In this document: positions 1 to 64,000 of the stretch, in pieces
Position numbering within the stretch: position 1 is the stretch's first letter
How the letters are laid out: each line of letters starts with the position of its first letter
Assembly (NCBI GenBank): GCA_035713725.1
Contig: DASTMZ010000008.1
Location: forward strand, 8,280 to 72,279
Origin: Micromonosporaceae bacterium
Lineage (GTDB): Bacteria > Actinomycetota > Actinomycetes > Mycobacteriales > Micromonosporaceae
Reading direction: 5' to 3'
Length of the DNA stretch: 64,000 nucleotides
Notes under the pieces: generated by a model
What the model was told of the DNA's origin: nothing
The model's input: only the letters and a program-made list of their open reading frames with translations
Database searches by the model: none
Translations under genes and position numbers: made by a program

Positions 1-217
1 ATGCGACCGGCGCCGCCACTCCCGCGCCGAGCGCCGCGCCGGCAACCGCGGCGCCACCGAAGCCGAGCAGCGCGCGACGGGAGGTACGTCGGACCGACGG
101 CGCCGCACCGTCGGCGGACCCATGGGTGTCGGCCTGCGCAGTGGCGCCAGCCGGCCAGGCGCCGTCGGCAGGCCCGGCGTCGGGCGGCGCGGCGCCGTCG
201 GCCGGTCCGGTGGTCAC
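1..217 (-). CDS. efeB: Dyp-type peroxidase EfeB, N-terminal fragment running off the window edge
   Basis: GTG at 217-215 directly follows the efeO stop. Translation VTTGPADG...TSRRALLGFGGAAVAGAALGAG carries a twin-arginine signal, as expected for Tat-exported EfeB. Position is downstream of efeU-efeO. Confidence 0.5.
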   Translation of the reverse strand, partial: MTTGPADGAAPPDAGPADGAWPAGATAQADTHGSADGAAPSVRRTSRRALLGFGGAAVAGAALGAGVAAPVA

Positions 218-1384
218 CTAGCCCGCCACCTTGGCGGCCACCTGGGACAGCGGCTCGGCGAGCGCGTCGACCTTCTGCGTCAGCACCCGACGCTGTGCTT
301 CGGTCACCGTCGAATAGTCGACGTAACCGGATCCGGCGTAGTCACCGCGATACGCGGTCAAGGCATCCTCGACGTCCGCGAAGCGCTGCGTGACCGTCGT
401 GTACAGCTGCGGATCCACCGTCTGCAGCGCCGGTCCGAGCAGCATGAACGCCTGCTTCGCACCGTCCACATTGGCCTCGAAGTCGGACAGGTCGGTGTGC
501 GAGTAGCGGTCTTCTTCACCGGTGATCTTGCTGGACGCCACCTCGTTGAGGAGCTCGGTGGCGCCGTTGGCCAGTTGCGCCGGCTGATATTTCGCGGTCT
601 TCACGAGCGCGACGAGCTTGGCCACATCGGCGTCGAGTTGGTTCGCGACCGGGGTCATGCCGTCCAGCGACTTGTCCTGCCACAGTGCCTTCTCGATGCG
701 GTGGAAACCGGTCCAGGCGTTCGGATCCTCGACGTCGCCGGCCCGCGCGTCGATGTCCGGGTCGAGGTCGCCGAAGCTCTCCGCCACTGGCTCGATGCGC
801 TCGTAGTAGGACCGAGCCGGTGCGTAGAGCCGTTGCGCGGCCGCGATATCGCCGCCCCGGACGGCGTCGGTGAACGCCGTCGTAGCCGGCCCGAGCTTGT
901 CGGCCTGGGCGAGCACGTACGTCTGGTATCCGGCGACCGCGGCGTTCAGCTTCGCGGCCACGGCCGGATCGGCGGCGGCTTGCGCCGTGCCACCGGTGAC
1001 GTGGAGCGGGAAGCTGTCGGTGGTCGCGCCCTCGCACTCGATCGTGTAGTCGCCCGCCTCGACCTTGAGCGAGAACGTCCCGGACAGCCCGGGCGTCAGG
1101 TTCTCCTTCTCACCGAGAATGGTGCCGCCGCGCTTCAGCTCGGCCTCGGACACCTTGTCGCCGGTCGTGTTCTTCACGGTGAACGTCACCGGACCGGCCG
1201 GCATGCTGGCCGGCGACGGCGCGCAGCCGTCGTTGGTGAGCGTGATGGTCACTTGCGTCGCGCCCGCGCTCGGGGAGCCGTTGGAACCGCTGCTGCACGC
1301 GCTGGCGCCGGCCGCGACGGCAACCAGGCCAGCTATCAGACCAGCGGCGCCGGCGACTCGTCGTGACCAACGGTTGAGATGCAT
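218..1384 (-). CDS. efeO: Iron uptake system component EfeO (cupredoxin N-domain plus imelysin/M75-like domain), lipoprotein
   Basis: 388 aa ORF. Signal peptide with lipobox AGASAC. The N-terminal cupredoxin-like segment (VTITLTNDGC...FTVKNTTGD...YTIECEG) and C-terminal imelysin-like region are typical of EfeO. AAGGAG RBS lies upstream of the ATG. Confidence 0.85.
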   Translation of the reverse strand: MHLNRWSRRVAGAAGLIAGLVAVAAGASACSSGSNGSPSAGATQVTITLTNDGCAPSPASMPAGPVTFTVKNTTGDKVSEAELKRGGTILGEKENLTPGLSGTFSLKVEAGDYTIECEGATTDSFPLHVTGGTAQAAADPAVAAKLNAAVAGYQTYVLAQADKLGPATTAFTDAVRGGDIAAAQRLYAPARSYYERIEPVAESFGDLDPDIDARAGDVEDPNAWTGFHRIEKALWQDKSLDGMTPVANQLDADVAKLVALVKTAKYQPAQLANGATELLNEVASSKITGEEDRYSHTDLSDFEANVDGAKQAFMLLGPALQTVDPQLYTTVTQRFADVEDALTAYRGDYAGSGYVDYSTVTEAQRRVLTQKVDALAEPLSQVAAKVAG

Positions 1385-1480
1385 GGTGTGGCACTCCTTC
1401 GACAGATCGGGCCGGGTGGACGCGGGGCACGCCGAGGTAGCGCCCGCGGTGCCGCGCCGGCCGGTCGGCCGTCGCTGACT

Positions 1481-1541
1481 TCGTGGGTACGGGTTTTCGT
1501 GGGTACGGGTTGAGGTGGGTACGGGTTGAGGTGGGTACCGG
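1481..1541. repeat. About 16 bp tandem repeat x4 (GTGGGTACGGGTT core) in the efeU-efeO intercistronic gap
   Basis: tcgtgggtacgggtt / tcgtgggtacgggtt / gaggtgggtacgggtt / gaggtgggtaccgg read directly. The array starts immediately after the efeU stop (1542-1544). Confidence 0.9.
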
Positions 1542-2441
1542 CTATGTGCCTGGGGCCTGGTGAGCGGGCGTGGAATCGCGCTGCTGATCGGCGGCTGTCG
1601 CGTTGGCGGCGGGCGCGCTCGCAGGAGCTGGTGGCGTCGGACGGCGCCGGGGCAACGCGACGAGCAACACCATCGGCACGGCGTAGAGCACCCAGGCGAT
1701 CATCTCGATCACGGTCGGATGCGCGGACAGGCCGAGCACGCCGGTGAGCAGCGAGGCCTGTACGGTGCCCGGCGCGACGAGCCAGCTCAGGTCCAGCGGG
1801 CTCGCCTGACCGATGTTCAGCCAGCCGGCCTCGTGTGCGGTGTGCAGGACGGTCATGGTGAGTCCGGCCGCGACGATCACCAGCACGATCCCGGTGATCT
1901 TGAAGAACCGTGCGAGGTTGAGGCGTACGCCGCCGCGATAGATGCCGTATCCGATGACGACCGCGACGGCGATGCCCAGCAGCGCGCCGGTGGCCGCGGC
2001 CGCCGTGTTCGAGGTGCCGTCCAAAACGGACACCAGGAATACCGAGGTCTCGAAACCCTCTCGGAGCACCGCGAGGAACGCCATGGCCACCAGAGCAACG
2101 GCAGAGCCTTGTGCGAGCGCGTTGGCCGCGGCGCCCTCCAACTCCTTCTTCATGGTCCGTGCGTGGCGGTTCATCCAGACGATCATCGTGGTCACCATGG
2201 CGACGGCGAGTGCGCCGATGACCGTCTCGAGGCCCTCCTGCGCCTGCTGCGGCAGATCCTCGGAGAGCCGGACCAACGTGATGCCGACGGCAACGCACAC
2301 CGCGATCGCGGCGAGGACACCGATCCACGTCGCGCGTAGCGCGTCGCGCCGCCCGTTGCGCGCCAGGAAGGAGGCGATGATGCCGACGATCAGGCTGGCT
2401 TCGAGACCCTCGCGCAGGCCGATCACGAGCGTGGGTATCAC
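1542..2441 (-). CDS. efeU: High-affinity iron permease EfeU (FTR1/OFeT family)
   Basis: Two REGxE motifs (GLREGLEASL, VLREGFETSV) and multiple TM helices. Start set to GTG at 2441-2439, which is preceded by AAGGAG. The ORF-track ATG at 2534 would add a non-membrane leader. Confidence 0.85.
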   Translation of the reverse strand: MIPTLVIGLREGLEASLIVGIIASFLARNGRRDALRATWIGVLAAIAVCVAVGITLVRLSEDLPQQAQEGLETVIGALAVAMVTTMIVWMNRHARTMKKELEGAAANALAQGSAVALVAMAFLAVLREGFETSVFLVSVLDGTSNTAAAATGALLGIAVAVVIGYGIYRGGVRLNLARFFKITGIVLVIVAAGLTMTVLHTAHEAGWLNIGQASPLDLSWLVAPGTVQASLLTGVLGLSAHPTVIEMIAWVLYAVPMVLLVALPRRRPTPPAPASAPAANATAADQQRDSTPAHQAPGT

Positions 2442-2508
2442 GCGGGCTCCTTTCTCGTCGGTGCGTTTGGCCGTCGGTGCATTTGTTCGTCGAAGACGCG
2501 CTCGAAAG

Positions 2509-2527
2509 TCCGGTAAGGCTAACCTAA
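2509..2527. promoter_or_regulatory. IdeR/DtxR-type iron box 1 upstream of efeU
   Basis: TCCGGTAAGGCTAACCTAA matches the 19 bp iron-box consensus TTAGGTTAGGCTAACCTAA at 16/19 positions. It lies 68 bp upstream of the efeU start. Confidence 0.65.
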
Positions 2528-2537
2528 GACTCACGGC

Positions 2538-2556
2538 TTAGGCAAGGCGACCCTAA
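2538..2556. promoter_or_regulatory. IdeR/DtxR-type iron box 2 upstream of efeU
   Basis: TTAGGCAAGGCGACCCTAA matches the iron-box consensus at 15/19 positions. It lies 29 bp from box 1. Confidence 0.5.
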
Positions 2557-2607
2557 CTCACTGGATGTCGTACGTCTTCGTAACCCACAAACCGCGCGAC
2601 GACGCAC

Positions 2608-3303
2608 TCAGGGCAGACCGCGGCGGAGCAGCGTGTTTTCGCCGAGCGACCAGGCCGTGGTCGTCACCAGGTAGACGCTGGCCGCAAGCGGCAGCACCGC
2701 GACGGACACGAGCAGGAAGTACGGCGCGACTCGACTGACCGTGCCGAGCGCCCCTTCGGGTGTCGTGCCGTTGGTTCGCATCAGCATTGCCGTACGGCGT
2801 GCGTTCGCCCAGGCCAGCACGATCAGAGCGACAACGATCGCACCGAACACGGCCAGCCCACCGGCCGCGCCGACCGAGGCGAAGGCACCGATCGAGGCGA
2901 AGAGGTGAGCGGTGAGCGGCACGCCAAACGCGTGTGCCCGCGCGAGGTCGCCGTGGCTGGACGCGAAGACGCGGTAGAGCACGAATACAACCGGCGCCGG
3001 TACGAGCATCGGCAGCGCTCCGGCGTACGGGGAGATGCGTTCCGACCGGTAGAGCAGCTGGGTTTCCTCGACCAGCCGGCCCAGATTCGAGCCGTGGCGC
3101 TTGCGAAGTTCGGCGAGCCGGGGTGCCAGCCTCGCGCGAGCGCGCTCGCCACGGACCGCTGCCCGGGTGAGCGGATGCAGTGCAATGCGTACGACGACGG
3201 TGAGCAGCACGATCGCGGCGACCGTGCCGCCGACCGGATGGAGCGTGGTAGCGAGAGTGGTAAGCGCGGTGGACATCAGCGCCACCGGATTGACGGAAAG
3301 CAT
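2608..3303 (-). CDS. YidC/Oxa1-family membrane protein insertase (short actinobacterial type)
   Basis: TM1 is followed by an amphipathic PLTRAAVRGERARARLAPRLAELRKRHGSNLGRLVEETQLLYRSERISPYAGALPMLVPAPVVFVLY segment resembling the YidC C1 loop/TM2 signature. Start is taken at the internal ATG (MLSVNP); the ORF-track start is 3396. Confidence 0.65.
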   Translation of the reverse strand: MLSVNPVALMSTALTTLATTLHPVGGTVAAIVLLTVVVRIALHPLTRAAVRGERARARLAPRLAELRKRHGSNLGRLVEETQLLYRSERISPYAGALPMLVPAPVVFVLYRVFASSHGDLARAHAFGVPLTAHLFASIGAFASVGAAGGLAVFGAIVVALIVLAWANARRTAMLMRTNGTTPEGALGTVSRVAPYFLLVSVAVLPLAASVYLVTTTAWSLGENTLLRRGLP

Positions 3304-3607
3304 GGCGAGCCCCTCTGGCCTGGATGGATGCCAGGTCGGGTCGCGTCGGGTCGGACGGCTCAAGGGCGCTATGCGTACCGCGATCATGCGTACCACGATG
3401 TGGGCGCGCGGCCACGACCTGGGATGACAGGTGAGTGGCCAGGAGCAGCGGTCGGAGAGCCGGGGATCAGGCGTTACATCCGTGCTGAGCCATGGTGCCC
3501 GGAACGGATGACCCGTCGTCCCCGGAAGGGATTCGAGCCGATGTCGCTGAGGCGGCCATCACCAAGGCAGCGCCGGCAGACCAGGCCTCTCGCGGAACCG
3601 CGTGAGA

Positions 3608-3904
3608 TCAGTCGGCCGAGGGGAAGCGCCCGGGTGCCCGTGGCCGGGCGTGTCCCGGCGCGTCCGGGTCGCTGTGGCGGAGCGTGCCGCGCCCGACGGG
3701 GCCACGGCGTGGGTCGGTGACCCGGATCCGGACCGGCACGCGTGCGTCGCCTGCGTGGCGTCGCACCGCGACGGCGATGGCCAGCACGAGCGCCGCGACC
3801 GCGGCGCTGGCAATTGCACCGGACGGCCCAGCGAGCGCGGCCGCTGCCCAGACCACGGCCAACCCGACGAGCGCCGCCTTGAGATAGGCGTTGGTGGCCG
3901 ACAT
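3608..3904 (-). CDS. Small membrane protein, hypothetical
   Basis: 98 aa with two hydrophobic helices (ALVGLAVVWAAAALAG, AAVAALVLAIAVAV). It lies directly upstream of and co-oriented with the YidC-like gene. No family is recognised with certainty. Confidence 0.4.
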   Translation of the reverse strand: MSATNAYLKAALVGLAVVWAAAALAGPSGAIASAAVAALVLAIAVAVRRHAGDARVPVRIRVTDPRRGPVGRGTLRHSDPDAPGHARPRAPGRFPSAD

Positions 3905-4071
3905 GCCACCAGCCTAGTCCTTGTCGACCACCACCGCCCACGACGACCGAACAACGGGCCCGACCAGGACGCATACGCCGTGGCCTCGACATGATGTCGC
4001 GAACCACGGCAAGGAGTGTCCGAATCGGTGCGGGGTGTCACCGATCGACGGATACCGCGTAGGCTCACGCG

Positions 4072-4653
4072 ATGCACCGTGAATCGTTCTCGGCTCCGGG
4101 CCACCCAACGAACCAGTCGGCGCACATGGCCGATCGGCCGATCTATCAGGCGAGCGGATATCGGTCTAGCGATCGCTCCAGGGACGAATCGACGCAGCCC
4201 ATGGACTCTCAGTCGGGCGGGGAACGCCGCCGCGACATGCCCGGCGACGGTGTGGTCGACGTCCCGATCGAGGCGACCGAGACGATGCCCCACGTGCCGA
4301 CTCAGTCCGAGACCGCGGGCGGCGCGGCCGGCGGCGCGGTCTCCCTGCCGTACGGCATGGCGCTCCTGGTGGTCAGCCATGGCCCGAACATCGGTGCACG
4401 CTTCCTGCTCGACCGGGATCTGATCGTCGCCGGCCGCCACCCGGATTCGGACATCTTCCTGGACGACGTCACGGTGTCGCGGTCGCACGCGGAGTTCCGG
4501 CGCCTCGATGATCGGTTCGTGCTGGCCGATACGGGCAGCCTCAACGGCACGTACGTGAATCGGGAGCGAGTGCCGCAGGCCGAGCTGCGAAACGGCGACG
4601 AGATCCAGATCGGGAAGTTCCGGCTCACGTTCATCGAGTCCCAGCCGGGCTGA
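4072..4653 (+). CDS. garA: FHA-domain protein, GarA/OdhI family (2-oxoglutarate dehydrogenase regulator)
   Basis: The C-terminal 100 aa (ALLVVSHGPNIGARFLLDRDLIVAGRHPDSDIFLDDVTVSRSHAEF...GSLNGTYVNRE...GDEIQIGKFRLTF) is near-identical in pattern to mycobacterial GarA. The N-terminal tail carries a Thr-rich EATETM segment. An alternative start is at 4126. Confidence 0.85.
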   Translation: MHRESFSAPGHPTNQSAHMADRPIYQASGYRSSDRSRDESTQPMDSQSGGERRRDMPGDGVVDVPIEATETMPHVPTQSETAGGAAGGAVSLPYGMALLVVSHGPNIGARFLLDRDLIVAGRHPDSDIFLDDVTVSRSHAEFRRLDDRFVLADTGSLNGTYVNRERVPQAELRNGDEIQIGKFRLTFIESQPG

Positions 4654-5037
4654 CCGTTCGGCGAGCCACCCGCCACCCGAGCCATCGGGACTTGTCTTTG
4701 CCGAGCTCGCCAAGGCTGAGCCGGCACTCAGTAAGCCGGCCGACCAGGCGCGCGGTTGCCCAGGTCGCCCGGTCGCCGTGGCCAGCCACTTGGTCCGAGA
4801 ATCTTGCCTGCTCAGCCGGACGAACGGCGAATACGGTCCAATTCACCGCGCGTCGCCACGTCCCACAACGTAACGGTTAGGTGAACCAGCCACATATGCA
4901 CTTACGGTGGTGTAAAGGCGTGGGATAACGTCCCACGTCATCAAGACCAGTGTCACTGATCCGGCACTCGACGGCGCGTGCGGACCTGCCGCTCGCGGCC
5001 TCGGGATCTGGTTCATCTAACAGGAGGGGTCGGAGCC

Positions 5038-6228
5038 TTGAGGCAGGGACTCGTACGGTTGGTCGGCGGTGCCGCCATGCTGGCGCTCATCGGCGGCGCG
5101 GCCGCGTGCAACAGCACCAACAACAATTCCGCGGGTGGCGGTAGCACCAGCAACAGCAAGTGTGGCTATGAGATCGCGTTCTTTGGCGCGTTGACCGGCT
5201 CCGCGGCGAACCTGGGCGTCAACATCGAGCAGGGTGCAGAGCTTGCCGTTGATCAGTACAACGACAAGAACGGCGCGAACTGCATCACGATGAAGAAGTT
5301 CGACTCACAGGGCGACCCGGCGGTCGCGCCTGGCGTGGCGCGGCAGCTCATCCAGGACAAGAAGATCATCGGCATCGTCGGCCCGGCGTTCTCCGGTGAG
5401 TCGATCGCGGCGAACCCGATCTTCGACCAGGCGGGCATCCCGCTGATCACGCCGTCCGCGACGAACCCGGTGCTGGCCAGCGGTGGCAAGGCCGGCGGCA
5501 CGCCGTGGAAGGTGTTCCACCGCGCGGTCGCCAACGACGACGCGCAAGGCCCGGCGGCCGGCCTTTACATCAAGGAGATCCTTAAGCCGACGAAGGTGTT
5601 CGTCATCGACGACCAGTCCGCCTACGGTGCGGGCCTCGCCGACGCTGTCAAGCAGACGCTCGGCTCGCTCGTGGTCAACACCGACAAGGTCGCCGCGGAC
5701 GGCAAGCAGACCGACTTCTCGTCCAGCGTGACGAAGGTCGTGTCCAGTGGCGCGACAGTGCTGTTCTATGGCGGCTACTACCAGAACGCCGGTCTGCTGC
5801 GTAAGCAGCTCACCGCGGCGGGCTGGAAGGGCACGCTGGTGGCCGGCGACGGCGTCAACGACCCGGGCTACATCAAGGCGGCCGGCAACGCAGCGGCCCA
5901 GGGCACGGTCCTGACCTGCCCGTGTGCTCCGGCGTCGCAGGCGAGCGGCACGTTCGACCAGGACTACAAGGCGAAGTGGAACGTCGACGCCGGCACGTAC
6001 TCCGACGTGGCGTACGACGCGACGAACATCTTCTTGCAGGGCATCACGGCCGGTAACACCACCACCGCCAAGATGAACACCTACCTGTCGACTGTCGACT
6101 ACAAGGGCGTGGCGAACGAGTACAAGTTCCAGACCGACGGCGACCTGGACACCAGCCTGATCAAGGTCTGGGCGTTCAAGGTCGACAACGGCCAGGTCGT
6201 TCCTGACCAGGCCGCTCCGACGAGCTGA
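5038..6228 (+). CDS. Branched-chain amino acid ABC transporter substrate-binding lipoprotein (LivJ/K-like)
   Basis: Lipobox IGGAAAC and Leu/Ile/Val-binding family sequence (AFFGALTGSAANLG, IVGPAFSGES). TTG start at 5038 is preceded by AGGAGG; the ORF-track ATG is 4978. Confidence 0.85.
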   Translation: MRQGLVRLVGGAAMLALIGGAAACNSTNNNSAGGGSTSNSKCGYEIAFFGALTGSAANLGVNIEQGAELAVDQYNDKNGANCITMKKFDSQGDPAVAPGVARQLIQDKKIIGIVGPAFSGESIAANPIFDQAGIPLITPSATNPVLASGGKAGGTPWKVFHRAVANDDAQGPAAGLYIKEILKPTKVFVIDDQSAYGAGLADAVKQTLGSLVVNTDKVAADGKQTDFSSSVTKVVSSGATVLFYGGYYQNAGLLRKQLTAAGWKGTLVAGDGVNDPGYIKAAGNAAAQGTVLTCPCAPASQASGTFDQDYKAKWNVDAGTYSDVAYDATNIFLQGITAGNTTTAKMNTYLSTVDYKGVANEYKFQTDGDLDTSLIKVWAFKVDNGQVVPDQAAPTS

Positions 6229-6275
6229 CCGGACGATCTCTTTCGGGGACGCGCACTCGTCAGTAACTTCCTAGA

Positions 6276-6312
6276 CCGGTGCGGCCGGGGGCTTAGCCTC
6301 CGGCCGCACCGG
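6276..6312 (+). terminator. GC-rich hairpin between the binding-protein gene and livH (attenuator or partial terminator)
   Basis: A 13 bp perfect stem, CCGGTGCGGCCGG ... CCGGCCGCACCGG, with an 11 nt loop. No T-tract follows. Confidence 0.4.
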
Positions 6313-6335
6313 CGCAGTCGGCCATCGGAGCCCAT

Positions 6336-7301
6336 GTGGACTTTCACGCTCTCTTCAGCGACTTCGGCACCGAGACCACGACCGGGCTCGCGACGGGCGC
6401 GGTCTTCGCGTTGTTCGCGCTCGGTTACACGCTCGTCTACGGCGTGTTGCGGCTCATCAACTTCGCGCACTCCGAAGTCTTCATGCTCGGCACGTTCGCG
6501 GCGATCAGCATCTGGGGCGTGCTCGGATACACCGAGAACAGCGCCGCGCCAGGTGTCGGCATGCTCATCGTGCTGCTGGTGGCCGCGTTGGTCGCGGCGA
6601 TGCTCGCGTCCGGCACCACCGCGGTCCTGCTGGAATTGGTCGCCTACCGGCCGCTGCGACGTCGCAACGCACCGCCGCTCGCGTTCCTGATCACCGCGAT
6701 CGGCATGTCGACGATCCTGCAGGAGGCGGTCGGCGTCGGCGTTGGGCGCTACAGCACACACCGGAACCCGGTCGGCGCGCCGGTGCTCATCAAGCCCGCC
6801 GTGGTGCTTTCGTTCGGCAATACGAAGATCTACTCGTACCAGGTGCTGCTGGTCGTGACGGCGCTCGTGATGATGTACGCGCTGGACCGCTTCATCAACA
6901 CCACGCGGCTCGGCCGCGGCGTCCGCGCGGTCGCCCAGAACCCGGACGCGGCGGCGCTGATGGGCGTGAACAAGAACCGGGTGATCTCGCTTGTCTTCCT
7001 GCTCGGTGGCCTGATGGCCGGCATCGCCGCGGTGATGTACGTCATCAAGATCGGCAACACCAGCTACAACGCCGGCTTCCAACTCGGCATCGAAGCGTTC
7101 ACCGCCGCCGTGCTCGGCGGCATCGGCAATCTCCGCGGCGCTCTGCTCGGCGGATTCCTGCTGGGTGTGGTGGAAAACTACGGTGCCGCGCTGTTCGGCA
7201 CGCAGTACCACGACGTTGTCGCGTTCGTCATCCTCGTGCTGATCCTGATGTTCCGGCCGACCGGCCTGCTCGGCGAGTCGTTGGGGAGGACGCGGGCATG
7301 A
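6336..7301 (+). CDS. livH: Branched-chain amino acid ABC transporter permease LivH
   Basis: 321 aa polytopic protein with the LivH-type N-terminus (GLATGAVFALFALGYTLVYGVLRLINFAHSEVFMLG). Confidence 0.9.
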   Translation: MDFHALFSDFGTETTTGLATGAVFALFALGYTLVYGVLRLINFAHSEVFMLGTFAAISIWGVLGYTENSAAPGVGMLIVLLVAALVAAMLASGTTAVLLELVAYRPLRRRNAPPLAFLITAIGMSTILQEAVGVGVGRYSTHRNPVGAPVLIKPAVVLSFGNTKIYSYQVLLVVTALVMMYALDRFINTTRLGRGVRAVAQNPDAAALMGVNKNRVISLVFLLGGLMAGIAAVMYVIKIGNTSYNAGFQLGIEAFTAAVLGGIGNLRGALLGGFLLGVVENYGAALFGTQYHDVVAFVILVLILMFRPTGLLGESLGRTRA

Positions 7302-8407
7302 GGGAGTTCTTCCAGACCATCGGGCGGTCGTTCAGCCATGCTCGCGACTGGTACCACGCCCAGCCGTGGTGGGGTCGGCTGATCATCCTCGGACTAGTTT
7401 TCGTCGGCGCGGTGTTCCTGCCGTATCTCGGCAGCGTGCCCGGCATCGGCCCACAGATCATCACGCAGGGCACGGACTGGTATACCGCGCTGTTCCATAT
7501 GTCCTATTACGTGCTACTCGCGCTCGGACTCAACGTCGTGGTCGGCTACGCCGGGTTGCTCGACCTCGGGTACGTCGGCTTCTTCGCCGTCGGTACGTAC
7601 GCGATCGCGCTGCTCACCTCGCCGGACAGCGATCTCAACACGAACTGGCGGTGGCTTGCCGCGCTGCCGGTCGCGATCATGGCATCGGTGGTCAGCGGCG
7701 TGCTGTTCGGTTGGCCAACGCTCCGACTGCGCGGTGACTACCTAGCCATCGTGACGCTCGGCTTCGCGGAGATCATCCGTACCTTCGCGGATAGCACCAC
7801 GCTGCTGCGCGGCGACCGGGGTTTTTCGTCCGTACCGCACCCGCCGGGTACGAAGGGCAACGGGAAGCCGCTGTTCGGCGACATCGACGCTCGCCCGTAC
7901 TACTGGCTGGGGCTTGCCGTCATCGTGCTCGTCATCTTGGCGATCCGTAACCTCGACCGCAGCCGGGTCGGCCGCTCGTGGCTCGCGATCCGCGAGGACG
8001 AAGAGGCCGCCGAGATCATGGGCGTACGGACGGTGAAGTTCAAGCTGTGGGCGTTCGCGATCGGCGCGTTCGTCGGCGGCCTCGCCGGAGCGCTGTTCGC
8101 TGGCGAGAACGGCTTCGTCAACTCGTCGACATTCGTGCTGCAGTTCTCGATCCTGATCCTGGCGGCGGTCGTGATGGGTGGCGCCGGCAACATCCCCGGC
8201 GCAATCCTCGGCGGCATCCTGATCTCCTACATCCCGGACCGCCTGACCGGCATCAGTGTGTTCGGGATCGACGCCGCGCAGTACAAGTTCTTGCTGTTCG
8301 GCATACTGATTGTGGTGATCATGATCTTCCGGCCGCAGGGCCTCATCCCGAGTCGCCGGCGCGCGGCCGAACTCCGCGACCGCGAGAAGGAGGCGGCGCC
8401 ACAATGA
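7298..8407 (+). CDS. livM: Branched-chain amino acid ABC transporter permease LivM
   Basis: 369 aa polytopic protein with a LivM-type core (LGLNVVVGYAGLLDLGYVGFFAVGTY). ATGA overlap with livH. Confidence 0.9.
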   Translation: MREFFQTIGRSFSHARDWYHAQPWWGRLIILGLVFVGAVFLPYLGSVPGIGPQIITQGTDWYTALFHMSYYVLLALGLNVVVGYAGLLDLGYVGFFAVGTYAIALLTSPDSDLNTNWRWLAALPVAIMASVVSGVLFGWPTLRLRGDYLAIVTLGFAEIIRTFADSTTLLRGDRGFSSVPHPPGTKGNGKPLFGDIDARPYYWLGLAVIVLVILAIRNLDRSRVGRSWLAIREDEEAAEIMGVRTVKFKLWAFAIGAFVGGLAGALFAGENGFVNSSTFVLQFSILILAAVVMGGAGNIPGAILGGILISYIPDRLTGISVFGIDAAQYKFLLFGILIVVIMIFRPQGLIPSRRRAAELRDREKEAAPQ

Positions 8408-9294
8408 CCGATCCGAACGAGTGGACGGACGCGGTCGCCGGCACGCCGGAGGACCGACCGGTGCCGACCGGCGAGCCGACCGCGGCCGACGTCGCCGGGT
8501 ACGTCCCGCACGCACCGGATCCCGACGCGTTGCTCGAGGTGGACGACGTGACGTTGCGCTTTGGCGGCGTCGTGGCGCTCGATGCCGTGTCGTTCAGCCT
8601 GCGTCGTGGCGAGATCTTCGGCCTCATCGGACCCAACGGCGCCGGCAAGACCACCTGCTTCAACGCAATGACCGGCGTCTACCGACCGACGATTGGCGAG
8701 ATTCGGTTCAACGGACAGGTCATCACCGGCAAGAAGAAGCACCAGATCACGCACATGGGCATCGCGCGTACGTTCCAGAACATCCGGCTCTTCCCGGAGA
8801 TGACCGCGATCGAGAATGTGATGGTCGGCGCGGACGCGCACCACAAGACCAGCGTGCTCGGCGCGCTGTTCCGCGTGCCCCGCTTCTGGCGCGAAGAGCG
8901 CGACGGTCATCGGAAGGCGTTGGAGCTGCTCGACTTCGTGGGCATCGGCGGCCGAGGCAACGTGGTGGCGCGCAACCTCGCCTATGGCGAACAGCGCCGG
9001 CTCGAGATCGCGCGCGCCCTCGCGACGAATCCCACGCTGCTTTGTCTCGACGAGCCCGCGGCCGGCTTCAACCCGATCGAGAAGGACAGCCTGCTGGACC
9101 TGATCCGTCGCATCCGGGACATCGGGGTAACGATCCTGCTGATCGAGCACGACATGCGACTCGTCATGAACGTCTGCGAACGGATCGTGGTGCTGGAGTT
9201 CGGCAAGAAGATCGCCGAGGGTGTGCCGGCCGAGGTACGCGAGAACCCGCGCGTGATCAACGCCTACCTGGGGGTGCCGGCCGATGCCGCCTGA
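8404..9294 (+). CDS. livG: Branched-chain amino acid ABC transporter ATP-binding protein LivG
   Basis: Walker A GPNGAGKTT, signature YGEQRRLEIARAL, Walker B LLCLDEPAAG. Start ATG at 8404 overlaps the livM stop (ATGA). Confidence 0.9.
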   Translation: MTDPNEWTDAVAGTPEDRPVPTGEPTAADVAGYVPHAPDPDALLEVDDVTLRFGGVVALDAVSFSLRRGEIFGLIGPNGAGKTTCFNAMTGVYRPTIGEIRFNGQVITGKKKHQITHMGIARTFQNIRLFPEMTAIENVMVGADAHHKTSVLGALFRVPRFWREERDGHRKALELLDFVGIGGRGNVVARNLAYGEQRRLEIARALATNPTLLCLDEPAAGFNPIEKDSLLDLIRRIRDIGVTILLIEHDMRLVMNVCERIVVLEFGKKIAEGVPAEVRENPRVINAYLGVPADAA

Positions 9295-10036
9295 GTCGAC
9301 AACACCACCGTGGAACACCGGGGAGAAGCTGCTCGAGATCGACGACATCACGCTGCTCTACGGTCGCATCCAGGCGCTGCACGGCATCAGCCTGGAGGTC
9401 AACGCGGGGGAGATCGTGGCGCTGGTCGGCGCGAACGGCGCCGGCAAGACGACCACCATGCGCGCGGTGTCCGGGTTGCGGCCGATCGCCGCCGGGGCGG
9501 TCCGGTTCGAGGGCCGGGACATCACGAAGATGCGCGCCGACCTGCGTGTCGCGCTCGGGATCTGCCAGGCGCCCGAGGGCCGTGGCATCTTCCCGGGCAT
9601 GACCGTGCTGGAGAACCTCGAGATGGGTGCCTACATCCGCCGGGACGCCGCGGGAATCCGCGCCGATCTCGATCGGGTGTATTCGCTGTTCCCCCGGCTC
9701 GCCGAGCGCCAAAAGCAGGCCAGCGGCACGCTGTCCGGCGGCGAGCAGCAGATGCTCGCGGTCGGGCGGGCCTTGATGAGTCGACCGAAGCTGCTGCTCT
9801 TGGACGAACCGTCGATGGGGCTCGCGCCGATCTTGATCCAGCAGATCTTCTCGATCATCACCGAAATCAACCAGCAAGGCACCACGATCCTGGTCGTCGA
9901 ACAGAACGCACAGCAGGCGCTGTCTCGGGCACATCGCGCATACGTGCTGGAAACCGGCCGTATCGTCAAGAGCGGAACCGGTGCCGAATTGCTCCGGGAT
10001 CCGGCGGTGAAGGACGCCTACCTCGGCGTCGCCTGA
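9284..10036 (+). CDS. livF: Branched-chain amino acid ABC transporter ATP-binding protein LivF
   Basis: Walker A GANGAGKTT, signature LSGGEQQMLAVGRAL, Walker B LLLLDEPSMGL. Confidence 0.9.
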   Translation: MPPESTTPPWNTGEKLLEIDDITLLYGRIQALHGISLEVNAGEIVALVGANGAGKTTTMRAVSGLRPIAAGAVRFEGRDITKMRADLRVALGICQAPEGRGIFPGMTVLENLEMGAYIRRDAAGIRADLDRVYSLFPRLAERQKQASGTLSGGEQQMLAVGRALMSRPKLLLLDEPSMGLAPILIQQIFSIITEINQQGTTILVVEQNAQQALSRAHRAYVLETGRIVKSGTGAELLRDPAVKDAYLGVA

Positions 10037-10140
10037 CGTCCAGCCCGGCACCGGCGGGCGCGCTGACCGTCACGGTCGCACTGGGCGTCGACGACACCGA
10101 TCAGGCGTCGCGCAGGCCACGTCAACTCACGACTGAAGGA

Positions 10141-11052
10141 ATGATCCAGATGAAGCTCACTCGGAGTCGGGCGCTGATCAGCGTCGTCGGCACCATCGCC
10201 ATCGCGGCGTCGTTGGCGGCATGTGGCAGTTCGAACAATTCAAATGCGGGTGGCGCGAGCACGCCGACGATCGCGTCGTCGGTTGACCCGTCGCTCGCCG
10301 CGAAGGTGCCCGCGGCGATCAAGTCGAAGGGCACGATCCTCATCGGCACCGACTCGACCTACGCGCCGAGCGAGTTCCTCGCTCCCGATGGCAAGACCGT
10401 CGTCGGCTTCGACGTCGACCTGTTCAACGCGGTCGCGGGCAAACTCGGCCTGAAGACCCAGTGGCAATCGGCCAACTTCTCGGACATCATTCCCGGCGTG
10501 ACGTCCGGCAAGTACGACATCGGCGTCTCGTCGTTCACCATCAACGCCGAGCGCATGCAGCAGGTCACCATGGTGTCGTACTTCTCCGCCGGCACGCAGT
10601 GGGCGCAGCAGGCCGGTGGCTCGGTCGACCCGAACAACGCATGCGGCAAGAAGATTGCCGTGCAGACCGGCACGGTGCAGGTGGATGACATCACCGCACG
10701 CTCGAAGACCTGCACGACAGCCGGTAAGCCCGCGATCCACATCGACCAGTACCAGGCGCAGAGCGACGCGACCAATGCCGTCGTCACCGGAAAGGACGAC
10801 GCCATGCTCGCCGACTCTCCGGTGTCCGCGTACGCGGTCCAGAAGACCAACGGCCAGCTCGCGCTCCTCGGCACCATTTACGAATCGGCGCCGTACGGCT
10901 ACGTGTTGCCCAAGAACGAGACCGACTTCGGCAGCGCGATCGCAAGCGCCGTGCAGGCGCTCATCGCGGACGGTACGTACAACAAGATCCTCACGAAGTG
11001 GGGCGTGCAGGCCGGCGCGATCACCAATCCGACGGTAAACCCAACCCAGTGA
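10141..11052 (+). CDS. Polar amino acid ABC transporter substrate-binding lipoprotein (family 3)
   Basis: Lipobox SLAAC and family-3 SBP pattern (GTILIGTDSTYAPSEF...GFDVDLFNAVAGKLGL...SSFTINAERMQQV). An alternative ATG is at 10150. Confidence 0.85.
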   Translation: MIQMKLTRSRALISVVGTIAIAASLAACGSSNNSNAGGASTPTIASSVDPSLAAKVPAAIKSKGTILIGTDSTYAPSEFLAPDGKTVVGFDVDLFNAVAGKLGLKTQWQSANFSDIIPGVTSGKYDIGVSSFTINAERMQQVTMVSYFSAGTQWAQQAGGSVDPNNACGKKIAVQTGTVQVDDITARSKTCTTAGKPAIHIDQYQAQSDATNAVVTGKDDAMLADSPVSAYAVQKTNGQLALLGTIYESAPYGYVLPKNETDFGSAIASAVQALIADGTYNKILTKWGVQAGAITNPTVNPTQ

Positions 11053-11056
11053 TCTC

Positions 11057-12079
11057 ATGACCGCACCAACCTCGGAACGGGCACGGCCGGAAGCGATCAA
11101 GGCCGTGCCCGTTCGGCGCCCCTGGCGCTGGGTGGCGAGCGTCGTCGTGCTCGTGCTCGTCGCGATGTTCTTCCACATGATCTTCACGAACGATCACTTT
11201 GAGTGGAAGTTCATCTTCGTGAGTTCCGGCGAGGGGCAGCGGGGGGCGATGTTCACGCCGCCGGTGCTCGCTGGCCTCCGCGGCACGATCTACCTGACGA
11301 TCCTCGCGATGTTGATCGCTGTCGTGCTCGGCGTGATCCTCGCGATCATGCGACTGTCGCCCGGCCCGATCCTGAAGGGCGCGGCGTTCGTTTACATCTG
11401 GTTCTTCCGCGCCGTACCACTCATCGTGCTCGCCGTGCTCTTCGGCAACGTCGGCATCCTGTGGCGTCGATTCGGTCTGGGGCTACCGTTCGACCAACAG
11501 ATCGGCAACCTCTTCGGGGTGCACGACCTGAACGCGAAGTTCTACAGCCACTCGGCGATCGACCTGCTGTCCGGATTCATCGCCGGCATGCTCGCACTCG
11601 CGCTCTCCGAGGCCGCCTACATGGCAGAGATCGTCCGCGCGGGCATCCTGTCCGTCGACCCGGGTCAGACTGAGGCCGCCGCCGCGCTCGGCCTGTCCCG
11701 GCGGCAGACGCTGCGCCGCATCGTGTTGCCACAGGCGATGCGCGTCATCGTGCCGCCGACCGGCAACGAGACCATCGCGATGGTCAAAAACACCTCGTTG
11801 GTGGCGTACGTTCCGGTGAGCACGGAACTGTTCTTCCAGCTCCAGGCGATCGGCCACCGTACGTTCCAGGTGTTCCCCGTGCTGGTGGCGGCAGTAATCT
11901 GGTACCTGATCATTTGTACGATCCTGATGATCGCGCAGTATTACGTCGAGCGGTACTTCTCCCGCGGGTACGGCCAGAGCGGCCGCGGCCGACTCCACCT
12001 GCGCGATATCGCTGTCGAAAGCACCGGCCGAATCAGCGTGAAGCCGGCCGACGACACGGGCTCCGGAGGCAACACGTGA
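11057..12079 (+). CDS. Amino acid ABC transporter permease (HisM/GlnP type)
   Basis: EAA-type loop ([46 protein letters not shown]) and multiple TM helices. Confidence 0.9.
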
Positions 12080-12879
12080 GCGCGTCCGACATGATCGCGA
12101 TCCCCCCGCCGTCTAGCGACGGTCTGATGGTCCGCACGGATAACGTACACAAGTCGTTCGGGCACCTCGAGGTGCTGAAGGGCATCGATTTTGAGGTGCG
12201 GCCCGGCGAGGTGTCGGTCGTCGTCGGCCCGTCCGGCTCCGGCAAGTCGACATTCCTGCGATGCATCAACCACCTCGAAAAGATCAACGCCGGCCGCATC
12301 TGGGTGGACGGCGACCTGATCGGCTATCGCGAGCGCGGTGGCCGCCTGCACGAGATGCACGACAAGGACATTGCCTCGCAGCGGCGTGTGATCGGCATGG
12401 TGTTTCAGCGCTTTAATCTGTTCCCCCACATGACCGCGATGGGCAACGTCATGGAAGCCCCGTGCCGTGTGAAGCGGCTGTCCAAGTCGGACGCGCGTGA
12501 TCGCGCGACTGCGTTGTTGCGCCGCGTTGGGCTTGCCGACAAGATCGACACCTACCCCGGTCAACTGTCCGGCGGTCAGCAGCAGCGAGTGGCGATCGCG
12601 CGGGCACTCGCCATGGATCCGAAGCTGATGCTCTTCGACGAGCCGACGTCCGCGCTCGACCCCGAGCTGGTCGGCGAGGTGCTGGACGTAATGAAGGACT
12701 TGGCTCGCGAGGGCATGACGATGATCGTTGTCACCCATGAGATCGGCTTCGCCCGGGAGGTCGGCGAGAAGCTGACGTTCATGGACGACGGCGTAGTGGT
12801 GGAGTCCGGCCCGCCGCGCGACATCATCTCCAACCCGCAGCACGAGCGCACGAAGGCGTTCCTGTCCAAGGTCCTCTAG
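12076..12879 (+). CDS. Amino acid ABC transporter ATP-binding protein (GlnQ type)
   Basis: Walker [10 protein letters not shown], signature [15 protein letters not shown], Walker [16 protein letters not shown] at 12076 overlaps the permease stop (GTGA). Confidence 0.9.
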
Positions 12880-12897
12880 CGTTCCAAGGTCCTCTGA
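12863..12897 (+). repeat. 18 bp tandem duplication that includes the stop codon of the ABC ATPase gene
   Basis: TCCAAGGTCCTCTAG cgt TCCAAGGTCCTCTGA. Copy 1 ends in the real stop (TAG at 12877-12879) and copy 2 ends in TGA. Confidence 0.85.
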
Positions 12898-13122
12898 CCG
12901 ACGGCGGGACACGGTCGTTGGCCTGCGTGCCGTGCAGTGTTGTTTGTCTCAGGCGTTCGAGTCTCGCGCCCATGATCCGTTAAAATCGTTCGCGCGGCGG
13001 TGGGGCTCGCCGCGTCCGCTTCTTGCTCCGCGCACCGCGCGACCCGCGGCCGGCAGCGAATCGGACTAACCGCGACGCTTGCGCCAACGGTCCCTGCTGG
13101 ACCACACGGTAGGAGACCTCGC

Positions 13123-13800
13123 ATGGACGCCATGCCCGGCCGCCGGATGCGCGCGCGCCAATCGCCCGATGACCGCAACTTGGATGGGCGCACGGTGGAT
13201 CATCGCAAGCTGGACCGCCGCAAGCTGGATCATCGGATGCTGGATCACGGCATGCTGGATCACTACACGGTGAGTCCCGGTGGGCTGGATCACCGGCTGC
13301 CCACCGACTCGGACGTCGATCTTCACGTCGAGCGGCAGCGCTCCGAACTGCTGCGCGCTCCGTGGGCGGTGCTCACCGCCATCGCGGTCGGTGGCGCGCT
13401 CGGATCACTCGCACGGTATGGCCTCGCGGTCGCGTTTCCGCCACCGCCGGCCGGCTTTCCGTGGGCGACGTTCGCGGTGAACGTGTCCGGTGGCCTGCTG
13501 ATCGGGATCCTCATGGTGCTCGTGACCGACGTGTTCGACGCGCACCCGTTGGTCCGTCCACTGCTCGGGGTCGGCGTGCTCGGCGGCTTCACGACGTTCT
13601 CGACCTACGTCGTGGACATCCAACGCATCGTGAACGCCGGTGCGGCCGGGACCGCGCTCGCATACCTGCTTGGCACGCTCGTCGCTGCGCTCGCCGCGGT
13701 CTACCTAGGCATCGCCGTGACGCGGCGCGCGCTGCGCGGTCGCCCCTCCGAGGAACCCGACGTCGATTCGTTGCGCGTGGCCGAGGAGGTCCGGTCGTGA
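13123..13800 (+). CDS. crcB: Fluoride ion channel CrcB/FluC, subunit 1, with a repeat-containing N-terminal extension
   Basis: The C-terminal 130 aa is CrcB-like (GGALGSLARYG...WATFAVNVSGGLLIG...GVLGGFTTFSTY). ATG at 13123 is preceded by GGAG. The true start could lie later, near 13368, which would leave the repeats untranslated. Confidence 0.75.
   Translation: MDAMPGRRMRARQSPDDRNLDGRTVDHRKLDRRKLDHRMLDHGMLDHYTVSPGGLDHRLPTDSDVDLHVERQRSELLRAPWAVLTAIAVGGALGSLARYGLAVAFPPPPAGFPWATFAVNVSGGLLIGILMVLVTDVFDAHPLVRPLLGVGVLGGFTTFSTYVVDIQRIVNAGAAGTALAYLLGTLVAALAAVYLGIAVTRRALRGRPSEEPDVDSLRVAEEVRS
13177..13296 (+). repeat. 15 bp tandem repeat x8 (CTGGATCA core), in frame with the crcB 5' extension
   Basis: The hexamer (T/G/C)TGGA(T/C) recurs at 13180, 13195, 13210, 13225, 13240, 13255 and 13285, and a degenerate seventh unit at 13270 completes the 15 bp periodicity. 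It encodes xLDHx pentapeptides (KLDRR KLDHR MLDHG MLDHY). Confidence 0.9.
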
Positions 13801-14171
13801 CGGTGCTGCTCGTCGTGGTCGGCGCGATCGTGGGTGCGCCCATGCGCTACCTCACCGATCGCGCGGTCCAGGCACGCCACGACTCGGTCTTCCCGTGGGG
13901 CACGCTCGCGGTGAACGTAGCGGGCTCGTTCATCCTCGGGCTGCTGGTCGCCGGTGCGGCAACCCACGGGGTGTCGGCGCACGTCGTCGCATTGGTGGGT
14001 ATGGGATTCTGCGGCGCATTGACTACGTACTCGACGTTCAGCTACGAGACCGTACGGCTGGCGCAGGAGGGCGCGCGGTTCTACGCGGTCGCCAATGTGG
14101 TGGCGAGCGTGGTCGCCGGGCTGGGAGCGGCGTTCTTCGGTGCCGCGGTCGCGCAGGCGATCTGGGGCTGA
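13797..14171 (+). CDS. crcB: Fluoride ion channel CrcB/FluC, subunit 2
   Basis: 124 aa with the CrcB pattern (GAPMRYL...WGTLAVNVAGSFILG...GFCGALTTYSTFS). GTG at 13797 overlaps the upstream stop (GTGA). Confidence 0.9.
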   Translation: MTVLLVVVGAIVGAPMRYLTDRAVQARHDSVFPWGTLAVNVAGSFILGLLVAGAATHGVSAHVVALVGMGFCGALTTYSTFSYETVRLAQEGARFYAVANVVASVVAGLGAAFFGAAVAQAIWG

Positions 14172-14228
14172 GACCTATCTGGCCGAACGGCCGGCCGGGT
14201 CAGGTGGCCCGACCTCGGGCACCCGCGC

Positions 14229-15068
14229 GTGGCGAGGCATGATGGCACCATGCCGGCCACCGAACCCATCCCGACGCCGCCGATCCCGACACCCAGCGGC
14301 GGAGCGGATTTCACGACCGACGACTTTCTGGCGCGTGTTCCGGAAGCGCGTGCGCTGAAGCTTCGCGTCGTCGGTATCGAGGACACCGGTACGGCGACCC
14401 GCAGCGTCACCTTCGCCAGCGACGATCTCACCGGTTTCGGGTACGCGCCAGGGCAGGATCTGATGGTCCTCGTCGACACCAGTGGCGGGCGAATCATCCG
14501 CCGCCGCTACACCATCCGGCGCCTCGACGTCGCGGACAACGTGGTCGAGCTCGTCATGATCACCGACAGCGGTGGTCCCGGTGGCCGATGGGCCCGCGAA
14601 CTGCGGGTCGGTGACGACGTCGAGGGGATCGGACCACGTGGCAAGATCACACTGTCCGGCACTGCCGAGTGGCACTTGTTCATCGGAGACGACGTCGCGG
14701 TGCCTGCTTTCGGCGCGATGATCGAGGCGCTGCCGGCCGGTCGCCGCGCCATCTTGATCGCGGAGGTGGCGAGCGCGGGCGACGAATCCAAGATCGATCC
14801 AGCTCGCCCGATCGACCTCGACGTGATCTGGCACCACCGCGACGGCCGTGCGCCGGGCGACAGTCGGGCGCTGGTGGCCGCTGCCCGGGACGTGCCGCTG
14901 CCGGATGGTCCGGGTCATGGGTACGTGTTCGGGGAGACGTCGCTCGTCAGCGCCGTTCGCGATGTACTGATCTCGCGCGGACTAACCGCCGATCAGATAT
15001 CCGCGAAGGCGTACTGGGGGAAAGGCCGTGCCAACGCCAGCCACGGCGAGCCGTTGAAGGACCGGTGA
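14229..15068 (+). CDS. Siderophore-interacting protein (FAD-binding_9/SIP, ViuB-like ferric-siderophore reductase)
   Basis: RRYTIRR FAD-binding motif, GPGGRWA, FIGDDVAVPAF, and the C-terminal YWGKGR motif typical of SIP proteins. An alternative start is ATG at 14250. Confidence 0.8.
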   Translation: MARHDGTMPATEPIPTPPIPTPSGGADFTTDDFLARVPEARALKLRVVGIEDTGTATRSVTFASDDLTGFGYAPGQDLMVLVDTSGGRIIRRRYTIRRLDVADNVVELVMITDSGGPGGRWARELRVGDDVEGIGPRGKITLSGTAEWHLFIGDDVAVPAFGAMIEALPAGRRAILIAEVASAGDESKIDPARPIDLDVIWHHRDGRAPGDSRALVAAARDVPLPDGPGHGYVFGETSLVSAVRDVLISRGLTADQISAKAYWGKGRANASHGEPLKDR

Positions 15069-15132
15069 CACTGCTTCGCGACATTTGGTCGGTGACATTT
15101 GGTCGGTGACATTGCTCCGTGACATTGCTTCC
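15065..15132. repeat. 13-14 bp tandem repeat x5 (GTGACAT core) starting on the SIP stop codon
   Basis: GTGACActgcttc GCGACAtttggtcg GTGACAtttggtcg GTGACAttgctcc GTGACAttgcttcc. The unit length is not divisible by 3. The array ends 26 bp before the DUF2630 start. Confidence 0.9.
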
Positions 15133-15157
15133 CGGACGGCGCGACTTGGAGGTTGCC

Positions 15158-15403
15158 ATGCAGGACGGAACGATTCAGCAGCGCATCTCGGACCTGGTCG
15201 CCGAGGAGCACACGCTGCGCCGAGCGATGCAGGACGGCCAGATCAACACCGACACCGAGCATGCGCGGTTGCGCCAGCTCGAGGTCGAACTCGACCAGTG
15301 CTGGGACCTGCTGCGCCGTCGCCGAGCGGCCCGCGACAACCGGGAGAATCCGGACAGTGTCGCGGTACGGCCGGCAAGCGAGGTGGAGGGGTACCGCCAG
15401 TAG
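15158..15403 (+). CDS. DUF2630-family protein
   Basis: 81 aa, MQDGTIQQRISDLVAEEHTLR...HARLRQLEVELDQCWDLLRRRRA, typical of the small actinobacterial DUF2630 family. GGAGG RBS lies 6 nt upstream. Confidence 0.7.
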   Translation: MQDGTIQQRISDLVAEEHTLRRAMQDGQINTDTEHARLRQLEVELDQCWDLLRRRRAARDNRENPDSVAVRPASEVEGYRQ

Positions 15404-15607
15404 TGTTCCGCAACGACCGTCAATGGCGTCCTCGATTGATCATTGTATGACTGTGGTGGGGAGCGTTGGTGGTTGATCGAAAGCGCTGTCGATGATCAGC
15501 AGCGTTGCCGTTGATCAATTTCGCTCGATCCGCTCGCTGTAGTACGCCTGTGGTTGCGGTCACGCCGTAGGCGAACGGGGCGGGGGAACAACGCGGGGTC
15601 GCCCGGA

Positions 15608-15628
15608 CTTGAGCGTGAATGACTCAAG
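15608..15628. promoter_or_regulatory. HAIR (HspR-associated inverted repeat) operator upstream of lon
   Basis: CTTGAGC-N7-ACTCAAG versus the consensus CTTGAGT-N7-ACTCAAG. It lies 25 bp upstream of the lon ATG. Confidence 0.7.
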
Positions 15629-15652
15629 TTCTGACGATCGCTGAGGTGTTCC

Positions 15653-18025
15653 ATGGCTAACTTCCCCGTTCTCCCGCTCGTCGACCAGGTGCTGCTGCCG
15701 GGCATGGTGGTTCCGGTGACGCTGGACGGCGGCACCCAGGCGGCGATCGATGCCGCTCGGGCCAGCGCCGATAACACCGTGCTCGCGGTGCCTCGGTTGG
15801 ACGGCGAATACGGCTCGGTCGGCACGATCGCGAAGATCGAGCAGGTCGGGCGTTTGTCCAGCGGCGAGGCAGCCGCGGTGGTGCGCGGCGTGTCCCGTGC
15901 GCGGATCGGCTCCGGCGTGCCCGGACCCGGTGCTGCGCTCTGGGTCGAAGCGAATCCCATCGACGAGCCCGAACCGACCGGCCGCACCCGTGAGCTGGCT
16001 CGCGAATATCAGGCGCTGGTGACGTCCGTGCTGCAGAAGCGTGGCGCGTGGCAGGTCATCGACGCCGTCGAGCGGATGACCGACCTATCCGAGCTTGCGA
16101 ACTCCGCGGGCTACGCGCCATGGCTCACGCTCGCCCAGAAGGCCGAGTTGCTGAACACGGACGACCTCACCGAGCGGTTCGAAAAGCTCGTCGGCTGGGT
16201 GCGCGATCACGTGGCCGAGCAGGAGGTCAACGAAAAGATCACCGAGGACGTCAAGGAAGGCATCGAGAAGGGCCAGCGCGAGTTCCTGCTCCGCCAGCAG
16301 CTCGCCGCGATCCGCAAGGAGCTCGGCGAGGGCGAGCCGGACGGTGCGGACGACTACCGTACCCGCGTCGAGGCGGCCGATCTGCCGGACAACGTACGGG
16401 AGGCGGCGCTGCGCGAGGTGGGCCGGTTGGAGCGCGCCAGTGACGCGTCACCGGAGTCCGGCTGGATCCGCACCTGGCTCGACACGGTTCTCGAGATGCC
16501 GTGGACGACGCGTACCGAGGACAACACCGACCTGACCGAGGCGCGCTCGATTCTGGACGCCGACCACGCGGGCCTTGCCGACGTGAAGGACCGCATCCTC
16601 GAATACCTGGCGGTACGCAACCGCCGGGCGGCCCGTGGGCTGCACGTCGTCGGCGGCCGTGGCTCGGGTGCCGTGCTGGCGCTCGCCGGCCCGCCCGGCG
16701 TCGGCAAGACCAGCCTCGGCGAGTCCGTGGCACGCGCGCTCGGACGCAAGTTCGTGCGTGTCGCGCTCGGCGGCATCCGCGACGAGGCAGAGATTCGCGG
16801 ACACCGGCGCACGTACGTCGGCGCACTGCCCGGCCGCATCGTGCGCGCGATCCGGGAGGCCGGCTCGATGAATCCGGTGGTGCTGCTCGACGAGGTCGAC
16901 AAGGTCTCGCCGGGGTACGCCGGCGATCCGGCCGCAGCGCTGCTCGAGGTGCTGGACCCGGCGCAGAACCACACGTTCCGCGATCACTACCTCGAGGTCG
17001 ACCTCGACCTGTCGGACGTGCTGTTCCTGGCGACCGCGAACGTCGCGGAGAACATCCCCGGCCCGCTGCTGGACCGCATGGAACTGGTCGCACTCGACGG
17101 ATACACCGAGGACGAGAAGGTCGCGATCGCACGCGATCACCTGTGGCCGCGCCAGCTCGACCGTGCTGGTCTCGCGGACGGCGGCGTCACGATCGACGAC
17201 GAGGCGTTGCGCCGAATCGCGGCCGAATACACCCGCGAGGCAGGGGTGCGTCAGCTCGAACGCGCACTGGCACGAATCCTGCGCAAGGTCGCCGTGAAGC
17301 TCGCCGACGACCAGTCAACGGTGCAGATCGGCGGCGACGACCTGGTGCCGTATCTCGGCCGGCCGCGCTTCGAATTCGAGTCGGCGGAGCGGACCGCGGT
17401 GCCCGGCGTCGCGACCGGTCTCGCGGTCACCGGCGCCGGCGGCGACGTGCTCTTCATCGAGGCAACTGCGATGGAGGGCGAGGGTGGCCTCACGCTTACC
17501 GGCCAACTCGGTGACGTGATGAAGGAGTCGGCCCAGATCGCGCTGTCCTATCTGCGCTCGCACGGCGCGGAGCAGGGCATCGACGTGGGTACGCTGTCCG
17601 GCCGCCGGCTGCACGTCCACGTGCCGGCGGGCGCCGTGCCGAAGGACGGGCCGAGTGCGGGCATCACGATGGTCACGGCTCTCGCGTCGCTCGCGTCCGG
17701 CCGGCCGGTGCGACCGGAGGTCGGCATGACCGGCGAGGTCACGCTGTCGGGTCGGGTGCTCCCGATCGGTGGCGTGAAGCAGAAGCTGCTCGCCGCGCAC
17801 CGTGCCGGACTCACCGAGGTCATCATCCCGGCGCGCAACGAACCGGACCTGGACGACCTGCCGGAGGAGATCCGCGGCGAGCTGACCGTGCATCCGGTCC
17901 GCGAGGTCACCGAGGTGCTGGCGCTCGCGCTGCGGCCGGCCGGCGTCGGTGTCGATCCGGGCATCGTGCCGGACGACGCCCGCGACATTGCCGACGGACG
18001 TACGCCATTCGCGCCCGCCGCTTAG
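15653..18025 (+). CDS. lon: ATP-dependent Lon protease (endopeptidase La)
   Basis: 790 aa with the LON N-domain, AAA+ Walker [10 protein letters not shown], and a protease domain containing [15 protein letters not shown] (catalytic Ser). Confidence 0.97.
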
Positions 18026-18038
18026 GTGCCCGCGTTTC

Positions 18039-18055
18039 GGGCTGACCGTCAGCCC
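18039..18055 (+). terminator. Short hairpin after lon
   Basis: GGGCTGAC c GTCAGCCC palindrome 14 bp after the lon stop. No T-tract follows. Confidence 0.3.
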
Positions 18056-18073
18056 TGTCGGGCAAGCCACACA

Positions 18074-18110
18074 CGTACCGTTCATATAGAGCCGTACCGT
18101 TTATAGAGAG
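18074..18110. repeat. AT-rich direct repeat x2 (CGTACCGTTYATAKAGAG) downstream of lon
   Basis: cgtaccgttcatatagag / ccgtaccgtttatagagag. It is followed by a 12 bp-stem hairpin at 18114-18154. Confidence 0.7.
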
Positions 18111-18247
18111 AAGGCGAACGCCGCGCCGCCCGCAACGGGTGACGCGGCGTTCGCGTGCGTGGGGTTGACAGCCGTCCGGAGCGCCGACCACCCTGGCCCG
18201 AGGCCGCGTTGGTCCACGATGGACGACGCCGGACGGGGGAGGTGTCT

Positions 18248-18829
18248 GTGGGTCGCGCCGCGCAACGGGTCGGTGTATGTGTGGCGGCCGCCGGGATCTG
18301 CTTGATCGCCGCGTGTACGTCTCCGCCCGACACGTCGAAGCCGGTCTCGGTCGGCACCGGCGGCCCGAGTCCCAGCGTTGACCAGGCGAAGGTGCTCGCC
18401 GTGTTCGACGGCTTCATGAACACGTACGTCGGGGCATACGACAGCCCGGATCCGGCGAACGCCGAAGGGAAGCTGTCTGCGTTCGGTGGTGTCAGCGGCG
18501 GCGGTGTCGACGTCGGCCTGCAGAGCGCGTCGTCGGGACACGTGGCCGCGACCGGCAAACCGTCATGGACGACGCCGACCGTCAGCCTCGACCTGCCGCA
18601 CGGCCAGGCCACCGCGACGACCTGCTTCGACCCGGCCACGTGGCACACCGTCAACGCGCGGACACACCGACCGGCAAAGCCACCGGCCAGCGACGGTGAC
18701 GGGATGCCACGGCCGTCGTACCCGGGCGACGCCCCCGGCGCGTACGTGGTCGTGACGACGTTCTATCAGGACGACTCGGGCAACTGGTTCGTGTTCGCGA
18801 CCGTCGCGCACCGATCCGCGTCTTGCTGA
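18248..18829 (+). CDS. Hypothetical lipoprotein
   Basis: GTG is preceded by GGAGG. Signal peptide with lipobox LIAAC. No family is recognised. Confidence 0.6.
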   Translation: MGRAAQRVGVCVAAAGICLIAACTSPPDTSKPVSVGTGGPSPSVDQAKVLAVFDGFMNTYVGAYDSPDPANAEGKLSAFGGVSGGGVDVGLQSASSGHVAATGKPSWTTPTVSLDLPHGQATATTCFDPATWHTVNARTHRPAKPPASDGDGMPRPSYPGDAPGAYVVVTTFYQDDSGNWFVFATVAHRSASC

Positions 18830-18904
18830 GATTGTCGGCATCCGACCAATCCGTCGCCTCTGGACACGCACGTATTGATGCCAGACAATCGGTGTCGACT
18901 CCCA

Positions 18905-18922
18905 TTACTGACGAGTCAGTAA
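18905..18922. promoter_or_regulatory. Perfect 18 bp palindrome upstream of the SGNH hydrolase gene (candidate operator)
   Basis: TTACTGAC GA GTCAGTAA, 32 bp upstream of the GTG at 18954. Confidence 0.45.
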
Positions 18923-18953
18923 CGTCGCTTCGCCTACCCCCGAGGAGGACGAC

Positions 18954-19817
18954 GTGCGCAGATTGCGCTCGGTTTCAACTGCGTCTCGCGAGAAGCGCCG
19001 CGCCATGGTCACGGCGGCCCGCGGCAAGCGCCGCGCAGGAATCATCGTGTTCGTCGTGGCGCTCGGCGCCATCTTGTTCGCGGCCGCACCGGCGGATGCC
19101 GCGAGCAGTGTCCACTACGTAGCGCTCGGTGACTCGTACTCGTCGGGGCTCGGCGCCGGCAGCTTGATCGCATCGAGTGGGTCGTGCGACCGCAGCACGA
19201 AGGCCTACTCGGCGCTCTGGGCGGCGGCTCACGCGCCGGCGTCGTACGCGTCGGTCGCCTGCGCCGGTGCGACCACCACGAGCGTCAACTCCAGCCAGCT
19301 ATCCGCGCTCAGCACCGCGACGACGTTGGTGACCATCACGATCGGCGGCAACGACGTCGGGTTCACCAACATCATGGAGACGTGCGCGCTCGAGGGCACC
19401 GACGCCTGTGTGTCGGCCGTACAGTCCGCTGAGAACTTCGCGCAGACCACGCTGCCGGGCCTGCTGGACGCGACGTACAACGGGATCAGCGCGCATGCGC
19501 CGAACGCACACGTTGTGGTGCTCGACTATCCGGCGTTCTACCAGCTGCACACGTTCTGCATCGGCCTGTCGGCCACGTCGCACGCGAAGATCGACGAGGG
19601 CATCAACCTGCTCGATGGCGTGATCAGTGCGGCAGCGAGTCGGCACAGCTTCACGTTCGGCGACGTACGTTCCGCGTTCGTCGGGCACCAGCTGTGCAGC
19701 GGGGGTACGAAGTGGTTGCACTCCCTGAACATCACCGACATCAGCGAGTCCTACCACCCGACAGCGACCGGTCAGTCGAGCGGCTATTTACCGGCGATGA
19801 CCACCGCCGCCGGCTAG
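18954..19817 (+). CDS. Secreted SGNH/GDSL-family hydrolase (lipase/esterase)
   Basis: Signal peptide, block I YVALGDSYSSG, block III TITIGGNDVGF and conserved Cys pairs, as in Streptomyces-type SGNH esterases. GAGGAGG RBS. Confidence 0.85.
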   Translation: MRRLRSVSTASREKRRAMVTAARGKRRAGIIVFVVALGAILFAAAPADAASSVHYVALGDSYSSGLGAGSLIASSGSCDRSTKAYSALWAAAHAPASYASVACAGATTTSVNSSQLSALSTATTLVTITIGGNDVGFTNIMETCALEGTDACVSAVQSAENFAQTTLPGLLDATYNGISAHAPNAHVVVLDYPAFYQLHTFCIGLSATSHAKIDEGINLLDGVISAAASRHSFTFGDVRSAFVGHQLCSGGTKWLHSLNITDISESYHPTATGQSSGYLPAMTTAAG

Positions 19818-19862
19818 TGCCGGCGCGTCAGCGACGGTCGACGCCGGCCATCGCCGGATCCG

Positions 19863-20666
19863 TCACGATCTCGGGACTGCCTCGATGCCGGCGAGTCCGA
19901 GACGGACCGCGTTCGCACCGGCCTGGAACCGGCTGACGGCGTCGAGCCGGCGCATGATGTCGGCGATGTGGCGTCGGCACGTGCGCACCGACATGCCCAG
20001 CGCACGCGCGATCGTCTCGTCCTTCGCGCCGTCCGCGAGCAGTTGCACGATGCGTCGCTGGAGGGACCGGTGCGACGTGTCGGCAACGTCGACCGCCGCG
20101 ACCCGTGGCACCGCGGAACGAGGGACGGCGGAACGGGGCACCGCAGAACGGGGCACCGCGAATCTGGGTACGCCCGCTGCCGCTGCGAAAACCTCAGACT
20201 CGGAGCCGATCCGCATGGCGGTCGCACGTGACCACGCGACGTCGGCGAGACTGCGCAGCATCCGTACCACCTGGGGCTGGGTCACAACGGTGAGCTCGGC
20301 GGCGTCCGAGGGGAGCAGCGCCGTGGCATCGTCCACGGCCATCATGGTCTGCTCCGGCGTCCCACCGGCGCGCAGTTCGGCGCCGGCCTCGGTGGCCCGA
20401 TGGGCGAACAGACGTCCCGGCGTCGCGGACGGCCATCGACCGAACAGCACGCGCACCCGGCAGCCGCGCTGCAGCGCGCCGGTCACCAGCGGCGCGATGT
20501 CGATCGACCATGGCCATGGCCCCTTGCCACCGGGCTCGACCAGCAAGATCTCCGACTTGGCGTCGTTCAGCAGCTGCCCGAGCTCGATCGCGTCGCCCGA
20601 TGGCGGCGGAGTCTCGCCCCGCGTGTCGCGGTTAGTTGCGTCGCGGTTAGTTGCGTCGCCCCACAT
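19863..20666 (-). CDS. LuxR-family transcriptional regulator (unknown N-domain plus C-terminal HTH)
   Basis: The C-terminal SLQRRIVQLLADGAKDETIARALGMSVRTCRRHIADIMRRLDAVSRFQAG is a LuxR/GerE-type HTH. Start is uncertain (20666 or 20723). Confidence 0.75.
   Translation of the reverse strand: MWGDATNRDATNRDTRGETPPPSGDAIELGQLLNDAKSEILLVEPGGKGPWPWSIDIAPLVTGALQRGCRVRVLFGRWPSATPGRLFAHRATEAGAELRAGGTPEQTMMAVDDATALLPSDAAELTVVTQPQVVRMLRSLADVAWSRATAMRIGSESEVFAAAAGVPRFAVPRSAVPRSAVPRSAVPRVAAVDVADTSHRSLQRRIVQLLADGAKDETIARALGMSVRTCRRHIADIMRRLDAVSRFQAGANAVRLGLAGIEAVPRS
20107..20166 (-). repeat. 15 bp tandem repeat x4 in the LuxR linker (encodes AVPRS x4-5)
   Basis: ggcaccgcggaacga gggacggcggaacgg ggcaccgcagaacgg ggcaccgcgaatctg on the plus strand. 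In frame, immediately N-terminal of the HTH. Confidence 0.9.
20626..20655 (-). repeat. Perfect 15 bp tandem duplication at the LuxR 5' end (encodes ATNRD x2)
   Basis: gtcgcggttagttgc x2. Confidence 0.9.
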
Positions 20667-20791
20667 CTCGTCCACCTCGCCCGTCCGTGGCCGGTCCCGA
20701 CCCGACGCTTGAACAAATACCATTGAACGCGCACCCGCTCAACAGCCGCCACCCGGACAGCCGAAACTGGCCACGCACCGTGCCAAGGTCG

Positions 20792-21355
20792 CTACCGGCC
20801 GCTGCGGTAGAGATCACGCAACAGCGCTATCTCCGCGCCGTGGTGGGTCTGCTCGTCGATGAGGATCAGCAGCACCTCTCGCGCACTGCGCGGCCGGCCG
20901 AGATGGCTTGGCCGCGGCGCATCGAGATCACCGTCGTCGGCCTGCGACAGCCATTGCGTCACGGGCGCCCGGCTCGCCCGCCAGTCCTGCCGCGCCGATT
21001 CGGCGTCGGCCGGGATCTCGAGATCGATGAAGTTCCGCTGGCCGGGACCGAACGCGTGCTCCCAGTAGATCCAGTTGCCGTTCGCGAGATGTACGAGCCG
21101 CCAGGCGATCGTTGTCACCGGCGGCGGTTCCGGTGGCGGCCAGTCGTAGTCGATCCTCGCCCCGCCGTCGGCCGTCGGATGCACGGTCCACACCGCGGCG
21201 GCGGGCGCCCAGAAGAACTCCGCATCGGTCAAGCCGTCGAGCCGCTTATCCAGCCGATCCGCAGCGCCGCGCCACTGGTCGGCTAGGAGGTCGCAGGCAA
21301 CCCGCACCCGTCCGACGCTAGCGGAGCGCGGCCTCGTCGGCGACCGGTGCGCCAA
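20792..21355 (-). CDS. DinB-family protein
   Basis: 187 aa. Helical-bundle pattern with a conserved His-containing C-terminal (LIDEQTHHGAEIALLRDLY), typical of DinB_2/mycothiol-type DinB proteins. Confidence 0.65.
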   Translation of the reverse strand: MAHRSPTRPRSASVGRVRVACDLLADQWRGAADRLDKRLDGLTDAEFFWAPAAAVWTVHPTADGGARIDYDWPPPEPPPVTTIAWRLVHLANGNWIYWEHAFGPGQRNFIDLEIPADAESARQDWRASRAPVTQWLSQADDGDLDAPRPSHLGRPRSAREVLLILIDEQTHHGAEIALLRDLYRSGR

Positions 21356-21366
21356 GTGCCTGTGTG

Positions 21367-23112
21367 CTACCGGGCCGCGGGTGTGGCGTCCGACTCGAGC
21401 GCGTCAGCGGACGCGCCCCGCGGCTTGTCGGTGTGGACGTAGCGCGCGCCGCGCAACGCGGACGCGGCCGCCGCGGCAAGCGCCATCGTCGCCGCCGCGA
21501 TGAACACGATGACCAGGCCGTGGTGGAACGGACCAGAGATCAAGCTCGGGAAGAACTCGGGTCCGGTGAGATGCGCCGCGTTGGCCGGCGGCAAGGCGTT
21601 CAGCACGTTGTCGCCGAGCAAGTGGTGGATCGGGTTCGAACCGAGGAACGCGGCGAACAGCGTGCTCACCGGTGGCAGCGTCGCGACGTGCGATGCGGTG
21701 GCAGCCGGGACGCCCTGGGCGGTCAGGCCACTGGTCAGCGTGTGCGGCAACGACGTGGCGAGCCCCGCGATCATCAGCGAGAAGAAGACGCCGATGGACA
21801 GCGACGTACCCGAGTTCTGGCAGGTCGCGCGCATGCCCGACGCAACGCCGCGATCGCCCGGCGGCACGCTGCTCATGACCGACGAGGTGTTCGGCGCGGA
21901 GAACATGCCTTGGCCGATCCCGCAGGCGAACAGCATCGCGGCAAACTCCGGATATCGGAAGTTCACCGGGATCAGCAGGAGCCCGACGAACGCGGCGGCG
22001 GAGACGAGCAGACCGCTGGTAGCGAACAGTCGCGCGCCGAACCGGTCGGACAGATATCCCGAGACCGGTCCCGCGATCAGGAATCCGGCGGTCAGCGGCA
22101 AAAGATAGATGCCTGCCCACAACGGTGTGTCCGCGAAGTTGTACCCATGCAGCGGCAGCCAGATGCCCTGCAGCCAGATGATCAGCATGAACTGCAATCC
22201 GCCACGGGCGACCGAGGTGAGGAAGGTGGCTATGTTACCCGAGGTGAACGCTCGGATCCGGAATAGCGCGAGGTTGAACATCGGCTGCGCGACTCGCGTC
22301 TCGATCAGCACGAATGCGCTCAGCAGCGCGATGCCGCTGAGCAGGCCACCGAATACGAGCGGGTTCGTCCAATCGGTGGAGTGGCCGCCGTACGGCTGGA
22401 TGCCGTACGTCATCGCGGCCAGCACGAGCGCGGCGCCGAACGCGAAGGTCAGGTTGCCGAGCCAGTCCACTCGAGCTCGGTTTCGCGCGCTCGTCTCGCG
22501 CAGGCTGCGGTAGGACCAGATGGTGCCGAACACACCGATCGGCACGCTGACCCAGAACACCGCCCGCCAGTCGATCGCGGCGAGCAGCCCGCCGAGGACC
22601 AGGCCGAGAAACTGGCCGGCGAGCGCGGTGATCTGGTTGATGCCGAGCGCCGTGCCACGCTGGTTGGTCGGGAACGCGTCGGTGAGGATCGCCGCCGAAT
22701 TCGCCATCAGCATGGCGCCGCCGGTGGCCTGCACGACGCGCCACAGAATGAGCCACAGCGCGCCGCCGCGCGCATGGAACGGGTCGAACGACAACGCGAT
22801 CGATGCCGCGCTGAAGACGGCGAAGCCGAGGTTGTACATCCGCACCCGGCCGAACATGTCGCCCAGGCGGCCGAGCGAGACGACCAGCACCGCGGAGACC
22901 AGCAGGTAGCCGAGAATCATCCAGAGCAGGTAGCCGATGTTCGCCGGCGACAGCGGGTCGAGGCCGATGCCACGGAAGATCGCCGGCATTGCGATGATCA
23001 CGATAGAAATGTCGATCGTGACGATGAGCGTGCCGAGCGTCGTGTTGGACAGCGCCACCCACTTGTAGCGGTCGGCGGCGTCTTGGTCGGGACCGCCGCT
23101 CGCCCGGGTCAC
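21367..23112 (-). CDS. MFS transporter, DHA2/EmrB-like (14-TMS type)
   Basis: 581 aa with about 14 predicted TM helices and MFS motif A (GRLGDMFGRVRMY). GTG start overlaps the marR stop (GTGA). Confidence 0.85.
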   Translation of the reverse strand: MTRASGGPDQDAADRYKWVALSNTTLGTLIVTIDISIVIIAMPAIFRGIGLDPLSPANIGYLLWMILGYLLVSAVLVVSLGRLGDMFGRVRMYNLGFAVFSAASIALSFDPFHARGGALWLILWRVVQATGGAMLMANSAAILTDAFPTNQRGTALGINQITALAGQFLGLVLGGLLAAIDWRAVFWVSVPIGVFGTIWSYRSLRETSARNRARVDWLGNLTFAFGAALVLAAMTYGIQPYGGHSTDWTNPLVFGGLLSGIALLSAFVLIETRVAQPMFNLALFRIRAFTSGNIATFLTSVARGGLQFMLIIWLQGIWLPLHGYNFADTPLWAGIYLLPLTAGFLIAGPVSGYLSDRFGARLFATSGLLVSAAAFVGLLLIPVNFRYPEFAAMLFACGIGQGMFSAPNTSSVMSSVPPGDRGVASGMRATCQNSGTSLSIGVFFSLMIAGLATSLPHTLTSGLTAQGVPAATASHVATLPPVSTLFAAFLGSNPIHHLLGDNVLNALPPANAAHLTGPEFFPSLISGPFHHGLVIVFIAAATMALAAAAASALRGARYVHTDKPRGASADALESDATPAAR

Positions 23113-23594
23113 AGCATGCCTGCCAGCCGCTCCAGCAATGGGGTGGCGTCCGCGATGCGGCGCTGTTCGTCGGCCGTGAAGGCGGTGGCGAGTGCGCGCG
23201 CCATCCGCGCCGATTTGATGCCCCGGCGGTCCACGAGCAGCTGGCGGCCGCCCTCGGTGGCGGACATCAGCACACGGCGCCCGTCCGCCGGGTCGCGCGC
23301 GCGAGCCACCAGATCACGTCGCTCGAGAGCAGCGAGCGTTGCGCACATCGCTTGCGGGCGAACGCGTTCGGCGATCGCCAGCTCGCTTGGTGTCGCGGGT
23401 CCGCGCCGGTCCAGGTGCGAGAGCACGGAGGCCTCCGCGAGCGTGAGATCCCCGGGTACGTGTCCCTGACGCAACCGCCTCACGAGGCGTCCGATCGCCA
23501 CGTGGAGATCGGACGCGACCCGCGACGAGTCAACGGTGGCGTCGGTGGCTTCGGTGGCTTTGACCGGCGGCCTGGTCACGCTGATGTTCGCCAT
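23109..23594 (-). CDS. MarR-family transcriptional regulator
   Basis: Winged-helix core (LTLAEASVLSHLDRRGPATPSELAIAERVRPQAMCATLAALERRDLVARARDPADGRRVLMSATEGG). Start is taken at the internal ATG (MANISV) next to the AT-rich operator region. Confidence 0.85.
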   Translation of the reverse strand: MANISVTRPPVKATEATDATVDSSRVASDLHVAIGRLVRRLRQGHVPGDLTLAEASVLSHLDRRGPATPSELAIAERVRPQAMCATLAALERRDLVARARDPADGRRVLMSATEGGRQLLVDRRGIKSARMARALATAFTADEQRRIADATPLLERLAGML

Positions 23595-23640
23595 GATTAT
23601 CAACCTAGGTTTATCAATCTCGGTTGACAAGTCGGCTCGG
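23595..23640. promoter_or_regulatory. AT-rich promoter/operator region of marR-MFS with the 10 bp palindrome AACCTAGGTT
   Basis: gattatcAACCTAGGTTtatcaatctcggttgacaag. The palindrome sits at 23602-23611 and is flanked by TTATCAA direct repeats. Local AT content is far above the window background. Confidence 0.5.
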
Positions 23641-23766
23641 GAATCTGGGTCTTCGCCCACCGGCCGGCGGCATTGACCTGGGGCACACAGAGCGACGCCC
23701 AGCCTCCGTGACATTGGAGACTGGGCTTGGCGACTGGGCGTCGCTCTGCGCGCCGGTAGGGGGGAG

Positions 23767-24411
23767 CTACCAGCGGCGCAGCCAGTGGAAGTGATCGTTC
23801 AACCAGTTGTGCAACACGGCGATCTCGTCAGTCTTGTTGGACAGCCATGACACCGCGCCGGTCATCGCGAGGATGCTGAGCACGATCGCGACCAGACCGA
23901 ACAGCACGCCGAGACCGACCAGGCTGTGTCCGGTGACGCCGGGGCGGCGTACCTCGTAGAACGCCAGGACGCCGAGCAGCACGGCGATGACGCCGGCCAG
24001 CAAACCGATCGGGGCGAGCAGGCCGGTGAGTGTCGCGGTGATCGCGAGCGTGCCGGCGATCAGTGACAGCGTGGCCGCGGCGCCGACGCGGGTCCACCCG
24101 GTCGTGGTGGCGACCTGCGCGGCGGCCGTGTCGCCATCATCCGAGTCGCCGAAGAACGAGTCCGTGCGATCGCCAGTCATGATGCGCCGGCCGGTGGTCA
24201 TGTCCGACTCGCTGTCCCGGTCGATGACGGTGGTATTCCCGCGCCGCCCGGCGAAGACGCGACCGCGCGACGGCCGATGCGTCGCCGGCTCGGCGCGCAT
24301 CGCGCCATCTGTCTGCCGCTGCGCGTCCGCCGGACCCATGGCACGCTCGCCGCGGTCGTCGACGATGGTCGCGGTCGGCTCGGTGTCGGTCGAAGATTGT
24401 CTGCCTACCAT
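23767..24411 (-). CDS. Hypothetical membrane protein (hydrophilic N-terminus, three C-terminal TM helices)
   Basis: ATG at 24411 is preceded by AGGAGG. C-terminal helices are LSLIAGTLAITATLTGLLAPIGLLAGVIAVLLGVLAF and LVGLGVLFGLVAIVLSILAM. The ORF-track 5' extension to 24771 is rejected. Confidence 0.6.
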   Translation of the reverse strand: MVGRQSSTDTEPTATIVDDRGERAMGPADAQRQTDGAMRAEPATHRPSRGRVFAGRRGNTTVIDRDSESDMTTGRRIMTGDRTDSFFGDSDDGDTAAAQVATTTGWTRVGAAATLSLIAGTLAITATLTGLLAPIGLLAGVIAVLLGVLAFYEVRRPGVTGHSLVGLGVLFGLVAIVLSILAMTGAVSWLSNKTDEIAVLHNWLNDHFHWLRRW

Positions 24412-24640
24412 CGCCTGTCGCCTCCTGACGACTCTTGTCGCGAGAACATGTGTCGCGAGGTGGTCGTGTCGTACCCGCATCCGTGGCGTTTCAACCACCC
24501 ACATCGCCAGTCGGTGCAAGGCGCCCAAGTTGACGCAAGTCGCCCAGGTGACTCCGTCCGGCGCGTCGCCCGCCGCACGTATTGCTACCTGCGCACATAC
24601 GAATGTGGACGGGCGGCCGATCGTTAACGAGTGCAGGGAC

Positions 24641-27600
24641 GTGCCCGGATTGGAGACACTAGGTGGCGTGACTGTCGACCCCACCCTCAACGAGCGCCCG
24701 ACCGCGCAAGCCGCGGCGGTCGACGCGGCGAGGGTGTGGGCCGACTCGCTCATCGACAAAACCGGTCGCAACGAGCTGCTCTACTGCAAGGATCGCGGCA
24801 AGATCCGGTTGGACAACGCGGATCCGGTAGCGGTGACCCGTCTCGTGCACGGCGAGCCGGTGCGCCTGCGCCAGCTGTTCCGCGACGAGGCGGCATACCA
24901 GAATGTCGCGAAGACCGCCGAGTCGATCCGGCGGCGCATCAAGGAATACGACGAGGAGCGCGGCGTACGCATCGGACGCCTGGTGTACGGGTTCGCGACC
25001 TGGGACGTCCCGGCGCCAAAGCAACCGCGCGACGCCGGGCCGGTATCGCCGGCGCCGGCCACTCCTGAAGTTGATTCTGCCGAGGCCGCGATCTCGGATG
25101 GCGCGGCTTCTGCGGCCGCGATCTCGGCTGACGCCGGCTCTCCGGAGGCTGCCCTTGCCGAGCCGGCGTCTCCTGAGGCTTTCTCTCCTGAGGCCGCGGT
25201 GTCCGACGGCACCCCGTCCGACGGCACCCCGTCCGAGGGCACCCCGTCCGAGAGCACGCCGTTCGCCACGTGGCGCACCGACGGCGCCCGTCGCGAGGTG
25301 CGCGCGCCGGTGCTGCTACGCGACATCACCATCATGCATCGGCCCGGCCGGGACGACTTCGATCTGCGTGCCGACCGGGACGCCGAGATCAGTCCCGTGC
25401 TGCTGCACTACCTGCGCTCGACGTTTGGCGTCGACATCGACCCGGATCTGATCGCGGACCTCAACGACGTCGTCGACGACCCGGAGCGCATCACTGAGGC
25501 GCTCGACAAGCTTGCCGGCCTTCTGGTCGACGCGCCGGAGTTCCGGATCGTGCCCGGCATGCTCATCGGCACGTTCCACTACGCCAAGCTCGCGATGCAC
25601 CAGGATCTGCTGGACAACGCGCCCGTCTTCGCCGCCAACGGCCTCGTCAGCGCACTGGCCGGCGACCTCGGAGCGATCGAGCGCATCCGGCGGCCGGTCG
25701 GCGAGGTCACGATCGACCTGCCGGACCGTACGCCGCCGGCCGACGAGTTCCTGGTGCTCGACGCCGACCCGTCGCAGAACTACGTGGTCAACGCCGCGCT
25801 CGCCGGCCGCAGCCTCGTCGTCCAGGGTCCGCCCGGCACCGGAAAGTCGCAGACGATCAGCAACCTGATCGCGACGTTCGCGGCAAACGGTCGAAGCGTG
25901 CTGTTCGTCGCCGAGAAGCGCGCCGCGATCGACGCGGTTCTCGGTCGGCTGACCGAGGCGGGGCTCGACGATCTGGTTCTCGACCTGCACGTGACGACGG
26001 CGAACCGGTCGAAGGCGTACGAGCAGTTCCGTGGCGTGATCGAGCGCGCGCGAACGGTCGACGCCGTCGACGGCGCGCGGCTACACGCCCGTCTCGACCG
26101 TACGCGTGCTGCGTTGCTGGCCCACGACGAGGCGATGCACTCGGTGCGCAAGCCGTGGGGGTTGTCCGTGCACGACGTGCAGTCGGCGATGCTCGAGGCA
26201 CCACCGGAGGCCACCCCCGACCTTCGACTGACCGCGGCGACGCTCGACGGGCTCGGCGCCGATCGCGCCGACCAGGTGCGTGTCGCGCTCGCCGAGCTGA
26301 TCGCGCTCGGTGGTCTCGCACCCGCACAGTCTCGCGGGCCGTGGGCTAACGCGCAGTTCCAGTCGGACGCCGCGGCGACCCGGGCGCGCGAGGCCGTCGA
26401 CGAGACGCGTGGCTGGCTGCCGCAACTGCGCGAGCGTTCCGCCGAGGTGGCGCAGGCGCTCGGGTTCGCCGACCCGGCAACGCCTGCCGAGGCGGCCGCG
26501 ATGACGCAGATCTGTCTTCGCACCGCCGCGGCGGCTGCACGGTGGCGGCCGGAGATCTACGACGAGGATCTCGAGCGCCTCGTGGCGGCGGTCGGTGGTG
26601 CGCCGGCGACGCGACCCGGCGCGCGCATCGGCTGGTGGGAGCGCCGGCGGCTACGCAAGCGCGCCAAAGCGCTGCGCCTTCGTGGCATGCGTGGCGATCT
26701 CGCCGCCGAGCTCAAGGAGGTTGCGTCGGTCGCGGCCGAGTGGTGGCGCATTTCGCGGGTACGACCGCCGGCGCAGCCCGATCTGTCCGCCCTCGCGGCG
26801 GCGAACGACGCGATGCGTACGCTGCTCGTGGAGTTGGGCGGTCTCCTCGCGGCCGGAGATCTCGCGGCGCGCGACTGGTCGTCGCTGTCGACGATGCTCG
26901 ACGAGCTGGCGCGGTTCCCGAACGCCGCGCACGCCGCGGCGCGCATCAATCGGGTGACCGAGCAGCTTCGCGGTTCGGGCATGGGCGACCTGCTCGATTG
27001 GCTCGGCCGGGTCGCCCCGACGTGGCCCGAAGAACGTCGGACAGCCTTCGCCATCGCTGCGTTCGACCACGTCTGGCACCGTGCCGTGTTCGAGCGGGTG
27101 GCACTCGGCGACGCGCACCTCGCGTCGTTCGATGGCACGGCGCATTCGGCGATCGCCGACGACTTCATCGCGACGGATCACGCGCACGCACAGACAAACC
27201 GCGCACGCGTTCGTCGGCGCGTTGCCGAGCGCCTGACCGAGGTGCGTACGCAACACGTCGAGCAGGACATCTACCTGAGCCGGGAGCTCACCAAGAAGCG
27301 CCGTTTGAAGCCGTTGCGCGACCTGGTTCGAGACGCTCCCGAGGTGCTGCTCGCGGCGAAGCCGTGCTGGGCGATGTCACCACTGCTGGTCTCGCAGTTG
27401 CTCCCGCCGGGACAACTCTTCGACGTCGTGGTGTTCGACGAAGCGAGCCAGGTGCAGCCGGCCGAGGCGCTGCCGTCGATGGCAAGGGCTCGCGCCGCGG
27501 TGATCGCCGGCGACTCGAAACAGTTGCCGCCGACCGCGTTCTTTGAGGCCGCGGTCGACGTCGAGGACGAAGTCGACCGCGATCTGCTCACCCAGGACGC

Positions 27601-29266
27601 GGAGTCGCTGCTTGACGCGTTCAACCGGGCACTCGGACCGGAGCTGGCCAGCGAGTTCTACCTCGGCTGGCACTACCGCAGCCGCGATGCGCGCCTGATC
27701 GCGCCGTCGAACGCGTTCTTCTACGGCGGTCGAATGGTCACGTTCCCGGGCACCGCGGTGGAACCACCGATGCGGTTCGTCGAAGTGGTCGGCGCCGAGT
27801 CCGCTGAGGGTACGTCGGCCGCCGAGGTACGCCGTGTGGTGGACCTGATCATCGAACACGCGCGCGAACGTCCGAGCGAGTCGCTGGGTGTCATCACGAT
27901 GGGCATTACGCACGCGACCCGGATCGAAGACGCGCTGCATCAACGGCTTCGCACCGTGCCGGGGCTAGGCGACTGGTTCGACGGAGACGGGTTCGAGCCG
28001 TTCTTCGTGAAGAACCTGGAACGCGTACAAGGCGACGAACGCGACGCGATCATCCTCGCCATCGGATATGGCAAGAGCCAGGGCCGCATGATGCATCGGT
28101 TTGGCCCGCTGAACAACGCGGGCGGCGAGCGACGGTTGAACGTCGCAATCACGCGCGCCAAGCACCGGATGACGGTGGTCGCCGGCTTCCGTCCGGACGA
28201 GGTCGACCCGTCGAAGTTGCGGTCCGAGGGTGCGCAGCGGCTCGTCGACTTCCTTCGGTACGCGGCAAGCGGTGCGACCATGACGCCGACGGTCGCCGAC
28301 GCGGCCGGATCGCCGAGCCCTGCCGTGGCACCGGACGCATCGCCGGATCCGTCCGCGGCGACGGGTGTCACGGTGCCGGGTGCTGTGCTTCCGGGTGCTG
28401 TGCTGCCGGGTGCGGTGCTGCCGGGTGCGGTGCTGCCGGGTGCGGCAGCCGACGGCGCCGGGCTCACGCCGTTCGCCGCGGATGCGCGCCGCCGGCTGGC
28501 GGCGCTCGGCATCGACGTCGCGTGCCACGTCGGCGTCGCCGGCTACTTCGTCGAAGTTGCCGCATTGCATCCGACGAGTTCGGGCCGGATGGTCATGGCG
28601 ATCGAGAGCGACGGGCTGACCTACCACGGCGCACCGACCACGCGCTCGCGCGATCGGCTGCGCCCCGAACAGCTGGAACGGCTCGGCTGGCGGTTCCATC
28701 GCGTCTGGTCGACGGACTGGGTCCGCAATCCCGACCGTGAGCTCGCGAAGATCCGGGCCGCGTACGAGGAAGCGGTGTATGCCGCCGACCGTGCGGACGG
28801 TCGCGTTACGTCAGACACGTTCGCAACAACCGATGCCGCCACGGCAGCAACAACCGACGCCGCAACAACCGACGCCGCAACAACCGATCTAGCCGCAGCC
28901 GACACAGCCGCGACCGACACAGCCGCGACCGACGCTGCGACAACGGCGAACGGCGCAGGAGAGATCGACGCGCTGCCGCCCGAGGTCGACGTGCTGCCCT
29001 CAGTCCTGCGCGGTCCGCGACCGGCGGCCAGCTTCGGCGCGCCGATCACGGAGATCTCCGACGACGAACTCGTCGCGATCGTCGAATGGATCGAGTCGGA
29101 CGGTCAGCTGCGCACCGACGTCGAGCTCAAGCGCGAGGCGCGCGACGAGCTAGGTCTGCGCCGCAACGGCGCGCGGATCGAGCGCCGGCTCGCCGCCGCG
29201 ATCGAGACGGTTCACGCGCGACGCGCCGCCGCGGATACACAACCCGACGGTGATCCGCGTCCCTGA
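24641..29266 (+). CDS. Large DUF4011 / SF1 (Upf1/DNA2-like) helicase / Vsr-PD-(D/E)xK-like endonuclease / DUF3320 protein
   Basis: N-terminal DUF4011-like segment (WADSLIDKTGRNELLYCKD). Walker A VVQGPPGTGKSQT (about 25826), motif II VVFDEASQV (about 27437), GDSKQLPPT, and motif VI NVAITRAKHRMTVV. Endonuclease-like MVMAIESDGLTYHG...RDRLRPEQLERLGWRFHRVWSTDW. The C-terminal ISDDELVAIVEWIESDG...ELGLRRNGARIERRL is DUF3320-like. Start is one of GTG 24641, TTG 24650 or GTG 24668. Confidence 0.85.
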   Translation: MPGLETLGGVTVDPTLNERPTAQAAAVDAARVWADSLIDKTGRNELLYCKDRGKIRLDNADPVAVTRLVHGEPVRLRQLFRDEAAYQNVAKTAESIRRRIKEYDEERGVRIGRLVYGFATWDVPAPKQPRDAGPVSPAPATPEVDSAEAAISDGAASAAAISADAGSPEAALAEPASPEAFSPEAAVSDGTPSDGTPSEGTPSESTPFATWRTDGARREVRAPVLLRDITIMHRPGRDDFDLRADRDAEISPVLLHYLRSTFGVDIDPDLIADLNDVVDDPERITEALDKLAGLLVDAPEFRIVPGMLIGTFHYAKLAMHQDLLDNAPVFAANGLVSALAGDLGAIERIRRPVGEVTIDLPDRTPPADEFLVLDADPSQNYVVNAALAGRSLVVQGPPGTGKSQTISNLIATFAANGRSVLFVAEKRAAIDAVLGRLTEAGLDDLVLDLHVTTANRSKAYEQFRGVIERARTVDAVDGARLHARLDRTRAALLAHDEAMHSVRKPWGLSVHDVQSAMLEAPPEATPDLRLTAATLDGLGADRADQVRVALAELIALGGLAPAQSRGPWANAQFQSDAAATRAREAVDETRGWLPQLRERSAEVAQALGFADPATPAEAAAMTQICLRTAAAAARWRPEIYDEDLERLVAAVGGAPATRPGARIGWWERRRLRKRAKALRLRGMRGDLAAELKEVASVAAEWWRISRVRPPAQPDLSALAAANDAMRTLLVELGGLLAAGDLAARDWSSLSTMLDELARFPNAAHAAARINRVTEQLRGSGMGDLLDWLGRVAPTWPEERRTAFAIAAFDHVWHRAVFERVALGDAHLASFDGTAHSAIADDFIATDHAHAQTNRARVRRRVAERLTEVRTQHVEQDIYLSRELTKKRRLKPLRDLVRDAPEVLLAAKPCWAMSPLLVSQLLPPGQLFDVVVFDEASQVQPAEALPSMARARAAVIAGDSKQLPPTAFFEAAVDVEDEVDRDLLTQDAESLLDAFNRALGPELASEFYLGWHYRSRDARLIAPSNAFFYGGRMVTFPGTAVEPPMRFVEVVGAESAEGTSAAEVRRVVDLIIEHARERPSESLGVITMGITHATRIEDALHQRLRTVPGLGDWFDGDGFEPFFVKNLERVQGDERDAIILAIGYGKSQGRMMHRFGPLNNAGGERRLNVAITRAKHRMTVVAGFRPDEVDPSKLRSEGAQRLVDFLRYAASGATMTPTVADAAGSPSPAVAPDASPDPSAATGVTVPGAVLPGAVLPGAVLPGAVLPGAAADGAGLTPFAADARRRLAALGIDVACHVGVAGYFVEVAALHPTSSGRMVMAIESDGLTYHGAPTTRSRDRLRPEQLERLGWRFHRVWSTDWVRNPDRELAKIRAAYEEAVYAADRADGRVTSDTFATTDAATAATTDAATTDAATTDLAAADTAATDTAATDAATTANGAGEIDALPPEVDVLPSVLRGPRPAASFGAPITEISDDELVAIVEWIESDGQLRTDVELKREARDELGLRRNGARIERRLAAAIETVHARRAAADTQPDGDPRP
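25205..25264 (+). repeat. 15 bp tandem repeat x4 in the helicase N-terminal linker (DGTPS DGTPS EGTPS ESTPF)
   Basis: gacggcaccccgtcc x2, gagggcaccccgtcc, gagagcacgccgttc. It is embedded in a wider low-complexity A/S/P/E linker at about 25070-25265. Confidence 0.9.
28376..28450 (+). repeat. 15 bp tandem repeat x5 between the helicase core and nuclease domain (PGAVL x4-5)
   Basis: ccgggtgctgtgctt ccgggtgctgtgctg ccgggtgcggtgctg ccgggtgcggtgctg ccgggtgcggcagcc. Confidence 0.9.
28824..28945 (+). repeat. Degenerate 12-15 bp repeats encoding a (T/A/D) tract between the nuclease domain and DUF3320
   Basis: TDAATAATTDAATTDAATTDLAAADTAATDTAATDAATT. Repeated acaaccgacgccgca and gacacagccgcgacc units. 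Confidence 0.8.
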
Positions 29267-29268
29267 TC

Positions 29269-29314
29269 GTCAGCCGTTCGGCGGGTCAGGCGTTCGGCGG
29301 TCAGCCGTTCGGCG
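29269..29314. repeat. 15-16 bp tandem repeat x3, each copy carrying the VOC-gene stop codon
   Basis: gtcagccgttcggcgg gtcaggcgttcggcg gtcagccgttcggcg. On the minus strand each unit reads CCGAACGGCTGA (PNG-stop). The functional stop is the copy at 29301-29303. Confidence 0.9.
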
Positions 29315-29732
29315 ATTCGACGCCCTCGACGTAGCGCGGCTCCACCAACACCAGCCAGTTGCCGGAGTTGTCGCGCATCACGGCCTCGACGCCGTACGGC
29401 CGGTCGGCCGGCGTCTGCAGGAACGTGACGCCGTTGGCGGACAGTTCCTCGTAGGTCTTGTGACAGTCGTCCACACGGAGGCCGAGTCCGCCCATCTGCC
29501 CCTTCTCGAGCTGTTCGCGCACGTGCGCGGCGAACTCCGGATCCAGCGGTGGGCCGGGTTCCATCAGCGTGACTTGCAACTCGGGCTGACTCGGATGGTT
29601 GACGGTGACCCACCGGAAGTCGCCCATGGTGGCATCCGTGTTCGCGACGAAACCCAGGTTGTCGACGTAGAAGTCGCGCGACGCGTCTTGATCGAGGCAG
29701 TAGACCGTGACGAGCGAAACATTTGTGATCAT
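29301..29732 (-). CDS. VOC-family (glyoxalase/bleomycin-resistance/dioxygenase fold) protein
   Basis: 143 aa from the internal ATG (MITNVSLVTVYCLDQDASRDFYVDNLGF...), the typical VOC beta-alpha-beta-beta-beta module. Confidence 0.8.
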   Translation of the reverse strand: MITNVSLVTVYCLDQDASRDFYVDNLGFVANTDATMGDFRWVTVNHPSQPELQVTLMEPGPPLDPEFAAHVREQLEKGQMGGLGLRVDDCHKTYEELSANGVTFLQTPADRPYGVEAVMRDNSGNWLVLVEPRYVEGVESPNG

Positions 29733-29737
29733 GTGAT

Positions 29738-30298
29738 TCAGCGTAGGCGCTGCCGTGCACCGCGGGCTTCTTCCAGATTGGTGGATTGCTGCTCGTTGGG
29801 TTGCGGTGCTCCGGACATGCCGCCGTGATCCCACACGCCACGCATGAAGATGTAGCAGCCGGGCACGCGCGACCGGCCACGCGACGCCCACCGGTTGCGA
29901 TACTCCGTCGGCGGCTCACCGACAAGCTGCGCGAACTTCGTCGAGAACGAGCCGAGGCTTGCGTACCCGACGAGCATGCATACCTCTGTCACGGTCACGT
30001 TCGCGTTGCGCAGCAGATCCTGGGCCCGCTCGATGCGGCGCCTCGTGAGGTAGCGCATCGGTGTCTCGCCGTACGTTGCCTCGAAGCATCGCGAGAAGTG
30101 GTACTTCGACACACCCGCCACGCGGGCGATCTGCTCCAGATCGAGTTCGTCGCGGTAGTGCCGATCCATGTGGTCCCGCGCGCGACGGAGGTGGGCCAGC
30201 AACCCGGCCGACACCGTACCGGTCGACGCCGTACCCGCCGACACCGTACCGGCCGACACCGTAGGCCCCGACACCGTGCGCGCCGACGCCGTACCCAC
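29738..30298 (-). CDS. AraC-family transcriptional regulator (HTH-only type)
   Basis: Dual HTH: LDLEQIARVAGVSKYHFSRCFEATYGETPMRYLTRRRIERAQDLL...VTEVCMLVGYASLGSFSTKFAQLVGEPPTEY. Start is uncertain because the 5' end lies within a repeat array. Confidence 0.85.
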   Translation of the reverse strand: MGTASARTVSGPTVSAGTVSAGTASTGTVSAGLLAHLRRARDHMDRHYRDELDLEQIARVAGVSKYHFSRCFEATYGETPMRYLTRRRIERAQDLLRNANVTVTEVCMLVGYASLGSFSTKFAQLVGEPPTEYRNRWASRGRSRVPGCYIFMRGVWDHGGMSGAPQPNEQQSTNLEEARGARQRLR

Positions 30299-30299
30299 G
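30210..30299 (-). repeat. 15 bp tandem repeat x6 at the araC-like 5' end (GTVSA-type units, each with an in-frame GTG)
   Basis: gacaccgtaccggtc gacgccgtacccgcc gacaccgtaccggcc gacaccgtaggcccc gacaccgtgcgcgcc gacgccgtacccacg on the plus strand. Confidence 0.9.
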
Positions 30300-30357
30300 G
30301 GCCGACGATACGCCGCGCGACCGCCGCTCCGAACACCCGTCCGCGTAGGGTCGTGGC

Positions 30358-30771
30358 ATGGCGACGTGGGAGGACGTACGCGCGCTTGCGCTGGCCCTGC
30401 CGGAAACGATCGAGCGATCCGGCCGCGACGGACTGCGTGACTGGCGTGTGAAGGACAAGGGATTCGTCTGGGAACGCCCGCTGCGCAAGGCGGATCTCGT
30501 CACGCTCGGCGACGCGGCGCCAACCGGTGCGATCCTCGGCGCCCGCCTGCCCGACGTCGGCGCCAAGGCCGCGCTCATCGCCGACGACCCGGACGTGTAC
30601 TTCACCACGCCGCACTTCGATGGCTACCCGGCGATCCTGGTGCAGCTCGACCACATCGGTCGCGACGATCTCGAGGAGCTCGTCGTCGAGGCGTGGCTCG
30701 TCCAGGCGCCGAAGACAGTCGCCAAGGCGTACCTCGCGGCACGTGACCTGACCGACGATCCGGATCGCTAA
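30358..30771 (+). CDS. MmcQ/YjbR-family protein
   Basis: 137 aa, MATWEDVRALALALPETIE...FTTPHFDGYPAILVQL, typical of the YjbR-like fold family. Confidence 0.7.
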   Translation: MATWEDVRALALALPETIERSGRDGLRDWRVKDKGFVWERPLRKADLVTLGDAAPTGAILGARLPDVGAKAALIADDPDVYFTTPHFDGYPAILVQLDHIGRDDLEELVVEAWLVQAPKTVAKAYLAARDLTDDPDR

Positions 30772-31727
30772 CCCGAAGCGGCTAGCCGGAAGTCGCTGAT
30801 CGCTTCGGTGACCGCACGTCGACCGATCTCGGCGAGCATCGGGTTCGTCGAGCGATACACGTGCAGCGCACCGAGTCCGAGGCACAGCCCCCAGCCGCGG
30901 CCGCGCACCCACGTCGCGTCGTCCACGTCCGCCTCGGCCCGGAACGACTCGCGCGTGTCGGCGGTCAGCAACGTCCATGCGGGCAACATGTCGCATGCGG
31001 GGTCGCCGACGCCAAGCCCGCCGAAGTCGATGACGGCGGTGAGCCGACCATCTCGTACCAGCAAATTGGCCGGATGCAGATCGGCGTGCACCCACACCGG
31101 CGGCCCCGGCCACGACGGTGCGGTTAGCGCGGTCTGCCATGCCGCGTCGACAACGTCGACCGCATCGGATCCGCGCAGCGGTTCGATCTCCCGGAAAGCG
31201 CCGGACGAGGCGAGTCCGTGCACCGCCGACCGGACCTCCGTGTCGCGCGTGGCCACATGGCCGCCGCGAAACGACGGCGGTCCGTCCGCCGGCTCGCAGC
31301 CACGCAACGCACGAACGAACTGGCCGAGCCGCACGGCCGCGGCGTCCAGGTCTGTGATCGAGCCGTCCATCGCGTTGACGCCGTCGATCCACCGGCAGAC
31401 CGCCCATGGGTACGGGAATCCGTCAGCCGCCGTACCCGCGGCGATCGGTGCCGGGATCGCGAGCGGCAGTCGCGGCGCGAGTCGCGGCAACCACCGGCTC
31501 TCCTTGTCGATATCGCGCGTTGCGCCGGGGTTTCGAGGCAGCCGGACGACAAGCTCGTCGCCGAGCCGGAACAACGCGTTGTCGGTGCCGGCCGACCGAA
31601 CTTGCGTGACCGGCAGATCCGCCCAACGCGGGAACTGCGCGGCGATCAGGCCGGCGACCATCGGCCCGTCCACGCCGTGTTCGTCGGCGGATTGGGCGGC
31701 ACCGCGGAAGTCGTTCGTATCGCTCAT
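30768..31727 (-). CDS. Aminoglycoside phosphotransferase (APH)-family kinase
   Basis: Brenner/catalytic motif VHADLHPANLLV plus VIDFGGLGVGDPACDM. Start at the internal ATG (MSDTNDF). Confidence 0.8.
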   Translation of the reverse strand: MSDTNDFRGAAQSADEHGVDGPMVAGLIAAQFPRWADLPVTQVRSAGTDNALFRLGDELVVRLPRNPGATRDIDKESRWLPRLAPRLPLAIPAPIAAGTAADGFPYPWAVCRWIDGVNAMDGSITDLDAAAVRLGQFVRALRGCEPADGPPSFRGGHVATRDTEVRSAVHGLASSGAFREIEPLRGSDAVDVVDAAWQTALTAPSWPGPPVWVHADLHPANLLVRDGRLTAVIDFGGLGVGDPACDMLPAWTLLTADTRESFRAEADVDDATWVRGRGWGLCLGLGALHVYRSTNPMLAEIGRRAVTEAISDFRLAASG

Positions 31728-31750
31728 GATTCCCGTCGCATGCGCCGTGA

Positions 31751-32599
31751 CTACCGGCCCGCCGCGATCGGACGCCGCCCCACGACGACGGTGCCGCCGA
31801 TCTCTGGCGCGCTCGCGATCCGTGGAATGAGCCCGGCCCGCGCCATCGCGTCCGCCATGTGGGGCGCCTGGCGGTCGCTCGTCTCGACGAGAAGATGCCC
31901 GCTCGGCGCGAGCCACTCCGTCGCCTCCGCCGTAACCCGGCGCAGCACGTCGAGCCCGTCCGCGCCACCGTCCAACGCGATCCGCGATTCGTGCAGCCTT
32001 GCCTCGGGCGGCAACAGACCGATGGAATCCGTGGGTACGTAGGGCGCGTTCGCAATCAGCACGCTCACCCGGCCACGGAGCGCGGCCGGCAACGGTTCGT
32101 AAAGGTCGCCTTCGTACACGTAAGTTCCGACGGCGGCCCCTTCGAGGGCGAACAGATTGCGCCGCGCGCACCGTGCGGCGACCGGGTCGAGGTCGACGGC
32201 GTGCAGCTCTGCCGGGTGGGCATCGGCCGTAACGCTGGTGACGACGGCAAGACCGATCGCGCCGGATCCGCAACACAGGTCGACGACGATCGGCCGGAGC
32301 CGCGACTCCGTCGAAAGGCGGATCGCCTCTCGGACCACCAGTTCGGTCCGGCGGCGCGGTACGAAGACGCCCGGCTCGACCGAGATGCGCCGGCCGCAGA
32401 ATTCAGCCCAGCCGAGGACGTATTCCAGCGGCTCGCCCGCGGCTCGTCGGTCGACCATCGCGGCGAGGTCGCGACCGGCGCCGGCGGCATCGACGAGCAA
32501 CCGTGCCTCGTCCTCAGCGAACACGCAGCCGGCCGCGCGAAGCCGCACCACGATGGCCGACTCGTCGGGCGGATCGATCCGCGAGGTCCGGTCGATCAC
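31751..32599 (-). CDS. PrmC/HemK-related protein N5-glutamine-type methyltransferase (unknown substrate)
   Basis: EPLEYVLGWAEFCG, SAM motif VVDLCCGSGAIG, and substrate motif NAPYVP in place of NPPY. GTG at 32599 overlaps the DUF1295 stop (GTGA). Confidence 0.75.
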   Translation of the reverse strand: MIDRTSRIDPPDESAIVVRLRAAGCVFAEDEARLLVDAAGAGRDLAAMVDRRAAGEPLEYVLGWAEFCGRRISVEPGVFVPRRRTELVVREAIRLSTESRLRPIVVDLCCGSGAIGLAVVTSVTADAHPAELHAVDLDPVAARCARRNLFALEGAAVGTYVYEGDLYEPLPAALRGRVSVLIANAPYVPTDSIGLLPPEARLHESRIALDGGADGLDVLRRVTAEATEWLAPSGHLLVETSDRQAPHMADAMARAGLIPRIASAPEIGGTVVVGRRPIAAGR

Positions 32600-33444
32600 G
32601 CCGGCTTGGTTGCCTCGTCGGGCTGTGTTGCCTCGCCCGGTGTCGACCGCGGGAACCATGGCACGACGGCGGACGTCGCCTCTTGATAGTCGGCGTATTC
32701 GGGATAGCGCGACAACGAGATGCTCTCAGTGAAGCGGGTCGATCCGACGAACAGCAGGGTCAACAAGACCGGGCCGAGCACCGTCCACTGCAGCACGGAA
32801 CCGGCCGCGATGGCGCCGAACGCGAAGACGACCCACCACTGCGCCTGTTCGAAGAAGAAGTTGGGATGCCGTGAGTAGCGGAACAGTCCGGTCGTGACGA
32901 AGCGCGCCGTCGGCTCGCGGCCGGCCGCAATCTCATCGCGTTTCCACGTCTGGAACTCCCACTGCTGCTGGTCGGCAACCGTCTCGCCGGCCAGGCAGCC
33001 GACGAACACCACGGTCGCCACCACGTCCAGCACACCGAAGCCACCGCGGTGTCGGAACGCGGTGTACGCCGGCAACGTGATCAACAACAGCAACAGGTTC
33101 TGGTAGATCGTGATGAAGAACAGGTTGAACACCCGGAACCGCCACGGCGTCATGCGGCCGCGCAGGATCGCCCATCGATAGTCCTCGCCGCCCGGTGCGT
33201 AGCCGCCCTTACGCGCGAAGTTGAAGGTGAGCCGAGCGCCCCACAGTGCGACGAGCACGAACATCGTGTCCAGTCGAGCGTCGGCAAAGCCGGCAGCCGC
33301 GGCGAACACCGCGACGTACGCGATTGGGATGATCGACCAGATGCGATCGACCCAGGAGTGTTCGTTTGTGACGAGCGACGTGATCCATACCGCTGCGCAC
33401 GCGCCAACGAAGATCCACACGCATGTGACCAGAGCGGCATTCAT
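32596..33444 (-). CDS. DUF1295-family membrane protein (steroid 5-alpha-reductase / ICMT-like fold)
   Basis: 282 aa polytopic protein with WSVDRIW-like HSWVDRIWSIIP, GLFRYSRHPNFFFEQAQWW. Confidence 0.8.
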   Translation of the reverse strand: MNAALVTCVWIFVGACAAVWITSLVTNEHSWVDRIWSIIPIAYVAVFAAAAGFADARLDTMFVLVALWGARLTFNFARKGGYAPGGEDYRWAILRGRMTPWRFRVFNLFFITIYQNLLLLLITLPAYTAFRHRGGFGVLDVVATVVFVGCLAGETVADQQQWEFQTWKRDEIAAGREPTARFVTTGLFRYSRHPNFFFEQAQWWVVFAFGAIAAGSVLQWTVLGPVLLTLLFVGSTRFTESISLSRYPEYADYQEATSAVVPWFPRSTPGEATQPDEATKPA

Positions 33445-33473
33445 GAGCGCACTCTAACCGGGCGCAGCGGCGA

Positions 33474-34259
33474 TCATCGACCCGCGCGCGCGTCATCGAT
33501 ATGCAGCGCGCTCAGTGCGCCGTACAGGACCACGATGATCGCCGCGGTGAGGCTGATCGCGACCGTGTCGAGGATTGCGTCGACCACGATTTCGATCCAC
33601 ATCGGCGGGTGCGCGCCATGTAGCGCCTCGGCGATCTGGTCCGCCACGGCGGACGGCACGAGCGCCGTCGTGGTGAGCGCGGCGACCTTCCAGAAGTGCC
33701 CACGTACGAGCGAAACGCTGGCTCGCAGGGAGTCCCGTACGCCTCGGCCCTCGACGAGCGCAACGGTGCAAGCGAGCGACAGCCACGCAAAGACTGCGAG
33801 ACCGGGCAGCAGCAGAAGGAGCACCCCGATCGCGACCGAGACGCCGATGATCACCGCGAGCACGGTCAGCCGGATGACGGGGAGGCGACGTACCGTCGCC
33901 CACAACGACAGTCGCTCGTGTCGGGGGCCTTCCGCCGCGCCGTGGTGCAGGATGTCCTCGGCGATGCCGGCACAGAGCGCTTCGCCGAACGCCGCGGCGG
34001 CCACGCCGAACACCGAGGCGATCGCCACGGCGGTGACCGTCGACGTACCGACCCATTCGTCGAGCAACTCGGCGAGGATCAGTAGCGGAGCGACGATCGC
34101 CACCGCGATCGGAACGAACGCCGCGAGGTGCGCCCGCCACAGCCGCCATGCGCGGCGCACCGCCGGTAGGTAAGCGAGTGGCCGGTCGGCGCCCGCTGTG
34201 GTGTCGGCAGTGTTCCCGGCGGTGTTCCCAGCACTGGCGTCAGCAGCGGGGGTCACCAT
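33474..34259 (-). CDS. Hypothetical polytopic membrane protein
   Basis: 262 aa from the internal ATG (MVTPAADAS) with about 6 hydrophobic helices. The upstream 238 codons of the ORF-track call overlap the plus-strand DinB gene and are Arg-rich, so they are rejected. Confidence 0.55.
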   Translation of the reverse strand: MVTPAADASAGNTAGNTADTTAGADRPLAYLPAVRRAWRLWRAHLAAFVPIAVAIVAPLLILAELLDEWVGTSTVTAVAIASVFGVAAAAFGEALCAGIAEDILHHGAAEGPRHERLSLWATVRRLPVIRLTVLAVIIGVSVAIGVLLLLLPGLAVFAWLSLACTVALVEGRGVRDSLRASVSLVRGHFWKVAALTTTALVPSAVADQIAEALHGAHPPMWIEIVVDAILDTVAISLTAAIIVVLYGALSALHIDDARAGR

Positions 34260-34361
34260 GGTGGTCAGACAACCACGGGGCGTCGGACCGCGCGGTCGGT
34301 AGCCGAAACTCGCAGACGCTGACCGCGCTCGTCCGGGGCGGCGGTGACGAAGGGGTCGGGA

Positions 34362-34865
34362 ATGCACGAGCGCGACGTGTTGATCGAGGGATTCGGGCGG
34401 CTTCCGGCGCTTGTCATGTCGGCGGTCAACGGTCTGACCGCGGAGCAGCTTCGGTGGACGCCCGCGCCGGGCGCGAACAGCATCGGCTGGCTCGTCTGGC
34501 ATCTCGCTCGTGTCCAGGATGATCACGTCGCCGAGCTGGTCGGCGACGAACAGCTGTGGGTGTCCGGTCGCTGGGCGCCGCGATTCGGTCTCCCGGGCAA
34601 CGTCATGGACACCGGATACGGCCATTCGGCCGCCGACGTCGACCGCATCCGACCGGACGGCCCGGCCGCGCTGATCGAGTATTACGACGCGGTGGCCAGG
34701 CGTACCAATGAGTTGCTGGACCGAGTGACGGCCGACGAGCTGGACCGGGTGGTCGACGAACGCTGGTCGCCGCCGGTCACGCTCGGCGTACGTCTGATCA
34801 GCGTGCTCGGCGACGACCTGCAGCATGCCGGACAAGCGGCGTACGTGCGCGGGCTGCTGCCATGA
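34362..34865 (+). CDS. DinB-family / DUF664 (mycothiol-transferase-like) protein
   Basis: GWLVWHLARVQDDH ... LGDDLQHAGQAAYVRG His-triad pattern of the DinB superfamily. Confidence 0.7.
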   Translation: MHERDVLIEGFGRLPALVMSAVNGLTAEQLRWTPAPGANSIGWLVWHLARVQDDHVAELVGDEQLWVSGRWAPRFGLPGNVMDTGYGHSAADVDRIRPDGPAALIEYYDAVARRTNELLDRVTADELDRVVDERWSPPVTLGVRLISVLGDDLQHAGQAAYVRGLLP

Positions 34866-35617
34866 TCTTGGTCGGTACGTCCGGCTGGCAGTACCGCGAC
34901 TGGCGCGGAAGCGTCTATCCGGCCGATCTGCCCGCGCGACGGTGGCTGGAGAACTACGCCGAGCGGTTCGCAACCGTCGAGGTGAACAACGCGTTCTACC
35001 GACTACCGGAACGCGACACGTTCGCCCAGTGGCGTTCGCGGACCCCGGCGGGCTTCCGCATCGCGGTGAAGATGAGCCGCTATCTCACGCACATCAAGCG
35101 GCTCAAGGATCCCGCCGAGCCGGTGGCGCGCTTCCTAGACCGTGCGCAGGCGCTCGGGGACCGGCTGGGACCGGTGCTGCTGCAGCTTCCGCCGACGCTG
35201 CGCGCCGACGCCGATCTCCTCGACGCTGCGCTGTCCCGGTTCCCGGCCGGCGTTCGGGTCGCCGTCGAACCGCGGCACGCGTCGTGGTGGACCCCCGAGA
35301 TCAGATCGGTTCTCGAGCGCCGTGCCGCCGCGCTGTCGTGGGCGGATCGCCGTGGTCGTCCGGTGACGCCGACGTGGCGTACCACCGATTGGGGCTATCT
35401 GCGCATGCACGAAGGCGCCGCACGGCCCCGACCGAGCTATGGCCGGGCGGCGCTGGCGTCCTGGCTGGACCGCGTGGCAAGCGCTTTCGCGCTCGGGAGA
35501 GACGAGGTGTACGTGTATTTCAACAACGACCACGGCGGTGCGGCCGTGCGTGATGCGATCGCGTTCGCGACGCTAGTGCGCGGACGCGACCTCGGAGTGA
35601 GCCGCACGTCGGATTGA
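34862..35617 (+). CDS. DUF72-family protein
   Basis: MILVGTSGWQYRDWRGSVYP...YAERFATVEVNNAFYRLP...LGPVLLQLPP...VYVYFNND, the canonical DUF72 pattern. ATGA overlap with the upstream gene. Confidence 0.85.
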   Translation: MILVGTSGWQYRDWRGSVYPADLPARRWLENYAERFATVEVNNAFYRLPERDTFAQWRSRTPAGFRIAVKMSRYLTHIKRLKDPAEPVARFLDRAQALGDRLGPVLLQLPPTLRADADLLDAALSRFPAGVRVAVEPRHASWWTPEIRSVLERRAAALSWADRRGRPVTPTWRTTDWGYLRMHEGAARPRPSYGRAALASWLDRVASAFALGRDEVYVYFNNDHGGAAVRDAIAFATLVRGRDLGVSRTSD

Positions 35618-35623
35618 ATTCGC

Positions 35624-37042
35624 TCAAGCTGGCGTCTGGTGTGGGTGCGGGTCCGGTGGCTCAGTCGACGCGGTGTCCGCGGATGGCTTGGGCGTAAGTC
35701 GGATCGTTGCGACGTGCGCGACAACCACCGCGACGATGACGATGGGCATGACGGATACGCCGTCGCTGCCGAGGAACAACGTCGTCAGCAGGACCGCGGT
35801 GAACGGGAGACGCAGCATGCCGGCCGTCATTGCACCGATCCCCATCGCCGCCGCCGGCACGACCGAGAGGCCTGGCAGGTGGGACATCGCGATGCCGCCG
35901 ACCGCGCCGATGAACATGCCGGGAAACGTCGGGCCGCCGCGGAAACCGACGAGGCTGCCCGCGTACGCGAGGCCCTTGCACGCGACCAGCAACAGCAGCG
36001 CGCCGACCGAGTAGCCGGCGGCGTGTTCCATCAGCACCGGCAGCTGCGCCTGGCCGGAGAACAGTACGTCGGCGTTCGGATGGTCGGTCGCCTCGACATA
36101 GGCGATGGCGAGCCCGGCGATGGCGAGACCGATCGCGCCGGTGACGAGCACCGTCCAGCGTTCCACCACGCCGCGGATCGCGGTCGCGCCACGGCGCAGC
36201 AACCAACATGCCGCCGCCGCGAGCAAGCCGATCACGATCGCCCAGCCGAACTCCGCGACGGTCGGGCGCCCGACGTGGGGCAGATTCGGGATGGCTAGGG
36301 AGAACGTGCCCTGACCGGTCAGCGCGTCGAGGCCGGTGAAGACGAGCGCGCCGATGCCGGCGCCGAGCAGCCCGGGCACGAGCACGACCGACCCGATCGC
36401 GCCGGCGAGCCCGGACGCCTCGATGATCAGGAATGCACCGGTGAGCGGCGAGCCGAGCAACGTAGAGACCGCGGCGAAGCTACCCATCGCCGCCATGATG
36501 GCGGCGGCCTGCAGCGGCAGGTCGCGTTTCACGAGGCGTACGATCCAGACGGCCACCCCGCCGCCGAGCGCGATCAGCGGCGCCTCTGGACCGACGACCG
36601 CGCCGAGCGAGATGCTGGCCAGCGCCGCGATCGCGATGCCGGGCAGCTGCGCGCCCGGTGCCACGCCACCCACGTGCAAACCATCCACGGGTACGTGTCC
36701 GCCGGTACCGGGCAGGTAGCGTACCGTCGCGCCGACGACGAGACCGGCGACCACCATCGGGAGGATCGGCCACCACACCGGCTGCGCCGAGAAGCCGAGA
36801 CCATGCGGCAGGTTCGTGTAGACCCAACCCTGGATCGACGTCGTCAGACGCAGAAACCCGTACGCCGCCGCGGTTATGGGTACGCCGAGCACCGCCGCGA
36901 GGATCAGCAGGACGACGTACCGTCGCGAACGTAGGAACGACTCGGCGCGTGCGTTTGCGGCGGCCGATTGCGGCGGGATGGCATCGGCGGATCCGGCGCC
37001 GGATCCCTCAGACTCGTGCACGGCCGCCACAACGCAGGGCAC
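35624..37042 (-). CDS. ClC-family voltage-gated chloride channel / H+ antiporter protein
   Basis: 472 aa with at least 10 TM helices and ClC selectivity-region-like motifs (GAVVGPEAPLIALGG, GGPTFPGMFIGA). Confidence 0.8.
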   Translation of the reverse strand: MPCVVAAVHESEGSGAGSADAIPPQSAAANARAESFLRSRRYVVLLILAAVLGVPITAAAYGFLRLTTSIQGWVYTNLPHGLGFSAQPVWWPILPMVVAGLVVGATVRYLPGTGGHVPVDGLHVGGVAPGAQLPGIAIAALASISLGAVVGPEAPLIALGGGVAVWIVRLVKRDLPLQAAAIMAAMGSFAAVSTLLGSPLTGAFLIIEASGLAGAIGSVVLVPGLLGAGIGALVFTGLDALTGQGTFSLAIPNLPHVGRPTVAEFGWAIVIGLLAAAACWLLRRGATAIRGVVERWTVLVTGAIGLAIAGLAIAYVEATDHPNADVLFSGQAQLPVLMEHAAGYSVGALLLLVACKGLAYAGSLVGFRGGPTFPGMFIGAVGGIAMSHLPGLSVVPAAAMGIGAMTAGMLRLPFTAVLLTTLFLGSDGVSVMPIVIVAVVVAHVATIRLTPKPSADTASTEPPDPHPHQTPA

Positions 37043-37228
37043 ATAACGGTACGTTCACCGGCTTAGCATGTCAGATCCGGGCGAAGTGGATACGCTGACG
37101 GAGTTGTTCCGGCGGTCCCGCGGCGGTGTCGTGGGTCGTGATCGGGGGCGGGCGCGGTCGCGGTGACGGCAGTTCAGGTCCACATCGATCAGATCCAGAT
37201 CGGCGTCCTCCTGCCGGGGATGGCGCCG

Positions 37229-37759
37229 TCAGCCGCAGCGCGACGCGACCGCCTGCTGCAGCGAGTTATACGCGGCCAGGACACCGGTCGCGGCGGTCGT
37301 GATCGCACCGACGCTGTTGGAACCGGGACTGGCGCTCGCCGACGCCACCGCCGACTTCAGATTTGCCAGCGCGCTGCGCATCTGGGCGACCTGCGGGGCG
37401 AACTGTGTCTGTGCGGCCGCGGCGAACTCGTTCAGGCTGGCCTGAATGTTGTCGATGGCGGCCTGCACGCCCGGCAGCCCGGCGGACGGATCGAGCGACG
37501 TGAGGTTCTGCACCGACGCCTTGAGCTTCGCCGCCGCGTTGCACAATGCCGCGGCGGTGCCAGTGGGCTGTGGGCTGGACGGGGCGACCGACGGCGATGT
37601 GGTGGCAGGACTCGGCGACGGATTGCCGCCACCGTTGTTCGAGCAGGCGGCGATCGCCGCGCCGAGGCAGAGCAGCACGACTGGGACAGCCGCACGCCAC
37701 CGTTGGCGCGGCAAACGGCTCTGCCGTGGAGTGTGGCCGTGCGGTCGGCGGCTCTGCAT
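37229..37759 (-). CDS. Hypothetical lipoprotein
   Basis: Internal ATG (MQSRRPHG), signal peptide with lipobox AIAAC, S/P-rich linker and a helical A/Q-rich C-domain. The ORF-track 5' extension is rejected. Confidence 0.55.
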   Translation of the reverse strand: MQSRRPHGHTPRQSRLPRQRWRAAVPVVLLCLGAAIAACSNNGGGNPSPSPATTSPSVAPSSPQPTGTAAALCNAAAKLKASVQNLTSLDPSAGLPGVQAAIDNIQASLNEFAAAAQTQFAPQVAQMRSALANLKSAVASASASPGSNSVGAITTAATGVLAAYNSLQQAVASRCG

Positions 37760-37859
37760 GGGCTCTTCATACCGCCGCGGCCGGGCGCGTCGTCGCGGAT
37801 CCGGCGACATCGTTATGAGCGCCGTCCTGACGAGGCGCTGATGCGGGCGGCGGTGCGCC

Positions 37860-38708
37860 GTGACTCGTGACGACGAGCCCAACGGCGAGCCCGACAGCGA
37901 GACCGACAGGAAAGCCGGCAGCGAACCCGACGGCGAGCCCGGCAGCGAGCCCGGCAGCGGCGAGGCAGGGCGCAGACTGGGCGACGAGCCGGAACGTGGA
38001 TCGCGGGAAAGTCGACGGCGCTTCTCGGCGGCCGACGACATTCTCCGCGGCTTCAGCCGTGGCGGCCGACCGACCGGATATCGCGCCTTCTTCGCGACCA
38101 CGATCGCGGCGTCGTTGCTCATCTGGGATCTGGCATTCGCGCTCGGCGCCTATCACACGGTGTTCTACTACCGGCTGTTCCAGATCTTCGTCGTCTCGAC
38201 CGTGCTGTTGCTGGGTTCCATCGTGTTGCGGCGCGAGATGCGCGTCTGGTGGTGGACGCGCGTGGTGCTGTGCATTCCGGTGTTGTGGTTCGTACTCCGT
38301 GGCATCGCACCCATCTACCGATCCACCGGCCCGCTACACGTCATCGAACAAACGTTGACCTGGCTCACCCTGGCAACCGTGCCGTTGACGTTGTGGGCAC
38401 TCGTCCGCGTGATGGCACCCGGCCTATTCGAGATGCGCGCGCGGCGGGTCCGGGCGCTCGTGATCGTGATCATTTCAGTCGTAGCGATCGCCGGATTCGT
38501 CGTCGGCCAGTTCAACAGCCACTTCACGAACTGTCGCGACTACGTGGTCGCGGGCGACGACGAGCCGAGCCACTGCCGGCCCACACCGGGTACCCCGGCG
38601 CCCAGCCCACCGTCGCCCAGCCCACGGTCGCCCAGCCCACGGTCGCCCAGCCCTCCGTCGCCCAGCCCACCGTCGCCCAGCCCTCCGTCGCCCAGCCCCC
38701 AGCGATAA
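37860..38708 (+). CDS. Hypothetical membrane protein with repeat tracts at both termini
   Basis: 282 aa with about 5 TM helices in the core (LLIWDLAFALGAY, IFVVSTVLLLGSIVL, VVLCIPVLWFVL ...). The core is flanked by an acidic EPxG repeat and a C-terminal SPSPP repeat. Confidence 0.6.
   Translation: MTRDDEPNGEPDSETDRKAGSEPDGEPGSEPGSGEAGRRLGDEPERGSRESRRRFSAADDILRGFSRGGRPTGYRAFFATTIAASLLIWDLAFALGAYHTVFYYRLFQIFVVSTVLLLGSIVLRREMRVWWWTRVVLCIPVLWFVLRGIAPIYRSTGPLHVIEQTLTWLTLATVPLTLWALVRVMAPGLFEMRARRVRALVIVIISVVAIAGFVVGQFNSHFTNCRDYVVAGDDEPSHCRPTPGTPAPSPPSPSPRSPSPRSPSPPSPSPPSPSPPSPSPQR
37875..37958 (+). repeat. 12 bp tandem repeat x7 (EPNG EPDS ETDR KAGS EPDG EPGS EPGS)
   Basis: gagcccaacggc gagcccgacagc gagaccgacagg aaagccggcagc gaacccgacggc gagcccggcagc gagcccggcagc. 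Confidence 0.85.
38600..38704 (+). repeat. 15 bp tandem repeat x7 (SPSPP/SPSPR units) ending at the stop codon
   Basis: gcccagcccaccgtc / gcccagcccacggtc x2 / gcccagccctccgtc / gcccagcccaccgtc / gcccagccctccgtc / gcccagcccccagcg. Confidence 0.9.
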
Positions 38709-38846
38709 CTGCTACGCGGCGTCTCGGCAGCTTTGCCGGAGACACGACGCCAGAAAGGGCGATGGTGATGACTCTCCGCGTCGTCACACCTTCGGCGGCG
38801 TCCGTCAAGCGGCACGTCGGTGCGGTAGCCGCCCGATAGGGGGCTG

Positions 38847-38875
38847 ATCCGACATTTTCCAAAAAATGTTCGGAT
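38847..38875. promoter_or_regulatory. AT-rich imperfect palindrome upstream of ndh (candidate operator of the ndh-cyd operon)
   Basis: ATCCGACATTTT CCAA AAAATGTTCGGAT (one-base indel between arms), about 195 bp upstream of the ndh ATG. It is the most AT-rich spot in the region. Confidence 0.45.
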
Positions 38876-39069
38876 TCTCTGTAATGTGATCTTTGCGAAG
38901 GTCACCCTGGCTGTTCCTGGTGTCACGGTTCGCGTCGCATCGCACGAGCCGCTAGCGAGCCCGACGGCCGACCGTCGGCCTCGATGGATGACCGGGCACG
39001 GCCGGAGCGCGCCGTCGTACGCGATCTTTCAGATGTTGTGGGCTTGCAGATGTTCTGGGGGCGCTCCAC

Positions 39070-40398
39070 ATGACCGGTTCGCAACCCGTACACATCATCA
39101 TCGTCGGCGGCGGCTTCGGCGGCGTCGCCTGTGCGAAGCGCCTCGCGGGTGATCCGCAAGCGCAGGTGACGCTCTTCGACAACAACGGCTTCCACCAGTT
39201 CCAGCCACTGCTCTACCAGGTCGCGACCGCCGAGTTGACGCCGGCAGACATCGCGTTCGATCTCGAGGAGATCTTCAAGCACCACGACAACGTCACGGCG
39301 CGCATGGCGGAGGCCACCGCGATCGACCCACAGGCTCGCTCCGTGACGCTCGCCGATGGGGACACGCTCACGGCTGACTTTCTCGTCCTGGCGGCCGGCG
39401 CACAGCCGAACTTCTTCAACACCACCGGCGCCGAGGAACATGCGTTCCCGCTCTACTCGCTGCGGGATGCCAAGCGCGTCCGATCTCGCGTCCTGCAGCT
39501 GTTCGAGGATGTCGCGAAACAGCCGCGCCTCATCGACGACGGCGCGTTGAACTTCGTGATCGTCGGCGCCGGACCGACCGGCGTAGAGATTGCTGGCGCT
39601 CTTTCCGAGTTGATCCACGACGTCATGCCGCACCGGTATCCGGACATGGCGATCGACGCGGCGAGGATCATTCTCGTCGACATGGGTAACGCGCCGCTGG
39701 GCGCTTTCTCCGACGCGGCCCATGGGTACGCCACAAAGCAGCTGAAGCATCGCGGCGTGGAACTGATGCTCGGCACCGGCGTGACGGAAGTTGCCCGCGA
39801 CCACGTGACGCTTCGCGACGGTACGACGATCCCTACGCACCTCACGATCTGGGGCGGCGGCGAAAAGGCGTCACCAGTTGTCGAGGCATCCAGTGTCGAC
39901 GTTGGACATGGCGGCCGCGTCACCGTGAACGCCGACTTGACCGTCGAGGACTATCCCGGCGTGTACGCGGTCGGCGACGCGGCCAACATCCCCGGCCCGG
40001 ACGGCGAGATCCTGCCTCAGCTCGGCAGCGTGGCGCAGCAATCCGGCGACTGGGCCGGTCGCAACATCTCGGCCGAGATGGCCGGCGTCAAGCGGGAGCC
40101 GTTCGAATACCACGACAAGGGAATCATGGCGATGATCGGCCGGCGAGCGGCAGTAGCCGAGCTTGGTGAACATCGTCACGAGCTGCACGGCCGGGTCGCG
40201 TTCGCGGCGTGGCTCGGTGTGCACGCCCAATTGCTCGCGAACACCGGCGCCGAGATCCGTGCGTTCATGCAGTGGGCCGAGGACTTCTACGTGCGGCCGC
40301 ACCACCGGTCGGCAGAACTGCTGGCCGCCTCGCACATCGACACGCCTCGCATTCATTGGCACGAGGCCCGACAAACCATCGACGACCAAAAGGACTGA
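39070..40398 (+). CDS. ndh: Type II NADH:quinone oxidoreductase (NDH-2)
   Basis: Two dinucleotide-binding motifs ([22 protein letters not shown]) and [11 protein letters not shown]...PQLGSVAQQ, typical of NDH-2. Confidence 0.85.
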
Positions 40399-40399
40399 C

Positions 40400-41809
40400 A
40401 TGGCTGACCATCACGCCACCAACGCGCAACCAGCCGACGTGTTTGTCATCTTCGGCATCACCGGCGATCTAGCGAAGGTGATGACGTTCGATTCGCTGTA
40501 CCGGCTGGAGAAACGCGGTCTGTTGGACTGCCCCATCGTCGGCGTCGCCGTGCAGGACTGGACGGACAAGCATCTCCGGGACCACGCCCGCCAGTGCATC
40601 GAGGCGAACGGCGAGAAGATCGACGAGGCGGTGTTCAAGCGGTTCGCCGACCGCTTGTCGTACGTGTCGGGCGACTTTACCGACGCGGGTACCTACCACG
40701 ATGTCGCGAACAAGATGCGTGGCGCCACCATGCCCGTGTTCTACCTGGAGATCCCGCCGTCGCTCTTCGGTACGGTGGTCGGCAACCTGACGCACGCCGG
40801 CCTGACGAAGACCGGACGCGTCGTTGTGGAGAAGCCATTCGGCCACGACATGGCTTCCGCGCAGGCGCTCGCCGACGAGATCCACCAGTACATCGACGAG
40901 TCGCAGCTTTATCGGATCGACCACTTCCTCGGCAAGATGGGCAGTGAGGAGCTGCTCTACTTCCGGTTCGCGAACACGATGATCGAGCCGGTGTGGAACC
41001 GCAACTACGTCGAGTGCGTACAGATCACGATGGCCGAGAGCTTCGGCGTCGAGGACCGCGGCCACTTCTACGATCCGGTCGGCGCGCTGCGCGACGTCGT
41101 CGTCAATCACCTCATGCAACTCGTCGCGCTCGGTGGCATGGAACCGCCGGCCGGCCGCGACCCGAATACGCTCAACAACGCCAAGGATGCGCTGTGGCAG
41201 GCGGTGGTCAGCGCGGACCCGGCGAACTATGTGCGCGGCCAGTACGACGGCTACCAGAAGATCGACGGCGTCGCACCTAACTCCACCACCGAGACATCCG
41301 TGGCGCTACGACTCGACATCGACAACTGGCGCTGGTCGGGCGTGCCGTTCTTCATCCGTACCGGCAAGAAGCTGAAGGCAACGCAGACCGAGTTCCGGCT
41401 GGTGTTCAAGGAGCCGCCTCGGCTCGGCCTGCGAATGGCGGGCGAACAGCGTCCGGAGGCAAACCAGCTCGTCATCAAGCTTGACCCGAGCACTGGCATC
41501 CGCTTCGATCTCGAGGCCAAGCGCGCCGGACAGATACAGCCGGAGCCGATCGACCTCGAGATGGAGTTCGCTCAGGAGGGTGGCGAGGGACCGACGCCGT
41601 ACGAGGTGCTGCTGCACGCCGCGCTCGTCGGCAACAGCGCGCGCTTCACCCGACAGGACGGCATCGAGGACGAGTGGCGGGTCATGCAGCCCCTGCTTGA
41701 CAAGCCGCCGAAGGTACATCCGTACAAGCCCGGCACGTGGGGACCGAAGGAAGCCGACAAGATCACCGCCGAATTCGGCGGTTGGCGAGAACCGTGGGTG
41801 ACGTCATGA
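40400..41809 (+). CDS. zwf: Glucose-6-phosphate dehydrogenase
   Basis: [14 protein letters not shown] (NADP site), active-site [18 protein letters not shown]. The ATG lies 1 nt after the ndh stop. Confidence 0.92.
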
Positions 41810-43728
41810 CCACAACGCTCGATCGTCCGGGAACCGATCAGCAGCAACCGGTAGGTTCGCTCCCTACGGCCGCGGCGGTCTCGCCATATGCGCCGATTGC
41901 GGACTACGCGTTCCTGTCCGACTGCCACACCAGCGCGCTGATCGCGCCGGACGGCTCGGTCGACTGGCTCTGCGTGCCGGCGTTCGATTCGCCGAGCATC
42001 TTTGGCAGCCTCCTCGATCGCCAGGCCGGCAGCTTCCGCGTCGGGCCGTACGGCATCGTGCACCCGAGCGCACGTCGGTATGTGCCCGGCACGAACGTGA
42101 TGGAGACGACGTGGCGGACGCGGACCGGGTGGTTGATCGTTCACGACGCGATCGTCATGGGACCGATCGGTCACGACGATGTCGTCACGCCACACACCCG
42201 CCCGCCAGCCGACGCGGACGCCCGGCACATGCTGGTGCGCACCGTCGAGTGCACATCGGGACACGTCGAGGTCGAGATGGTCTGCGAACCGCTCTTCGAC
42301 TACGGCCGCGCCACCGCGGAGTGGTCGATGCAGGACGACGAGCGGCACGTCGTCGACGCGACCGGCGCCGGCGTCCGGATCCGGCTTCGGTCCGATCTCG
42401 CGCTGGGCATCGAGGCCGGCCGCGCGCGCGGTCGGCGGACCCTGACCACGGGCGACCGCATGTACTGCGTGTTGTCCTGGAACCACGATCTCGCCACCCC
42501 GGAGACGTTCGATGAGGCGAGAGCGATGATCAACGAGACGTCCGACTTCTGGCGCACCTGGCTGGAGAACTCACGCATGCCGGACCACCGGTGGCGTGAA
42601 CACTTGCAGCGCTCGGCGCTGGCCATCAAGGGACTGTCCTACATGCCGACCGGCGCAACGCTCGCGGCGTCGACGACGTCCCTTCCCGAGACGCCGGGCG
42701 GCGAGCGCAACTGGGATTACCGGTTCACCTGGATGCGAGACTCGACATTCACACTCCGCGCGCTGCATTACCTCCTGCTCGACTGGGAGGCGGACGAGTT
42801 CATGCAATTCGTCGCAGATGTCGAACCGACGGAGGATGGCTCGCTGCAGATCATGTACGGCATCGACGGTCGCCGCGACCTGACCGAGGAGACGCGCGAC
42901 GAGCTGTCCGGATACGAGGGCGCACATCCGGTCCGGGTCGGCAACGGAGCGTGGAACCAGAAGCAGAACGACGTATTCGGCGCCGTTCTCGATTCGATCC
43001 TGCTGCATGTCAAGCACAGCAACCGGCTGCCGCGGCGGCTGTGGCCGATCGTGGAATCGCAGGCGGCGTGCGCGACTCGCGTATGGAAGGAACCCGACCA
43101 GGGCATCTGGGAGGCGCGTGGCGCACCGAAACACTACGTGTCGTCGAAGCTGATGTGTTGGGTCGCCATGGATCGCGCGGCCAAGCTCGCCGCGGTCGCT
43201 GGTGAGGACGCGAAGGGTACGGCCTGGCGCCAGACGGCAGACGAAATCAAGGCGGACATCCTCGCGCGCGGTGTCAGTGACCGTGGCGTGCTACGCCAGC
43301 ACTATGACACCGACGCGCTGGACGCGTCCACGTTGCTCGCCGTCATGTTCGGCCTCCTTCCGCAGGACGATGAGCGGTTGCGTAAGACGGTGGACGCGAT
43401 CTCCGACGAGTTGACCGAGAACGGGTTCGTGCTGCGCTACGACACGAGCGAGACCGACGATGGCATGAGCGGCAAGGAAGGCACGTTCCTCATCTGCTCA
43501 TTCTGGCTCGTGTCGGCACTAGCCATGGTGGGCGAGATGGCTCGAGCTCGCGATCTCATGGAGAAGCTGCTCCGCGTGGCGTCGCCGCTCGGCCTCTACG
43601 CCGAGGAGTTCGAGCCCGATACCGGTCGCCATCTCGGCAACTTCCCGCAGGCGTTCTCGCATCTCGCGTTGATCGACGCGGCGAGCCGCATCATCGTCGC
43701 CGAAATACTTCCGGAGCAGATGTCATGA
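41806..43728 (+). CDS. Glycoside hydrolase family 15 protein (glucoamylase/trehalase type)
   Basis: [42 protein letters not shown]-domain and (alpha/alpha)6 region with [16 protein letters not shown] overlap with zwf. Confidence 0.85.
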
Positions 43729-45332
43729 CCAACGGAGATATCCCATCCGCGTTCGACGTCATCATCATCGGTACCGGCGCCGGCGGCGGTACGCTCGCTC
43801 GCCATTTGGCGCCGTCCGGCAAGCGGATCCTGTTGCTGGAACGCGGTGGCTATCTACCGCGGGAACCGGAGAACTGGGACACCGGCGATGTGTTCGTCGA
43901 CGGCCGCTACATCTCGAAGGACAGCTGGACAGACCACAAGGGCAAGGCGTTCCAGCCGCAGGTGCACTACTTCGTGGGCGGCGCTACGAAGATGTACGGC
44001 GCCGCGCTGTACCGGTTGCGGGAGCGCGACTTCGGCGAGCTTCGGCACCACGACGGGATCTCGCCGGCGTGGCCGATCTCGTACTTCGACATGGAGCCTT
44101 ACTACTCGGCGGCCGAACAGATGTACGCGGTGCACGGCGTACACGGCGAAGACCCGACCGAGGGCCCGTCCGGCACTCCGTATCCGTTCGGGCCGGTATC
44201 GCATGAGCCGCGCATCCAGCAGTTGTCCGACGACCTCGCGGCGGCCGGCTATCACCCGTTCCACGCGCCGTGTGGCGTGCGGCTCAACGAGGCGAACATG
44301 CCGTATAGCATCTGTGTGAAATGCAATTCGTGCGACGGCTTCCCATGTCCGCTGCACGCCAAGTCGGACGCCGAGGTGATGGGTGTCCGGCCGGCACTCA
44401 AGTTCGACAACGTCACGCTCCTGACCGATGCGATGGCGGTCCGGCTGGAGACGAACGGACCGGGCAACGAGGTCACGAAGGTCATCGTTGACCACGACGG
44501 CCATCAGGAGTCGTATGCCGCGAACATCGTCGTGGTCGCGTGCGGCGCGGCCAACACGGCGAAGCTGCTGCTGAGCTCGGCCACCGACAAGCACCCCAAC
44601 GGCCTCGCGAACGGCTCGGACCAGGTCGGGCGCAACTTCATGTTCCACGACAGCCAGGCCATCCTGGCCTTGTCCAAGGAACCAAACCCGACGATCTTCC
44701 AGAAGACGCTCGGGGTCAATGACTTCTACTTCGAGGGACCGGACTTCCCGTACCCGATGGGCAACATCCAGATGATCGGCAAGTCGCAGCCAGAGCACTA
44801 CCGTGGCGAGAAGTCGATCGCGAAGCTGGCACCGATGTTCTCGTTGGAGGACATCGCGAAGCATGCCGTTGACTTCTGGCTGTCCACGGAGGATCTGCCG
44901 AGGCCGGACAACCGGGTCACGCTCGACAGTGACGACAACATCCGGCTCGCCTACGAACCGAGCAACCCGACCGCCGCCGACCGCCTCTACAAGCAGTTCA
45001 AGTCGATGCTCGGCGGTCTCGGTATGCATGAAGACCATGCCGTCCACCGTTTCGCATACATGAAGACCACCATCCCGATCGCCGGGTGCGCGCACCAGGC
45101 CGGCACCGCACGGATGGGCATCGACCCGGCGACATCGGTGGTTAACGCGGACTGCCAAGCGCACGAGGTCGACAACCTGTACGTGGTCGACACGAGCGTG
45201 TTCCCGGCCATCGGCGCGGTCAACCCGGCGCTGACCGCGATGGCGAATGCAATTCGGGTCGGTGACCATCTGCTCGGTCGGATGGGCGCCACCGTCACCG
45301 CCGGCACGCGGCCGACCGCGTCATCCGGCTAA
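43725..45332 (+). CDS. GMC-family FAD-dependent oxidoreductase
   Basis: N-terminal FDVIIIGTGAGGGTLA FAD motif and C-terminal GMC signature region (AGCAHQAGTARMG...NLYVVDTSVFP). ATGA overlap with the GH15 gene. Confidence 0.8.
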   Translation: MTNGDIPSAFDVIIIGTGAGGGTLARHLAPSGKRILLLERGGYLPREPENWDTGDVFVDGRYISKDSWTDHKGKAFQPQVHYFVGGATKMYGAALYRLRERDFGELRHHDGISPAWPISYFDMEPYYSAAEQMYAVHGVHGEDPTEGPSGTPYPFGPVSHEPRIQQLSDDLAAAGYHPFHAPCGVRLNEANMPYSICVKCNSCDGFPCPLHAKSDAEVMGVRPALKFDNVTLLTDAMAVRLETNGPGNEVTKVIVDHDGHQESYAANIVVVACGAANTAKLLLSSATDKHPNGLANGSDQVGRNFMFHDSQAILALSKEPNPTIFQKTLGVNDFYFEGPDFPYPMGNIQMIGKSQPEHYRGEKSIAKLAPMFSLEDIAKHAVDFWLSTEDLPRPDNRVTLDSDDNIRLAYEPSNPTAADRLYKQFKSMLGGLGMHEDHAVHRFAYMKTTIPIAGCAHQAGTARMGIDPATSVVNADCQAHEVDNLYVVDTSVFPAIGAVNPALTAMANAIRVGDHLLGRMGATVTAGTRPTASSG

Positions 45333-45341
45333 GGCGCCAAC

Positions 45342-46898
45342 ATGAACTCTGCCTGGATGATCCTCGCATCCGGGCCGGTGCAGTTGACGCCGGCTCGGTC
45401 GCAGATGGGCTTCACTCTCGGGTTCCACATCCTGCTGGTACCGCTCGGTGTGGCGCTGCCGACGCTGATGCTGATCGCGAACTACAAGGGTCTGAAGCGC
45501 GGTGACGCGGCGGCGTTGAGTCTCGCGCGTCGATGGTCGCACGCGGCGGGTCTGACGTTCGCGGTCGGAGCGGTAACCGGGACCGTGTTGTCGTTCGAGT
45601 TTGGCTTGCTGTGGCCGGGTTTCGTCAAAACGTTCGGCGACGTCTTCGGCCTGCCATTCGCGATCGAAGGCATCTCGTTCTTTCTCGAGGCGCTGCTCGT
45701 GGCGATCTACATCTACGGCTGGCGGCGCATGAAGCCGTGGACACACTTCTGGTTCGGCTTCCCGATCCCGTTTGTGGCCATCATCGGTGCGCTTTCCATT
45801 ATCTCGGTCAACTCGTGGATGAACGCACCGGCCGGCTTCACCATCGGCTCGGATGGGCGCCCGACAAAGGTCGATCCGTTTAACGTCATCTTCAACAAGG
45901 CGTTGCCGTGGGAGCTGACGCATTTCCTCATCGCCGCGTATATGGCGGCCACGTTCATGGTCGCGTCCGTGTACGTGGTCGGTTGGCTGCGCGGGCGCCG
46001 CGACCGGTACCACCGGCTCGGCATCCTGATCCCGTTCACGATCGGTGCCATCCTCGCGCCGATCCAGGCCCTGGTCGGCGATCAGATCGCACGTTGGGTC
46101 TATCAGAACCAGCCGGCCAAGTTCGCGGCGATGGAGATAGTGACGAATTCCGGTACGCATCAACCCGAATACCTGTTCGGCATTTACCACCCGTCAACGA
46201 ACACCGTGACCGGCGGGATCAAGATTCCGGGCCTCGACTCGTGGTTAGCCGGCGGGAGCACAAGCACGTTTGTCCAAGGCATGAACTCGATCCCGCCGCA
46301 GAATCGCGCATCGAACCCGACGCTCGTACATTTCGCGTTCGACGTCATGGTCGGGATCGGCACACTGCTCCCGTTGGTGGCGCTCTACTACGCGATCGCG
46401 TATTGGCGCCGACGCAACGTGCCGCACGGACGGATATTCCTCTGGGTCGCCGCGGCCTGCGGCGTGCTGGCCTACATCGCGATCGAGGCGGGGTGGATCA
46501 CCACCGAGGTCGGCCGGCAGCCGTGGATCGTCTGGAACATCGCGCGAACATCCGGCGCGGTGACCACTGCGCAAAGCGTCACCGTGACGATGATCGTCAT
46601 CTACGTCCTCTACGCGTTGCTCGGCATCGCCACGATCGCCGTACTGCGCGCGATGGCCACGCGATGGCGCATCAAACCGGTTATCGACGACGACGAGACG
46701 TCGCCCTACGGTCCACGGCCGGACGCGGTGGCGGCGATGGCGGGCGAGACGGCGGAGGCCGGGGCATTGGCCGAGTCCGGCGTCGATGGCGCGGCAGGCC
46801 GTCGGTCCACATCCGCGACCGAAACCGCGACCGATACCGCGACCGATACCGGGGCGGACAGCGCGACCGAATCCCGCGACCGGAGACCGAAGTCGTGA
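45342..46898 (+). CDS. cydA: Cytochrome bd ubiquinol/menaquinol oxidase subunit I, with a C-terminal hydrophilic extension
   Basis: CydA pattern (RSQMGFTLGFHILLVPLGVALP, GWITTEVGRQPWIV). About 70 extra C-terminal residues contain the AT(E/D)T repeat. Confidence 0.9.
   Translation: MNSAWMILASGPVQLTPARSQMGFTLGFHILLVPLGVALPTLMLIANYKGLKRGDAAALSLARRWSHAAGLTFAVGAVTGTVLSFEFGLLWPGFVKTFGDVFGLPFAIEGISFFLEALLVAIYIYGWRRMKPWTHFWFGFPIPFVAIIGALSIISVNSWMNAPAGFTIGSDGRPTKVDPFNVIFNKALPWELTHFLIAAYMAATFMVASVYVVGWLRGRRDRYHRLGILIPFTIGAILAPIQALVGDQIARWVYQNQPAKFAAMEIVTNSGTHQPEYLFGIYHPSTNTVTGGIKIPGLDSWLAGGSTSTFVQGMNSIPPQNRASNPTLVHFAFDVMVGIGTLLPLVALYYAIAYWRRRNVPHGRIFLWVAAACGVLAYIAIEAGWITTEVGRQPWIVWNIARTSGAVTTAQSVTVTMIVIYVLYALLGIATIAVLRAMATRWRIKPVIDDDETSPYGPRPDAVAAMAGETAEAGALAESGVDGAAGRRSTSATETATDTATDTGADSATESRDRRPKS
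46815..46874 (+). repeat. 12 bp tandem repeat x5 in the cydA 3' tail (ATET ATDT ATDT GADS ATES)
   Basis: gcgaccgaaacc gcgaccgatacc gcgaccgatacc ggggcggacagc gcgaccgaatcc. Confidence 0.85.
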
Positions 46899-48187
46899 CG
46901 GCCGCAAACCTCGTCGCCGGAGTCATTGTCATCGGCATCACGCTCTATGCCTGGTCCGGCATCGCGGACTTCGGCGCGGGTTTCTGGGATCTGATCGCCG
47001 GCAACAAGGCGCAAGGTCTCCGCGCTCGGTCGCTGATCGACGAGGTCATTACGCCGGTGTGGGAGGCCAACCACGTCTGGCTCATCTACATCCTGGTCGT
47101 GACGTGGACGGCGTTCGGCGGCGCGTTCGGATCGATCATGACCGCGCTTTTCGTCCCGCTGGCGCTCGCCGCGCTCGGAATCGTGTTGCGCGGTGCGAAC
47201 TTCGCGCTGCGCAAGGACGCTGCGCGGTCCGGCGCGCGGCAGTGGTCCGGCTGGCTGTTCGGCATCGGCGCGGTTATGACGCCGTTCTTTCTTGGCACGG
47301 CGGTCGGCGCAATCATGTCGGGCCGCGTACCACCGAACGGCGTCGGCAATCCCGTGAACGCGTGGGTGAACGCGGTGTCCATCACGACCGGACTGCTGAC
47401 CGTGGCGGTCGGTGCGTTTACTTCCGCCTGCTACCTCGTCGTCGAATGCGCTCGCCGGGGGGTTCCGGAGCTGCGCGAGTATTTCCGCATTCGCGCGTTG
47501 ATCGCGGGCGTCGTGGCGCTGCTGTGCGGCGTCGGCGTGGCGATCGCGCTGCGCGTCCAAGAGCGATCCATGTTCAACCGGCTCACCAGCCGCAGCATCC
47601 CGCTGATCGTGCTCGGCGTGGTCGCGCTCATCGCCGCGTTCGTGATGGCCCGTCGAGGTGTGGCACGTGGCCTGCGGGTGGTTGCCGCGGTGGGCGTCGG
47701 AGCGCTCGTTTGGGCATGGGCGGTCGCGCAATATCCGTATCTGCTGCCGTTCCGGCTGACCATCTCGGATGGCGCCGGCTCGACGACATCGATGAAGTGG
47801 CTGTTGGCTTGGTTCGTCGTGGCGCTCGTCACGGTGGTCCCGATGTTGATCGTGCTGTACACCCTGGACCAGCGTGGCCACCTCGGCGAGGATCCGAGAA
47901 CGTCGCGCCTCGAACCCGCGGGTGCTGGTCAAGTGCCGGCCGGTGAAGTGGCGGCGGCATCGGGGATGGCCGCGGAGTCCGGGCGGAAGGATCAGCGCGT
48001 CGACGAGCAGGCCGACCAGCGCTCCGACCAGCAACGCCCTACGCAACAGTCCGAGCCGCAATCGGGGCAGCAATCCGAACAGCAATCCGGGCAGCAGTCC
48101 GGGCAGCGCACCGATCGGGCCGGCGAGAAGCCGACCGGACCTCGCCACCGGGCGATCCGACCGCCGCGCCGCCGAAAGGACACCTGA
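46895..48187 (+). CDS. cydB: Cytochrome bd oxidase subunit II, with a C-terminal extension of about 90 aa rich in Gln/Ser/Glu
   Basis: CydB-like N-terminus (ITLYAWSGIADFGAGFWDL..., WEANHVWLIY) and 8-9 TM helices. GTG at 46895 overlaps the cydA stop (GTGA). Confidence 0.85.
   Translation: MTAANLVAGVIVIGITLYAWSGIADFGAGFWDLIAGNKAQGLRARSLIDEVITPVWEANHVWLIYILVVTWTAFGGAFGSIMTALFVPLALAALGIVLRGANFALRKDAARSGARQWSGWLFGIGAVMTPFFLGTAVGAIMSGRVPPNGVGNPVNAWVNAVSITTGLLTVAVGAFTSACYLVVECARRGVPELREYFRIRALIAGVVALLCGVGVAIALRVQERSMFNRLTSRSIPLIVLGVVALIAAFVMARRGVARGLRVVAAVGVGALVWAWAVAQYPYLLPFRLTISDGAGSTTSMKWLLAWFVVALVTVVPMLIVLYTLDQRGHLGEDPRTSRLEPAGAGQVPAGEVAAASGMAAESGRKDQRVDEQADQRSDQQRPTQQSEPQSGQQSEQQSGQQSGQRTDRAGEKPTGPRHRAIRPPRRRKDT
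48047..48106 (+). repeat. 12 bp tandem repeat x5 in the cydB 3' tail (QSGQ QSEQ QSGQ QSGQ)
   Basis: caatcggggcag caatccgaacag caatccgggcag cagtccgggcag, preceded by cagtccgagccg. Confidence 0.85.
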
Positions 48188-48240
48188 TCGAGCCGCACCT
48201 TATCGGGCCGCACCTGATCTGGGCGCACCTGGTCTGGCAC
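48181..48240. repeat. 15 bp tandem repeat x4 starting on the cydB stop codon
   Basis: cacctgatcgagccg caccttatcgggccg cacctgatctgggcg cacctggtctggcac. The stop TGA at 48185-48187 lies inside unit 1, and unit 3 also contains TGA. Confidence 0.9.
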
Positions 48241-48278
48241 TGCCCCGCCGGTCCACGGTCGCGCGTCCGGGGTGACGT

Positions 48279-48947
48279 ATGGTCATCGGCGTGAACGAGT
48301 CGGCCGCTCCGATGCGACCACGCAACCTCGCGGTCACTCATCTGGTCGGCGCCGCCATACCCGGTGTGGTCATCGCCGTCGTCGTCGCCTTCTTCGTACC
48401 GATCGATGTGGCGCTGCTGATCGGCTGGGACGTTGCGGCGGCCGTCTTTCTGGCCGGGACGTGGCTGACCGTGCACGGCCTTGACGGGCCGGCGACCAAG
48501 GTGCACGCGGTTCGCGACGACCCGACCAGGACCGCTTCCGATCTGACCGTGCTGCTCGCGAGCGCCGCGAGTCTCGCGGCGGTGGCGACACTCATCATCC
48601 GGGCCAGCAACGCGCACGGCGCGGGCCGCGTATGGGAGGCGGCGCTCGGTGTCGGCAGCGTCGTGATGGCCTGGCTCGTCGTGCACGCGACCTACATGCT
48701 GCGGTACGCCACGATCTACCACACCGGCGGCGAAGGCGGCGTCGACTTCAACCAGACGAGTCCGCCGCGCTACACCGACTTCGCCTATCTGGCGTTCACG
48801 ATCGGCATGACGTTCCAGGTGTCCGACACGACGCTCACGTCGTCCGAGATGCGCGCAAACGCGCTGCGCCACGCATTGCTGTCCTATCTCTACGGCACGG
48901 TCATCATCGCCGCGACGATCAACCTGATCGCCGGTCTCAATCGCTGA
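48279..48947 (+). CDS. DUF1345-family membrane protein
   Basis: 222 aa. The C-terminal FNQTSPPRYTDFAYLAFTIGMTFQVSDT...LLSYLYGTVIIAATINL is characteristic of DUF1345. Confidence 0.75.
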   Translation: MVIGVNESAAPMRPRNLAVTHLVGAAIPGVVIAVVVAFFVPIDVALLIGWDVAAAVFLAGTWLTVHGLDGPATKVHAVRDDPTRTASDLTVLLASAASLAAVATLIIRASNAHGAGRVWEAALGVGSVVMAWLVVHATYMLRYATIYHTGGEGGVDFNQTSPPRYTDFAYLAFTIGMTFQVSDTTLTSSEMRANALRHALLSYLYGTVIIAATINLIAGLNR

Positions 48948-48956
48948 GGTGCACCG

Positions 48957-49913
48957 ATGACGGAAGGCTCGAGTGGATCGGTTGGCGTGCCGCATGGCGT
49001 GGGTCATGGCGGGGGTCACGGCGTGTACGTACCCGATCTGATCGCCGCCCAGCGCACGATCGGCACTCGCACATTCGACTTCGATCGGCAGGTCGCCGTG
49101 ATGGCGATCGTCAACCGGACGCCGGACTCTTTCCACGACCGCGGCGCATCGTACGCGCTGGATCATGCCGTGTACGCGGTCGGTGCGGCGGTCTCCGACG
49201 GCGCCGATTGGGTGGACATCGGCGGGGTACCGTTCGGGCTCCACGCCGGCGAGGTCAGCGAATCGGAGGAGATCGATCGCGTCGTACCGGTCGTGACCGC
49301 GGCTCGTCAGGCGTCCGATGTCGTGCTGTCGGTGGACACGTACCGCCCGGAGGTCGCGCGTCGGGTGATCTCGGCCGGTGCAGACGTCATCAATGACACG
49401 TCCGGACTTTACGATCCGGGGCTCGCGGACATCGTCGCCGAATCGGGTACGACGCTGGTCATCACGCACAGCTTGGCGCGCCCACCGCGTACCCCCGTAG
49501 TGCGGCCCACCTACCGCGACGTGGTCGCGGAGGTCGCGGCGTTCCTCGCGGACCGCGTGAGCGTGGCGCTCGACCACGGCGTGCGTCCGGAGCAGATCGT
49601 CATCGACCCCGGCCACGACCTGAACAAGAACACCCACCACTCGCTGGAGCTCACGCGCCGGTTGGCCGACATCACATCGCTCGGCTACCCGACGCTAGTG
49701 GCGTTGTCGAACAAGGACTTCATCGGCGAGGCACTCGGCCGACCGCAACACGAGCGCCTCGTCGGCACGATTGCCTCGAACGTCGCCGCGATGTTGCAGG
49801 GTGCCAGGATCGTTCGCGTTCATGACGTTCGAGCCGCGGTCGACTCGGTGCACATGGTGGCGGCGATCCTTGGCTGGCAAGAGCCGGTGGAGGTCCGCCA
49901 CAACGTCGATTAG
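48957..49913 (+). CDS. folP: Dihydropteroate synthase-family protein
   Basis: Pterin-binding domain pattern (VMAIVNRTPDSFHDRG, DWVDIGG, SVDTYRPEVARRVISAGADVINDTSG, IDPGHDLNKN, RVHDV). Whether it is the housekeeping or a folP2-type paralog cannot be told from sequence alone. Confidence 0.8.
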   Translation: MTEGSSGSVGVPHGVGHGGGHGVYVPDLIAAQRTIGTRTFDFDRQVAVMAIVNRTPDSFHDRGASYALDHAVYAVGAAVSDGADWVDIGGVPFGLHAGEVSESEEIDRVVPVVTAARQASDVVLSVDTYRPEVARRVISAGADVINDTSGLYDPGLADIVAESGTTLVITHSLARPPRTPVVRPTYRDVVAEVAAFLADRVSVALDHGVRPEQIVIDPGHDLNKNTHHSLELTRRLADITSLGYPTLVALSNKDFIGEALGRPQHERLVGTIASNVAAMLQGARIVRVHDVRAAVDSVHMVAAILGWQEPVEVRHNVD

Positions 49914-49922
49914 TGGCCGGCG

Positions 49923-50777
49923 TTATCTCGGCCGCTCACTGACGCGGTACCGCAGGAATAGGAAGCCGTCGCTGGCGGCGAGGACGCTCGCGACCTCGAG
50001 ATCGCGCACCGTGCTGACCGGCCCGGCAGTGATGCGACCCGCGCCCGGGCCGAGAAGGCGTGGCGACACGGTCAGGCACAATTCGTCGACCGCGTCCGCG
50101 GCGGTCAGCGCACCGAGCACATGCGGGCCGCCTTCACACAGCACATGTGGGTACCCAGCATCGACGAGCGCGGCGCGCGCGGCGCGGAAGTCGATCGCCT
50201 CGCGCCCGCAGACGACCACCTCGGCAACCTCGCTGAGTGCCTTACGTCGACCGGCCGGAGCGCCGTCATGGGTCAACACGAACGGTCGGACCGGTGCCTC
50301 GCGGAACATCGGGTGCGCTGGGTCGAGATCAAGCCGTCCGGATATCACGACGAGCGCGGGTTGTGGTTCGCGACCACTTCGCCGTCGCAACTCCCGATGA
50401 CGATCGTCGACCGTCATGGCGCCGTACCCCTCGATGCGCAACGTTCCGGCGCCCACCATGACCGCGTCGCACTGCACCCGCAGCAGGTCGAAGATGCGCT
50501 TGTCGGCCGGCCCGCCGAGACCGCCCGACTTTCCGTCGGCGGTGACGGCACCGTCGACGCTCGCGACGAAGTTCGCCCGCATCAACGGTTCGTCACCGAC
50601 CGGGTACGCACGGAGCAACGCGTCGTCGTCGAGCGGCTGGGTGTCCGGACTCGGCCAGACGGCGCGCACCTCCGGTGATGGCTCCGGAGTCGATGGCGCC
50701 GGGGTGGATGGCTCCGTTTCTGGCACGGTTTCGAGCCTCGCACACCCGGGCTCGCGCGGCGTGCCGAACGGCCGCAT
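49923..50777 (-). CDS. RibD C-terminal-domain (pyrimidine/dihydrofolate reductase-like) family protein
   Basis: MRANFVASVDGAVTADGKSGGLGGPADKRIFDLLRVQCDAVMVGAGTLR...LCEGGPHVLGAL. Start is uncertain, but the 13 bp non-triplet repeat at 50821 argues that coding starts at or below 50777. Confidence 0.75.
   Translation of the reverse strand: MRPFGTPREPGCARLETVPETEPSTPAPSTPEPSPEVRAVWPSPDTQPLDDDALLRAYPVGDEPLMRANFVASVDGAVTADGKSGGLGGPADKRIFDLLRVQCDAVMVGAGTLRIEGYGAMTVDDRHRELRRRSGREPQPALVVISGRLDLDPAHPMFREAPVRPFVLTHDGAPAGRRKALSEVAEVVVCGREAIDFRAARAALVDAGYPHVLCEGGPHVLGALTAADAVDELCLTVSPRLLGPGAGRITAGPVSTVRDLEVASVLAASDGFLFLRYRVSERPR
50674..50718 (-). repeat. 15 bp tandem repeat x3 in the reductase 5' tail (EPSTP APSTP EPSPE)
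   Basis: ggtgatggctccgga gtcgatggcgccggg gtggatggctccgtt on the plus strand. Confidence 0.8.
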
Positions 50778-50820
50778 CCGCGGGTGCTTCGGCGCGCGTC
50801 GAGTGCGTTGGTCGTGCGGA

Positions 50821-50859
50821 TCGATGGTTCGGATCGATGGTTCGGATCGAGGGTGCGGC
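50821..50859. repeat. 13 bp tandem repeat x3
   Basis: tcgatggttcgga tcgatggttcgga tcgagggtgcggc. Confidence 0.85.
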
Positions 50860-50964
50860 GGTGTAGAGCTGAGGTTGTCGGGGGATGGCGATAGCGTCAC
50901 GACGTTGGTGCGGGCGGCCGTATTCGTCACGGGGCTGTGTCTCGGGATGGGCCGCAGCGTGCTA

Positions 50965-51080
50965 TGAACCATGGCTTTTGTTGAACCACAGCTTGCTATG
51001 AACTACGGCTTGCGTTTGAACCACGGCTTGCGTTTGAACCACAGCTTGCTTTTGAACCACGGCTTGCGTTGAACCACAAC
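50965..51080. repeat. 17-18 bp tandem repeat x7 (TGAACCACRGCTTGCKTT), relatively AT-rich, in the divergent intergenic region
   Basis: TGAACC/TGAACT recurs at 50965, 50982, 50999, 51017, 51035, 51053 and 51070. The array ends 44 bp before the DUF885 ATG. Confidence 0.92.
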
Positions 51081-51123
51081 ACGTGGGCACCAGAGCCCGC
51101 GGACGAACAGATCGGCAACAGGG

Positions 51124-52842
51124 ATGGGGAGTGGCATGAGTGCGGTGAACGACCTCGCGGACGAGATGCTCGATGCAATATTCGACGCATACCCAGCGAT
51201 CGCCACGCTGTTGGGATTCGCCGGACCGCGCGATCGACTCCTCACTGACCATCGCGAGTCCGCCGAGCAAGCTATGGATGCGCGGGTCGCGGCAATCGGC
51301 GCCCGCGCGGCCGCGCTCGATCCGGCCGACCTGATGCCCGACGAGCGGGTCACCCGTGCCGTCGTCATGCGACAGTCCGACGACCTGCGGGCCGGTTGGC
51401 AAGGCCATCTGACCGAGTTCTCCATCTGCGACTCGTTCACCGCGCCCGCGGCGGACATCTTGTTCACGCTGCCGATGATCACGATCTCCACGGCCGAGCA
51501 GGCCGATGCGTATGTCGACCGGCTCGCGGCCATTCCGCGCACGCTCGAGGCGCTGGCCGACCGGCATCGGGCGGGCATCGCGGCCGGCCGCGTTCCGGTG
51601 CGGCATCTCGTCGAGGCGGCCGCCGATCACGTCGACCGCTATCTGGCCAACCGCGACGACCCGCTGGCCAAACCGACGCCCGCCGATCATGCCGGAGTGA
51701 CCGGCGGTCCTATGGACGTTCCTGCGTTCCACGCACGCCGTGACGAGGTGCTGCGTACGGCGGTCCGACCGGCGTTCGCGGCCTACCGCGACGTGCTCCG
51801 CAATGAAGTCGCACCGCACGGTCGCGATCGGGAGCATCCCGGGCTGACGTGGCTGCCGGGCGGCGACGAGATCTACGCGCGGATGATCGCGATGCACACC
51901 ACGACCGGGCGCACCGCGGACGAGATCCACCAGACCGGTCTCGACGTGATCGCCCGGCTCGCGGACGAATATCGCGAGGTCGGCGGCCGCGTGTTCGGCA
52001 CGACCGATCTCGCCGAGATCTTCGAACGGTTGCGGACGGATCCGGCGCTGCGGTGGCGCGACGGCGATGAGTTGCTCGAGGCGGCGCGGGCCGCGGTCGC
52101 CCGTGCCGATGCGGCCGCGCCCGCGTGGTTCGGCCGGCTGCCAAGCCAGGGGTGCGAAGTGCGCGCCGTTCCCGACGACGAGGCGCCCGGCGCCGCGGGT
52201 GCGTATTACACCCAGCCGGCCATGGACGGCAGCCGGCCGGGCATCTACTTCGCCAACACGTACGAAGCGACGGAACGCGACCGGACGCAGTGCGAGTCGA
52301 CCGCGTTCCACGAGGCGATCCCGGGTCACCACTTCCAGACCACGATTGCGATGGAGCTGGCCGACCTGCCGATGTTGCGTCGGCTCGCGCCGTTCACGGC
52401 GTACGGCGAGGGGTGGGGCCTCTACTGCGAGCGGCTGGCGCACGAGATGGGGCTCTACTCGGACGACATCGCGTTGCTCGGGATGCTCAGCACCGACTCG
52501 CTGCGGGCGGCGCGTCTCGTGGTTGATACCGGCATGCATGCGAAGGGTTGGAGTCGCGAGCAAGCGGTGCGTTACATGATGGAGCAGACGCCAGTCATGC
52601 CGCTGGAGATCGAGAGTGAGATCGACCGGTACATCGCCACGCCCGGCCAGGCATTGGCGTACATGATCGGTCGACTGGAGATCCAGCGGATCCGTGCCGA
52701 GGCGGAGCGCGCACTCGGGTCGGCGTTCGACATCCGCGGCTTCCACGACACCGTGCTAGGCAGCGGCGCGTTGCCACTGAGCGTGCTCGCCGAGGTCGTC
52801 GACGCGTGGGTGGCACTACGCACCGCAGAGCCATCCGTGTAA
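51124..52842 (+). CDS. DUF885-family protein (putative metallopeptidase-like)
   Basis: 572 aa. The C-terminal region with [11 protein letters not shown] (HExxH-like context), [12 protein letters not shown] and [16 protein letters not shown] is typical of DUF885. An alternative ATG is at 51136. Confidence 0.8.
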
Positions 52843-52893
52843 CTAGTCCGTGTAACTAGGTCCGCGTCACCAGGTCCGCGTCAGTAGGTCCGC
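52837..52893. repeat. 13-14 bp tandem repeat x4 that begins on the DUF885 stop codon
   Basis: gtgTAActagtcc gtgTAActaggtccgc gtcaccaggtccgc gtcagtaggtccgc. The stop TAA at 52840-52842 is duplicated in unit 2. Confidence 0.88.
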
Positions 52894-52921
52894 GCATCGG
52901 AGCGCAACATCGGCGTCGCGC

Positions 52922-52952
52922 AACCTTGGCGTCTCGAAACCTTGGCGTCTCG
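52922..52952. repeat. 16 bp tandem duplication
   Basis: aaccttggcgtctcg a aaccttggcgtctcg. Confidence 0.88.
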
Positions 52953-53006
52953 ACACGCGGTGCCGACCGCGTCTCTACGCGGCCCGTCAACGCGTCGACA
53001 GGGCGT

Positions 53007-53093
53007 AGCGACCCGATACCGTGCAGCGACCCGATACCGTGCAGCGTCCCGATGCGGCGCATCGTCCCGATACCCCATCCCCGATACCCCATC
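53007..53093. repeat. Composite array of 5 units with a CCCGATRC core (period 18, 18, 18, 14)
   Basis: agcgacccgataccgtgc x2, agcgtcccgatgcggcgc, atcgtcccgataccccat, ccccgataccccatc. Confidence 0.88.
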
Positions 53094-53438
53094 GACGCGT
53101 CTCCACACGGCACTGTCAAGGCGTTCACACAGCGTCGACAGCCACTCGACACGGCAGTGTCACATGGTCCGAGACGGCGCTCGGCAGCGCCCTGATGCGA
53201 CGACGGACAATGGCTCGGCCCGAGCTCTCCGGACGTCAGATACGCGGCGTAGTCCCAAGTAGACGGGCTGCGGTCGTCGTTACCGAGCCGTAATGGCGGC
53301 CTTGTTGATCTGTACCTTGTATACAGGATACGTTCGGGTTCCGGAACGGACCGGGAGGACCCGATGCCGCGTAAATTCCCAACCCCTCGACTCGATAACC
53401 CCCAACTCCATTTGCTTGAGCCGGGTCAGGGCACCCGG

Positions 53439-55070
53439 ATGACCCGAGGCGGGACCTTTAGAAGCCGGGCGATCAGAAGCATTGTCGTTCTCGCGACCCT
53501 TACCCTCGCGATGGCCGGATGCAGCTCCATTTCCTCGGGGTCAGGCAACTCCTCGTCCAACAACAACAAGGCAGCCAAGGCGGGCGGCACGCTCACCGTC
53601 GCGCTTGCGGGCGAGCCGGACGCGCTCGACCCGACCACCGGCCGTACGCTGGTCGGCCGCAGCGTCTTTACGTCTATTTGCGAGAAGCTCTACGACGTCG
53701 ACAGCAAGCTCGCGGTCGTGCCGCAGCTCGCGGCATCGTTGCCACAGTTCTCTTCGGACGGACTGACCGTCACGATCAAGCTGCGCTCCGGCGTCAAGTT
53801 CGCCGACGGCACGCCGATGGATGCCACCGCGGTCAAGACGAGCCTCGACCGTGATATGACATTGCCCGGCTCCGCGCGCCAGAGCGAACTCACCAGCATC
53901 GACAATGTGTCGGTGGCCGACCCGACCACCGTGACCATCAAGCTCAAGCAGCCGTTCACGCCGTTGACCGCGATCCTGGCCGACCGCGCCGGCATGGTGA
54001 TGTCGCCGACCGCGCTGCAGTCCGAGGGCGCGAACTTTGGCGAGCACCCGGTCTGCGTCGGCCCGTTCAAGTTCTCCACTCGCGTCGCGCAGGACCGCAT
54101 TGAGGTCGTCAAGGACCCGAACTACTACGACGCCAGCAAGGTCCTGCTGGACAAGATCGTTTACAAGATCATTGCCGACCCGGAGACCCGGTTCAACAAC
54201 TTGCAGTCCGGTGACGTCCAGGTGCTCGACACCGTGGCGGCCACCGATGTCGACGCGTTGAAAGCGGACTCGAAGCTCGAGTTGCTGAGCTCCGACTCGC
54301 TCGGCTATCAGGGCATCACGATCAACATCGGAAATGTCGACGGCGTCGGCAAGCCCGGTCGGGCGCTGCCAGCGAAGTTGGCCAGCCCGATGTCGGCGAA
54401 CGCTCAGGTGCGCCAGGCGTTCGAGCTGAGCCTCGACCGCGACGCGATCAACAAGGTCGTGTTCCGCGGTGAGTTCAGCCCGGCTTGTGGACCGATCAGC
54501 CCGGCGAGCCCATTCTCCACTCCGGAAGCTCAGGTGTGCCCGAAGCACGACCCGACCGCGGCGAAGGCGCTGTTGGCCTCGGCCGGCGTTTCGACGCCGG
54601 TGAAGGTCAGCATGATCATTGGCAACACGCCGGATGCGGAGCGATTGGGCCAGGCGATTCAGGCACAGGTGAAGGACGGCGGCTTCGACCTTCAGCTGGT
54701 GCCGGTCGAGTTCGCGGCATCGTTGGACCAGACCGACGCCGGTCAGTACCAGCTGTTCCAGATCGGTTGGTCGGGCCGCGTCGACCCGGACGGCAACATT
54801 GCGAACTTCGTCAGCACGCTCGGCTCGCAGAACAACGACGGCTACACCAACCCGTCCGTTGACACGCTGCTCGAGCAGGCGCGGTCGCAAGCCGATGTGG
54901 CCGCGCGCGCGAAGATCTACGGCCAGGTGATCACTCAGCTGCACCAGGACGTACCGATCATCTACCTGTACCGGCAGAAGAACTTCACCGGTGTTTCCCG
55001 CACGGTCGTGGGGGTTCAGGTGTTCGGCGACGGCCTGCTCCGATTCAAGACCGCGGGCTTCGCGGCCTGA
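53439..55070 (+). CDS. Peptide/nickel-type ABC transporter substrate-binding lipoprotein (family 5, DppA/OppA/GsiB-like)
   Basis: Signal peptide with lipobox AMAGC and family-5 SBP pattern (GGTLTVALAGEPDALDP..., LVPQLA, DPNYYD, GWSGRVDPDGN). The ORF-track start is 53364. Confidence 0.88.
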   Translation: MTRGGTFRSRAIRSIVVLATLTLAMAGCSSISSGSGNSSSNNNKAAKAGGTLTVALAGEPDALDPTTGRTLVGRSVFTSICEKLYDVDSKLAVVPQLAASLPQFSSDGLTVTIKLRSGVKFADGTPMDATAVKTSLDRDMTLPGSARQSELTSIDNVSVADPTTVTIKLKQPFTPLTAILADRAGMVMSPTALQSEGANFGEHPVCVGPFKFSTRVAQDRIEVVKDPNYYDASKVLLDKIVYKIIADPETRFNNLQSGDVQVLDTVAATDVDALKADSKLELLSSDSLGYQGITINIGNVDGVGKPGRALPAKLASPMSANAQVRQAFELSLDRDAINKVVFRGEFSPACGPISPASPFSTPEAQVCPKHDPTAAKALLASAGVSTPVKVSMIIGNTPDAERLGQAIQAQVKDGGFDLQLVPVEFAASLDQTDAGQYQLFQIGWSGRVDPDGNIANFVSTLGSQNNDGYTNPSVDTLLEQARSQADVAARAKIYGQVITQLHQDVPIIYLYRQKNFTGVSRTVVGVQVFGDGLLRFKTAGFAA

Positions 55071-55085
55071 TCGCATCGCCGGGGT

Positions 55086-55116
55086 GGTGGTCGCGAGCCC
55101 CGGGCTCGCGACCACC
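55086..55116 (+). terminator. Perfect 15 bp-arm palindrome after the binding-protein gene (attenuator/terminator hairpin)
   Basis: GGTGGTCGCGAGCCC c GGGCTCGCGACCACC, 16 bp after the stop. No T-tract follows. Confidence 0.5.
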
Positions 55117-55178
55117 ATCGGTTAGCTGGCAGATCGGTTAGCTGGCAGATCGGTCGCTGGCAGATCGGTCGCTGATAG
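55117..55178. repeat. 15-16 bp tandem repeat x4 between the binding-protein and permease genes
   Basis: atcggttagctggcag x2, atcggtcgctggcag, atcggtcgctgatag. It immediately follows the hairpin. Confidence 0.92.
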
Positions 55179-55217
55179 CACGGCTCGTGAACGAGGTGGG
55201 GGTCGGAGAGGAGGCCG

Positions 55218-56174
55218 ATGGGCCGGTACGTGCTGCGTCGCCTCCTCGAGTCGGCGGTCACGTTCGTTCTTGTGACGATCGTGGTGTTCGTCGGTGTCCG
55301 CGCACTGCCCGGCGACCCGGCGCGAGCGCTTGCCGGCGAGGAGAGTGATCCGGCGTCGCTGGCACAGATCCGCAAGTCCTTCGGGCTCGACGAGCCGATT
55401 CCGCTGCAGTACGTCCACTATGTCGGCAACGCGCTGCACGGCGATCTCGGCCGGTCGTCGCGCACCGGGCTGCCGGTTGCTACCACGATTCGCCAGGCGC
55501 TGCCGGTCACGTTGCAACTGGCTATCTTCGCCGTTGTCATCGCGGCGCTGATCGGGCTCATCGCCGGTGTGGTTGCCGCCGTACGCCGGCGCAGCGCGGC
55601 CGAGTGGGCGGCGAACAGTGTGGCGTTGCTTGGCCTGTCCGTACCGAGCTTCTGGTTCGGGCTGATGGCGGTGCTAGTGTTCGCGATCGCGTACCCGATC
55701 CTGCCGGCATCCGGCTTCGTGTCGGTGTTCTCCGATCCGTGGCAGAGCTTCCGCCATTTGCTGATGCCGGCCGTGGTGCTCGGTTCCGCCCTCGCCGCCG
55801 TCATCATGCGGCAGACCAGGTCCGCGATGATCGAGGCGATGAGTACGGACTACATCCGGACCGCTCGGGCCAAGGGTCTCGGCGGCCGGCAGGTCATCTT
55901 CGGGCACGCGTTGCGCAACAGCCTGATCGTGGTCACAACGATCGTCGGTCTGCAGCTTGGCGCGCTGATCTCCGGTGCCGTGGTCACCGAGCAGATCTTC
56001 GTCCTACCCGGTTTCGGCAAGCTCACCATCGACGCCGTGTTCACGCGTGACTACCCGATGATCCAGGGCGTCGTACTCGTGACCGCGACCGCCTACATCG
56101 GCATCAACCTGCTCGTCGATCTGCTGTATAGCGTGATCGACCCGCGTGTCCGGGTGGGCGGTGCTGCGGTGTGA
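55218..56174 (+). CDS. Peptide ABC transporter permease (DppB/OppB type)
   Basis: MGRYVLRRLLESAVTFVLVTIVVF N-terminus and an EAA-like loop (DYIRTARAKGLGGRQVIFGHALRNSL). GAGGAGG RBS. Confidence 0.9.
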   Translation: MGRYVLRRLLESAVTFVLVTIVVFVGVRALPGDPARALAGEESDPASLAQIRKSFGLDEPIPLQYVHYVGNALHGDLGRSSRTGLPVATTIRQALPVTLQLAIFAVVIAALIGLIAGVVAAVRRRSAAEWAANSVALLGLSVPSFWFGLMAVLVFAIAYPILPASGFVSVFSDPWQSFRHLLMPAVVLGSALAAVIMRQTRSAMIEAMSTDYIRTARAKGLGGRQVIFGHALRNSLIVVTTIVGLQLGALISGAVVTEQIFVLPGFGKLTIDAVFTRDYPMIQGVVLVTATAYIGINLLVDLLYSVIDPRVRVGGAAV

Positions 56175-57061
56175 CGACCTTCGAACTTGTGACGCTCGAC
56201 GAGACCGCGGCCCGTCCGCAGGCCCTCGGTGGTCGGCGGGTGCTGCGCCGTCTGAGGCGCAACCCACTCGCGCTGGCCGGCCTTATCGTCGTCGTGGTCG
56301 CGGTCATCCTGGCGATCTTCGCGAATCAGATCGCACCGTTCGCGCCGGATCACACGAACTTCTCGGCTGCGCTGACACCGCCGTCTGCGAGGCACTGGTT
56401 CGGCACCGACGAGCTCGGTCGCGACCAGCTGTCCCGGGTGTTGTTCGGCCTGCGCGTCTCGCTGTCGGTCGCGGCGCTGTCGGTGGCGCTGTCGCTGGTC
56501 GTCGGCGTGCCACTCGGGCTGGCCGCGGGGTTCTACGGATTCCTCGACCCGCTCGTGTCGCGGGTCGCGGACACGCTGCTCGCATTCCCGTTCCTCATCC
56601 TCGCGGTCGGGCTCGCCGCGATTCTTGGCCCGTCGCTCGGTACGGCAACCATCGCGATCGGCGTCGGCAACGTACCCGCGATCATCCGCATCACGCGCAG
56701 CGAAGCATTGCGTCTGAGAGGCCTGGACTTCGTGGCGGCCGCGGTCGCGGACGGCGCGAGCGACTTTGTCGTGCTGCGACGCCACATCCTGCCCAACGCG
56801 GTGAACACACTGATCGTGCAGGCAACCGTGGCGGCACCGGCGGCGATCATCGGCGAGGCCGTACTGTCGTTCCTCGGTCTCGGCATCCGGCCGCCGAATC
56901 CGTCGCTCGGTGTGATGCTCGCCAGCGCGCAACCGTTGTTCCGTGACGGCCCTTGGCTCGCCGTGCTGCCCGGCATCTGCATCGTTATCGTCACGCTCGG
57001 CCTGAATCTGTTGGGCGATGGGCTGCGCGACGCCCTCGATCCGCGGGAGTCGCCGCGATGA
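56171..57061 (+). CDS. Peptide ABC transporter permease (DppC/OppC type)
   Basis: HWFGTDELGRDQLSRV motif and an EAA-like loop (DFVAAAVADGASDFVVLRRHILPNAV). Overlaps the upstream stop. Confidence 0.9.
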   Translation: MTTFELVTLDETAARPQALGGRRVLRRLRRNPLALAGLIVVVVAVILAIFANQIAPFAPDHTNFSAALTPPSARHWFGTDELGRDQLSRVLFGLRVSLSVAALSVALSLVVGVPLGLAAGFYGFLDPLVSRVADTLLAFPFLILAVGLAAILGPSLGTATIAIGVGNVPAIIRITRSEALRLRGLDFVAAAVADGASDFVVLRRHILPNAVNTLIVQATVAAPAAIIGEAVLSFLGLGIRPPNPSLGVMLASAQPLFRDGPWLAVLPGICIVIVTLGLNLLGDGLRDALDPRESPR

Positions 57062-58212
57062 CCGCCGGCAACGGAGTGCCCGAGCAATCGGCTCGAGACT
57101 GGACCATCGAGAGCGTGCCGTCCGTGGAGAGCGTGCCGTCCGCGGAAAGCGTGCCGTCCGCGGAAAGCGTGCCGTCCGTCGGGCGCGTGCCGTCTGTGGA
57201 GAGCGTGCCGTCGAGCCTGTCCGGGCGCGAGACATTACTCTCGGTACGGGACCTGTCAGTGCGGTTCCGGACCGAAGACGGTCCGGTGCTCGCCGTCGAC
57301 GCGGTGTCCTTCGACGTCGGTCAACGAGAGGTGCTTGCGTTGGTCGGCGAGTCGGGCTGCGGCAAGAGCGTGACGGCGATGGCGCTCACACGTCTGCTGC
57401 CGAGCAACGCCAACATCTCCGGTGCGGTGAAGCTCGGCAGCCGATCGTTGCTCGATCTGTCCGAGCCGGACCTTCGGGACGTACGCGGTAAAGACATCGC
57501 GTACGTCTTCCAGGAGCCGATGACGTCACTGAACCCGGTGCTCACCGTCGGGCGTCAGATCGGCGAGGTGCTGCGTCGACACCAGCAGATGCGCGGAGCG
57601 GCGGTGATTCGTCGGGCTACCGAACTGCTGGACCTGGTCGGGATCCCGCTGCCGGACCGTCGCGTACGGGAATATCCACACCAGCTGTCCGGCGGCATGC
57701 GGCAGCGCGTGATGATCGCGATGGCGGTCGCGTGCCGACCGAAGCTGCTGGTCGCAGACGAGCCGACCACCGCCCTCGACGTGACCGTACAGGCGGGCAT
57801 CCTCGACGTCCTGCGTGATCTGCGCGCCGAGATCGGCACGGCGGTGCTGCTCATCACGCACGACCTGGGAGTCGTTGCCGACCTCGCGGATCGCGTCGTG
57901 GTCATGTACGCCGGCCGCACCATCGAGGAGGCCGGCACCGACGTGTTGTTCGCCCGCCACAGCCATCCGTACACCCGCGGGCTGCTGGAGGCCGTGCCGA
58001 ACCCACAGCGACGCGCAGACGGTGGCCTGCGGGAGATCCCTGGTCGCGTGCCGACCATGCGCAACTCGCCGGCCGCGTGCACATTCGCGGCACGGTGCGA
58101 GTTCGCCGACGAGCAATGCAGTCGCGAACGGCCGGCGTTGCTGCCCGGACCGGCCGGCCATCCGGTGCGCTGCTTCCATCCGTTGCCGGCGACCGCGGAA
58201 GCCCTGACATGA
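57058..58212 (+). CDS. Peptide ABC transporter ATP-binding protein (DppD/OppD type) with a repeat-bearing N-terminal leader
   Basis: Walker A GESGCGKSV, signature LSGGMRQRVMIAMAV, Walker B LLVADEPTTALD and an oligopeptide C-terminal domain (HPYTRGLL). ATGA overlap with the permease. The repeat frame has GC at every third position, which supports translation. Confidence 0.88.
   Translation: MTAGNGVPEQSARDWTIESVPSVESVPSAESVPSAESVPSVGRVPSVESVPSSLSGRETLLSVRDLSVRFRTEDGPVLAVDAVSFDVGQREVLALVGESGCGKSVTAMALTRLLPSNANISGAVKLGSRSLLDLSEPDLRDVRGKDIAYVFQEPMTSLNPVLTVGRQIGEVLRRHQQMRGAAVIRRATELLDLVGIPLPDRRVREYPHQLSGGMRQRVMIAMAVACRPKLLVADEPTTALDVTVQAGILDVLRDLRAEIGTAVLLITHDLGVVADLADRVVVMYAGRTIEEAGTDVLFARHSHPYTRGLLEAVPNPQRRADGGLREIPGRVPTMRNSPAACTFAARCEFADEQCSRERPALLPGPAGHPVRCFHPLPATAEALT
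57106..57213 (+). repeat. 18 bp tandem repeat x6 in the dppD-like 5' region (ESVPSV ESVPSA ESVPSA ESVPSV GRVPSV ESVPSS)
   Basis: atcgagagcgtgccgtcc gtggagagcgtgccgtcc gcggaaagcgtgccgtcc x2 gtcgggcgcgtgccgtct gtggagagcgtgccgtcg. Confidence 0.92.
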
Positions 58213-58298
58213 GCGGCCGTGACATGAGTGGCACTGACATGAGTGGCCGTGACATGAGTGGCACTGACATGAGTGGCACTGACATGAACGGCCGTGAA
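58209..58298 (+). repeat. 15 bp tandem repeat x6, each unit beginning with an in-frame ATG (MSGRD MSGTD MSGRD MSGTD MSGTD MNGRE)
   Basis: atgagcggccgtgac atgagtggcactgac atgagtggccgtgac atgagtggcactgac atgagtggcactgac atgaacggccgtgaa. Unit 1 carries the ATGA stop/start overlap. Confidence 0.95.
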
Positions 58299-59267
58299 GC
58301 GAAGACCGTGCTTGAGGTCGTCGACCTCGTCAAACACTTCGGTCCGGTGCGAGCCGTGGACGGCGTCAGCCTGACCGTCGCGGAGGGCGAGGTGGTCGGC
58401 CTCGTGGGGGAGTCCGGCAGCGGCAAGAGCACGCTCGGCCGCTGCGTGACGCGGCTCGTCCCGGTCACCGCCGGAGAAGTGCACATCAACGGTACGGACA
58501 TCTCCCGCCTCAGCCGTCACCGCCTGCGGCCGTTGCGCCGTGACTTCAACATCGTGTTCCAGGATCCGGCGTCGTCGTTGAATCCGCGGATGACGGTCGG
58601 CGACATCATCTCGGAGCCGTTGCGGCTGCACCGGGTCGGCACGCGCGTGACGCAGGAGCAGCGCGTCACGGAGCTGCTCGACCAGGTCGGCCTGCAGGCA
58701 GAGGTGTCGCGTCGGTATCCCCACGAGCTGTCTGGTGGGCAACGTCAGCGGGTGAGCCTCGCTCGGGCACTCTCGGCCGGGCCATCGCTGCTGGTGGCCG
58801 ACGAGCCGACGTCGGCGCTGGACGTCTCGGTGCAGGCCGCCGTGCTGAACCTGATCGGTCGATTGCAAGCCGACCTCGGCTTCGCGTGCCTGTTCGTGAC
58901 GCACGACCTTGCCGCTGTCGAATTTCTCGCACAACGCGTAGCCGTGATGTATCTCGGCGTACTCGTCGAGGTCGCCGACCGTGAGGCGCTGTTCGCGGCG
59001 CCGCGGCATCCGTACACTCAGGCGTTGTTGTCGGCGGCGCCGATTCCGGACCCGGTGGTTCAGCGCGGCCGTCAGCGGATTGTGCTGTCCGGCGAGGTAC
59101 CCAGCCCGATCGACCCGCCGTCCGGTTGCCGCTTCCACCCGCGGTGCCCCGTCGCGGTACCGGAGTGTGCAACCGTTGTTCCGGCCTTGCGCCCGGTCGG
59201 ACCGTCTGGTGAACTCGTCGCCTGCCACCTTGTGAACGACGACGGGACCGGCCCACGGCTAACCTAG
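58209..59267 (+). CDS. Peptide ABC transporter ATP-binding protein (DppF/OppF type) with a repeat-bearing N-terminal leader
   Basis: Walker A GESGSGKST, signature LSGGQRQRVSLARAL, Walker [25 protein letters not shown] overlap with the upstream gene. The true start may be any of six in-frame ATGs. Confidence 0.88.
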   Translation: MSGRDMSGTDMSGRDMSGTDMSGTDMNGREAKTVLEVVDLVKHFGPVRAVDGVSLTVAEGEVVGLVGESGSGKSTLGRCVTRLVPVTAGEVHINGTDISRLSRHRLRPLRRDFNIVFQDPASSLNPRMTVGDIISEPLRLHRVGTRVTQEQRVTELLDQVGLQAEVSRRYPHELSGGQRQRVSLARALSAGPSLLVADEPTSALDVSVQAAVLNLIGRLQADLGFACLFVTHDLAAVEFLAQRVAVMYLGVLVEVADREALFAAPRHPYTQALLSAAPIPDPVVQRGRQRIVLSGEVPSPIDPPSGCRFHPRCPVAVPECATVVPALRPVGPSGELVACHLVNDDGTGPRLT

Positions 59268-59294
59268 ACGACTGCGGGGTGATCGACCGTGGGC

Positions 59295-59370
59295 GATCGA
59301 TGGTGTGTGCTGGATCGTGGTGTGTGCTGGATCGTGGTGTTGGCTGGATCGCGGGGTTGAGCTGGATCGG
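59295..59370. repeat. 17-18 bp tandem repeat, about 4.5 copies (GGATCGTGGTGTGTGCT core), downstream of the dppF-like gene
   Basis: GGATCG recurs at 59312, 59329, 59346 and 59364, with a degenerate first copy at 59295. Confidence 0.88.
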
Positions 59371-59427
59371 CTAGCGGGCAGCATCGCAGGCCATGCCGGA
59401 CAGCCGGGGCTGGCGGGTGTGGGGAAC

Positions 59428-59500
59428 ATGGGCCGTGGGTGTATGGGCCGTGGGTATGTGAGCCGTGGGTATGTGAGCCGTGGGTATATGAGCCGTGGGA
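59428..59500. repeat. 13-15 bp tandem repeat x5 (ATGKGMGCCGTGGGT) just upstream of ggt
   Basis: atgggccgtgggtgt atgggccgtgggt atgtgagccgtgggt atgtgagccgtgggt atatgagccgtggga. It ends 5 bp before the GAGGAG RBS of ggt. Confidence 0.92.
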
Positions 59501-59519
59501 AATTGAGGAGAGCGAACCG

Positions 59520-61370
59520 ATGAACCCGACCAGACCGCAGCTAGCGGGGACGTTCGGAATGGTCGCATCGTCGCACTGGTTGGCGTCCGCGGCCGGCATG
59601 GCGGAACTTGAGCAGGGCGGCAACGCGTTCGACGCGGTCGTCGCAGCCGGGTTCACCCTTCAGGTCGTCGAGCCGCATCTGAACGGTCCGGGCGGAGAGG
59701 TGCCGATCATCTTCGCGCGGTCCGACGATGACGCGCCGACCGTGCTATGTGGGCAGGGTCCGGCGCCGAGCGGCGCGACCATCGCGCACTACCGCGACCT
59801 CGGCCTCGAGCTGATCCCCGGCGCCGGCCCGCTTGCGGCCGCGGTTCCCGGCGCGGTCGAGGCGTGGCTCACGTTATTGCGCGATCACGGTACGCGGCGG
59901 CTCGCGGACGTACTCGCGTATGCGATCTCGTATGCAGACCGCGGTCATCCACTGCTGCCACGCGCCGCCGGCGCGATCAACCAGGTCGCGAAGTTGTTCG
60001 CGAACGACTGGACGACGTCGGCCGAAGTGTTCCTGGCCGGTGACGCGGCACCCGGCCCCGGCACGCTGTTCCGCAATCCTGCGCTAGCCGAGACGTACCG
60101 GCGTCTGGTCGCGGCCGAGACAGCGGCGAGCGGCGGTCGCGAGGCGGGCATCGACGCGGCCCGACGGGCATGGCGCGAGGGCTTCGTCGCGGAGGCGGTC
60201 GACGCGTTCGCCCAACGCCCGTTCCGGCACCCGCACGGCGGGCACCACACCGCCGTGATCGGTGGCGCCGATCTGGCCGCGTTCACCGCCGAATACGAAG
60301 CGACGACGTCGCACCCGTTCAGGGATGTGGTCGTACACAAGACGTCCGGTTGGGGACAAGGCCCGGTTCTGTTGCAACAGCTCGCGATGCTGGACGGGTA
60401 CGACGACGCGGCGATAGATCCGAGTACGCCGGACGGCGTGCACGTCGCGGTCGAGGTAACCAAGCTCTCGTTCGCTGACCGTGACGCGTGGTACGGCGAC
60501 GCCGTACCGCCGCCTCTGCACGCCTTGCTGGACAAGGGGTATACGGAATCGCGCCGTGCTCTCGTCGGAGACGACGCGAGCCTCGTACTCCGTCCCGGCG
60601 CACCCGACGGACAATCGCCGCGTCTGCCCGCGCTGCTTGCGCACATGCTCAATGCCCCGAACCCCTCCGAGGCAGCCCCCGATCCGGCGGTCACTGAGCC
60701 AGCCGAACGTCCGACGCCCGAGGCTGCGGTCCCGACGCAGGGGACACTCGGCGAGCCGACCGTGGAGCGCGACGGTATTGCGCGCGGCGACACGTGCCAT
60801 GTCGACGTCGTCGACCGCTGGGGCAACATCGTGTCCGCGACACCGAGCGGCGGTTGGTTGCAGAGCTCGCCGGTGATTCCGCCGTTGGGCTTCCCGCTGG
60901 GTACGCGTCTGCAGATGTGTTGGCTCGAGGAGGGACTGCCGGCGAGCCTGACGCCTGGCCGGCGGCCGCGCACCACGCTCAGCCCGACGATGATCTACCG
61001 TGACGGGCGGCCAGCGATCGCCTGCGGTACGCCCGGCGGCGACCAACAAGATCAGTGGCAGCTCGTGTTCCTGTTGTCGCATCTGGTTCGCAGACTGCCG
61101 CTCCAGGCCGCCATCGAGGCGCCGAGTTGGCATAGCAACGCGGTGGCAAGCTCCTTCTTCCCACGGGACTCGCGGCCCGGCGAACTCGTCATGGAGGGTC
61201 GATGGGGCGGTCCCGCCGTGGACGCGCTGCGGCGCCGTGGACACCGTGTGGTCGTCGCGGAGCCGTGGTCCCTTGGACGCCTGGCCGCCGTGAGCCGAGA
61301 CCCGGACACCGGCCTGATGCAAGCGGCCGCGGATCCGCGCGGCCGGCAGGCGTACGCCGTCGGACGCTAG
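59520..61370 (+). CDS. ggt: Gamma-glutamyltransferase-family protein
   Basis: 616 aa. N-terminal GMVASSHWLASAAGMAELEQGGNAFDAVVAAGFTLQVVEPHLNGPGG and a nucleophile region GDTCHVDVVDRWGN (Thr). GAGGAG RBS lies 9 nt upstream. Confidence 0.88.
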   Translation: MNPTRPQLAGTFGMVASSHWLASAAGMAELEQGGNAFDAVVAAGFTLQVVEPHLNGPGGEVPIIFARSDDDAPTVLCGQGPAPSGATIAHYRDLGLELIPGAGPLAAAVPGAVEAWLTLLRDHGTRRLADVLAYAISYADRGHPLLPRAAGAINQVAKLFANDWTTSAEVFLAGDAAPGPGTLFRNPALAETYRRLVAAETAASGGREAGIDAARRAWREGFVAEAVDAFAQRPFRHPHGGHHTAVIGGADLAAFTAEYEATTSHPFRDVVVHKTSGWGQGPVLLQQLAMLDGYDDAAIDPSTPDGVHVAVEVTKLSFADRDAWYGDAVPPPLHALLDKGYTESRRALVGDDASLVLRPGAPDGQSPRLPALLAHMLNAPNPSEAAPDPAVTEPAERPTPEAAVPTQGTLGEPTVERDGIARGDTCHVDVVDRWGNIVSATPSGGWLQSSPVIPPLGFPLGTRLQMCWLEEGLPASLTPGRRPRTTLSPTMIYRDGRPAIACGTPGGDQQDQWQLVFLLSHLVRRLPLQAAIEAPSWHSNAVASSFFPRDSRPGELVMEGRWGGPAVDALRRRGHRVVVAEPWSLGRLAAVSRDPDTGLMQAAADPRGRQAYAVGR

Positions 61371-61426
61371 CGCTGCGCCCCAAGCCTGCTGAGCGCTGAG
61401 CCTTCGGATCGGAACCCGGGAGTGTC

Positions 61427-62545
61427 CTACGCCTTCCGAGTCACGAGGTGCCGTGCGCCGTTGGACCGCGCGCCGGAACTGACCGAGCTGCGCAGGCGGT
61501 GGTCATCGACCGCGTCCCGATCAATCACGTCCGGATCAACCGTGTCCCGAGCGGCTGCGGATTGGTCGAAGGACGGACCGTCGGCACCAGCGTTCGAATG
61601 GTCGGCTGCATAGCTCAACGCGATCTGTCGGGCCGCCCACACATGCGTGTGCGCGGCGTGGCCGGCTGCTTCCGCGTCGCCGGCACTGATCGCGATCGCC
61701 AGCGCCTCGTGCTCTCGCCAGGAGTGCGGTGCGCGGCGTAGCGCAGTTTGCCGGTAGACCCACTCCAAGCGGTCGTGCAGCGAATCCATCATGCTGACCA
61801 GCAGCGCGTTGCCGGACATGCGGCAGACTTCGGCGTGGAACGCGGTGTTCAACCTCGCGAGCTCGGTCACCGACGCTGTTAGACCTGACGGCGTAAGACC
61901 TGACGGCGCAACACCTGACGACTCGGCAGCCGATTTCCCAGCGGCAGCCGACTTCCCAGCGACGTCCGAGTGCGCTCTGCCGGTCGAGTGCGCTCTGCCG
62001 GTCGAGTGCGGTCTGCCGGCCGAGTGCGCTCTCGGTGACGCAGTGGGCGCCGCGGCATCGGATACGCCGTTCTCAAGGGCTGCGAGACTGCCGGTCTCGG
62101 TCGCAGCGGTTTCGGCGACGATGCTCTGCAGCCGCGCGGCGCCGGCGGCGTCGATGCGCTGCGCGGCGAGTTGCGCGCTCAACACCTCAAGCGCGAGTCG
62201 CACCTCGAACAGGTTCTCGACGTCCTGCGTGGAAATGCTTGCCACCACGGCACCGCGTCGCGCGTGGGCGATCAGGAAACCCTCGCGCTCGAGTACGCGA
62301 ATCGCCTCGCGCACCGGGTTTCGGGACACGCCGAAGTCCAGCGCGAGCCGATCCTCGGTCAGACGGTGCCCTGGCGGGTATTCGCACTCGATGATCCGCC
62401 GACGCAGCTCCGCCACGACCTTGTCGCGCAGCGGCAAATGGTCCGCGCCGATCGTCGCGTTTTGGGGCATCGTTGCATTTTGGGGCGTTGCATTTTGGGG
62501 CGTTGCATCTTGGGGCACTGTCGCCTGGGGCACCACAGTCACCAC
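61427..62545 (-). CDS. GntR-family transcriptional regulator (FadR/FCD type) carrying repeat insertions
   Basis: Winged HTH (LTEDRLALDFGVSRNPVREAIRVLEREGFL) and FCD helices (ENLFEVRLALEVLSAQLAA ... FHAEVCRMSGNALLVSMMDSLHDRL) split by a repeat tract of about 70 aa. An alternative start is ATG at 62470. Confidence 0.85.
   Translation of the reverse strand: MVTVVPQATVPQDATPQNATPQNATMPQNATIGADHLPLRDKVVAELRRRIIECEYPPGHRLTEDRLALDFGVSRNPVREAIRVLEREGFLIAHARRGAVVASISTQDVENLFEVRLALEVLSAQLAAQRIDAAGAARLQSIVAETAATETGSLAALENGVSDAAAPTASPRAHSAGRPHSTGRAHSTGRAHSDVAGKSAAAGKSAAESSGVAPSGLTPSGLTASVTELARLNTAFHAEVCRMSGNALLVSMMDSLHDRLEWVYRQTALRRAPHSWREHEALAIAISAGDAEAAGHAAHTHVWAARQIALSYAADHSNAGADGPSFDQSAAARDTVDPDVIDRDAVDDHRLRSSVSSGARSNGARHLVTRKA
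61878..62035 (-). repeat. Three adjacent tandem arrays (15 bp x3, 18 bp x2, 18 bp x4) inserted inside the FCD domain coding region
   Basis: gttagacctgacggc gtaagacctgacggc gcaacacctgacgac; tcggcagccgatttccca gcggcagccgacttccca; four cgagtgcgctctgccggt-type units. These encode SGLTP SGLTP, AGKSAA x2 and HSTGRA x3-4. Confidence 0.9.
62454..62531 (-). repeat. 15 bp tandem repeat x5 at the gntR 5' end (PQNAT units)
   Basis: gttgcattttggggc x2, gttgcatcttggggc, actgtcgcctggggc, preceded by gtcgcgttttggggc. Confidence 0.9.
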
Positions 62546-62677
62546 TCACCTACCCAACGTGTCGTGCCTACCCTAGCGGTGGTGGCTGAAAAGTCGCTGG
62601 ACGCTCGGTAAGAGTCGCCGGACCCGCGACATCCGTTGACCGAGACGGCGAGGCAGAGCACTTGGTATCGCTGACGC

Positions 62678-63931
62678 CTATCTGCGGGGATGGTACGGAT
62701 TCCGTCGCGGTCGCTGCGCCGGGTCGACGTGCGGAGGCGGTACGAATTCGGGGTGTTTGTCCGGTGCCAGCCGCACGGCCCAGCCGCCGTGGTGGACGAT
62801 GCGGTGATGGTAGTTGCAGAGCGCTACGCCGTTGTCGCGGTCGGTGCTGCCGCCGTCGACCCAGTGCTGGATGTGGTGGATCGTGGTCCAGCGCTGTGGT
62901 CGATCGCAGCCTGGGAACGCGCAGCCGTGATCGCGCAGCAGCACCGCCTGCCGGATGGCGCCGGTGAACAATCGGCGAGTCCGGCCGAGATTGATCGGCA
63001 CGCCGGCTCCACCCAGCACCGCCGGGAGGATCTGCGCGTCGCAGGCGAGTCGGCGTACGGCATCGGGCGACAACATCGCACCGGTATCCAGCTGACCGAC
63101 AGCGACGTCGCGACGCAGCGCCTCCCAATCCACGGTGACGGTGATCTGCGGCGGTGTGCCGCCGTTCTGCGGTAGGCCACCGCTCGCGAGTGTCATTCGG
63201 CACACCTCGACGAGTGCGTCAGCGCGGCGGGCCGCCGGCAAGCGCAAATCGGGCCCATCCTCGCCCCGCAGCGGCTTCGCGAGCGGGTCGATGGCGGCGG
63301 TCACGATCGCCGCGCCCTCGGCATCGAGAACGCCCGACAGCCGGATCCCGCCCAGTCCGTCGGCCGACAGTGTGAAGCCGCGGCGTTCCCACGCGTGGCG
63401 CTCCTCGCGCTCGAGGCGTTCGCGCAACCGCCGGTCGGCGAGATCGGGATCGATGTGCGCGATGATGCGCTCACTAAGCCGCTGCAACAACGTTGGTTCG
63501 AACTGCGAGGCGCACTCAACGAGCTGCGCCTCGACCTTGTCCACCAACGCCGGGTCGTCGGCCGGGATCGCGGCGAGCACCCGTCCGGCGGCCGCGGCCT
63601 GTCCGGCGTTGACCGTCCCCGACGCCATCGCGTCGGCGAGCACCGGCCGCGCGTCAAGCACCTCGCCGAGCGTGACGAGCTGGCGTGCGTCGCGCGCCGC
63701 GATGCGCAGCACGTCCCGCAACCATGCCACGGTCGACGTCGCCGCTTGACTGCGTGGCAGATCGCGACCGCGCGCCTCGTGAACCAGAGTGGCGAGCACG
63801 CCGGTCGCACGGGAGACCAACCCGGCGAGGTCGACCGTGGCGGCCACGAGCTCCTCGTCGGAGAACGCAAAGCCGGGCCGAGCCGCGAACGCGTCGACGC
63901 CGTCGACCGCCCGTGCCAGCTCGTCGTCCAT
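62678..63931 (-). CDS. DUF222 / HNH endonuclease-domain protein (mycobacterial 13E12-repeat-like family)
   Basis: The N-terminal DUF222-like helical region and a C-terminal HNH motif (CAFPGCDRPQRWTTIHHIQHWVDGGSTDRDNGVALCNYHHRIVHHGGW). The ORF-track ATG lies at the very window edge (64000); the internal ATG at 63931 (MDDELARAV) is preferred. Confidence 0.85.
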   Translation of the reverse strand: MDDELARAVDGVDAFAARPGFAFSDEELVAATVDLAGLVSRATGVLATLVHEARGRDLPRSQAATSTVAWLRDVLRIAARDARQLVTLGEVLDARPVLADAMASGTVNAGQAAAAGRVLAAIPADDPALVDKVEAQLVECASQFEPTLLQRLSERIIAHIDPDLADRRLRERLEREERHAWERRGFTLSADGLGGIRLSGVLDAEGAAIVTAAIDPLAKPLRGEDGPDLRLPAARRADALVEVCRMTLASGGLPQNGGTPPQITVTVDWEALRRDVAVGQLDTGAMLSPDAVRRLACDAQILPAVLGGAGVPINLGRTRRLFTGAIRQAVLLRDHGCAFPGCDRPQRWTTIHHIQHWVDGGSTDRDNGVALCNYHHRIVHHGGWAVRLAPDKHPEFVPPPHVDPAQRPRRNPYHPRR

Positions 63932-64000
63932 GCATCGATTCTCGTACACGTGTACGACGATTTCGCGCCGCCGATCGGACAGCGGTCCACTGTGGCACAT

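Follow-up and report, generated by a model that had tools for sequence, protein, structure and literature searches.

Six genes in the 64,000-nt stretch of soil-actinobacterium DNA analyzed here (the window) very probably form one operon, and we favor, with modest confidence, the reading that this operon encodes a short route that faces the cytoplasm and leads from a storage sugar to oxygen. The route would hold no proton-pumping enzyme. In this model, the GH15 hydrolase would release glucose from an alpha-glucoside inside the cell, most probably trehalose, though alpha-glucan ends may serve too. The GMC flavoprotein would then oxidize free glucose at C1, passing electrons from FAD through an Fe-S cluster to menaquinone, and its product, gluconolactone, would go on to gluconate and 6-phosphogluconate. 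Phosphorylated glucose would be oxidized by the Zwf1-type glucose-6-phosphate dehydrogenase (G6PDH), probably making NADH, and NDH-2 would pass the NADH electrons on, giving menaquinol. Finally, the qOR-2 cytochrome bd would oxidize the menaquinol of both branches and reduce O2. A sugar-to-oxygen chain was already proposed in an initial annotation of this DNA, and comparative genomics, in which the six families occur together and homologs of the GMC gene have sugar genes as neighbors, lends it inferential support.

Layout of the operon and its flanks

The initial annotation had described six forward-strand open reading frames, the families of their products, the spacing between them and a single transcript. 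An ORF check recovered all six (Table 1), and Pfam and NCBIfam matches agree with the family given to each product. The spacings, read directly from the sequence, are exactly those claimed: a 1-nt gap between ndh and zwf (TGAcATG), ATGA overlaps at zwf/GH15 and GH15/GMC, a TAA followed by 9 nt and an ATG at GMC/cydA, and a GTGA overlap at cydA/cydB. In each of the six proteins the Pfam match begins 6-30 residues after the chosen start codon, which supports the chosen starts. Between 38500 and 48500, terminator-like hairpins were not in excess (5 versus 4.0 expected). A consensus scan for sigma-70-like promoters in the same interval returned none (shuffles give an expectation of 1.3), a result that leaves room for internal promoters, as such a scan suits actinobacterial promoters poorly. 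Stop and start codons that overlap or nearly abut at all five junctions, together with this lack of excess terminator- or promoter-like sites, are consistent with the proposed single transcript.

Table 1. Features of the operon and its surroundings (coordinates in the window)
Feature	Coordinates	Strand	Description
CLC chloride channel/antiporter	35624..37042	-	Voltage_CLC 2.4e-22; recurrent cluster neighbor
AT-rich near-perfect palindrome	38847..38875	.	ATCCGACATTTTCC/AAAAAATGTTCGGAT; read directly; ~200 nt upstream of ndh
17-nt direct repeat x2	39026..39059	.	CTTGCAGATGTTCTGGG; TRF; directly before ndh start codon
ndh	39070..40398	+	type II NADH:quinone oxidoreductase (NDH-2), 442 aa
zwf	40400..41809	+	G6P dehydrogenase, Zwf1 (M. 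avium 4LGV) type, 469 aa
GH15	41806..43728	+	trehalase-like glycoside hydrolase, 640 aa
GMC	43725..45332	+	FAD dehydrogenase with Cys-rich Fe-S loop, 535 aa
cydA/appC	45342..46898	+	cytochrome bd subunit I, qOR-2 subfamily
cydB/appB	46895..48187	+	cytochrome bd subunit II, 430 aa
DUF1345 membrane protein	48279..48947	+	PF07077 9.5e-55; 91 nt downstream of cydB

The palindrome upstream of ndh is a candidate operator or promoter region. It is kept in a 99%-related MAG (L006) despite indels in the flanking sequence there, and the 17-nt direct repeat is found in L006 too. Downstream, the DUF1345 gene is possibly loosely associated with the operon; in Rhizocola hellebori (L042), too, the extended cluster includes a PF07077 gene. 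Genes for CLC proteins are found beside the cluster or the GMC gene in L005, L006, L007, L009, L014, L036, L037, L042 and L043.

Conservation of the gene set and its neighbors

We compared 28 non-redundant loci whose GMC proteins are at least 65% identical, counting partner genes within ~10 kb. The GMC gene is accompanied by zwf in 21 of the 28 loci, by ndh in 20, by GH15 in 20 and by cydA in 18, a grouping of the six families far beyond chance. The association thus recurs in most loci, with its order shuffled. Phytohabitans has cydBA <> zwf-GH15-ndh-GMC, L005 has ndh-GMC-cydAB-cyclase-zwf-GH15, and L008 and L014 have overlapping cydA-cydB-GMC genes. The exact insertion-free order was seen only in the window and in L006, while R. 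hellebori has the operon order with one extra MFS gene (ndh-zwf-GH15-GMC-MFS-cydAB). The partner genes are sometimes divergent paralogs (zwf 43%, GH15 38% and ndh 32% identical), and the oxidase subfamily varies, being qOR-2 in the window and qOR-1 in Gaiellaceae, L014 and Rhizocola. The GH15 stop overlaps the GMC start in a Limnocylindrales MAG as well. We found the gene set across Micromonosporaceae, Gaiellaceae and many uncultured Actinomycetota, and also in many uncultured soil bacteria. The arrangement had been called unusual; its wide occurrence and the nearly identical order in R. hellebori do not bear this out. We found no published description of the gene set in the literature.

These neighbor counts largely refute an account that we consider very improbable, in which ndh, zwf-GH15-GMC and cydAB are independent units fused in one lineage without shared function, their short gaps reflecting compact actinobacterial genomes. 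Such an account would fit the restriction of the exact order to the window and L006, the commonness of 4-nt overlaps in high-GC operons, and the GMC orthologs that stand alone in Nonomuraea (L002) and Micromonospora (L043). Against it, the bd oxidase and NDH-2 recur near GMC at the frequencies given above in loci that differ in orders, strands and paralogs, and by our estimate a gene with one or two copies in a genome would lie this close by chance in less than 1% of loci.

Recurrent neighbors of the cluster and of homologous GMC genes encode CLC, Na+/H+ exchanger, bestrophin, FUSC, aquaporin, DUF1345, DUF2254, DUF389, YrhK and CrcB proteins. As to the physiological trigger, the CLC, Na+/H+ exchanger, aquaporin and bestrophin genes fit ionic or osmotic stress no less well than the maintenance, hypoxia or dormancy role first suggested. 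The one indirect indication for that role is the stronger induction of the homologous M. smegmatis bd-II than of bd-I at lowered O2 (PMC12994193). A somewhat unlikely alternative is that the cluster is a stress or O2-scavenging island rather than a linear pathway. Its genes would be co-regulated because each is useful under one shared condition, for example a shortage of O2, stress from acid, ions or osmolarity, or drying followed by rewetting. In that case reductant from Zwf would serve defense, bd/NDH-2 would work as a redox valve or O2 sink, and neither substrate nor electrons would have to pass directly between sugar enzymes and oxidase. The recurring ion and water channels and membrane DUFs suit this alternative, as do the PLP-dependent decarboxylase gene that adjoins the Gaiellaceae cluster and the O2 scavenging already proposed for qOR-2 oxidases. 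However, tight GH15-GMC and GMC-cydAB translational coupling recurs across lineages and bd subfamilies, and the lactonase, gluconokinase and epimerase genes described below suit a metabolic sequence better than plain co-regulation. Both readings can hold at once.

Predicted functions of the six products

The GH15 protein combines TREH_N (6.5e-16) and Glyco_hydro_15 (9.5e-70) domains. Among NCBIfam models it scores highest with the archaeal trehalases TreH1 (373 bits) and TreH2 (320 bits), in each case under cut-off, and it reaches only 42 bits against the oligosaccharide amylase model. No signal peptide is present, and a sequence search of solved structures returned no match. The enzyme is trehalase-like by its domains and profile scores, although the scores under cut-off and the lack of a structural match count against the proposed trehalose step.

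The GMC protein has GMC_oxred_N and GMC_oxred_C domains, and its nearest solved structures are the Burkholderia cepacia FAD-glucose dehydrogenase (FAD-GDH) alpha subunit (6a2u, 1.3e-39) and the Gluconobacter fructose dehydrogenase large subunit (7w2j, 2.3e-32). Within its Cys-rich loop (C197-x2-C200-x2-C203-x4-C208), C197, C203 and C208 align with the B. cepacia 3Fe-4S ligands Cys212, Cys218 and Cys222, and H457/N500 align with the catalytic pair His476/Asn519. Across 121 GMC sequences, three of the four loop cysteines and H457/N500 are invariant, and C203 is present in 120. Among homologs at 50-57% identity, C197, C200 and C208 are invariant and C203, aligned with Cys218, is not conserved, leaving the exact ligand set and cluster type uncertain. 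The protein is a distant relative of the Fe-S catalytic subunit of respiratory FAD-glucose/fructose dehydrogenases, and we predict that it is a cytoplasmic aldose (glucose) 1-dehydrogenase. This relatedness favors the earlier proposal of a sugar oxidizer. The substrate, however, is not secured by active-site conservation, since Cys/Val and Ala stand here in place of the two sugar-contacting asparagines of B. cepacia GDH (Asn474 and Asn475), and Met or Leu in place of His105, which binds FAD covalently there. The operon holds no gene for a gamma or cytochrome c subunit, nor for a glucokinase, lactonase or gluconokinase. We identified no membrane or quinone-binding partner for GMC within the window; a DoxX gene found in proteobacterial and cyanobacterial GMC clusters is absent here.

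Genes beside homologous GMC genes bear on the substrate. A gluconokinase gene lies directly upstream of the GMC homolog in Streptomyces canus, and SMP-30/gluconolactonase genes lie near those of Paraburkholderia, Nostoc and Mesorhizobium, suggesting aldonolactone and gluconate as products. Aldose 1-epimerase genes, found with sugar MFS transporter genes in Gaiellaceae loci and Rhizocola, suggest a free reducing sugar oxidized with anomer specificity. Genes for GH15, glucoamylase, amylo-1,6-glucosidase or glucosidase occur near GMC homologs in several phyla, and glucose is what GH15 enzymes release. These observations favor C1 of free glucose over other substrates, which we consider unlikely. 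Such other substrates could be trehalose or a different glucoside oxidized at C3 in the manner of glucoside 3-dehydrogenases, gluconate or 6-phosphogluconate in the manner of gluconate 2-dehydrogenase, or some further aldose or a polyol. In each case electrons would still reach quinone and bd, with different chemistry and a different role for GH15. Consistent with such substrates, the Fe-S flavoprotein dehydrogenase family covers fructose, sorbitol, gluconate and glucosides, the two B. cepacia asparagines are not conserved, SDR, VOC and cupin genes accompany GMC homologs in Proteobacteria and Cyanobacteria, and a ThuA-domain gene lies ~9 kb from the Priestia homolog.

The ndh product (Pyr_redox_2, 6.8e-49) has NDH-2 enzymes as its nearest solved structures (9mqy, 3.3e-57; B. 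subtilis YjlD, 3.9e-50; C. thermarum 4nwz, 5e-38). Its sequence shows two GxGxxG motifs, and its second Rossmann strand ends in an acidic residue (ILVD). A D/E there, typical of NADH-specific enzymes, is present in nearly all cluster-linked homologs, which favors the NADH branch and suggests an NADH-type NDH-2. The zwf product has G6PD_N and G6PD_C domains, scores 459 bits against TIGR00871 (cut-off 400.6) and matches M. avium 4LGV at 5.5e-149. Where other G6PDHs bind the 2'-phosphate with an Arg (E. coli R50, human R72), it has Val51. All 15 group-1 loci have the motif GVAV[DQ][DH]W, with Val at this position; a second Zwf group has Lys and may use NADP. Loss of this Arg marks G6PDHs that prefer NAD+ (PMC8546961), and M. 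avium 4LGV clusters with them. We therefore predict that the operon Zwf prefers NAD+ and probably yields NADH, which fits an NADH-type NDH-2.

Cytochrome bd from M. smegmatis is informative here, as its bd-II (qOR-2) is an active menaquinol oxidase, is upregulated more than bd-I when O2 is lowered and has a physiological role called poorly understood (PMC12994193). The operon CydA (Cyt_bd_oxida_I, 1.2e-124) has bd-II AppC as its best solved relative (9r2g, 1.2e-111), and mycobacterial bd-I matches it only at 1e-37 to 1e-38. Its signature Met (M22, M. smegmatis M26), E109, F113 and E116 (M. smegmatis E113, F117 and E120), TEVGRQPW and a short Q-loop place it in the qOR-2 class, like bd-II. It also has a low-complexity C-terminal tail of ~75 aa. 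CydB matches Cyt_bd_oxida_II (2.9e-54) over residues 6-323 and ends in a Q/S/E-rich tail of ~100 aa, with DNA repeats at 48043-48107.

Comparison with known systems

Glucose is oxidized to gluconate before phosphorylation, with electrons passing to respiration, by the periplasmic Gcd/Gad enzymes of Pseudomonas and Gluconobacter. The proposed operon route would follow the same gluconate-first logic facing the cytoplasm. In B. subtilis, a spore-specific glucose dehydrogenase (glcU-gdh) likewise acts on glucose ahead of phosphorylation and supplies reducing power for metabolism on leaving dormancy. These are PQQ or SDR enzymes, of families other than GMC, and we know of none genetically coupled to a terminal oxidase.

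The GH15 trehalases of M. smegmatis, M. tuberculosis (Rv2402), Thermoplasma and Sulfolobus (TreH) share the TREH_N + GH15 architecture and lack of a signal peptide with the operon protein, which scores under the equivalog cut-offs. In the literature consulted, no characterized GH15 trehalase is described as sharing an operon with zwf, GMC or bd. The operon Zwf shares the loss of the beta2-alpha2 Arg with NAD+-preferring G6PDHs (P. putida ZwfB; K. hansenii, B. cepacia and P. fluorescens; M. avium 4LGV), but its gene is partnered by NDH-2 and GH15 rather than by gntZ or pgl/eda. With M. smegmatis bd-II AppCB (9r2g), the oxidase shares the signature Met, the short Q-loop and a Glu-x3-Phe-x2-Glu segment without an extra residue; it differs in the long low-complexity C-terminal tails of both subunits. 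While M. smegmatis appCB adjoins cydAB, here the oxidase genes end an operon of predicted sugar-oxidizing enzymes.

The closest parallels for GMC are the B. cepacia FAD-GDH gamma-alpha-beta complex (6a2u) and Gluconobacter fructose dehydrogenase (7w2j), which feed sugar electrons into the respiratory chain, the logic we propose for the operon enzyme. All have a GMC-fold FAD catalytic subunit with a Cys-rich loop at the 3Fe-4S ligand position and a His/Asn catalytic pair. The relationship is distant (E 1e-39), the loop motif is CxxCxxCxxxxC rather than CCxxxxCxxxC, and the Cys that bonds the gamma subunit in FAD-GDH is Val here. Unlike these complexes, the operon encodes no Tat-signal gamma or tri-heme cytochrome c subunit, and its GMC protein is predicted to be cytoplasmic and has its gene coupled to those for cytochrome bd, NDH-2, Zwf and GH15.

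Gene order and conservation of the cluster

ORF calling places six plus-strand genes, ndh, zwf, GH15, GMC, cydA and cydB, end to end in the window, and all five junctions, read directly, are exactly as the initial annotation had claimed: TGAcATG (1 nt), ATGA, ATGA, TAA-9 nt-ATG and GTGA. The six family assignments also stand, with Pfam and NCBIfam agreeing on an NDH-2-like Pyr_redox_2 protein, Zwf, a protein with TREH_N and GH15 domains, a GMC oxidoreductase, CydA and CydB. A sigma-70 consensus scan, judged against shuffled sequences, found no promoter-like site inside the cluster, and terminator-like hairpins show no excess there (5 observed versus 4.0 +/- 2.0 in shuffles). An Rfam scan of the whole window at the gathering threshold gave zero matches, so no riboswitch or leader of a known class was recognised. 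GC content is high across the window (about 68%) and slightly lower in the cluster (0.64-0.66) than in its flanks (0.68-0.71). Neither cydDC, a second zwf, a trehalose or glycogen synthesis gene, a glucokinase nor a gluconokinase was found among the Pfam-scanned ORFs, which cover most stretches of the window. Positions of the cluster and of other features are collected in the table.

Positions of the six-gene cluster, of other features of the window and of related features in compared loci
Sequence	Position	Strand	Feature
Window	218-2537	-	Imelysin/cupredoxin protein adjoining an FTR1 iron permease, together resembling an EfeUO-like iron uptake pair
Window	12976-13800		CrcB fluoride channel
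Window	15635-18025		Lon protease
Window	23960-29266		1768-aa ORF: DUF4011, superfamily-1 helicase (AAA_11, AAA_12) and C-terminal MTES_1575 restriction-endonuclease-like domain
Window	34323		Mycothiol-S-transferase gene
Window	37163-37870		orfX, probably a non-coding frame
Window	37860-38708		orfY, upstream of the operon: 4-5 TM protein with a PSPS-repeat tail, no Pfam match
Window	38001-46000		Operon region with GC 3-5 percentage points below flanks
Window	38847-38875		AT-rich near-perfect palindrome, about 200 nt upstream of ndh
Window	39026-39059		17-nt direct repeat, two copies, just before the ndh ATG
Window	39070-48187	+	ndh-zwf-GH15-GMC-cydA-cydB
Window	46660-46898		Low-complexity C-terminal tail of CydA, about 75 residues, T/A/D-rich
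Window	47900-48187		Low-complexity C-terminal tail of CydB, about 100 residues, Q/S/E-rich with GQQS repeats
Window	48181-48238		15-nt tandem repeat, about 3.9 copies (CACCTGATCTGGCCG)
Window	48957-49913		Pterin-binding (dihydropteroate synthase-like) gene, 9 nt after the DUF1345 gene; an odd pairing
Window	62678-64000	-	DUF222 + HNH endonuclease gene, running past the window end; family commonly multicopy in actinobacteria
L003/L004, Limnocylindrales (Chloroflexota) MAG	1880-2548		orfY homologue, 48% identical, adjoining the GMC gene
L005	14400-15329		PF04199 cyclase gene beside the cluster
L014	6445-7389		PF04199 cyclase gene beside the cluster
L037	6151-7095		PF04199 cyclase gene beside the cluster
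L021	9770		TCATCC-N5-GGATGA after an MFS transporter gene
L022	12780		TCATCC-N5-GGATGA after an MFS transporter gene
L013	12780 and 15811		TCATCC-N5-GGATGA after MFS transporter genes

The arrangement had been regarded as an oddity, a view that did not survive a wider survey in which the six window proteins were mapped onto loci fetched around GMC orthologues. Among 28 non-redundant loci whose GMC is at least 65% identical to that of the window, ndh lies within about 10 kb of the GMC gene in 20, zwf in 21, GH15 in 20 and cydA in 18, so the gene set is conserved, in varied orders. Roughly twelve MAGs of Gaiellaceae and uncultured Actinomycetes carry ndh-zwf-GH15-GMC, then 1-4 kb, then cydAB. 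The genes of Rhizocola hellebori overlap in the order ndh-zwf-GH15-GMC-MFS-cydAB-Na/H exchanger, those of Phytohabitans rumicis have cydBA divergent from zwf-GH15-ndh-GMC, and two loci (L008 and L014) show overlapping cydA-cydB-GMC. Among the loci compared, only the window and L006 show the uninterrupted six-gene order in exactly this form; L006 is the MAG Micromonosporaceae bacterium SMAG_U9363, whose copy of the locus is 93-99% identical at the protein level. After L006 and a 100%-identical JGI cluster (P0001), the closest metagenomic relative is L005, with a GMC 86% identical to the window's and the order ndh-GMC-cydAB-cyclase-zwf-GH15. A second group of loci encodes divergent paralogues (zwf 43%, GH15 38-53% and ndh 32% identical) with functions unchanged.

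The zwf, GH15 and GMC products of the window share 69-74% identity with their Gaiellaceae counterparts, as against about 44% for ndh and about 30% for cydA, a contrast that marks the trio as the conserved and possibly mobile core of the cluster. Relatives of the GMC number in the thousands, with at least 8000 clusters at 90% identity; the best 120 of these are all at least 72% identical to the window protein and come from Micromonosporaceae, Nonomuraea, Frankia, Acidimicrobiales and a Limnocylindrales MAG. A look-up of the exact GMC sequence returned no record. On annotated plasmid records there are 134 homologues with 49-57% identity, from Rhizobiales, Burkholderiales, Azospirillum, Nostoc, Priestia, Streptomyces and Halobaculum, and thus in Proteobacteria, Cyanobacteria, Bacillota, Actinomycetota and haloarchaea. 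These plasmid records, the low GC and the identity contrast together hint at horizontal mobility of the zwf-GH15-GMC core.

The GMC enzyme and its predicted reaction

The GMC protein matches both Pfam domains of its family (GMC_oxred_N 5.2e-11, GMC_oxred_C 3.8e-21). Its nearest solved kin are the alpha subunit of the FAD-glucose dehydrogenase from Burkholderia cepacia (6a2u, 1.3e-39), to which it aligns full-length in HMMER (6a2u_B, residues 10-516), and Gluconobacter fructose dehydrogenase (7w2j, 2.3e-32), both of them catalytic subunits of membrane-bound respiratory sugar dehydrogenases. In the B. cepacia enzyme, Cys212, Cys218 and Cys222 coordinate a 3Fe-4S cluster, Cys213 forms a bond to the gamma subunit, FAD is covalently attached to His105, and His476 and Asn519 form the catalytic pair (PMC6719666). 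The HMMER alignment puts C197, C203 and C208 of the window GMC at the ligand positions, which predicts an iron-sulfur cluster, and H457 and N500 at those of the catalytic pair, both invariant in 121 sequences. An extra cysteine, C200, extends the motif to CxxCxxCxxxxC. C197, C200 and C208 are invariant in all 121 close homologues and C203 is present in 120; in homologues from other phyla, at 50-57% identity, C197, C200 and C208 are conserved and the third position (C203) varies.

Elsewhere the window GMC differs from the B. cepacia enzyme. Cys213 of the inter-subunit disulfide is Val here (Val or Ile in the family), the covalent-FAD His105 is Met90 (Leu, Met or Phe in the family), and the sugar-contacting Asn474 and Asn475 are Cys and Ala. 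No gene for a gamma (hitch-hiker, Tat-signal) subunit was found in or near the operon, which has no room for one because its intergenic gaps are at most 9 nt, and no multi-haem cytochrome c subunit was found in the operon, the Pfam-scanned window ORFs or the related loci. Signal peptides are absent from both GMC and GH15, and the GMC is probably located in the cytoplasm. The ligand and catalytic residues are kept while the gamma and cytochrome c genes are missing, which argues that the enzyme works like Fe-S flavoprotein dehydrogenases, outside the heterotrimeric complexes.

Small ORFs upstream of GMC in three other loci were considered as gamma-like subunits and rejected, being an unrelated 92-aa membrane peptide in L001, an N-terminal CydA fragment in L023 and the C-terminus of GH15 in L003. 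An AlphaFold2 model of the GMC, built from a 27-sequence alignment (72-86% identity), was discarded (mean pLDDT 49.5, with the Cys loop and substrate domain below 50).

The genes around GMC homologues in other organisms bear on the substrate. The Streptomyces canus locus runs GH15-cyclase, then gluconokinase-GMC, then cydB-cydA-NDH-2-like-SDR on the opposite strand, accompanied by a CLC channel, a Na+/H+ exchanger and DUF389. In Paraburkholderia, Nostoc and Mesorhizobium, an SDR-GMC pair occurs with DoxX, cupin, SMP-30/gluconolactonase and VOC proteins and also with a GH15 or glucoamylase, and the order in Azospirillum is aquaporin-GMC-VOC-FAD oxidoreductase (NDH-2-like domain)-amylo-1,6-glucosidase-glucosidase. 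Aldose 1-epimerase and sugar MFS transporters are found near GMC in the Gaiellaceae loci and Rhizocola. Lactonase, gluconokinase and mutarotase are the neighbours expected around C1 oxidation of a free aldose; taken with a GH15 that would release glucose, they make glucose to gluconolactone the most economical reading of the GMC reaction. A cyclase of family PF04199 (metal-dependent hydrolase), encoded beside the cluster in three loci, is fused to a GMC in the cluster representative P0115 (785 aa). This cyclase may be a lactone hydrolase.

Partner enzymes and flanking sequences

The best NCBIfam models for GH15 are two archaeal trehalases, TreH1 (373 bits, cut-off 820) and TreH2 (320 bits, cut-off 1000), and its score against an oligosaccharide amylase model is 42 bits. 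No solved structure matches it by sequence, and few GH15 trehalases have been characterised (PMC10969515). It is best described as trehalase-like, with a putative substrate.

Zwf scores above the cut-off of TIGR00871 (459 versus 400.6 bits), carries both the RIDHxLGK and EKPFG motifs, and matches the Mycobacterium avium enzyme 4LGV at 5.5e-149, which groups with NAD-preferring proteobacterial enzymes (PMC4807051). Its V51 aligns with R50 of the E. coli enzyme and R72 of the human one, where a cyanobacterial Arg also falls. This beta2-alpha2 Arg binds the 2'-phosphate of NADP+, the G6PDHs with the greatest NAD specificity are without it, and its absence has served as a criterion to class G6PDH isoenzymes as NADH-yielding (PMC8546961). 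The discriminating site reads GVAV[DQ][DH]W in 15 of 15 loci of the first group and GVAKSGW in the second. The window Zwf is a probable NADH producer. Its neighbour NDH-2 has the GxGxxG motifs GGGFGG and GAGPTG and matches solved NDH-2 enzymes (9mqy 3.3e-57, 4nwz 5e-38). An acidic residue where the second Rossmann strand of NDH-2 ends goes with NADH rather than NADPH; the window protein has ILVD there, and nearly all loci have LVD or LVE. From the Val at the Arg site and this acidic residue, we infer that the 1-nt ndh/zwf junction links an enzyme that probably makes NADH with an NADH:quinone reductase.

The cytochrome bd oxidase retains H29, the His of WELTHF, the Met of FDVMVG and the Glu of TEVGRQPW in CydA, which we take to be haem ligands as in E. 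coli CydA, and its subunit II partner is present (CydB Pfam match 2.9e-54). CydA matches M. smegmatis bd-II AppC of the qOR-2 subfamily at 1.2e-111 (9r2g), 5doq (qOR-3) at 3.4e-74, and 7d5i/7nkz (qOR-1; mycobacterial bd-I) at about 1e-37 to 1e-38. M22 corresponds to M. smegmatis M26, where qOR-1 enzymes have a Phe near haem b595, and E109, F113 and E116 correspond to Glu113/Phe117/Glu120, the extra residue being absent; the signature Met and a Glu/Phe/Glu segment without the extra residue are qOR-2 traits (PMC12994193). These residues assign the window CydA to the qOR-2 subfamily. According to a 2026 structural paper, M. smegmatis bd-II, the first qOR-2 enzyme to be characterised, is an active menaquinol oxidase that is induced more than bd-I on lowered O2, and its functional role 'remains poorly understood' (PMC12994193). 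The oxidases of the Gaiellaceae-type locus L021 (7d5i, 1.6e-118) and of L014 (7d5i, 1e-105) are qOR-1, and thus two bd subfamilies have been recruited to one module; the CydA of Rhizocola and that of the window share only 31% identity. The tails of the window CydA and CydB are encoded by DNA tandem repeats and do not occur in the Phytohabitans homologues (467 and 335 aa).

Upstream of the operon, orfX is Arg-rich, has the wrong GC3 phase and looks like a non-coding frame, and alternative ORFs over the same interval are without a Pfam match, so no regulator was identified adjoining the operon. The membrane protein orfY might be a candidate partner. The palindrome and direct repeat ahead of ndh are both kept in L006, which is 99%-related, with indels in the sequence between them; they were not found in more distant loci. 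A palindrome search upstream of the clusters recovered TCATCC-N5-GGATGA about 170-210 nt upstream of ndh in L011-L013, L018, L021, L022 and L024. As a shared operator this sequence was rejected, since it occurs only in Gaiellaceae-type loci and is absent from the window; in Gaiellaceae-type clusters it may serve as a cluster-specific operator or form an RNA hairpin. It partly covers the start codon of a YrhK-like gene that runs divergently. A SigF/SigB-like GTTT-N14-18-GGGTA is absent from eight upstream regions of six loci (window, L001, L005, L006, L037, L041/L042), and neither a regulator gene next to the operon nor a shared operator in the upstream regions of the compared clusters was found. 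At the other end, the 15-nt tandem repeat starts in the last bases of cydB, covers its TGA and fills most of the 91-nt gap to the DUF1345 gene. This repeat could be a protein-binding array or promoter element.

Proposed role and relation to known systems

We lean, by a small measure, towards a complete chain from sugar to oxygen; the family and residue assignments behind it are shown, and its substrates, quinone link, single transcript and trigger are inferred. GH15 would free glucose from trehalose or alpha-glucan, and the GMC would oxidise it, passing electrons from FAD through Fe-S to menaquinone. Zwf would oxidise glucose 6-phosphate with NAD+, NDH-2 would pass those electrons to menaquinone, and the qOR-2 bd oxidase would reduce O2; the two carbon branches would meet at 6-phosphogluconate. 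By analogy with M. smegmatis bd-II, a role in hypoxia or dormancy is possible. The recurrent neighbours of the cluster, CLC channels, Na+/H+ exchangers, bestrophin, FUSC, aquaporin, DUF1345, DUF2254, DUF389 and YrhK, point with at least equal force to an ionic, osmotic or desiccation setting.

A bolder proposal, which we think improbable, is that GMC and bd form a dedicated glucose:oxygen oxidoreductase, through docking or a private menaquinone pool, within a mobile module that burns stored trehalose or glycogen, includes GH15, an NADH-forming Zwf and NDH-2, and centres on GH15-GMC in other phyla. Such a module would energise dormant or stressed soil bacteria, scavenge O2, or quickly dispose of compatible solute after rewetting, and, if real, would reveal the physiological electron donors of qOR-2 bd oxidases.

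The favoured chain, if it works as proposed, would be a low-yield, high-oxygen-affinity route from storage carbohydrate to O2 in uncultured Actinomycetota that are abundant in soil, among them Gaiellaceae and Micromonosporaceae, with relevance to persistence, trace-O2 respiration and possibly the post-rewetting CO2 burst. It gives qOR-2 cytochrome bd a concrete, testable physiological context, and because some carriers are in culture, namely Rhizocola hellebori (GCA_016862955.1), Catellatospora sp. TT07R-123 (GCA_018327705.1) and Phytohabitans rumicis, experiments are feasible.

No published account of the cluster emerged from full-text literature searches on combinations of GH15/trehalase, G6PDH, GMC, cytochrome bd, DoxX and gluconolactonase. 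Taken singly, the families are known and the genes ordinary; what appears undescribed is the conserved module, a cytoplasmic Fe-S GMC subfamily that lacks gamma and beta subunits, and the genetic link between this subfamily and bd oxidases. The module is not startling, yet it offers a clear and testable lead on the qOR-2 question and on a very large, uncharacterised family of apparently cytoplasmic Fe-S dehydrogenases. As a system, it is a variant of the respiratory sugar dehydrogenase systems, and the nearest characterised kin of its GMC family are glucose and fructose dehydrogenases with direct electron transfer, which serve in biosensors.

Follow-up and report, generated by a model that had tools for sequence, protein, structure and literature searches.

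Bacterial minisatellites (VNTRs), among them the intergenic arrays of Burkholderia pseudomallei (PMC1853098) and the prokaryotic 'satellites' (PMC6749651), consist of head-to-tail units of 10-100 bp that lie mostly between genes, vary in copy number among close relatives with conserved flanks, have periods divisible by three when they lie within genes, and for the most part have no assigned function. The B. pseudomallei arrays are mostly built from 6-9-bp motifs, and 36% are duplicated elsewhere (PMC1853098). A 2019 survey reported fewer than 4 satellites per Mb in most prokaryotes and 13-23 per Mb in Burkholderia mallei and B. pseudomallei (PMC6749651). Plasmid and secondary-replicon iterons are direct repeats of ~17-22 bp in non-coding DNA with a GC content below that of their surroundings, and the simple-sequence contingency loci of phase variation are slippage-prone 1-8-bp repeats near gene starts, which can alter promoter spacing. 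The closest functional analogue of the locus described here is found in another actinobacterium: tandem repeats just upstream of Mycobacterium tuberculosis genes, in the promoters of dop, lpdA and cysG, vary in copy number between strains (PMC12817950). Their variation, at 10^-2 to 10^-3 per chromosome, is proposed to change promoter strength; the dop unit is 57 bp long, each unit carrying a whole promoter with a mapped transcription start site (TSS) (PMC12817950).

We analysed a 64-kb window (the whole stretch of 64,000 nucleotides) from a Micromonosporaceae metagenome-assembled genome (MAG; genome G000, 5.0 Mb in 237 contigs, 68.5% GC). The window contains a divergent spacer, which is preceded by genes for cytochrome bd subunit II, a DUF1345 protein, a pterin-binding folP-like protein and a RibD_C protein, and is followed by a DUF885 gene and a family-5 peptide ABC transporter (Pfam). 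Its features, and those of the two adjoining genes, are as follows.

49923-50777, minus strand: RibD_C-domain (pyrimidine-reductase-like) gene (Pfam), the domain beginning near 50582.
50677-50716, minus strand: 15-bp array, 2.7 copies of GATGGCTCCGGAGTC (TRF), absent from the list of the sequence-only reading.
50817-50858, no strand: 13-bp array, 3.2 copies of CGGATCGATGGTT (TRF and allele comparison).
50871-50903, plus strand: inter-array block GAGGTTGTCGGGGGRTGGCGATAGCGTCACGAC, identical in four of four alleles except for one A/G position.
50948-50964, no strand: degenerate leading (eighth) unit TGGGCCGCAGCGTGCTA, matching unit 2 at 13 of 17 positions (reading of the sequence).
50965-51087, no strand: 17/18-bp array (the main array), six full units and a partial seventh, consensus TGAACCACGGCTTGCGTT.
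51124-52842, plus strand: DUF885 gene (longest ORF from 51124; Pfam).

The main array had been noticed earlier in a sequence-only reading as a seven-copy array of 17-18-bp units, and both direct reading and TRF locate it, as six full units followed by a partial one. TRF reports 50965-51077 with a period of 18, 6.4 copies, 82% matches and a score of 149. The full inventory of the unit TGAACCACRGCTTGC(K)T(T) comprises six complete copies, one partial copy and one degenerate edge copy. TGAAC starts are found at 50965, 50982, 50999, 51017, 51035, 51053 and 51070, at distances of 17, 17, 18, 18, 18 and 17 bp. The partial seventh unit reads TGAACCACA and has diverged afterwards, and the degenerate unit in front of the array is a decayed array edge. 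Two linked subtypes are present, CACAGCTTGCT- in units 2 and 5 and CACGGCTTGCGT- in units 3, 4 and 6, and this alternation suggests that the array has grown in part by two-unit steps of ~35 bp. With up to two mismatches, the 15-nt core of the unit occurs 5 times in the window, compared with 0.21 expected from shuffles. The array has a GC content of 49.6%, whereas the genome as a whole has 68.5% and its non-coding DNA 67%. The low GC content pointed out in the sequence-only reading is thus real, and its description as AT-rich holds relative to the genome but not in absolute terms. The TTGAAC hexamer that had been ascribed to every unit is present at five of the seven unit junctions, the other two reading ATGAAC. 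A distance of 36-48 bp separates the end of the array from the downstream DUF885 start. The mixture of 17- and 18-bp units leaves no consistent reading frame, in agreement with the non-coding character previously assigned to this stretch. We thus discarded a peptide-coding repeat, as the 17/18-bp mixture disrupts all frames and the sequence is not conserved. The array does create a 33-codon upstream ORF, MAFVEPQLAMNYGLRLNHGLRLNHSLLLNHGLR (50970-51071, plus strand), which stops in the last unit; as the relatives do not conserve it, this ORF is probably a chance product of the repeat.

Comparison of four alleles of the spacer revealed that the genes are stable and the repeats are not. The alleles are those of the window, of the sister genome G011 (locus L001, 95.0% nucleotide identity over 98 kb), and of two loci found by scanning metagenomes with the conserved start of DUF885 (L080 and L081); identity is ~95% where measured. 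In the sister genome the same RibD_C-DUF885 spacer is present with conserved flanks, and every array is different. Copy numbers in the four alleles are as follows.

17/18-bp array: 6.4 in G000, 2.2 in L001 (unit CCACAGCTTGATATGCA), 2.2 in L080, absent in L081.
16-bp array of GCACCACAGGGCTCGG: single copy in G000, 3.1 in L001, 3.1 in L080, no array in L081.
13-bp array: 3.2 in G000, 2.5 in L001, about 2.2-2.5 in L080, about 2.5 in L081.
15-bp array: 2.7 in G000, 5.5 in L001, 8.3 in L080; the L081 contig begins past it.

L080 resembles L001 apart from its 8.3 copies of the 15-bp unit, and the tail of the 17/18-bp unit in these two repeat-bearing relatives (CCACAGCTTGATATGCA) differs from that in the window. 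In L081, GGAATCGTCACGGGCTG runs straight into CAGCAGAGCGCTCGGG with no 17/18-bp array in between, and the DUF885 frame is intact. The main array has thus turned over in both copy number and sequence, and one allele lacks it altogether. No TANNNT hexamer is present in the spacer outside the block at 50871-50903, which has one (TAGCGT, 50892-50897), and we regard this block from its sequence as a candidate for the true promoter or control region. In more distant members of the genus (G003 at locus L004, G009, and locus L002), the folP and RibD_C genes are missing and DUF885 comes directly after DUF1345, which indicates that the divergent spacer is itself recent. The folP-like and RibD_C genes are specific to the lineage of G000 and G011 (window 48279-50777 compared with L002, L004 and L005). 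An apparent homology to TGAACCACGG past the DUF1345 stop of G003 (L004) was rejected as a coincidence, because it arose when 8 bp at the end of the gene were duplicated, and is absent from G009 and L002.

The main array belongs to a large population of similar arrays. After merging of the 1,589 rows that TRF returned, the genome contains 1,287 arrays (0.26 per kb), 43 of them in the 64-kb window (0.67 per kb). The same program returned 174 rows for a Markov-3 shuffle of the genome and 1 for a 50-kb sample of Escherichia coli. We placed the arrays relative to genes with our own crude codon-usage gene caller (4,466 genes, 88% coding).

Inside genes: 784 arrays, 0.18 per kb, 91% of periods multiples of three.
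Intergenic: 374 arrays, 0.82 per kb (boundary arrays included), 43% of periods multiples of three.
At gene boundaries: 129 arrays, density pooled with the intergenic arrays.

Selection acts as a sieve on these arrays: genic periods are almost confined to multiples of three (91%), whereas intergenic periods spread smoothly over 12-24 bp with a mode at 15-18, so that a period of 17-18 bp is typical. An all-against-all comparison of the 1,287 units placed only 79 arrays in 26 families; 94% of units are therefore private, and that of the main array is among them, so that this array does not belong to a dispersed repeat family. The size mode of 15-18 bp and the private units set this genome apart from B. 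pseudomallei. Among the 374 intergenic arrays, the main array is one of the 20 longest and one of the 12 with the most copies, and its GC content is among the lowest ~5%. It is thus an extreme member of its class in length, copies and AT content and otherwise typical. Of 36 arrays with orthologous flanks, 20 differ in length between the genome and its sister at 95.0% identity. Convergent spacers carry 1.54 arrays per kb, co-directional spacers 0.87 and divergent spacers 0.53; arrays are hence rarest where promoters lie, the opposite of what a promoter-linked function predicts. Sampled relatives have 0.05-0.5 arrays per kb, which makes array richness a clade trait. By our approximate version of the SATFIND rule, which requires at least 4 exact, regularly spaced decamer repeats, this genome has about 15 satellites per Mb.

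One family is truly dispersed. It comprises 19 arrays with a ~30-nt core, GCGCCTGGACCTGCGGTCGGCGCACCGTCCC, in units mostly of 40-70 bp and in a few cases of 15-25 bp, at sites including C196:46706-46886, C209:99554-99700, C215:3136-3282 and C217:25638-25822. Unlike the private arrays, it may be a REP/MIRU-like element.

We conclude that the main array is very probably a non-coding, hypervariable minisatellite (VNTR) in a young and weakly constrained spacer. Its units are arranged head to tail and fall in the 10-100-bp range, and its copy number varies (6.4, 2.2, 2.2 and 0) between conserved flanks. Such an array would have started with the tandem duplication of a local 17-18-bp piece of relatively AT-rich spacer, and would then have expanded, contracted and been partially homogenized by slipped-strand mispairing or unequal exchange, including steps of two units (~35 bp). 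It may persist because the spacer is weakly constrained, and its presence would be neutral. The array would have no sequence-specific job; at most, its length may alter the spacing between the block at 50871-50903 and the DUF885 ribosome-binding site (RBS). A lineage-specific effect on DUF885 expression, to which we give a low probability, would be a by-product. The missing conservation argues against an old function of the array, not against a recent one. The arrays could also be of use as strain markers in metagenomes.

A more specific proposal for the origin of the main array, which we consider tentative and rather unlikely, is that it was produced by a distinct, length-biased process of tandem duplication operating across this GC-rich actinobacterial group. 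It derives from the size spectrum of perfect tandem duplications, which are therefore young. Compared with a Markov-3 shuffle of the whole genome, which contains none of at least 12 nt, they do not exceed chance up to 11 nt and then form a peak at 14-16 nt in non-coding DNA and at 12-19 nt overall. The counts by unit length are as follows.

Non-coding DNA: 9 at 11 nt, 10 at 12, 12 at 13, 20 at 14, 32 at 15, 20 at 16, 13 at 17, 15 at 18, 9 at 19 and 3 at 20.
Genes: 28 at 12 nt, 88 at 15, 24 at 18 and 9 at 21.

As the ~15-nt peak is present in non-coding DNA, it is more than a codon effect. G006 and G011 have it too, and G022, from another family of the order, shows it faintly. On this proposal, the counts show a single peak in place of a decay with length because a soft molecular ruler, and not plain polymerase slippage, would set the unit size. 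Such a ruler could arise, for example, when Ku/LigD fills in and joins staggered breaks, or when unprocessed Okazaki flaps are ligated. A microhomology test of slippage against end-joining found that the partial third copies at young duplications are spread broadly over 0-12 nt. If the proposal is true, the density range of 0.05-0.5 arrays per kb reflects heritable differences in that pathway. We found no description of a ~15-nt peak, or of tandem repeats in Micromonosporaceae, in the literature. The size peak of new tandem duplications is more interesting than the locus itself. Together, the ~1,300 mostly private arrays, the peak, the genic sieve and the depletion from promoter-bearing spacers offer a way to quantify a little-studied mutational process of uncultured soil Micromonosporaceae.

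The repeat might alternatively tune expression, its copy number setting the transcription or translation of DUF885, and possibly of the RibD_C gene, from within the promoter or the 5' leader. We regard this as improbable. It would fit the short distance between the array and the DUF885 start, the relatively AT-rich sequence with its TTGAAC and TTGC(G/T)T hexamers, and the natural alleles with 0, 2.2 and 6.4 copies. The spacer's sole TANNNT hexamer lies upstream (50892), and the array may thus be transcribed as part of a leader. A precedent is provided by the M. tuberculosis promoter repeats, whose variation is proposed to change promoter strength (PMC12817950). In that system each dop unit carries a promoter of its own with a mapped TSS, whereas the 17-18-bp unit of the main array is too short for a promoter and has no -10-like element. 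The sequence-only reading had described phased -35-like sites, a view that is not supported: the array contains no -10-like TANNNT on either strand, and no sigma-70-type pair is formed within or across units. No promoter-like pair emerged from a sigma-70-type scan of 50500-51300, and the sole terminator-like hairpin in this interval, at the edge of the array, was weak and no more than chance would give. A leader transcribed from the array would have no special structure: the RNA fold of 50940-51130 has a z-score of +1.36, less structured than shuffles, and nothing in 50000-53500 matched Rfam (E-value mode). Arrays of this class are in addition depleted in promoter-bearing spacers and densest in convergent gaps, and private-unit arrays occur at every type of gene boundary. 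Contingency loci likewise offer only a partial parallel: the unit of the main array is much longer than theirs, there is no on/off frame logic, and the array class is genome-wide with no preference for gene types or promoters. In repeat-rich actinobacterial genomes, a neat array beside a start codon is therefore no evidence of regulation. The alleles with 0, ~2 and ~6 units nevertheless form a natural series at one promoter-proximal site and would allow a clean test of an effect on expression.

Far less probable still is the iteron-like or multi-operator arrangement favored by the sequence-only reading, in which the units are sites for a replication initiator, a partition protein, DnaA or a transcription factor. 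Directly repeated units of 17-18 bp do match iterons in size and arrangement, and every unit contains a CCACA/CCACG core with a faint likeness to a DnaA box. The genes adjoining the array are, by Pfam, housekeeping genes, with no rep, par, origin or regulator gene among them, and the array thus differs from iterons in having neither an adjacent initiator nor origin features. The unit is also not conserved: at this chromosomal site the relatives have other versions of it, and one allele lacks it. The genome-wide search suggested along with the operator idea returned, for the 15-nt core with up to one mismatch, five matches in the 5.0-Mb genome, all five inside the array. In 11 other genomes of the genus there were 0-2 scattered matches, the same as for a reversed-pattern control. 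The unit is hence unique in the genome and the genus, does not recur in a regulon and is not conserved at the orthologous promoter. A regulon motif was rejected on the same searches, which gave nothing above the control.

The spacing of the units argues in the same direction. Known direct-repeat binders use a fixed spacing of 11 or 22 bp, and operators of the PhoP/GlnR type require 11 bp. Steps of 17-18 bp rotate successive sites by ~223-257 degrees, and the seven units come to lie at 0, 223, 86, 343, 240, 137 and 0 degrees. The array is thus not on one helix face, and its 17-18-bp spacing is neither 11 nor 22 bp. PhoP/GlnR-type operators, whose GTTCA/GAAC-like cores resemble the array, were discarded because the 11-bp spacing is not present. 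A DnaA-box cluster (datA/DBC-like) was likewise excluded, as the array contains 0 matches to TTGTCCACA at up to two mismatches. The likely chromosomal origin of the genome is the dnaA-dnaN spacer on contig C120 (C120:29469-29944). It uses nnnTCCACA boxes, TTGTCCACA-like, with 9 matches at up to two mismatches in 476 bp.

The least credible explanation is an assembly artefact, in which the array itself or its number of copies came from the assembler: this MAG consists of 237 contigs and assemblers can mis-set tandem copy numbers, but the array is 113-140 bp long with distinguishable units, homologous arrays occupy the same site in three independent assemblies, and the same array class is found in relatives with long contigs.

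The neighboring arrays bear on where the RibD_C gene begins. The 13-bp array had been reported as three copies, and TRF finds it at 50817-50858 with 3.2 copies and 93% matches. As had been proposed, it limits the start of the reductase gene: its length differs between alleles by 17 or 13 nt, which are not multiples of three and disrupt any frame, so that the array is non-coding and the RibD_C start must lie below 50817. From the sequence, the start codon would be either the ATG at 50777, which is common to all four alleles, or the GTG at 50669. The 349-aa RibD_C ORF that extends to 50972 is an extension without conservation, and it illustrates how long ORFs running into arrays mis-set gene starts. 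The non-coding assignment and the limit on the reductase start in the sequence-only reading thus stand, and its iteron or operator interpretation does not.

The 15-bp array at 50677-50716 is in frame with the RibD_C ORF, where it would encode a stretch rich in Pro, Thr, Glu and Ser. Its length differences between alleles are all multiples of three, and it may therefore encode a variable Pro/Thr/Glu/Ser-rich N-terminal stretch. The array is either a variable N-terminal linker or lies immediately 5' of a GTG start at 50669. On the other side of the spacer, DUF885 has in-frame ATGs at 51124 and 51136. A good RBS, GGGGAG (51126-51131), precedes the second only, and the annotated start may therefore be four codons early, 51136 being the likelier start.

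Further arrays are found in and around the same genes. In the sister genome, DUF885 contains a 15-bp array of 3.7 copies (L001 3580-3640, corresponding to ~51700 in the window) that adds 45 nt in frame and is absent from the window, and a 21-bp array near it shows a 45-nt difference as well. The last 8 nt of DUF1345 including its stop (GCTGAACC) are present in two to three tandem copies at L004 2878-2893 and at about 2880-2900 in L005, which is another case of duplication across a gene end. The spacers past DUF885 (52834-53093) and past the peptide-binding-protein gene (55117-55174) consist mostly of unrelated arrays with 14-, 16- and 18-bp units, and the array in 52834-53093 begins on the DUF885 stop codon.

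Follow-up and report, generated by a model that had tools for sequence, protein, structure and literature searches.

The DNA window analysed here, a 64,000-nt stretch of the metagenome-assembled genome (MAG) of a soil actinobacterium of the Micromonosporaceae, contains a 521-bp spacer (52843-53363) between a DUF885 gene and a peptide ABC operon. Both flanks had been named correctly in the first-pass annotation, as Pfam assigns the upstream gene to DUF885 (E 5e-160) and the first gene of the operon to SBP_bac_5, with a permease gene coming after it. Three tandem arrays, an older duplication and a conserved block are located within or at the edge of the spacer, and the features of the locus are as follows.

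51124-52842, + strand: DUF885 gene, from the ORF list (Pfam PF05960, E 5.2e-160, residues 24-559; GC1/2/3 of 0.73/0.50/0.84)
52834-52894, no strand: array 1 (TRF period 14, 4.4 copies, 87% matches, score 73; repeat families D2/D4)
52888-52915, no strand: ancestral single-copy block GTCCGCGCATCGG-AGCGCAACATCGGCG (blastn-short, 90% identity to contig C211 of the sister species G011, E 2.4e-5)
52902-52953, no strand: array 2 (TRF 52902-52949/52912-52953, period 16, 3.0/2.6 copies, scores 68-70; family D6)
53007-53093, no strand: array 3 (TRF 53007-53074, period 18, 3.8 copies, score 94, and 53066-53093, period 14, 2.0 exact copies, score 56; families D1 and D8)
53097-53165, no strand: older diverged duplication of ~44 bp, CTC(C/G)ACACGGCA(C/G)TGTCA ... 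(families D3 and D5)
53278-53363, + strand: genus-conserved block adjoining the dppA start (alignments with G011, G003 and G008; terminator-like scan; inverted repeat I5)
53364-55070, + strand: gene for a dppA-like peptide-binding lipoprotein (SBP_bac_5), first gene of the ABC operon (Pfam PF00496, E 5e-77; N-terminal ...LAMAGC lipobox; GC3 0.86)

The three arrays that had been noticed after the DUF885 gene are real, with TRF scores of 56-94 and almost no counterparts in shuffled sequence. Across the window, 43 arrays were observed against 1-2 per 64 kb in triplet-shuffled copies, which rules out chance as their source. By TRF, the units of the three arrays measure 14-18 nt and are present in 2-4.4 copies each. 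Array 1 has a unit of 13/14 bp, TCCG(T/C)GT(A/C)A..AGG, and consists of four units and a 6-nt partial, read directly as TCCGTGTAACTAG / TCCGTGTAACTAGG / TCCGCGTCACCAGG / TCCGCGTCAGTAGG / TCCGCG. A single additional G is all that sets its units 1 and 2 apart, and TAA is present in each of them. The first TAA, in unit 1 (52840-52842), is the stop codon of the DUF885 ORF, and the second is located 13 nt further on and out of frame. The earlier description of a fourfold 13-14-bp array that starts on a stop codon and has TAA in its first two units is thus borne out by direct reading.

Array 2 had been taken for a twofold 16-bp duplication and turned out to comprise three 16-bp units, GCGCAACATCGGCGTC / GCGCAACCTTGGCGTC / TCGAAACCTTGGCGTC, followed by a partial TCGAC. 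Array 3 begins with the 18-bp unit AGCGACCCGATACCGTGC in 3.8 copies and merges into an exact 14-bp x2 duplication, CCCGATACCCCATC. Its five CCCGATRC cores are located at 53012, 53030, 53048, 53066 and 53080, with the spacings of 18, 18, 18 and 14 reported at first reading. CCCGAT is constant in five of the five units while the flanks vary; this constancy could reflect constraint, a reading to which five units give little power. Array 3 is also rich in C on its sense strand, with a GC skew of -0.31. Together the arrays occupy ~200 bp, and the claim that more than half of the spacer is tandem repeat holds for the flagged 257 bp (78%) and fails for the whole spacer (~37%). Within the older duplication downstream of array 3, the palindrome GACACGGCAGTGTC (53148-53161) is part of the second copy, and the counterpart of the duplication in the sister species has a 35-bp period. 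A likeness between an array 3 unit and the dppA start region at 53358-53380 (74% over 23 nt) was judged marginal and is better explained by descent from an older repeat of the CGACACGGCAG type within the spacer.

In the sister species G011, whose genes are 93-96% identical to those of the window, all three arrays are absent, though the two share synteny and the dpp promoter block. Instead, this species has a different, 20-bp array on the same DUF885 stop codon. Three haplotypes of the 20-bp array were found in the sister population, with 4.8 copies on one G011 contig, 2.8 copies on an overlapping contig and 4.0 copies on a metagenome contig with a TGA stop. The stop codon at this site is TAA or TGA in the sister population, and the DUF885 C-terminus reads ...PSV in the window versus ...PAA in the sister, the last two residues being different. 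The assembly of the sister MAG breaks precisely at the homologous array. Exact-protein look-ups returned no other contigs of the window's own species, and the contigs found in a metagenome scan came from the sister population or from more distant lineages only.

The block 52888-52915 runs from the last part of array 1 through unit 1 of array 2 and is unrepeated in the sister species, and the terminal partial unit of array 1 (GTCCGCG) is likewise single-copy ancestral sequence common to both species. Arrays 1 and 2 therefore grew out of sequence that was unrepeated in the ancestor. In two further genomes, G003 and G009, the orthologous DUF885 stop lies within a perfect duplication of 15 bp x2.2, GCC-TGA-TCGCGAGCT. 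Its repeat is single-copy in two other relatives (L053 and L022), with 12 nt flanked by GCC...GCC microhomology, and the duplication is an independent event. Each of three lineages thus has an array with its own unit and period on the orthologous stop (14 bp, 20 bp and 15 bp). Arrays are present there in two of ~7 other lineages versus a base rate of 3.4% (rough binomial p ~0.02), which hints at a local hotspot at the DUF885 stop beyond what neutral tolerance alone explains. Variation extends to the neighbourhood: of the 21 arrays that could be anchored at 44-64 kb of the window, 15 have a length other than that in the sister species, mostly by multiples of the period. The suggestion of a hypervariable promoter-distal spacer is supported by these neighbouring arrays and by the three copy-number alleles at the sister's homologous site.

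Conservation is located elsewhere in the spacer. Compared with the sister species, the spacer is conserved only from 53134 onward, and especially at 53225-53363, and the arrays are not alignable. Genus-wide conservation within the spacer is restricted to 53278-53375, beside the dppA start and at least 185 bp downstream of the last array, and this dppA-proximal block is supported by blastn matches in G003 and G008 (76-77% identity, query 979-1072). In the block, a hairpin at 53272-53301 precedes TTGTTGATCT, a near-palindrome of 20 bp, GTACCTTGTATACAGGATAC, is located at 53312-53331, and the ribosome-binding site GGGAGGA at 53353-53359, ahead of dppA. A scan detected terminator-like sites only at 53272-53301 and none in the arrays. 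A scan for sigma-70-type promoters, which is uninformative for actinobacterial promoters, found none in 52700-53450. The block at 53278-53363 is likely to be the dpp promoter/operator region, and we treat it as putative.

By TRF, the whole MAG contains 1,292 non-redundant arrays in 5.01 Mb (0.26/kb overall), every one of them with its own unit. Intergenic density is 0.83/kb, and the intergenic statistics carry some error, as the gene calls were home-made (86.5% coding). Array density is 1.4/kb in convergent spacers versus 0.51/kb in promoter-only divergent spacers, where it is lowest. Array coverage peaks at 5-7% at 0-60 nt past stop codons versus ~0.7% deep within genes, and 139 of the 4,033 genes have their stop codon inside an array. 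Twelve spacers contain at least three arrays, while 10.5 are expected under a length-weighted Poisson model; the presence of three arrays in one spacer hence needs no special explanation, and special clustering was dropped as a candidate. The genome-wide distribution accounts for both the clustering of the arrays and their position at the stop codon.

Among within-gene arrays, 92% have a period divisible by three, whereas intergenic periods are spread over 13-24 bp, which points to one mutational process filtered by selection. The exact young duplications of the genome (n = 361) have a period mode of 15, and duplications of <=11 nt are at chance level. The pattern extends across the family and includes a complete single-contig genome of another genus. 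Three 400-kb samples gave 0.115 (G004), 0.34 (G006) and 0.475 (G016) arrays/kb, and the controls gave 0.02/kb for Escherichia coli and 0.06/kb for C. necator pHG1. Two patterns seen at smaller scale did not persist at 400 kb. A lineage-specific preference for periods of 21-24 bp in 40-kb samples of G006 and G016 was gone, all modes being 15-21, and a very high density in one segment of G004 (0.95/kb) was local only.

Within the genome, the spacer is unique. blastn returned the self-match only, and a dispersed element or MITE was therefore dropped. Long array units had zero occurrences outside the spacer, and the counts of the unit cores elsewhere did not exceed the permuted-motif expectation (whole-genome searches); a regulon-type motif was dropped because the cores are not enriched genome-wide. 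The RNA fold of the spacer was no better than that of shuffles (z = +0.75), and Rfam gave no match at the gathering threshold in the window and none at E<=1 in 52750-53450, so that a structured RNA or riboswitch was rejected. Four spacer-crossing ORFs of 89-106 aa, considered as hidden small genes, have flat GC1/2/3 and no Pfam match and were rejected as well.

According to our analysis, the three arrays are probably neutral, locus-specific, non-coding duplications of the minisatellite type (bacterial VNTRs), an explanation in which we infer slippage, neutrality and the position of the dpp promoter. A local segment of 14-18 bp would first have been copied head to tail, with replication slippage between short direct repeats as the most likely cause, and the copy number of the array would then rise and fall while point mutations diverge the units. 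We posit that this process operates at a high rate across the Micromonosporaceae genome and family, and that arrays may persist where selection does not purge them, which in genes would be with in-frame periods only, and between genes mainly in the stretch right past the stop codon. A duplication that spans a stop leaves the protein intact because the first copy still terminates, and arrays starting on a stop codon are common as a consequence. The arrays may thus represent padding in the DUF885-dppA spacer that has no dedicated function and is positioned upstream of, and apart from, the conserved dpp control region. Since G011, G003 and G008 also have arrays ahead of the dppA promoter block, spacer length or composition may nevertheless have some effect on dpp expression.

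The first-pass annotation had also proposed an array of regulator binding sites. In this reading, the repeats would be operators through which one or several transcription factors govern the dpp-like operon or DUF885. Direct repeats between two genes, spaced at ~1.3-1.7 helical turns and with one core constant throughout array 3, are compatible with such a role. However, three unrelated motifs would require three regulators, and the same kind of array occurs ~1,300 times in the genome with a different unit each time. The proposal finds no support, because the arrays are missing in the sister species despite conserved synteny and promoter block, their motifs do not recur, arrays are biased genome-wide towards gene ends and rarest in promoter-only spacers, and conservation is confined to the dppA-proximal block; we regard it as highly improbable. 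The haplotypes of the sister population, together with the arrays that precede the dppA promoter block in G003 and G008 too, might alternatively indicate a contingency (phase/rheostat) locus, at which selected changes in copy number alter the distance or phasing of the dpp promoter or the read-through from DUF885. Known phase-variable promoter repeats have units of 1-7 nt and are located between -35 and -10 or in the 5' coding region, and differ from the arrays in both position and unit. The arrays moreover stop ~185 bp or more short of the conserved promoter-proximal block, and their periods of 14-18 bp and their positions match the genome-wide background. At intergenic densities of 0.5-1.4 arrays/kb, a 500-bp spacer is expected to contain an array ~35-50% of the time anyway, and we consider selected switching at this locus very unlikely.

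High-GC actinobacteria have few canonical U-tract terminators, and the arrays come after a stop codon, with array 3 being C-rich on the sense strand. The arrays might act as RNA in the DUF885 3' UTR, for example as a rut region, as a terminator or as the source of a small RNA. Yet the arrays of co-directional spacers show no sense-strand C excess genome-wide (mean skew +0.011, like non-array spacer DNA, p = 0.97), and a Rho rut site formed by the C-rich units was dropped on these grounds. The shuffle-like fold, the missing Rfam match, the lack of conservation and the position of the terminator-like sites outside the arrays likewise speak against an RNA function, which we find scarcely credible. 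The probability that the arrays are an artefact of short-read assembly is close to negligible. The genome is indeed a 237-contig MAG, and the break in the sister MAG falls exactly at the homologous array, but the arrays total 28-87 bp and have diverged units, and a single read is expected to span each of them. Comparable arrays are also present in independent assemblies, among them near-complete and single-contig genomes (G001, G009 and G016) and a JGI metagenome contig, and the preservation of the reading frame by 92% of the coding arrays is unlike an artefact.

The neutral duplications favoured here call for caution, as an array-packed spacer in repeat-rich, high-GC actinobacteria is no evidence of regulation, and such tandem arrays should be masked in annotation and motif discovery. 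The candidate control region of the dpp-like operon would instead be the genus-conserved block with its 20-bp palindrome. The arrays also provide a clean natural case of one mutational process under selection, being in frame in genes, of any period between genes and densest past stop codons. Duplications that span a stop are silent for the protein, yet later able to change the stop codon used and the last residues. In practical terms, arrays of this kind break short-read assemblies, such as that of the sister MAG, and they could be used as markers to type strains of uncultured Micromonosporaceae. More speculatively, Micromonosporaceae, or perhaps a wider actinobacterial group without MutS/MutL, might possess a distinctive tandem-duplication process with a preference for ~15 nt (range 12-21), which would yield one array per 1.2 kb of intergenic DNA and make gene ends true hotspots. 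We consider this unlikely at present; if true, one trans-acting property of replication or repair would remodel gene termini, spacers and protein repeats family-wide, with flap processing, the removal of primers or a polymerase prone to slippage as candidates.

Several known systems share features with the arrays. Direct-repeat operator arrays and iterons also consist of several 14-22-bp direct repeats in non-coding DNA. These are conserved among relatives, and the regulator or replicon has the motif at further sites too, whereas the arrays described here are neither conserved at the orthologous position nor recurrent in the genome. REP/BIME/REPIN elements, MIRU and the cyanobacterial STRR heptamers are non-coding and intergenic as well, often at gene ends. 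Such dispersed families, like MITEs, place the same, often hairpin-forming unit at many loci, in contrast to arrays that each have their own unit, in a unique spacer that folds like shuffled sequence. No Rfam covariance model identifies the arrays as a known structured RNA. Contingency loci of Neisseria, Haemophilus and Campylobacter resemble them in having tandem repeats near a gene boundary and fast copy-number change. In those loci, many copies of a 1-7-nt unit inside the core promoter or reading frame switch expression by copy number, unlike the few 14-18-nt units found here past a stop codon, against a genome-wide background of such arrays and at least ~185 bp upstream of the inferred promoter block.

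The closest likeness is to bacterial VNTRs and minisatellites, as used for MLVA typing and known from Mycobacterium tuberculosis, Burkholderia pseudomallei and Xanthomonas. These are head-to-tail, locus-unique units of 10-30 bp whose copy number differs among close relatives and whose within-gene units are multiples of three, and most of them, like the 'short-repeat satellites' (Subirana and Messeguer, 2019; PMC6749651), are presumed to be products of replication anomalies with no assigned function. The arrays share with them a tandem arrangement beyond chance, a locus-specific unit, copy-number variation, here seen in the sister population, and an origin from single-copy sequence. Literature searches returned no typing scheme or published description for this uncultured lineage, only general surveys. 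Reported satellite frequencies per Mb are 23.0 for B. pseudomallei chrII, 12.8-21.9 for B. mallei, 6.4 for M. bovis and 4.2 for S. coelicolor (PMC6749651). By our re-implementation of the criterion (an exact decamer at least four times in 800 nt), the genome of the window has ~15.6 per Mb and is thus within the range of the richest bacteria in that survey. Its arrays differ from such VNTRs in being very short, with 2-5 copies in 28-87 bp, and in their very high density (0.83/kb intergenic); several of them can stack in one spacer, and many straddle stop codons.

The spacer between the DUF885 gene and the dppA-like gene (52843-53363) carries three tandem repeats, which we posit are very probably neutral minisatellite-type duplications. 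The repeats and their flanking genes are as follows:

51124-52842, forward strand, DUF885 gene (Pfam E 5e-160)
52834-52894, array 1, four 13/14-bp units and a 6-nt partial unit (tandem-repeat finder, TRF, and direct reading)
52902-52953, array 2, three 16-bp units and a partial unit
53007-53093, array 3, 3.8 units of 18 bp merging into an exact 14-bp x2 duplication
3' side of the spacer, forward strand, SBP_bac_5 peptide-binding lipoprotein gene followed by ABC permeases

TRF and direct reading confirmed, in 52834-53093, the three arrays that the first-pass annotation had reported, and the Pfam matches to DUF885, SBP_bac_5 and the permeases agree with its placement of them between DUF885 and a peptide ABC operon. 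As had been claimed, the first two units of array 1 both contain a TAA; that of unit 1 is the DUF885 stop codon (52840-52842), and that of unit 2 is out of frame. Five CCCGATRC cores were likewise read in array 3, spaced 18, 18, 18 and 14 bp apart, while array 2, described as 16 bp in two copies, proved to be longer by one unit and the partial one. More than half of the DNA is indeed repeat within the flagged 257 bp (~78%), but not within the entire 521-bp spacer (~37%). The repeats are not a product of chance, because triplet-shuffled copies of the window yield 1-2 TRF arrays per 64 kb as compared with 43 in the real sequence (67 TRF rows).

In the sister species G011 (MAG SMAG_U9363), the flanking genes are 93-96% identical and the DUF885-dpp synteny is kept, and alignment of the orthologous spacer recovered none of arrays 1-3. 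An array of a 20-bp unit (CTGACTGTGGGGCTGGTCGT) begins there on the orthologous DUF885 stop codon. The G011 assembly broke at a strain-level VNTR copy-number polymorphism: the end of contig C320 (L046) and the start of contig C211 (L047) overlap by ~260 bp at this stop, differ in several SNPs and hold 4.8 and 2.8 copies of the unit, respectively. A JGI soil metagenome contig from the G011 population has 4.0 copies, and its stop codon is TGA, not TAA. Within 20 kb around the arrays, 15 of the 21 flank-anchorable arrays are longer or shorter than in G011, in most cases by whole multiples of their period. These differences, together with the three copy numbers at the homologous stop, support the earlier suggestion of a hypervariable promoter-distal spacer. 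Exact-protein look-ups and a metagenome scan found no same-species contig besides the window's own genome.

The segment 52888-52915, which links array 1's final partial unit with unit 1 of array 2, matches a single-copy stretch of G011 at 90% identity; arrays 1 and 2 therefore grew from an unrepeated ancestor or collapsed fully in G011. The 14-bp unit of the window and the 20-bp unit of G011 share only the gene-end-derived part and the stop, and may have had separate origins or come from turnover of one ancestral array. Under either origin, array change at the DUF885 stop is evidently fast. The last DUF885 residues (52831-52842) read ...EPSV* in the window and ...EPAA* in G011, with the final two differing; ~5/9 bases differ across the three final sense codons, whereas the adjoining coding sequence is 94% identical. 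Array turnover appears to remodel the extreme C-terminus of DUF885 and the choice of stop codon. The divergent spacer 5' of DUF885 (50677-51077) holds three more arrays (15 bp x2.7, 13 bp x3.2 and 18 bp x6.4), with recognisably related ones in G011 whose lengths are different by +78, -17 and -49 bp.

In two further relatives, G003 and G009, the orthologous DUF885 stop is spanned by a perfect duplication of 15 bp x2.2, GCC-TGA-TCGCGAGCT. Two other relatives have the duplicated segment only once, with the 12 nt set between two GCC triplets (GCC...GCC), the arrangement that would be expected from slippage between short direct repeats. This duplication is clearly an independent event, and we posit that slippage of this kind gives rise to the duplications in general. 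In the divergent spacer 5' of the dppA orthologue of G003 (contig C24, locus L015, 427-485), a 7-bp x8 array (CGCCGCC) precedes the conserved promoter block by ~105-160 nt. Among relatives, arrays recur near the dppA promoter, with units unrelated to each other.

The window becomes alignable with G011 again at ~53134 and matches it well from 53225 on. G003 and G008 also keep the block 53278-53375, although the upstream neighbour of dppA differs there. The features of this part of the spacer are as follows:

53097-53165, older duplication of ~44 bp, present in diverged form in G011 (35 bp there)
53272-53301, 12-pair hairpin followed by TTGTTGATCT
53312-53331, 20-bp near-palindrome, GTACCTTGTATACAGGATAC, 33-52 nt upstream of the dppA ATG
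53364, ATG with the ribosome-binding site GGGAGGA, in the conserved block

The older duplication shows that the spacer was built up through successive duplications. Within it lies the palindrome GACACGGCAGTGTC (53148-53161), which is unique in the genome and kept in G011; at ~200 nt upstream of dppA, it may be a second site of protein binding. The conserved block with its near-palindrome is the likely candidate for the operator and promoter of the dpp-like operon, which would place them at least 185 bp downstream of the last array; TTGTATACA occurs once in the genome. Over 53364-53441, the dppA-like ORF opens with the conserved ribosome-binding site and ATG (53364), yet its lipoprotein signal peptide (MTRGG...LAMAGC) starts only at Met26 (53439); the product may have a 25-residue N-terminal extension, or else this conserved ATG upstream may be that of a short leader. 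The gene order across 51124-61370, namely DUF885 (putative metallopeptidase-like), a dppA-BCDF-like peptide ABC transporter and an ORF at 59439-61370 that is presumably ggt (gamma-glutamyltransferase), is kept in G011 and not in G003 or G008, which points to recent assembly of a neighbourhood for scavenging peptides or glutathione.

The first-pass annotation had also proposed that the arrays are regulator binding sites. Their absence from G011, the distance to the conserved block and the frequency of their unit cores elsewhere in the genome, which is no higher than that of permuted motifs, all speak against this reading. Whole-genome searches found neither another occurrence of the long units nor a second copy of the spacer. 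As a structured RNA, the array region folds no better than shuffles (z = +0.75), and Rfam gave no match in the window or the array region. A terminator scan of the array region revealed no terminator-like site, nor was a coding signal detected there. The sense strand of array 3 is rich in C, which suggested a Rho-loading site; genome-wide, however, arrays in co-directional spacers show no strand skew (mean +0.011, equal to other spacer DNA).

The neutral reading is in line with the arrays of the whole genome (MAG, 5.01 Mb, 68% GC, 237 contigs), where we counted 1,292 non-redundant arrays with a TRF score of 50 or more, each with its own unit sequence. Gene statistics are based on our own simple codon-usage caller (4,585 genes, 86.5% coding). 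The period is a multiple of three in 92% of the 740 intragenic arrays, whereas the 422 intergenic ones have a broad spectrum of 13-24 bp, and density is 0.83/kb in intergenic versus ~0.17/kb in intragenic DNA, which is the expectation for one mutational process whose frameshifting products are selected against. Exact tandem duplications (n=361), which are young because they are exact, are most often of period 15 bp. The exact two-copy duplications have a sharp length preference, with 12-18 as the dominant periods and those of 11 bp or less at about the estimated chance level, and in intergenic DNA, too, the mode is 15 (14: 15, 15: 31, 16: 15). This preference for ~15 nt is mildly interesting, as a genome-wide rather than a locus-specific phenomenon. 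MutS is absent from the genome and NucS present, as is usual in actinobacteria; to our knowledge, 15-nt loops are not MutS substrates, and the absence is thus context only.

Neither the clustering of the arrays nor their position on a stop codon is special. The DUF885-dppA spacer is among 12 with at least three arrays, compared with 10.5 expected for spacers of these lengths at the array rate of intergenic DNA, and the stop codon lies within an array in 139 of 4,033 well-scored genes. Array coverage rises from ~0.7% deep inside genes to 5-7% across the first 60 nt past stop codons, and before starts it is ~4% at -60 to -100 and 1-2.5% in the last 40 nt. Convergent spacers, with two gene ends, hold 1.4 arrays/kb, co-directional ones 0.89 and divergent, promoter-only ones 0.51. 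The least constrained DNA is therefore where arrays build up, and those spanning a stop are tolerated because duplication across the codon leaves the protein unchanged. Since three different units sit on the orthologous DUF885 stop in three lineages, the question arises whether gene ends are true hotspots, which again belongs to the genome-wide phenomenon and not to this locus.

Samples of 400 kb gave 0.34 and 0.115 arrays per kb in G006 and G004 of the same genus and 0.475 in G016, a complete genome of another genus, all with period modes of 15-21 bp. Smaller samples from order-wide genomes ranged from 0.10 to 0.35/kb, with the exception of an unrepresentative 20-kb G004 segment (0.95/kb), and the controls E. 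coli K-12 and the C. necator megaplasmid (61% GC) gave 0.02/kb and 0.06/kb. Under an approximate version of the satellite criterion of Subirana and Messeguer (PMC6749651), the window's genome has ~15.6 satellites per Mb. On their list of bacteria, which spans 4-23 per Mb (PMC6749651), this lies near the top but within the known range, and arrays 1-3 are a fresh example of an already known kind of repeat.
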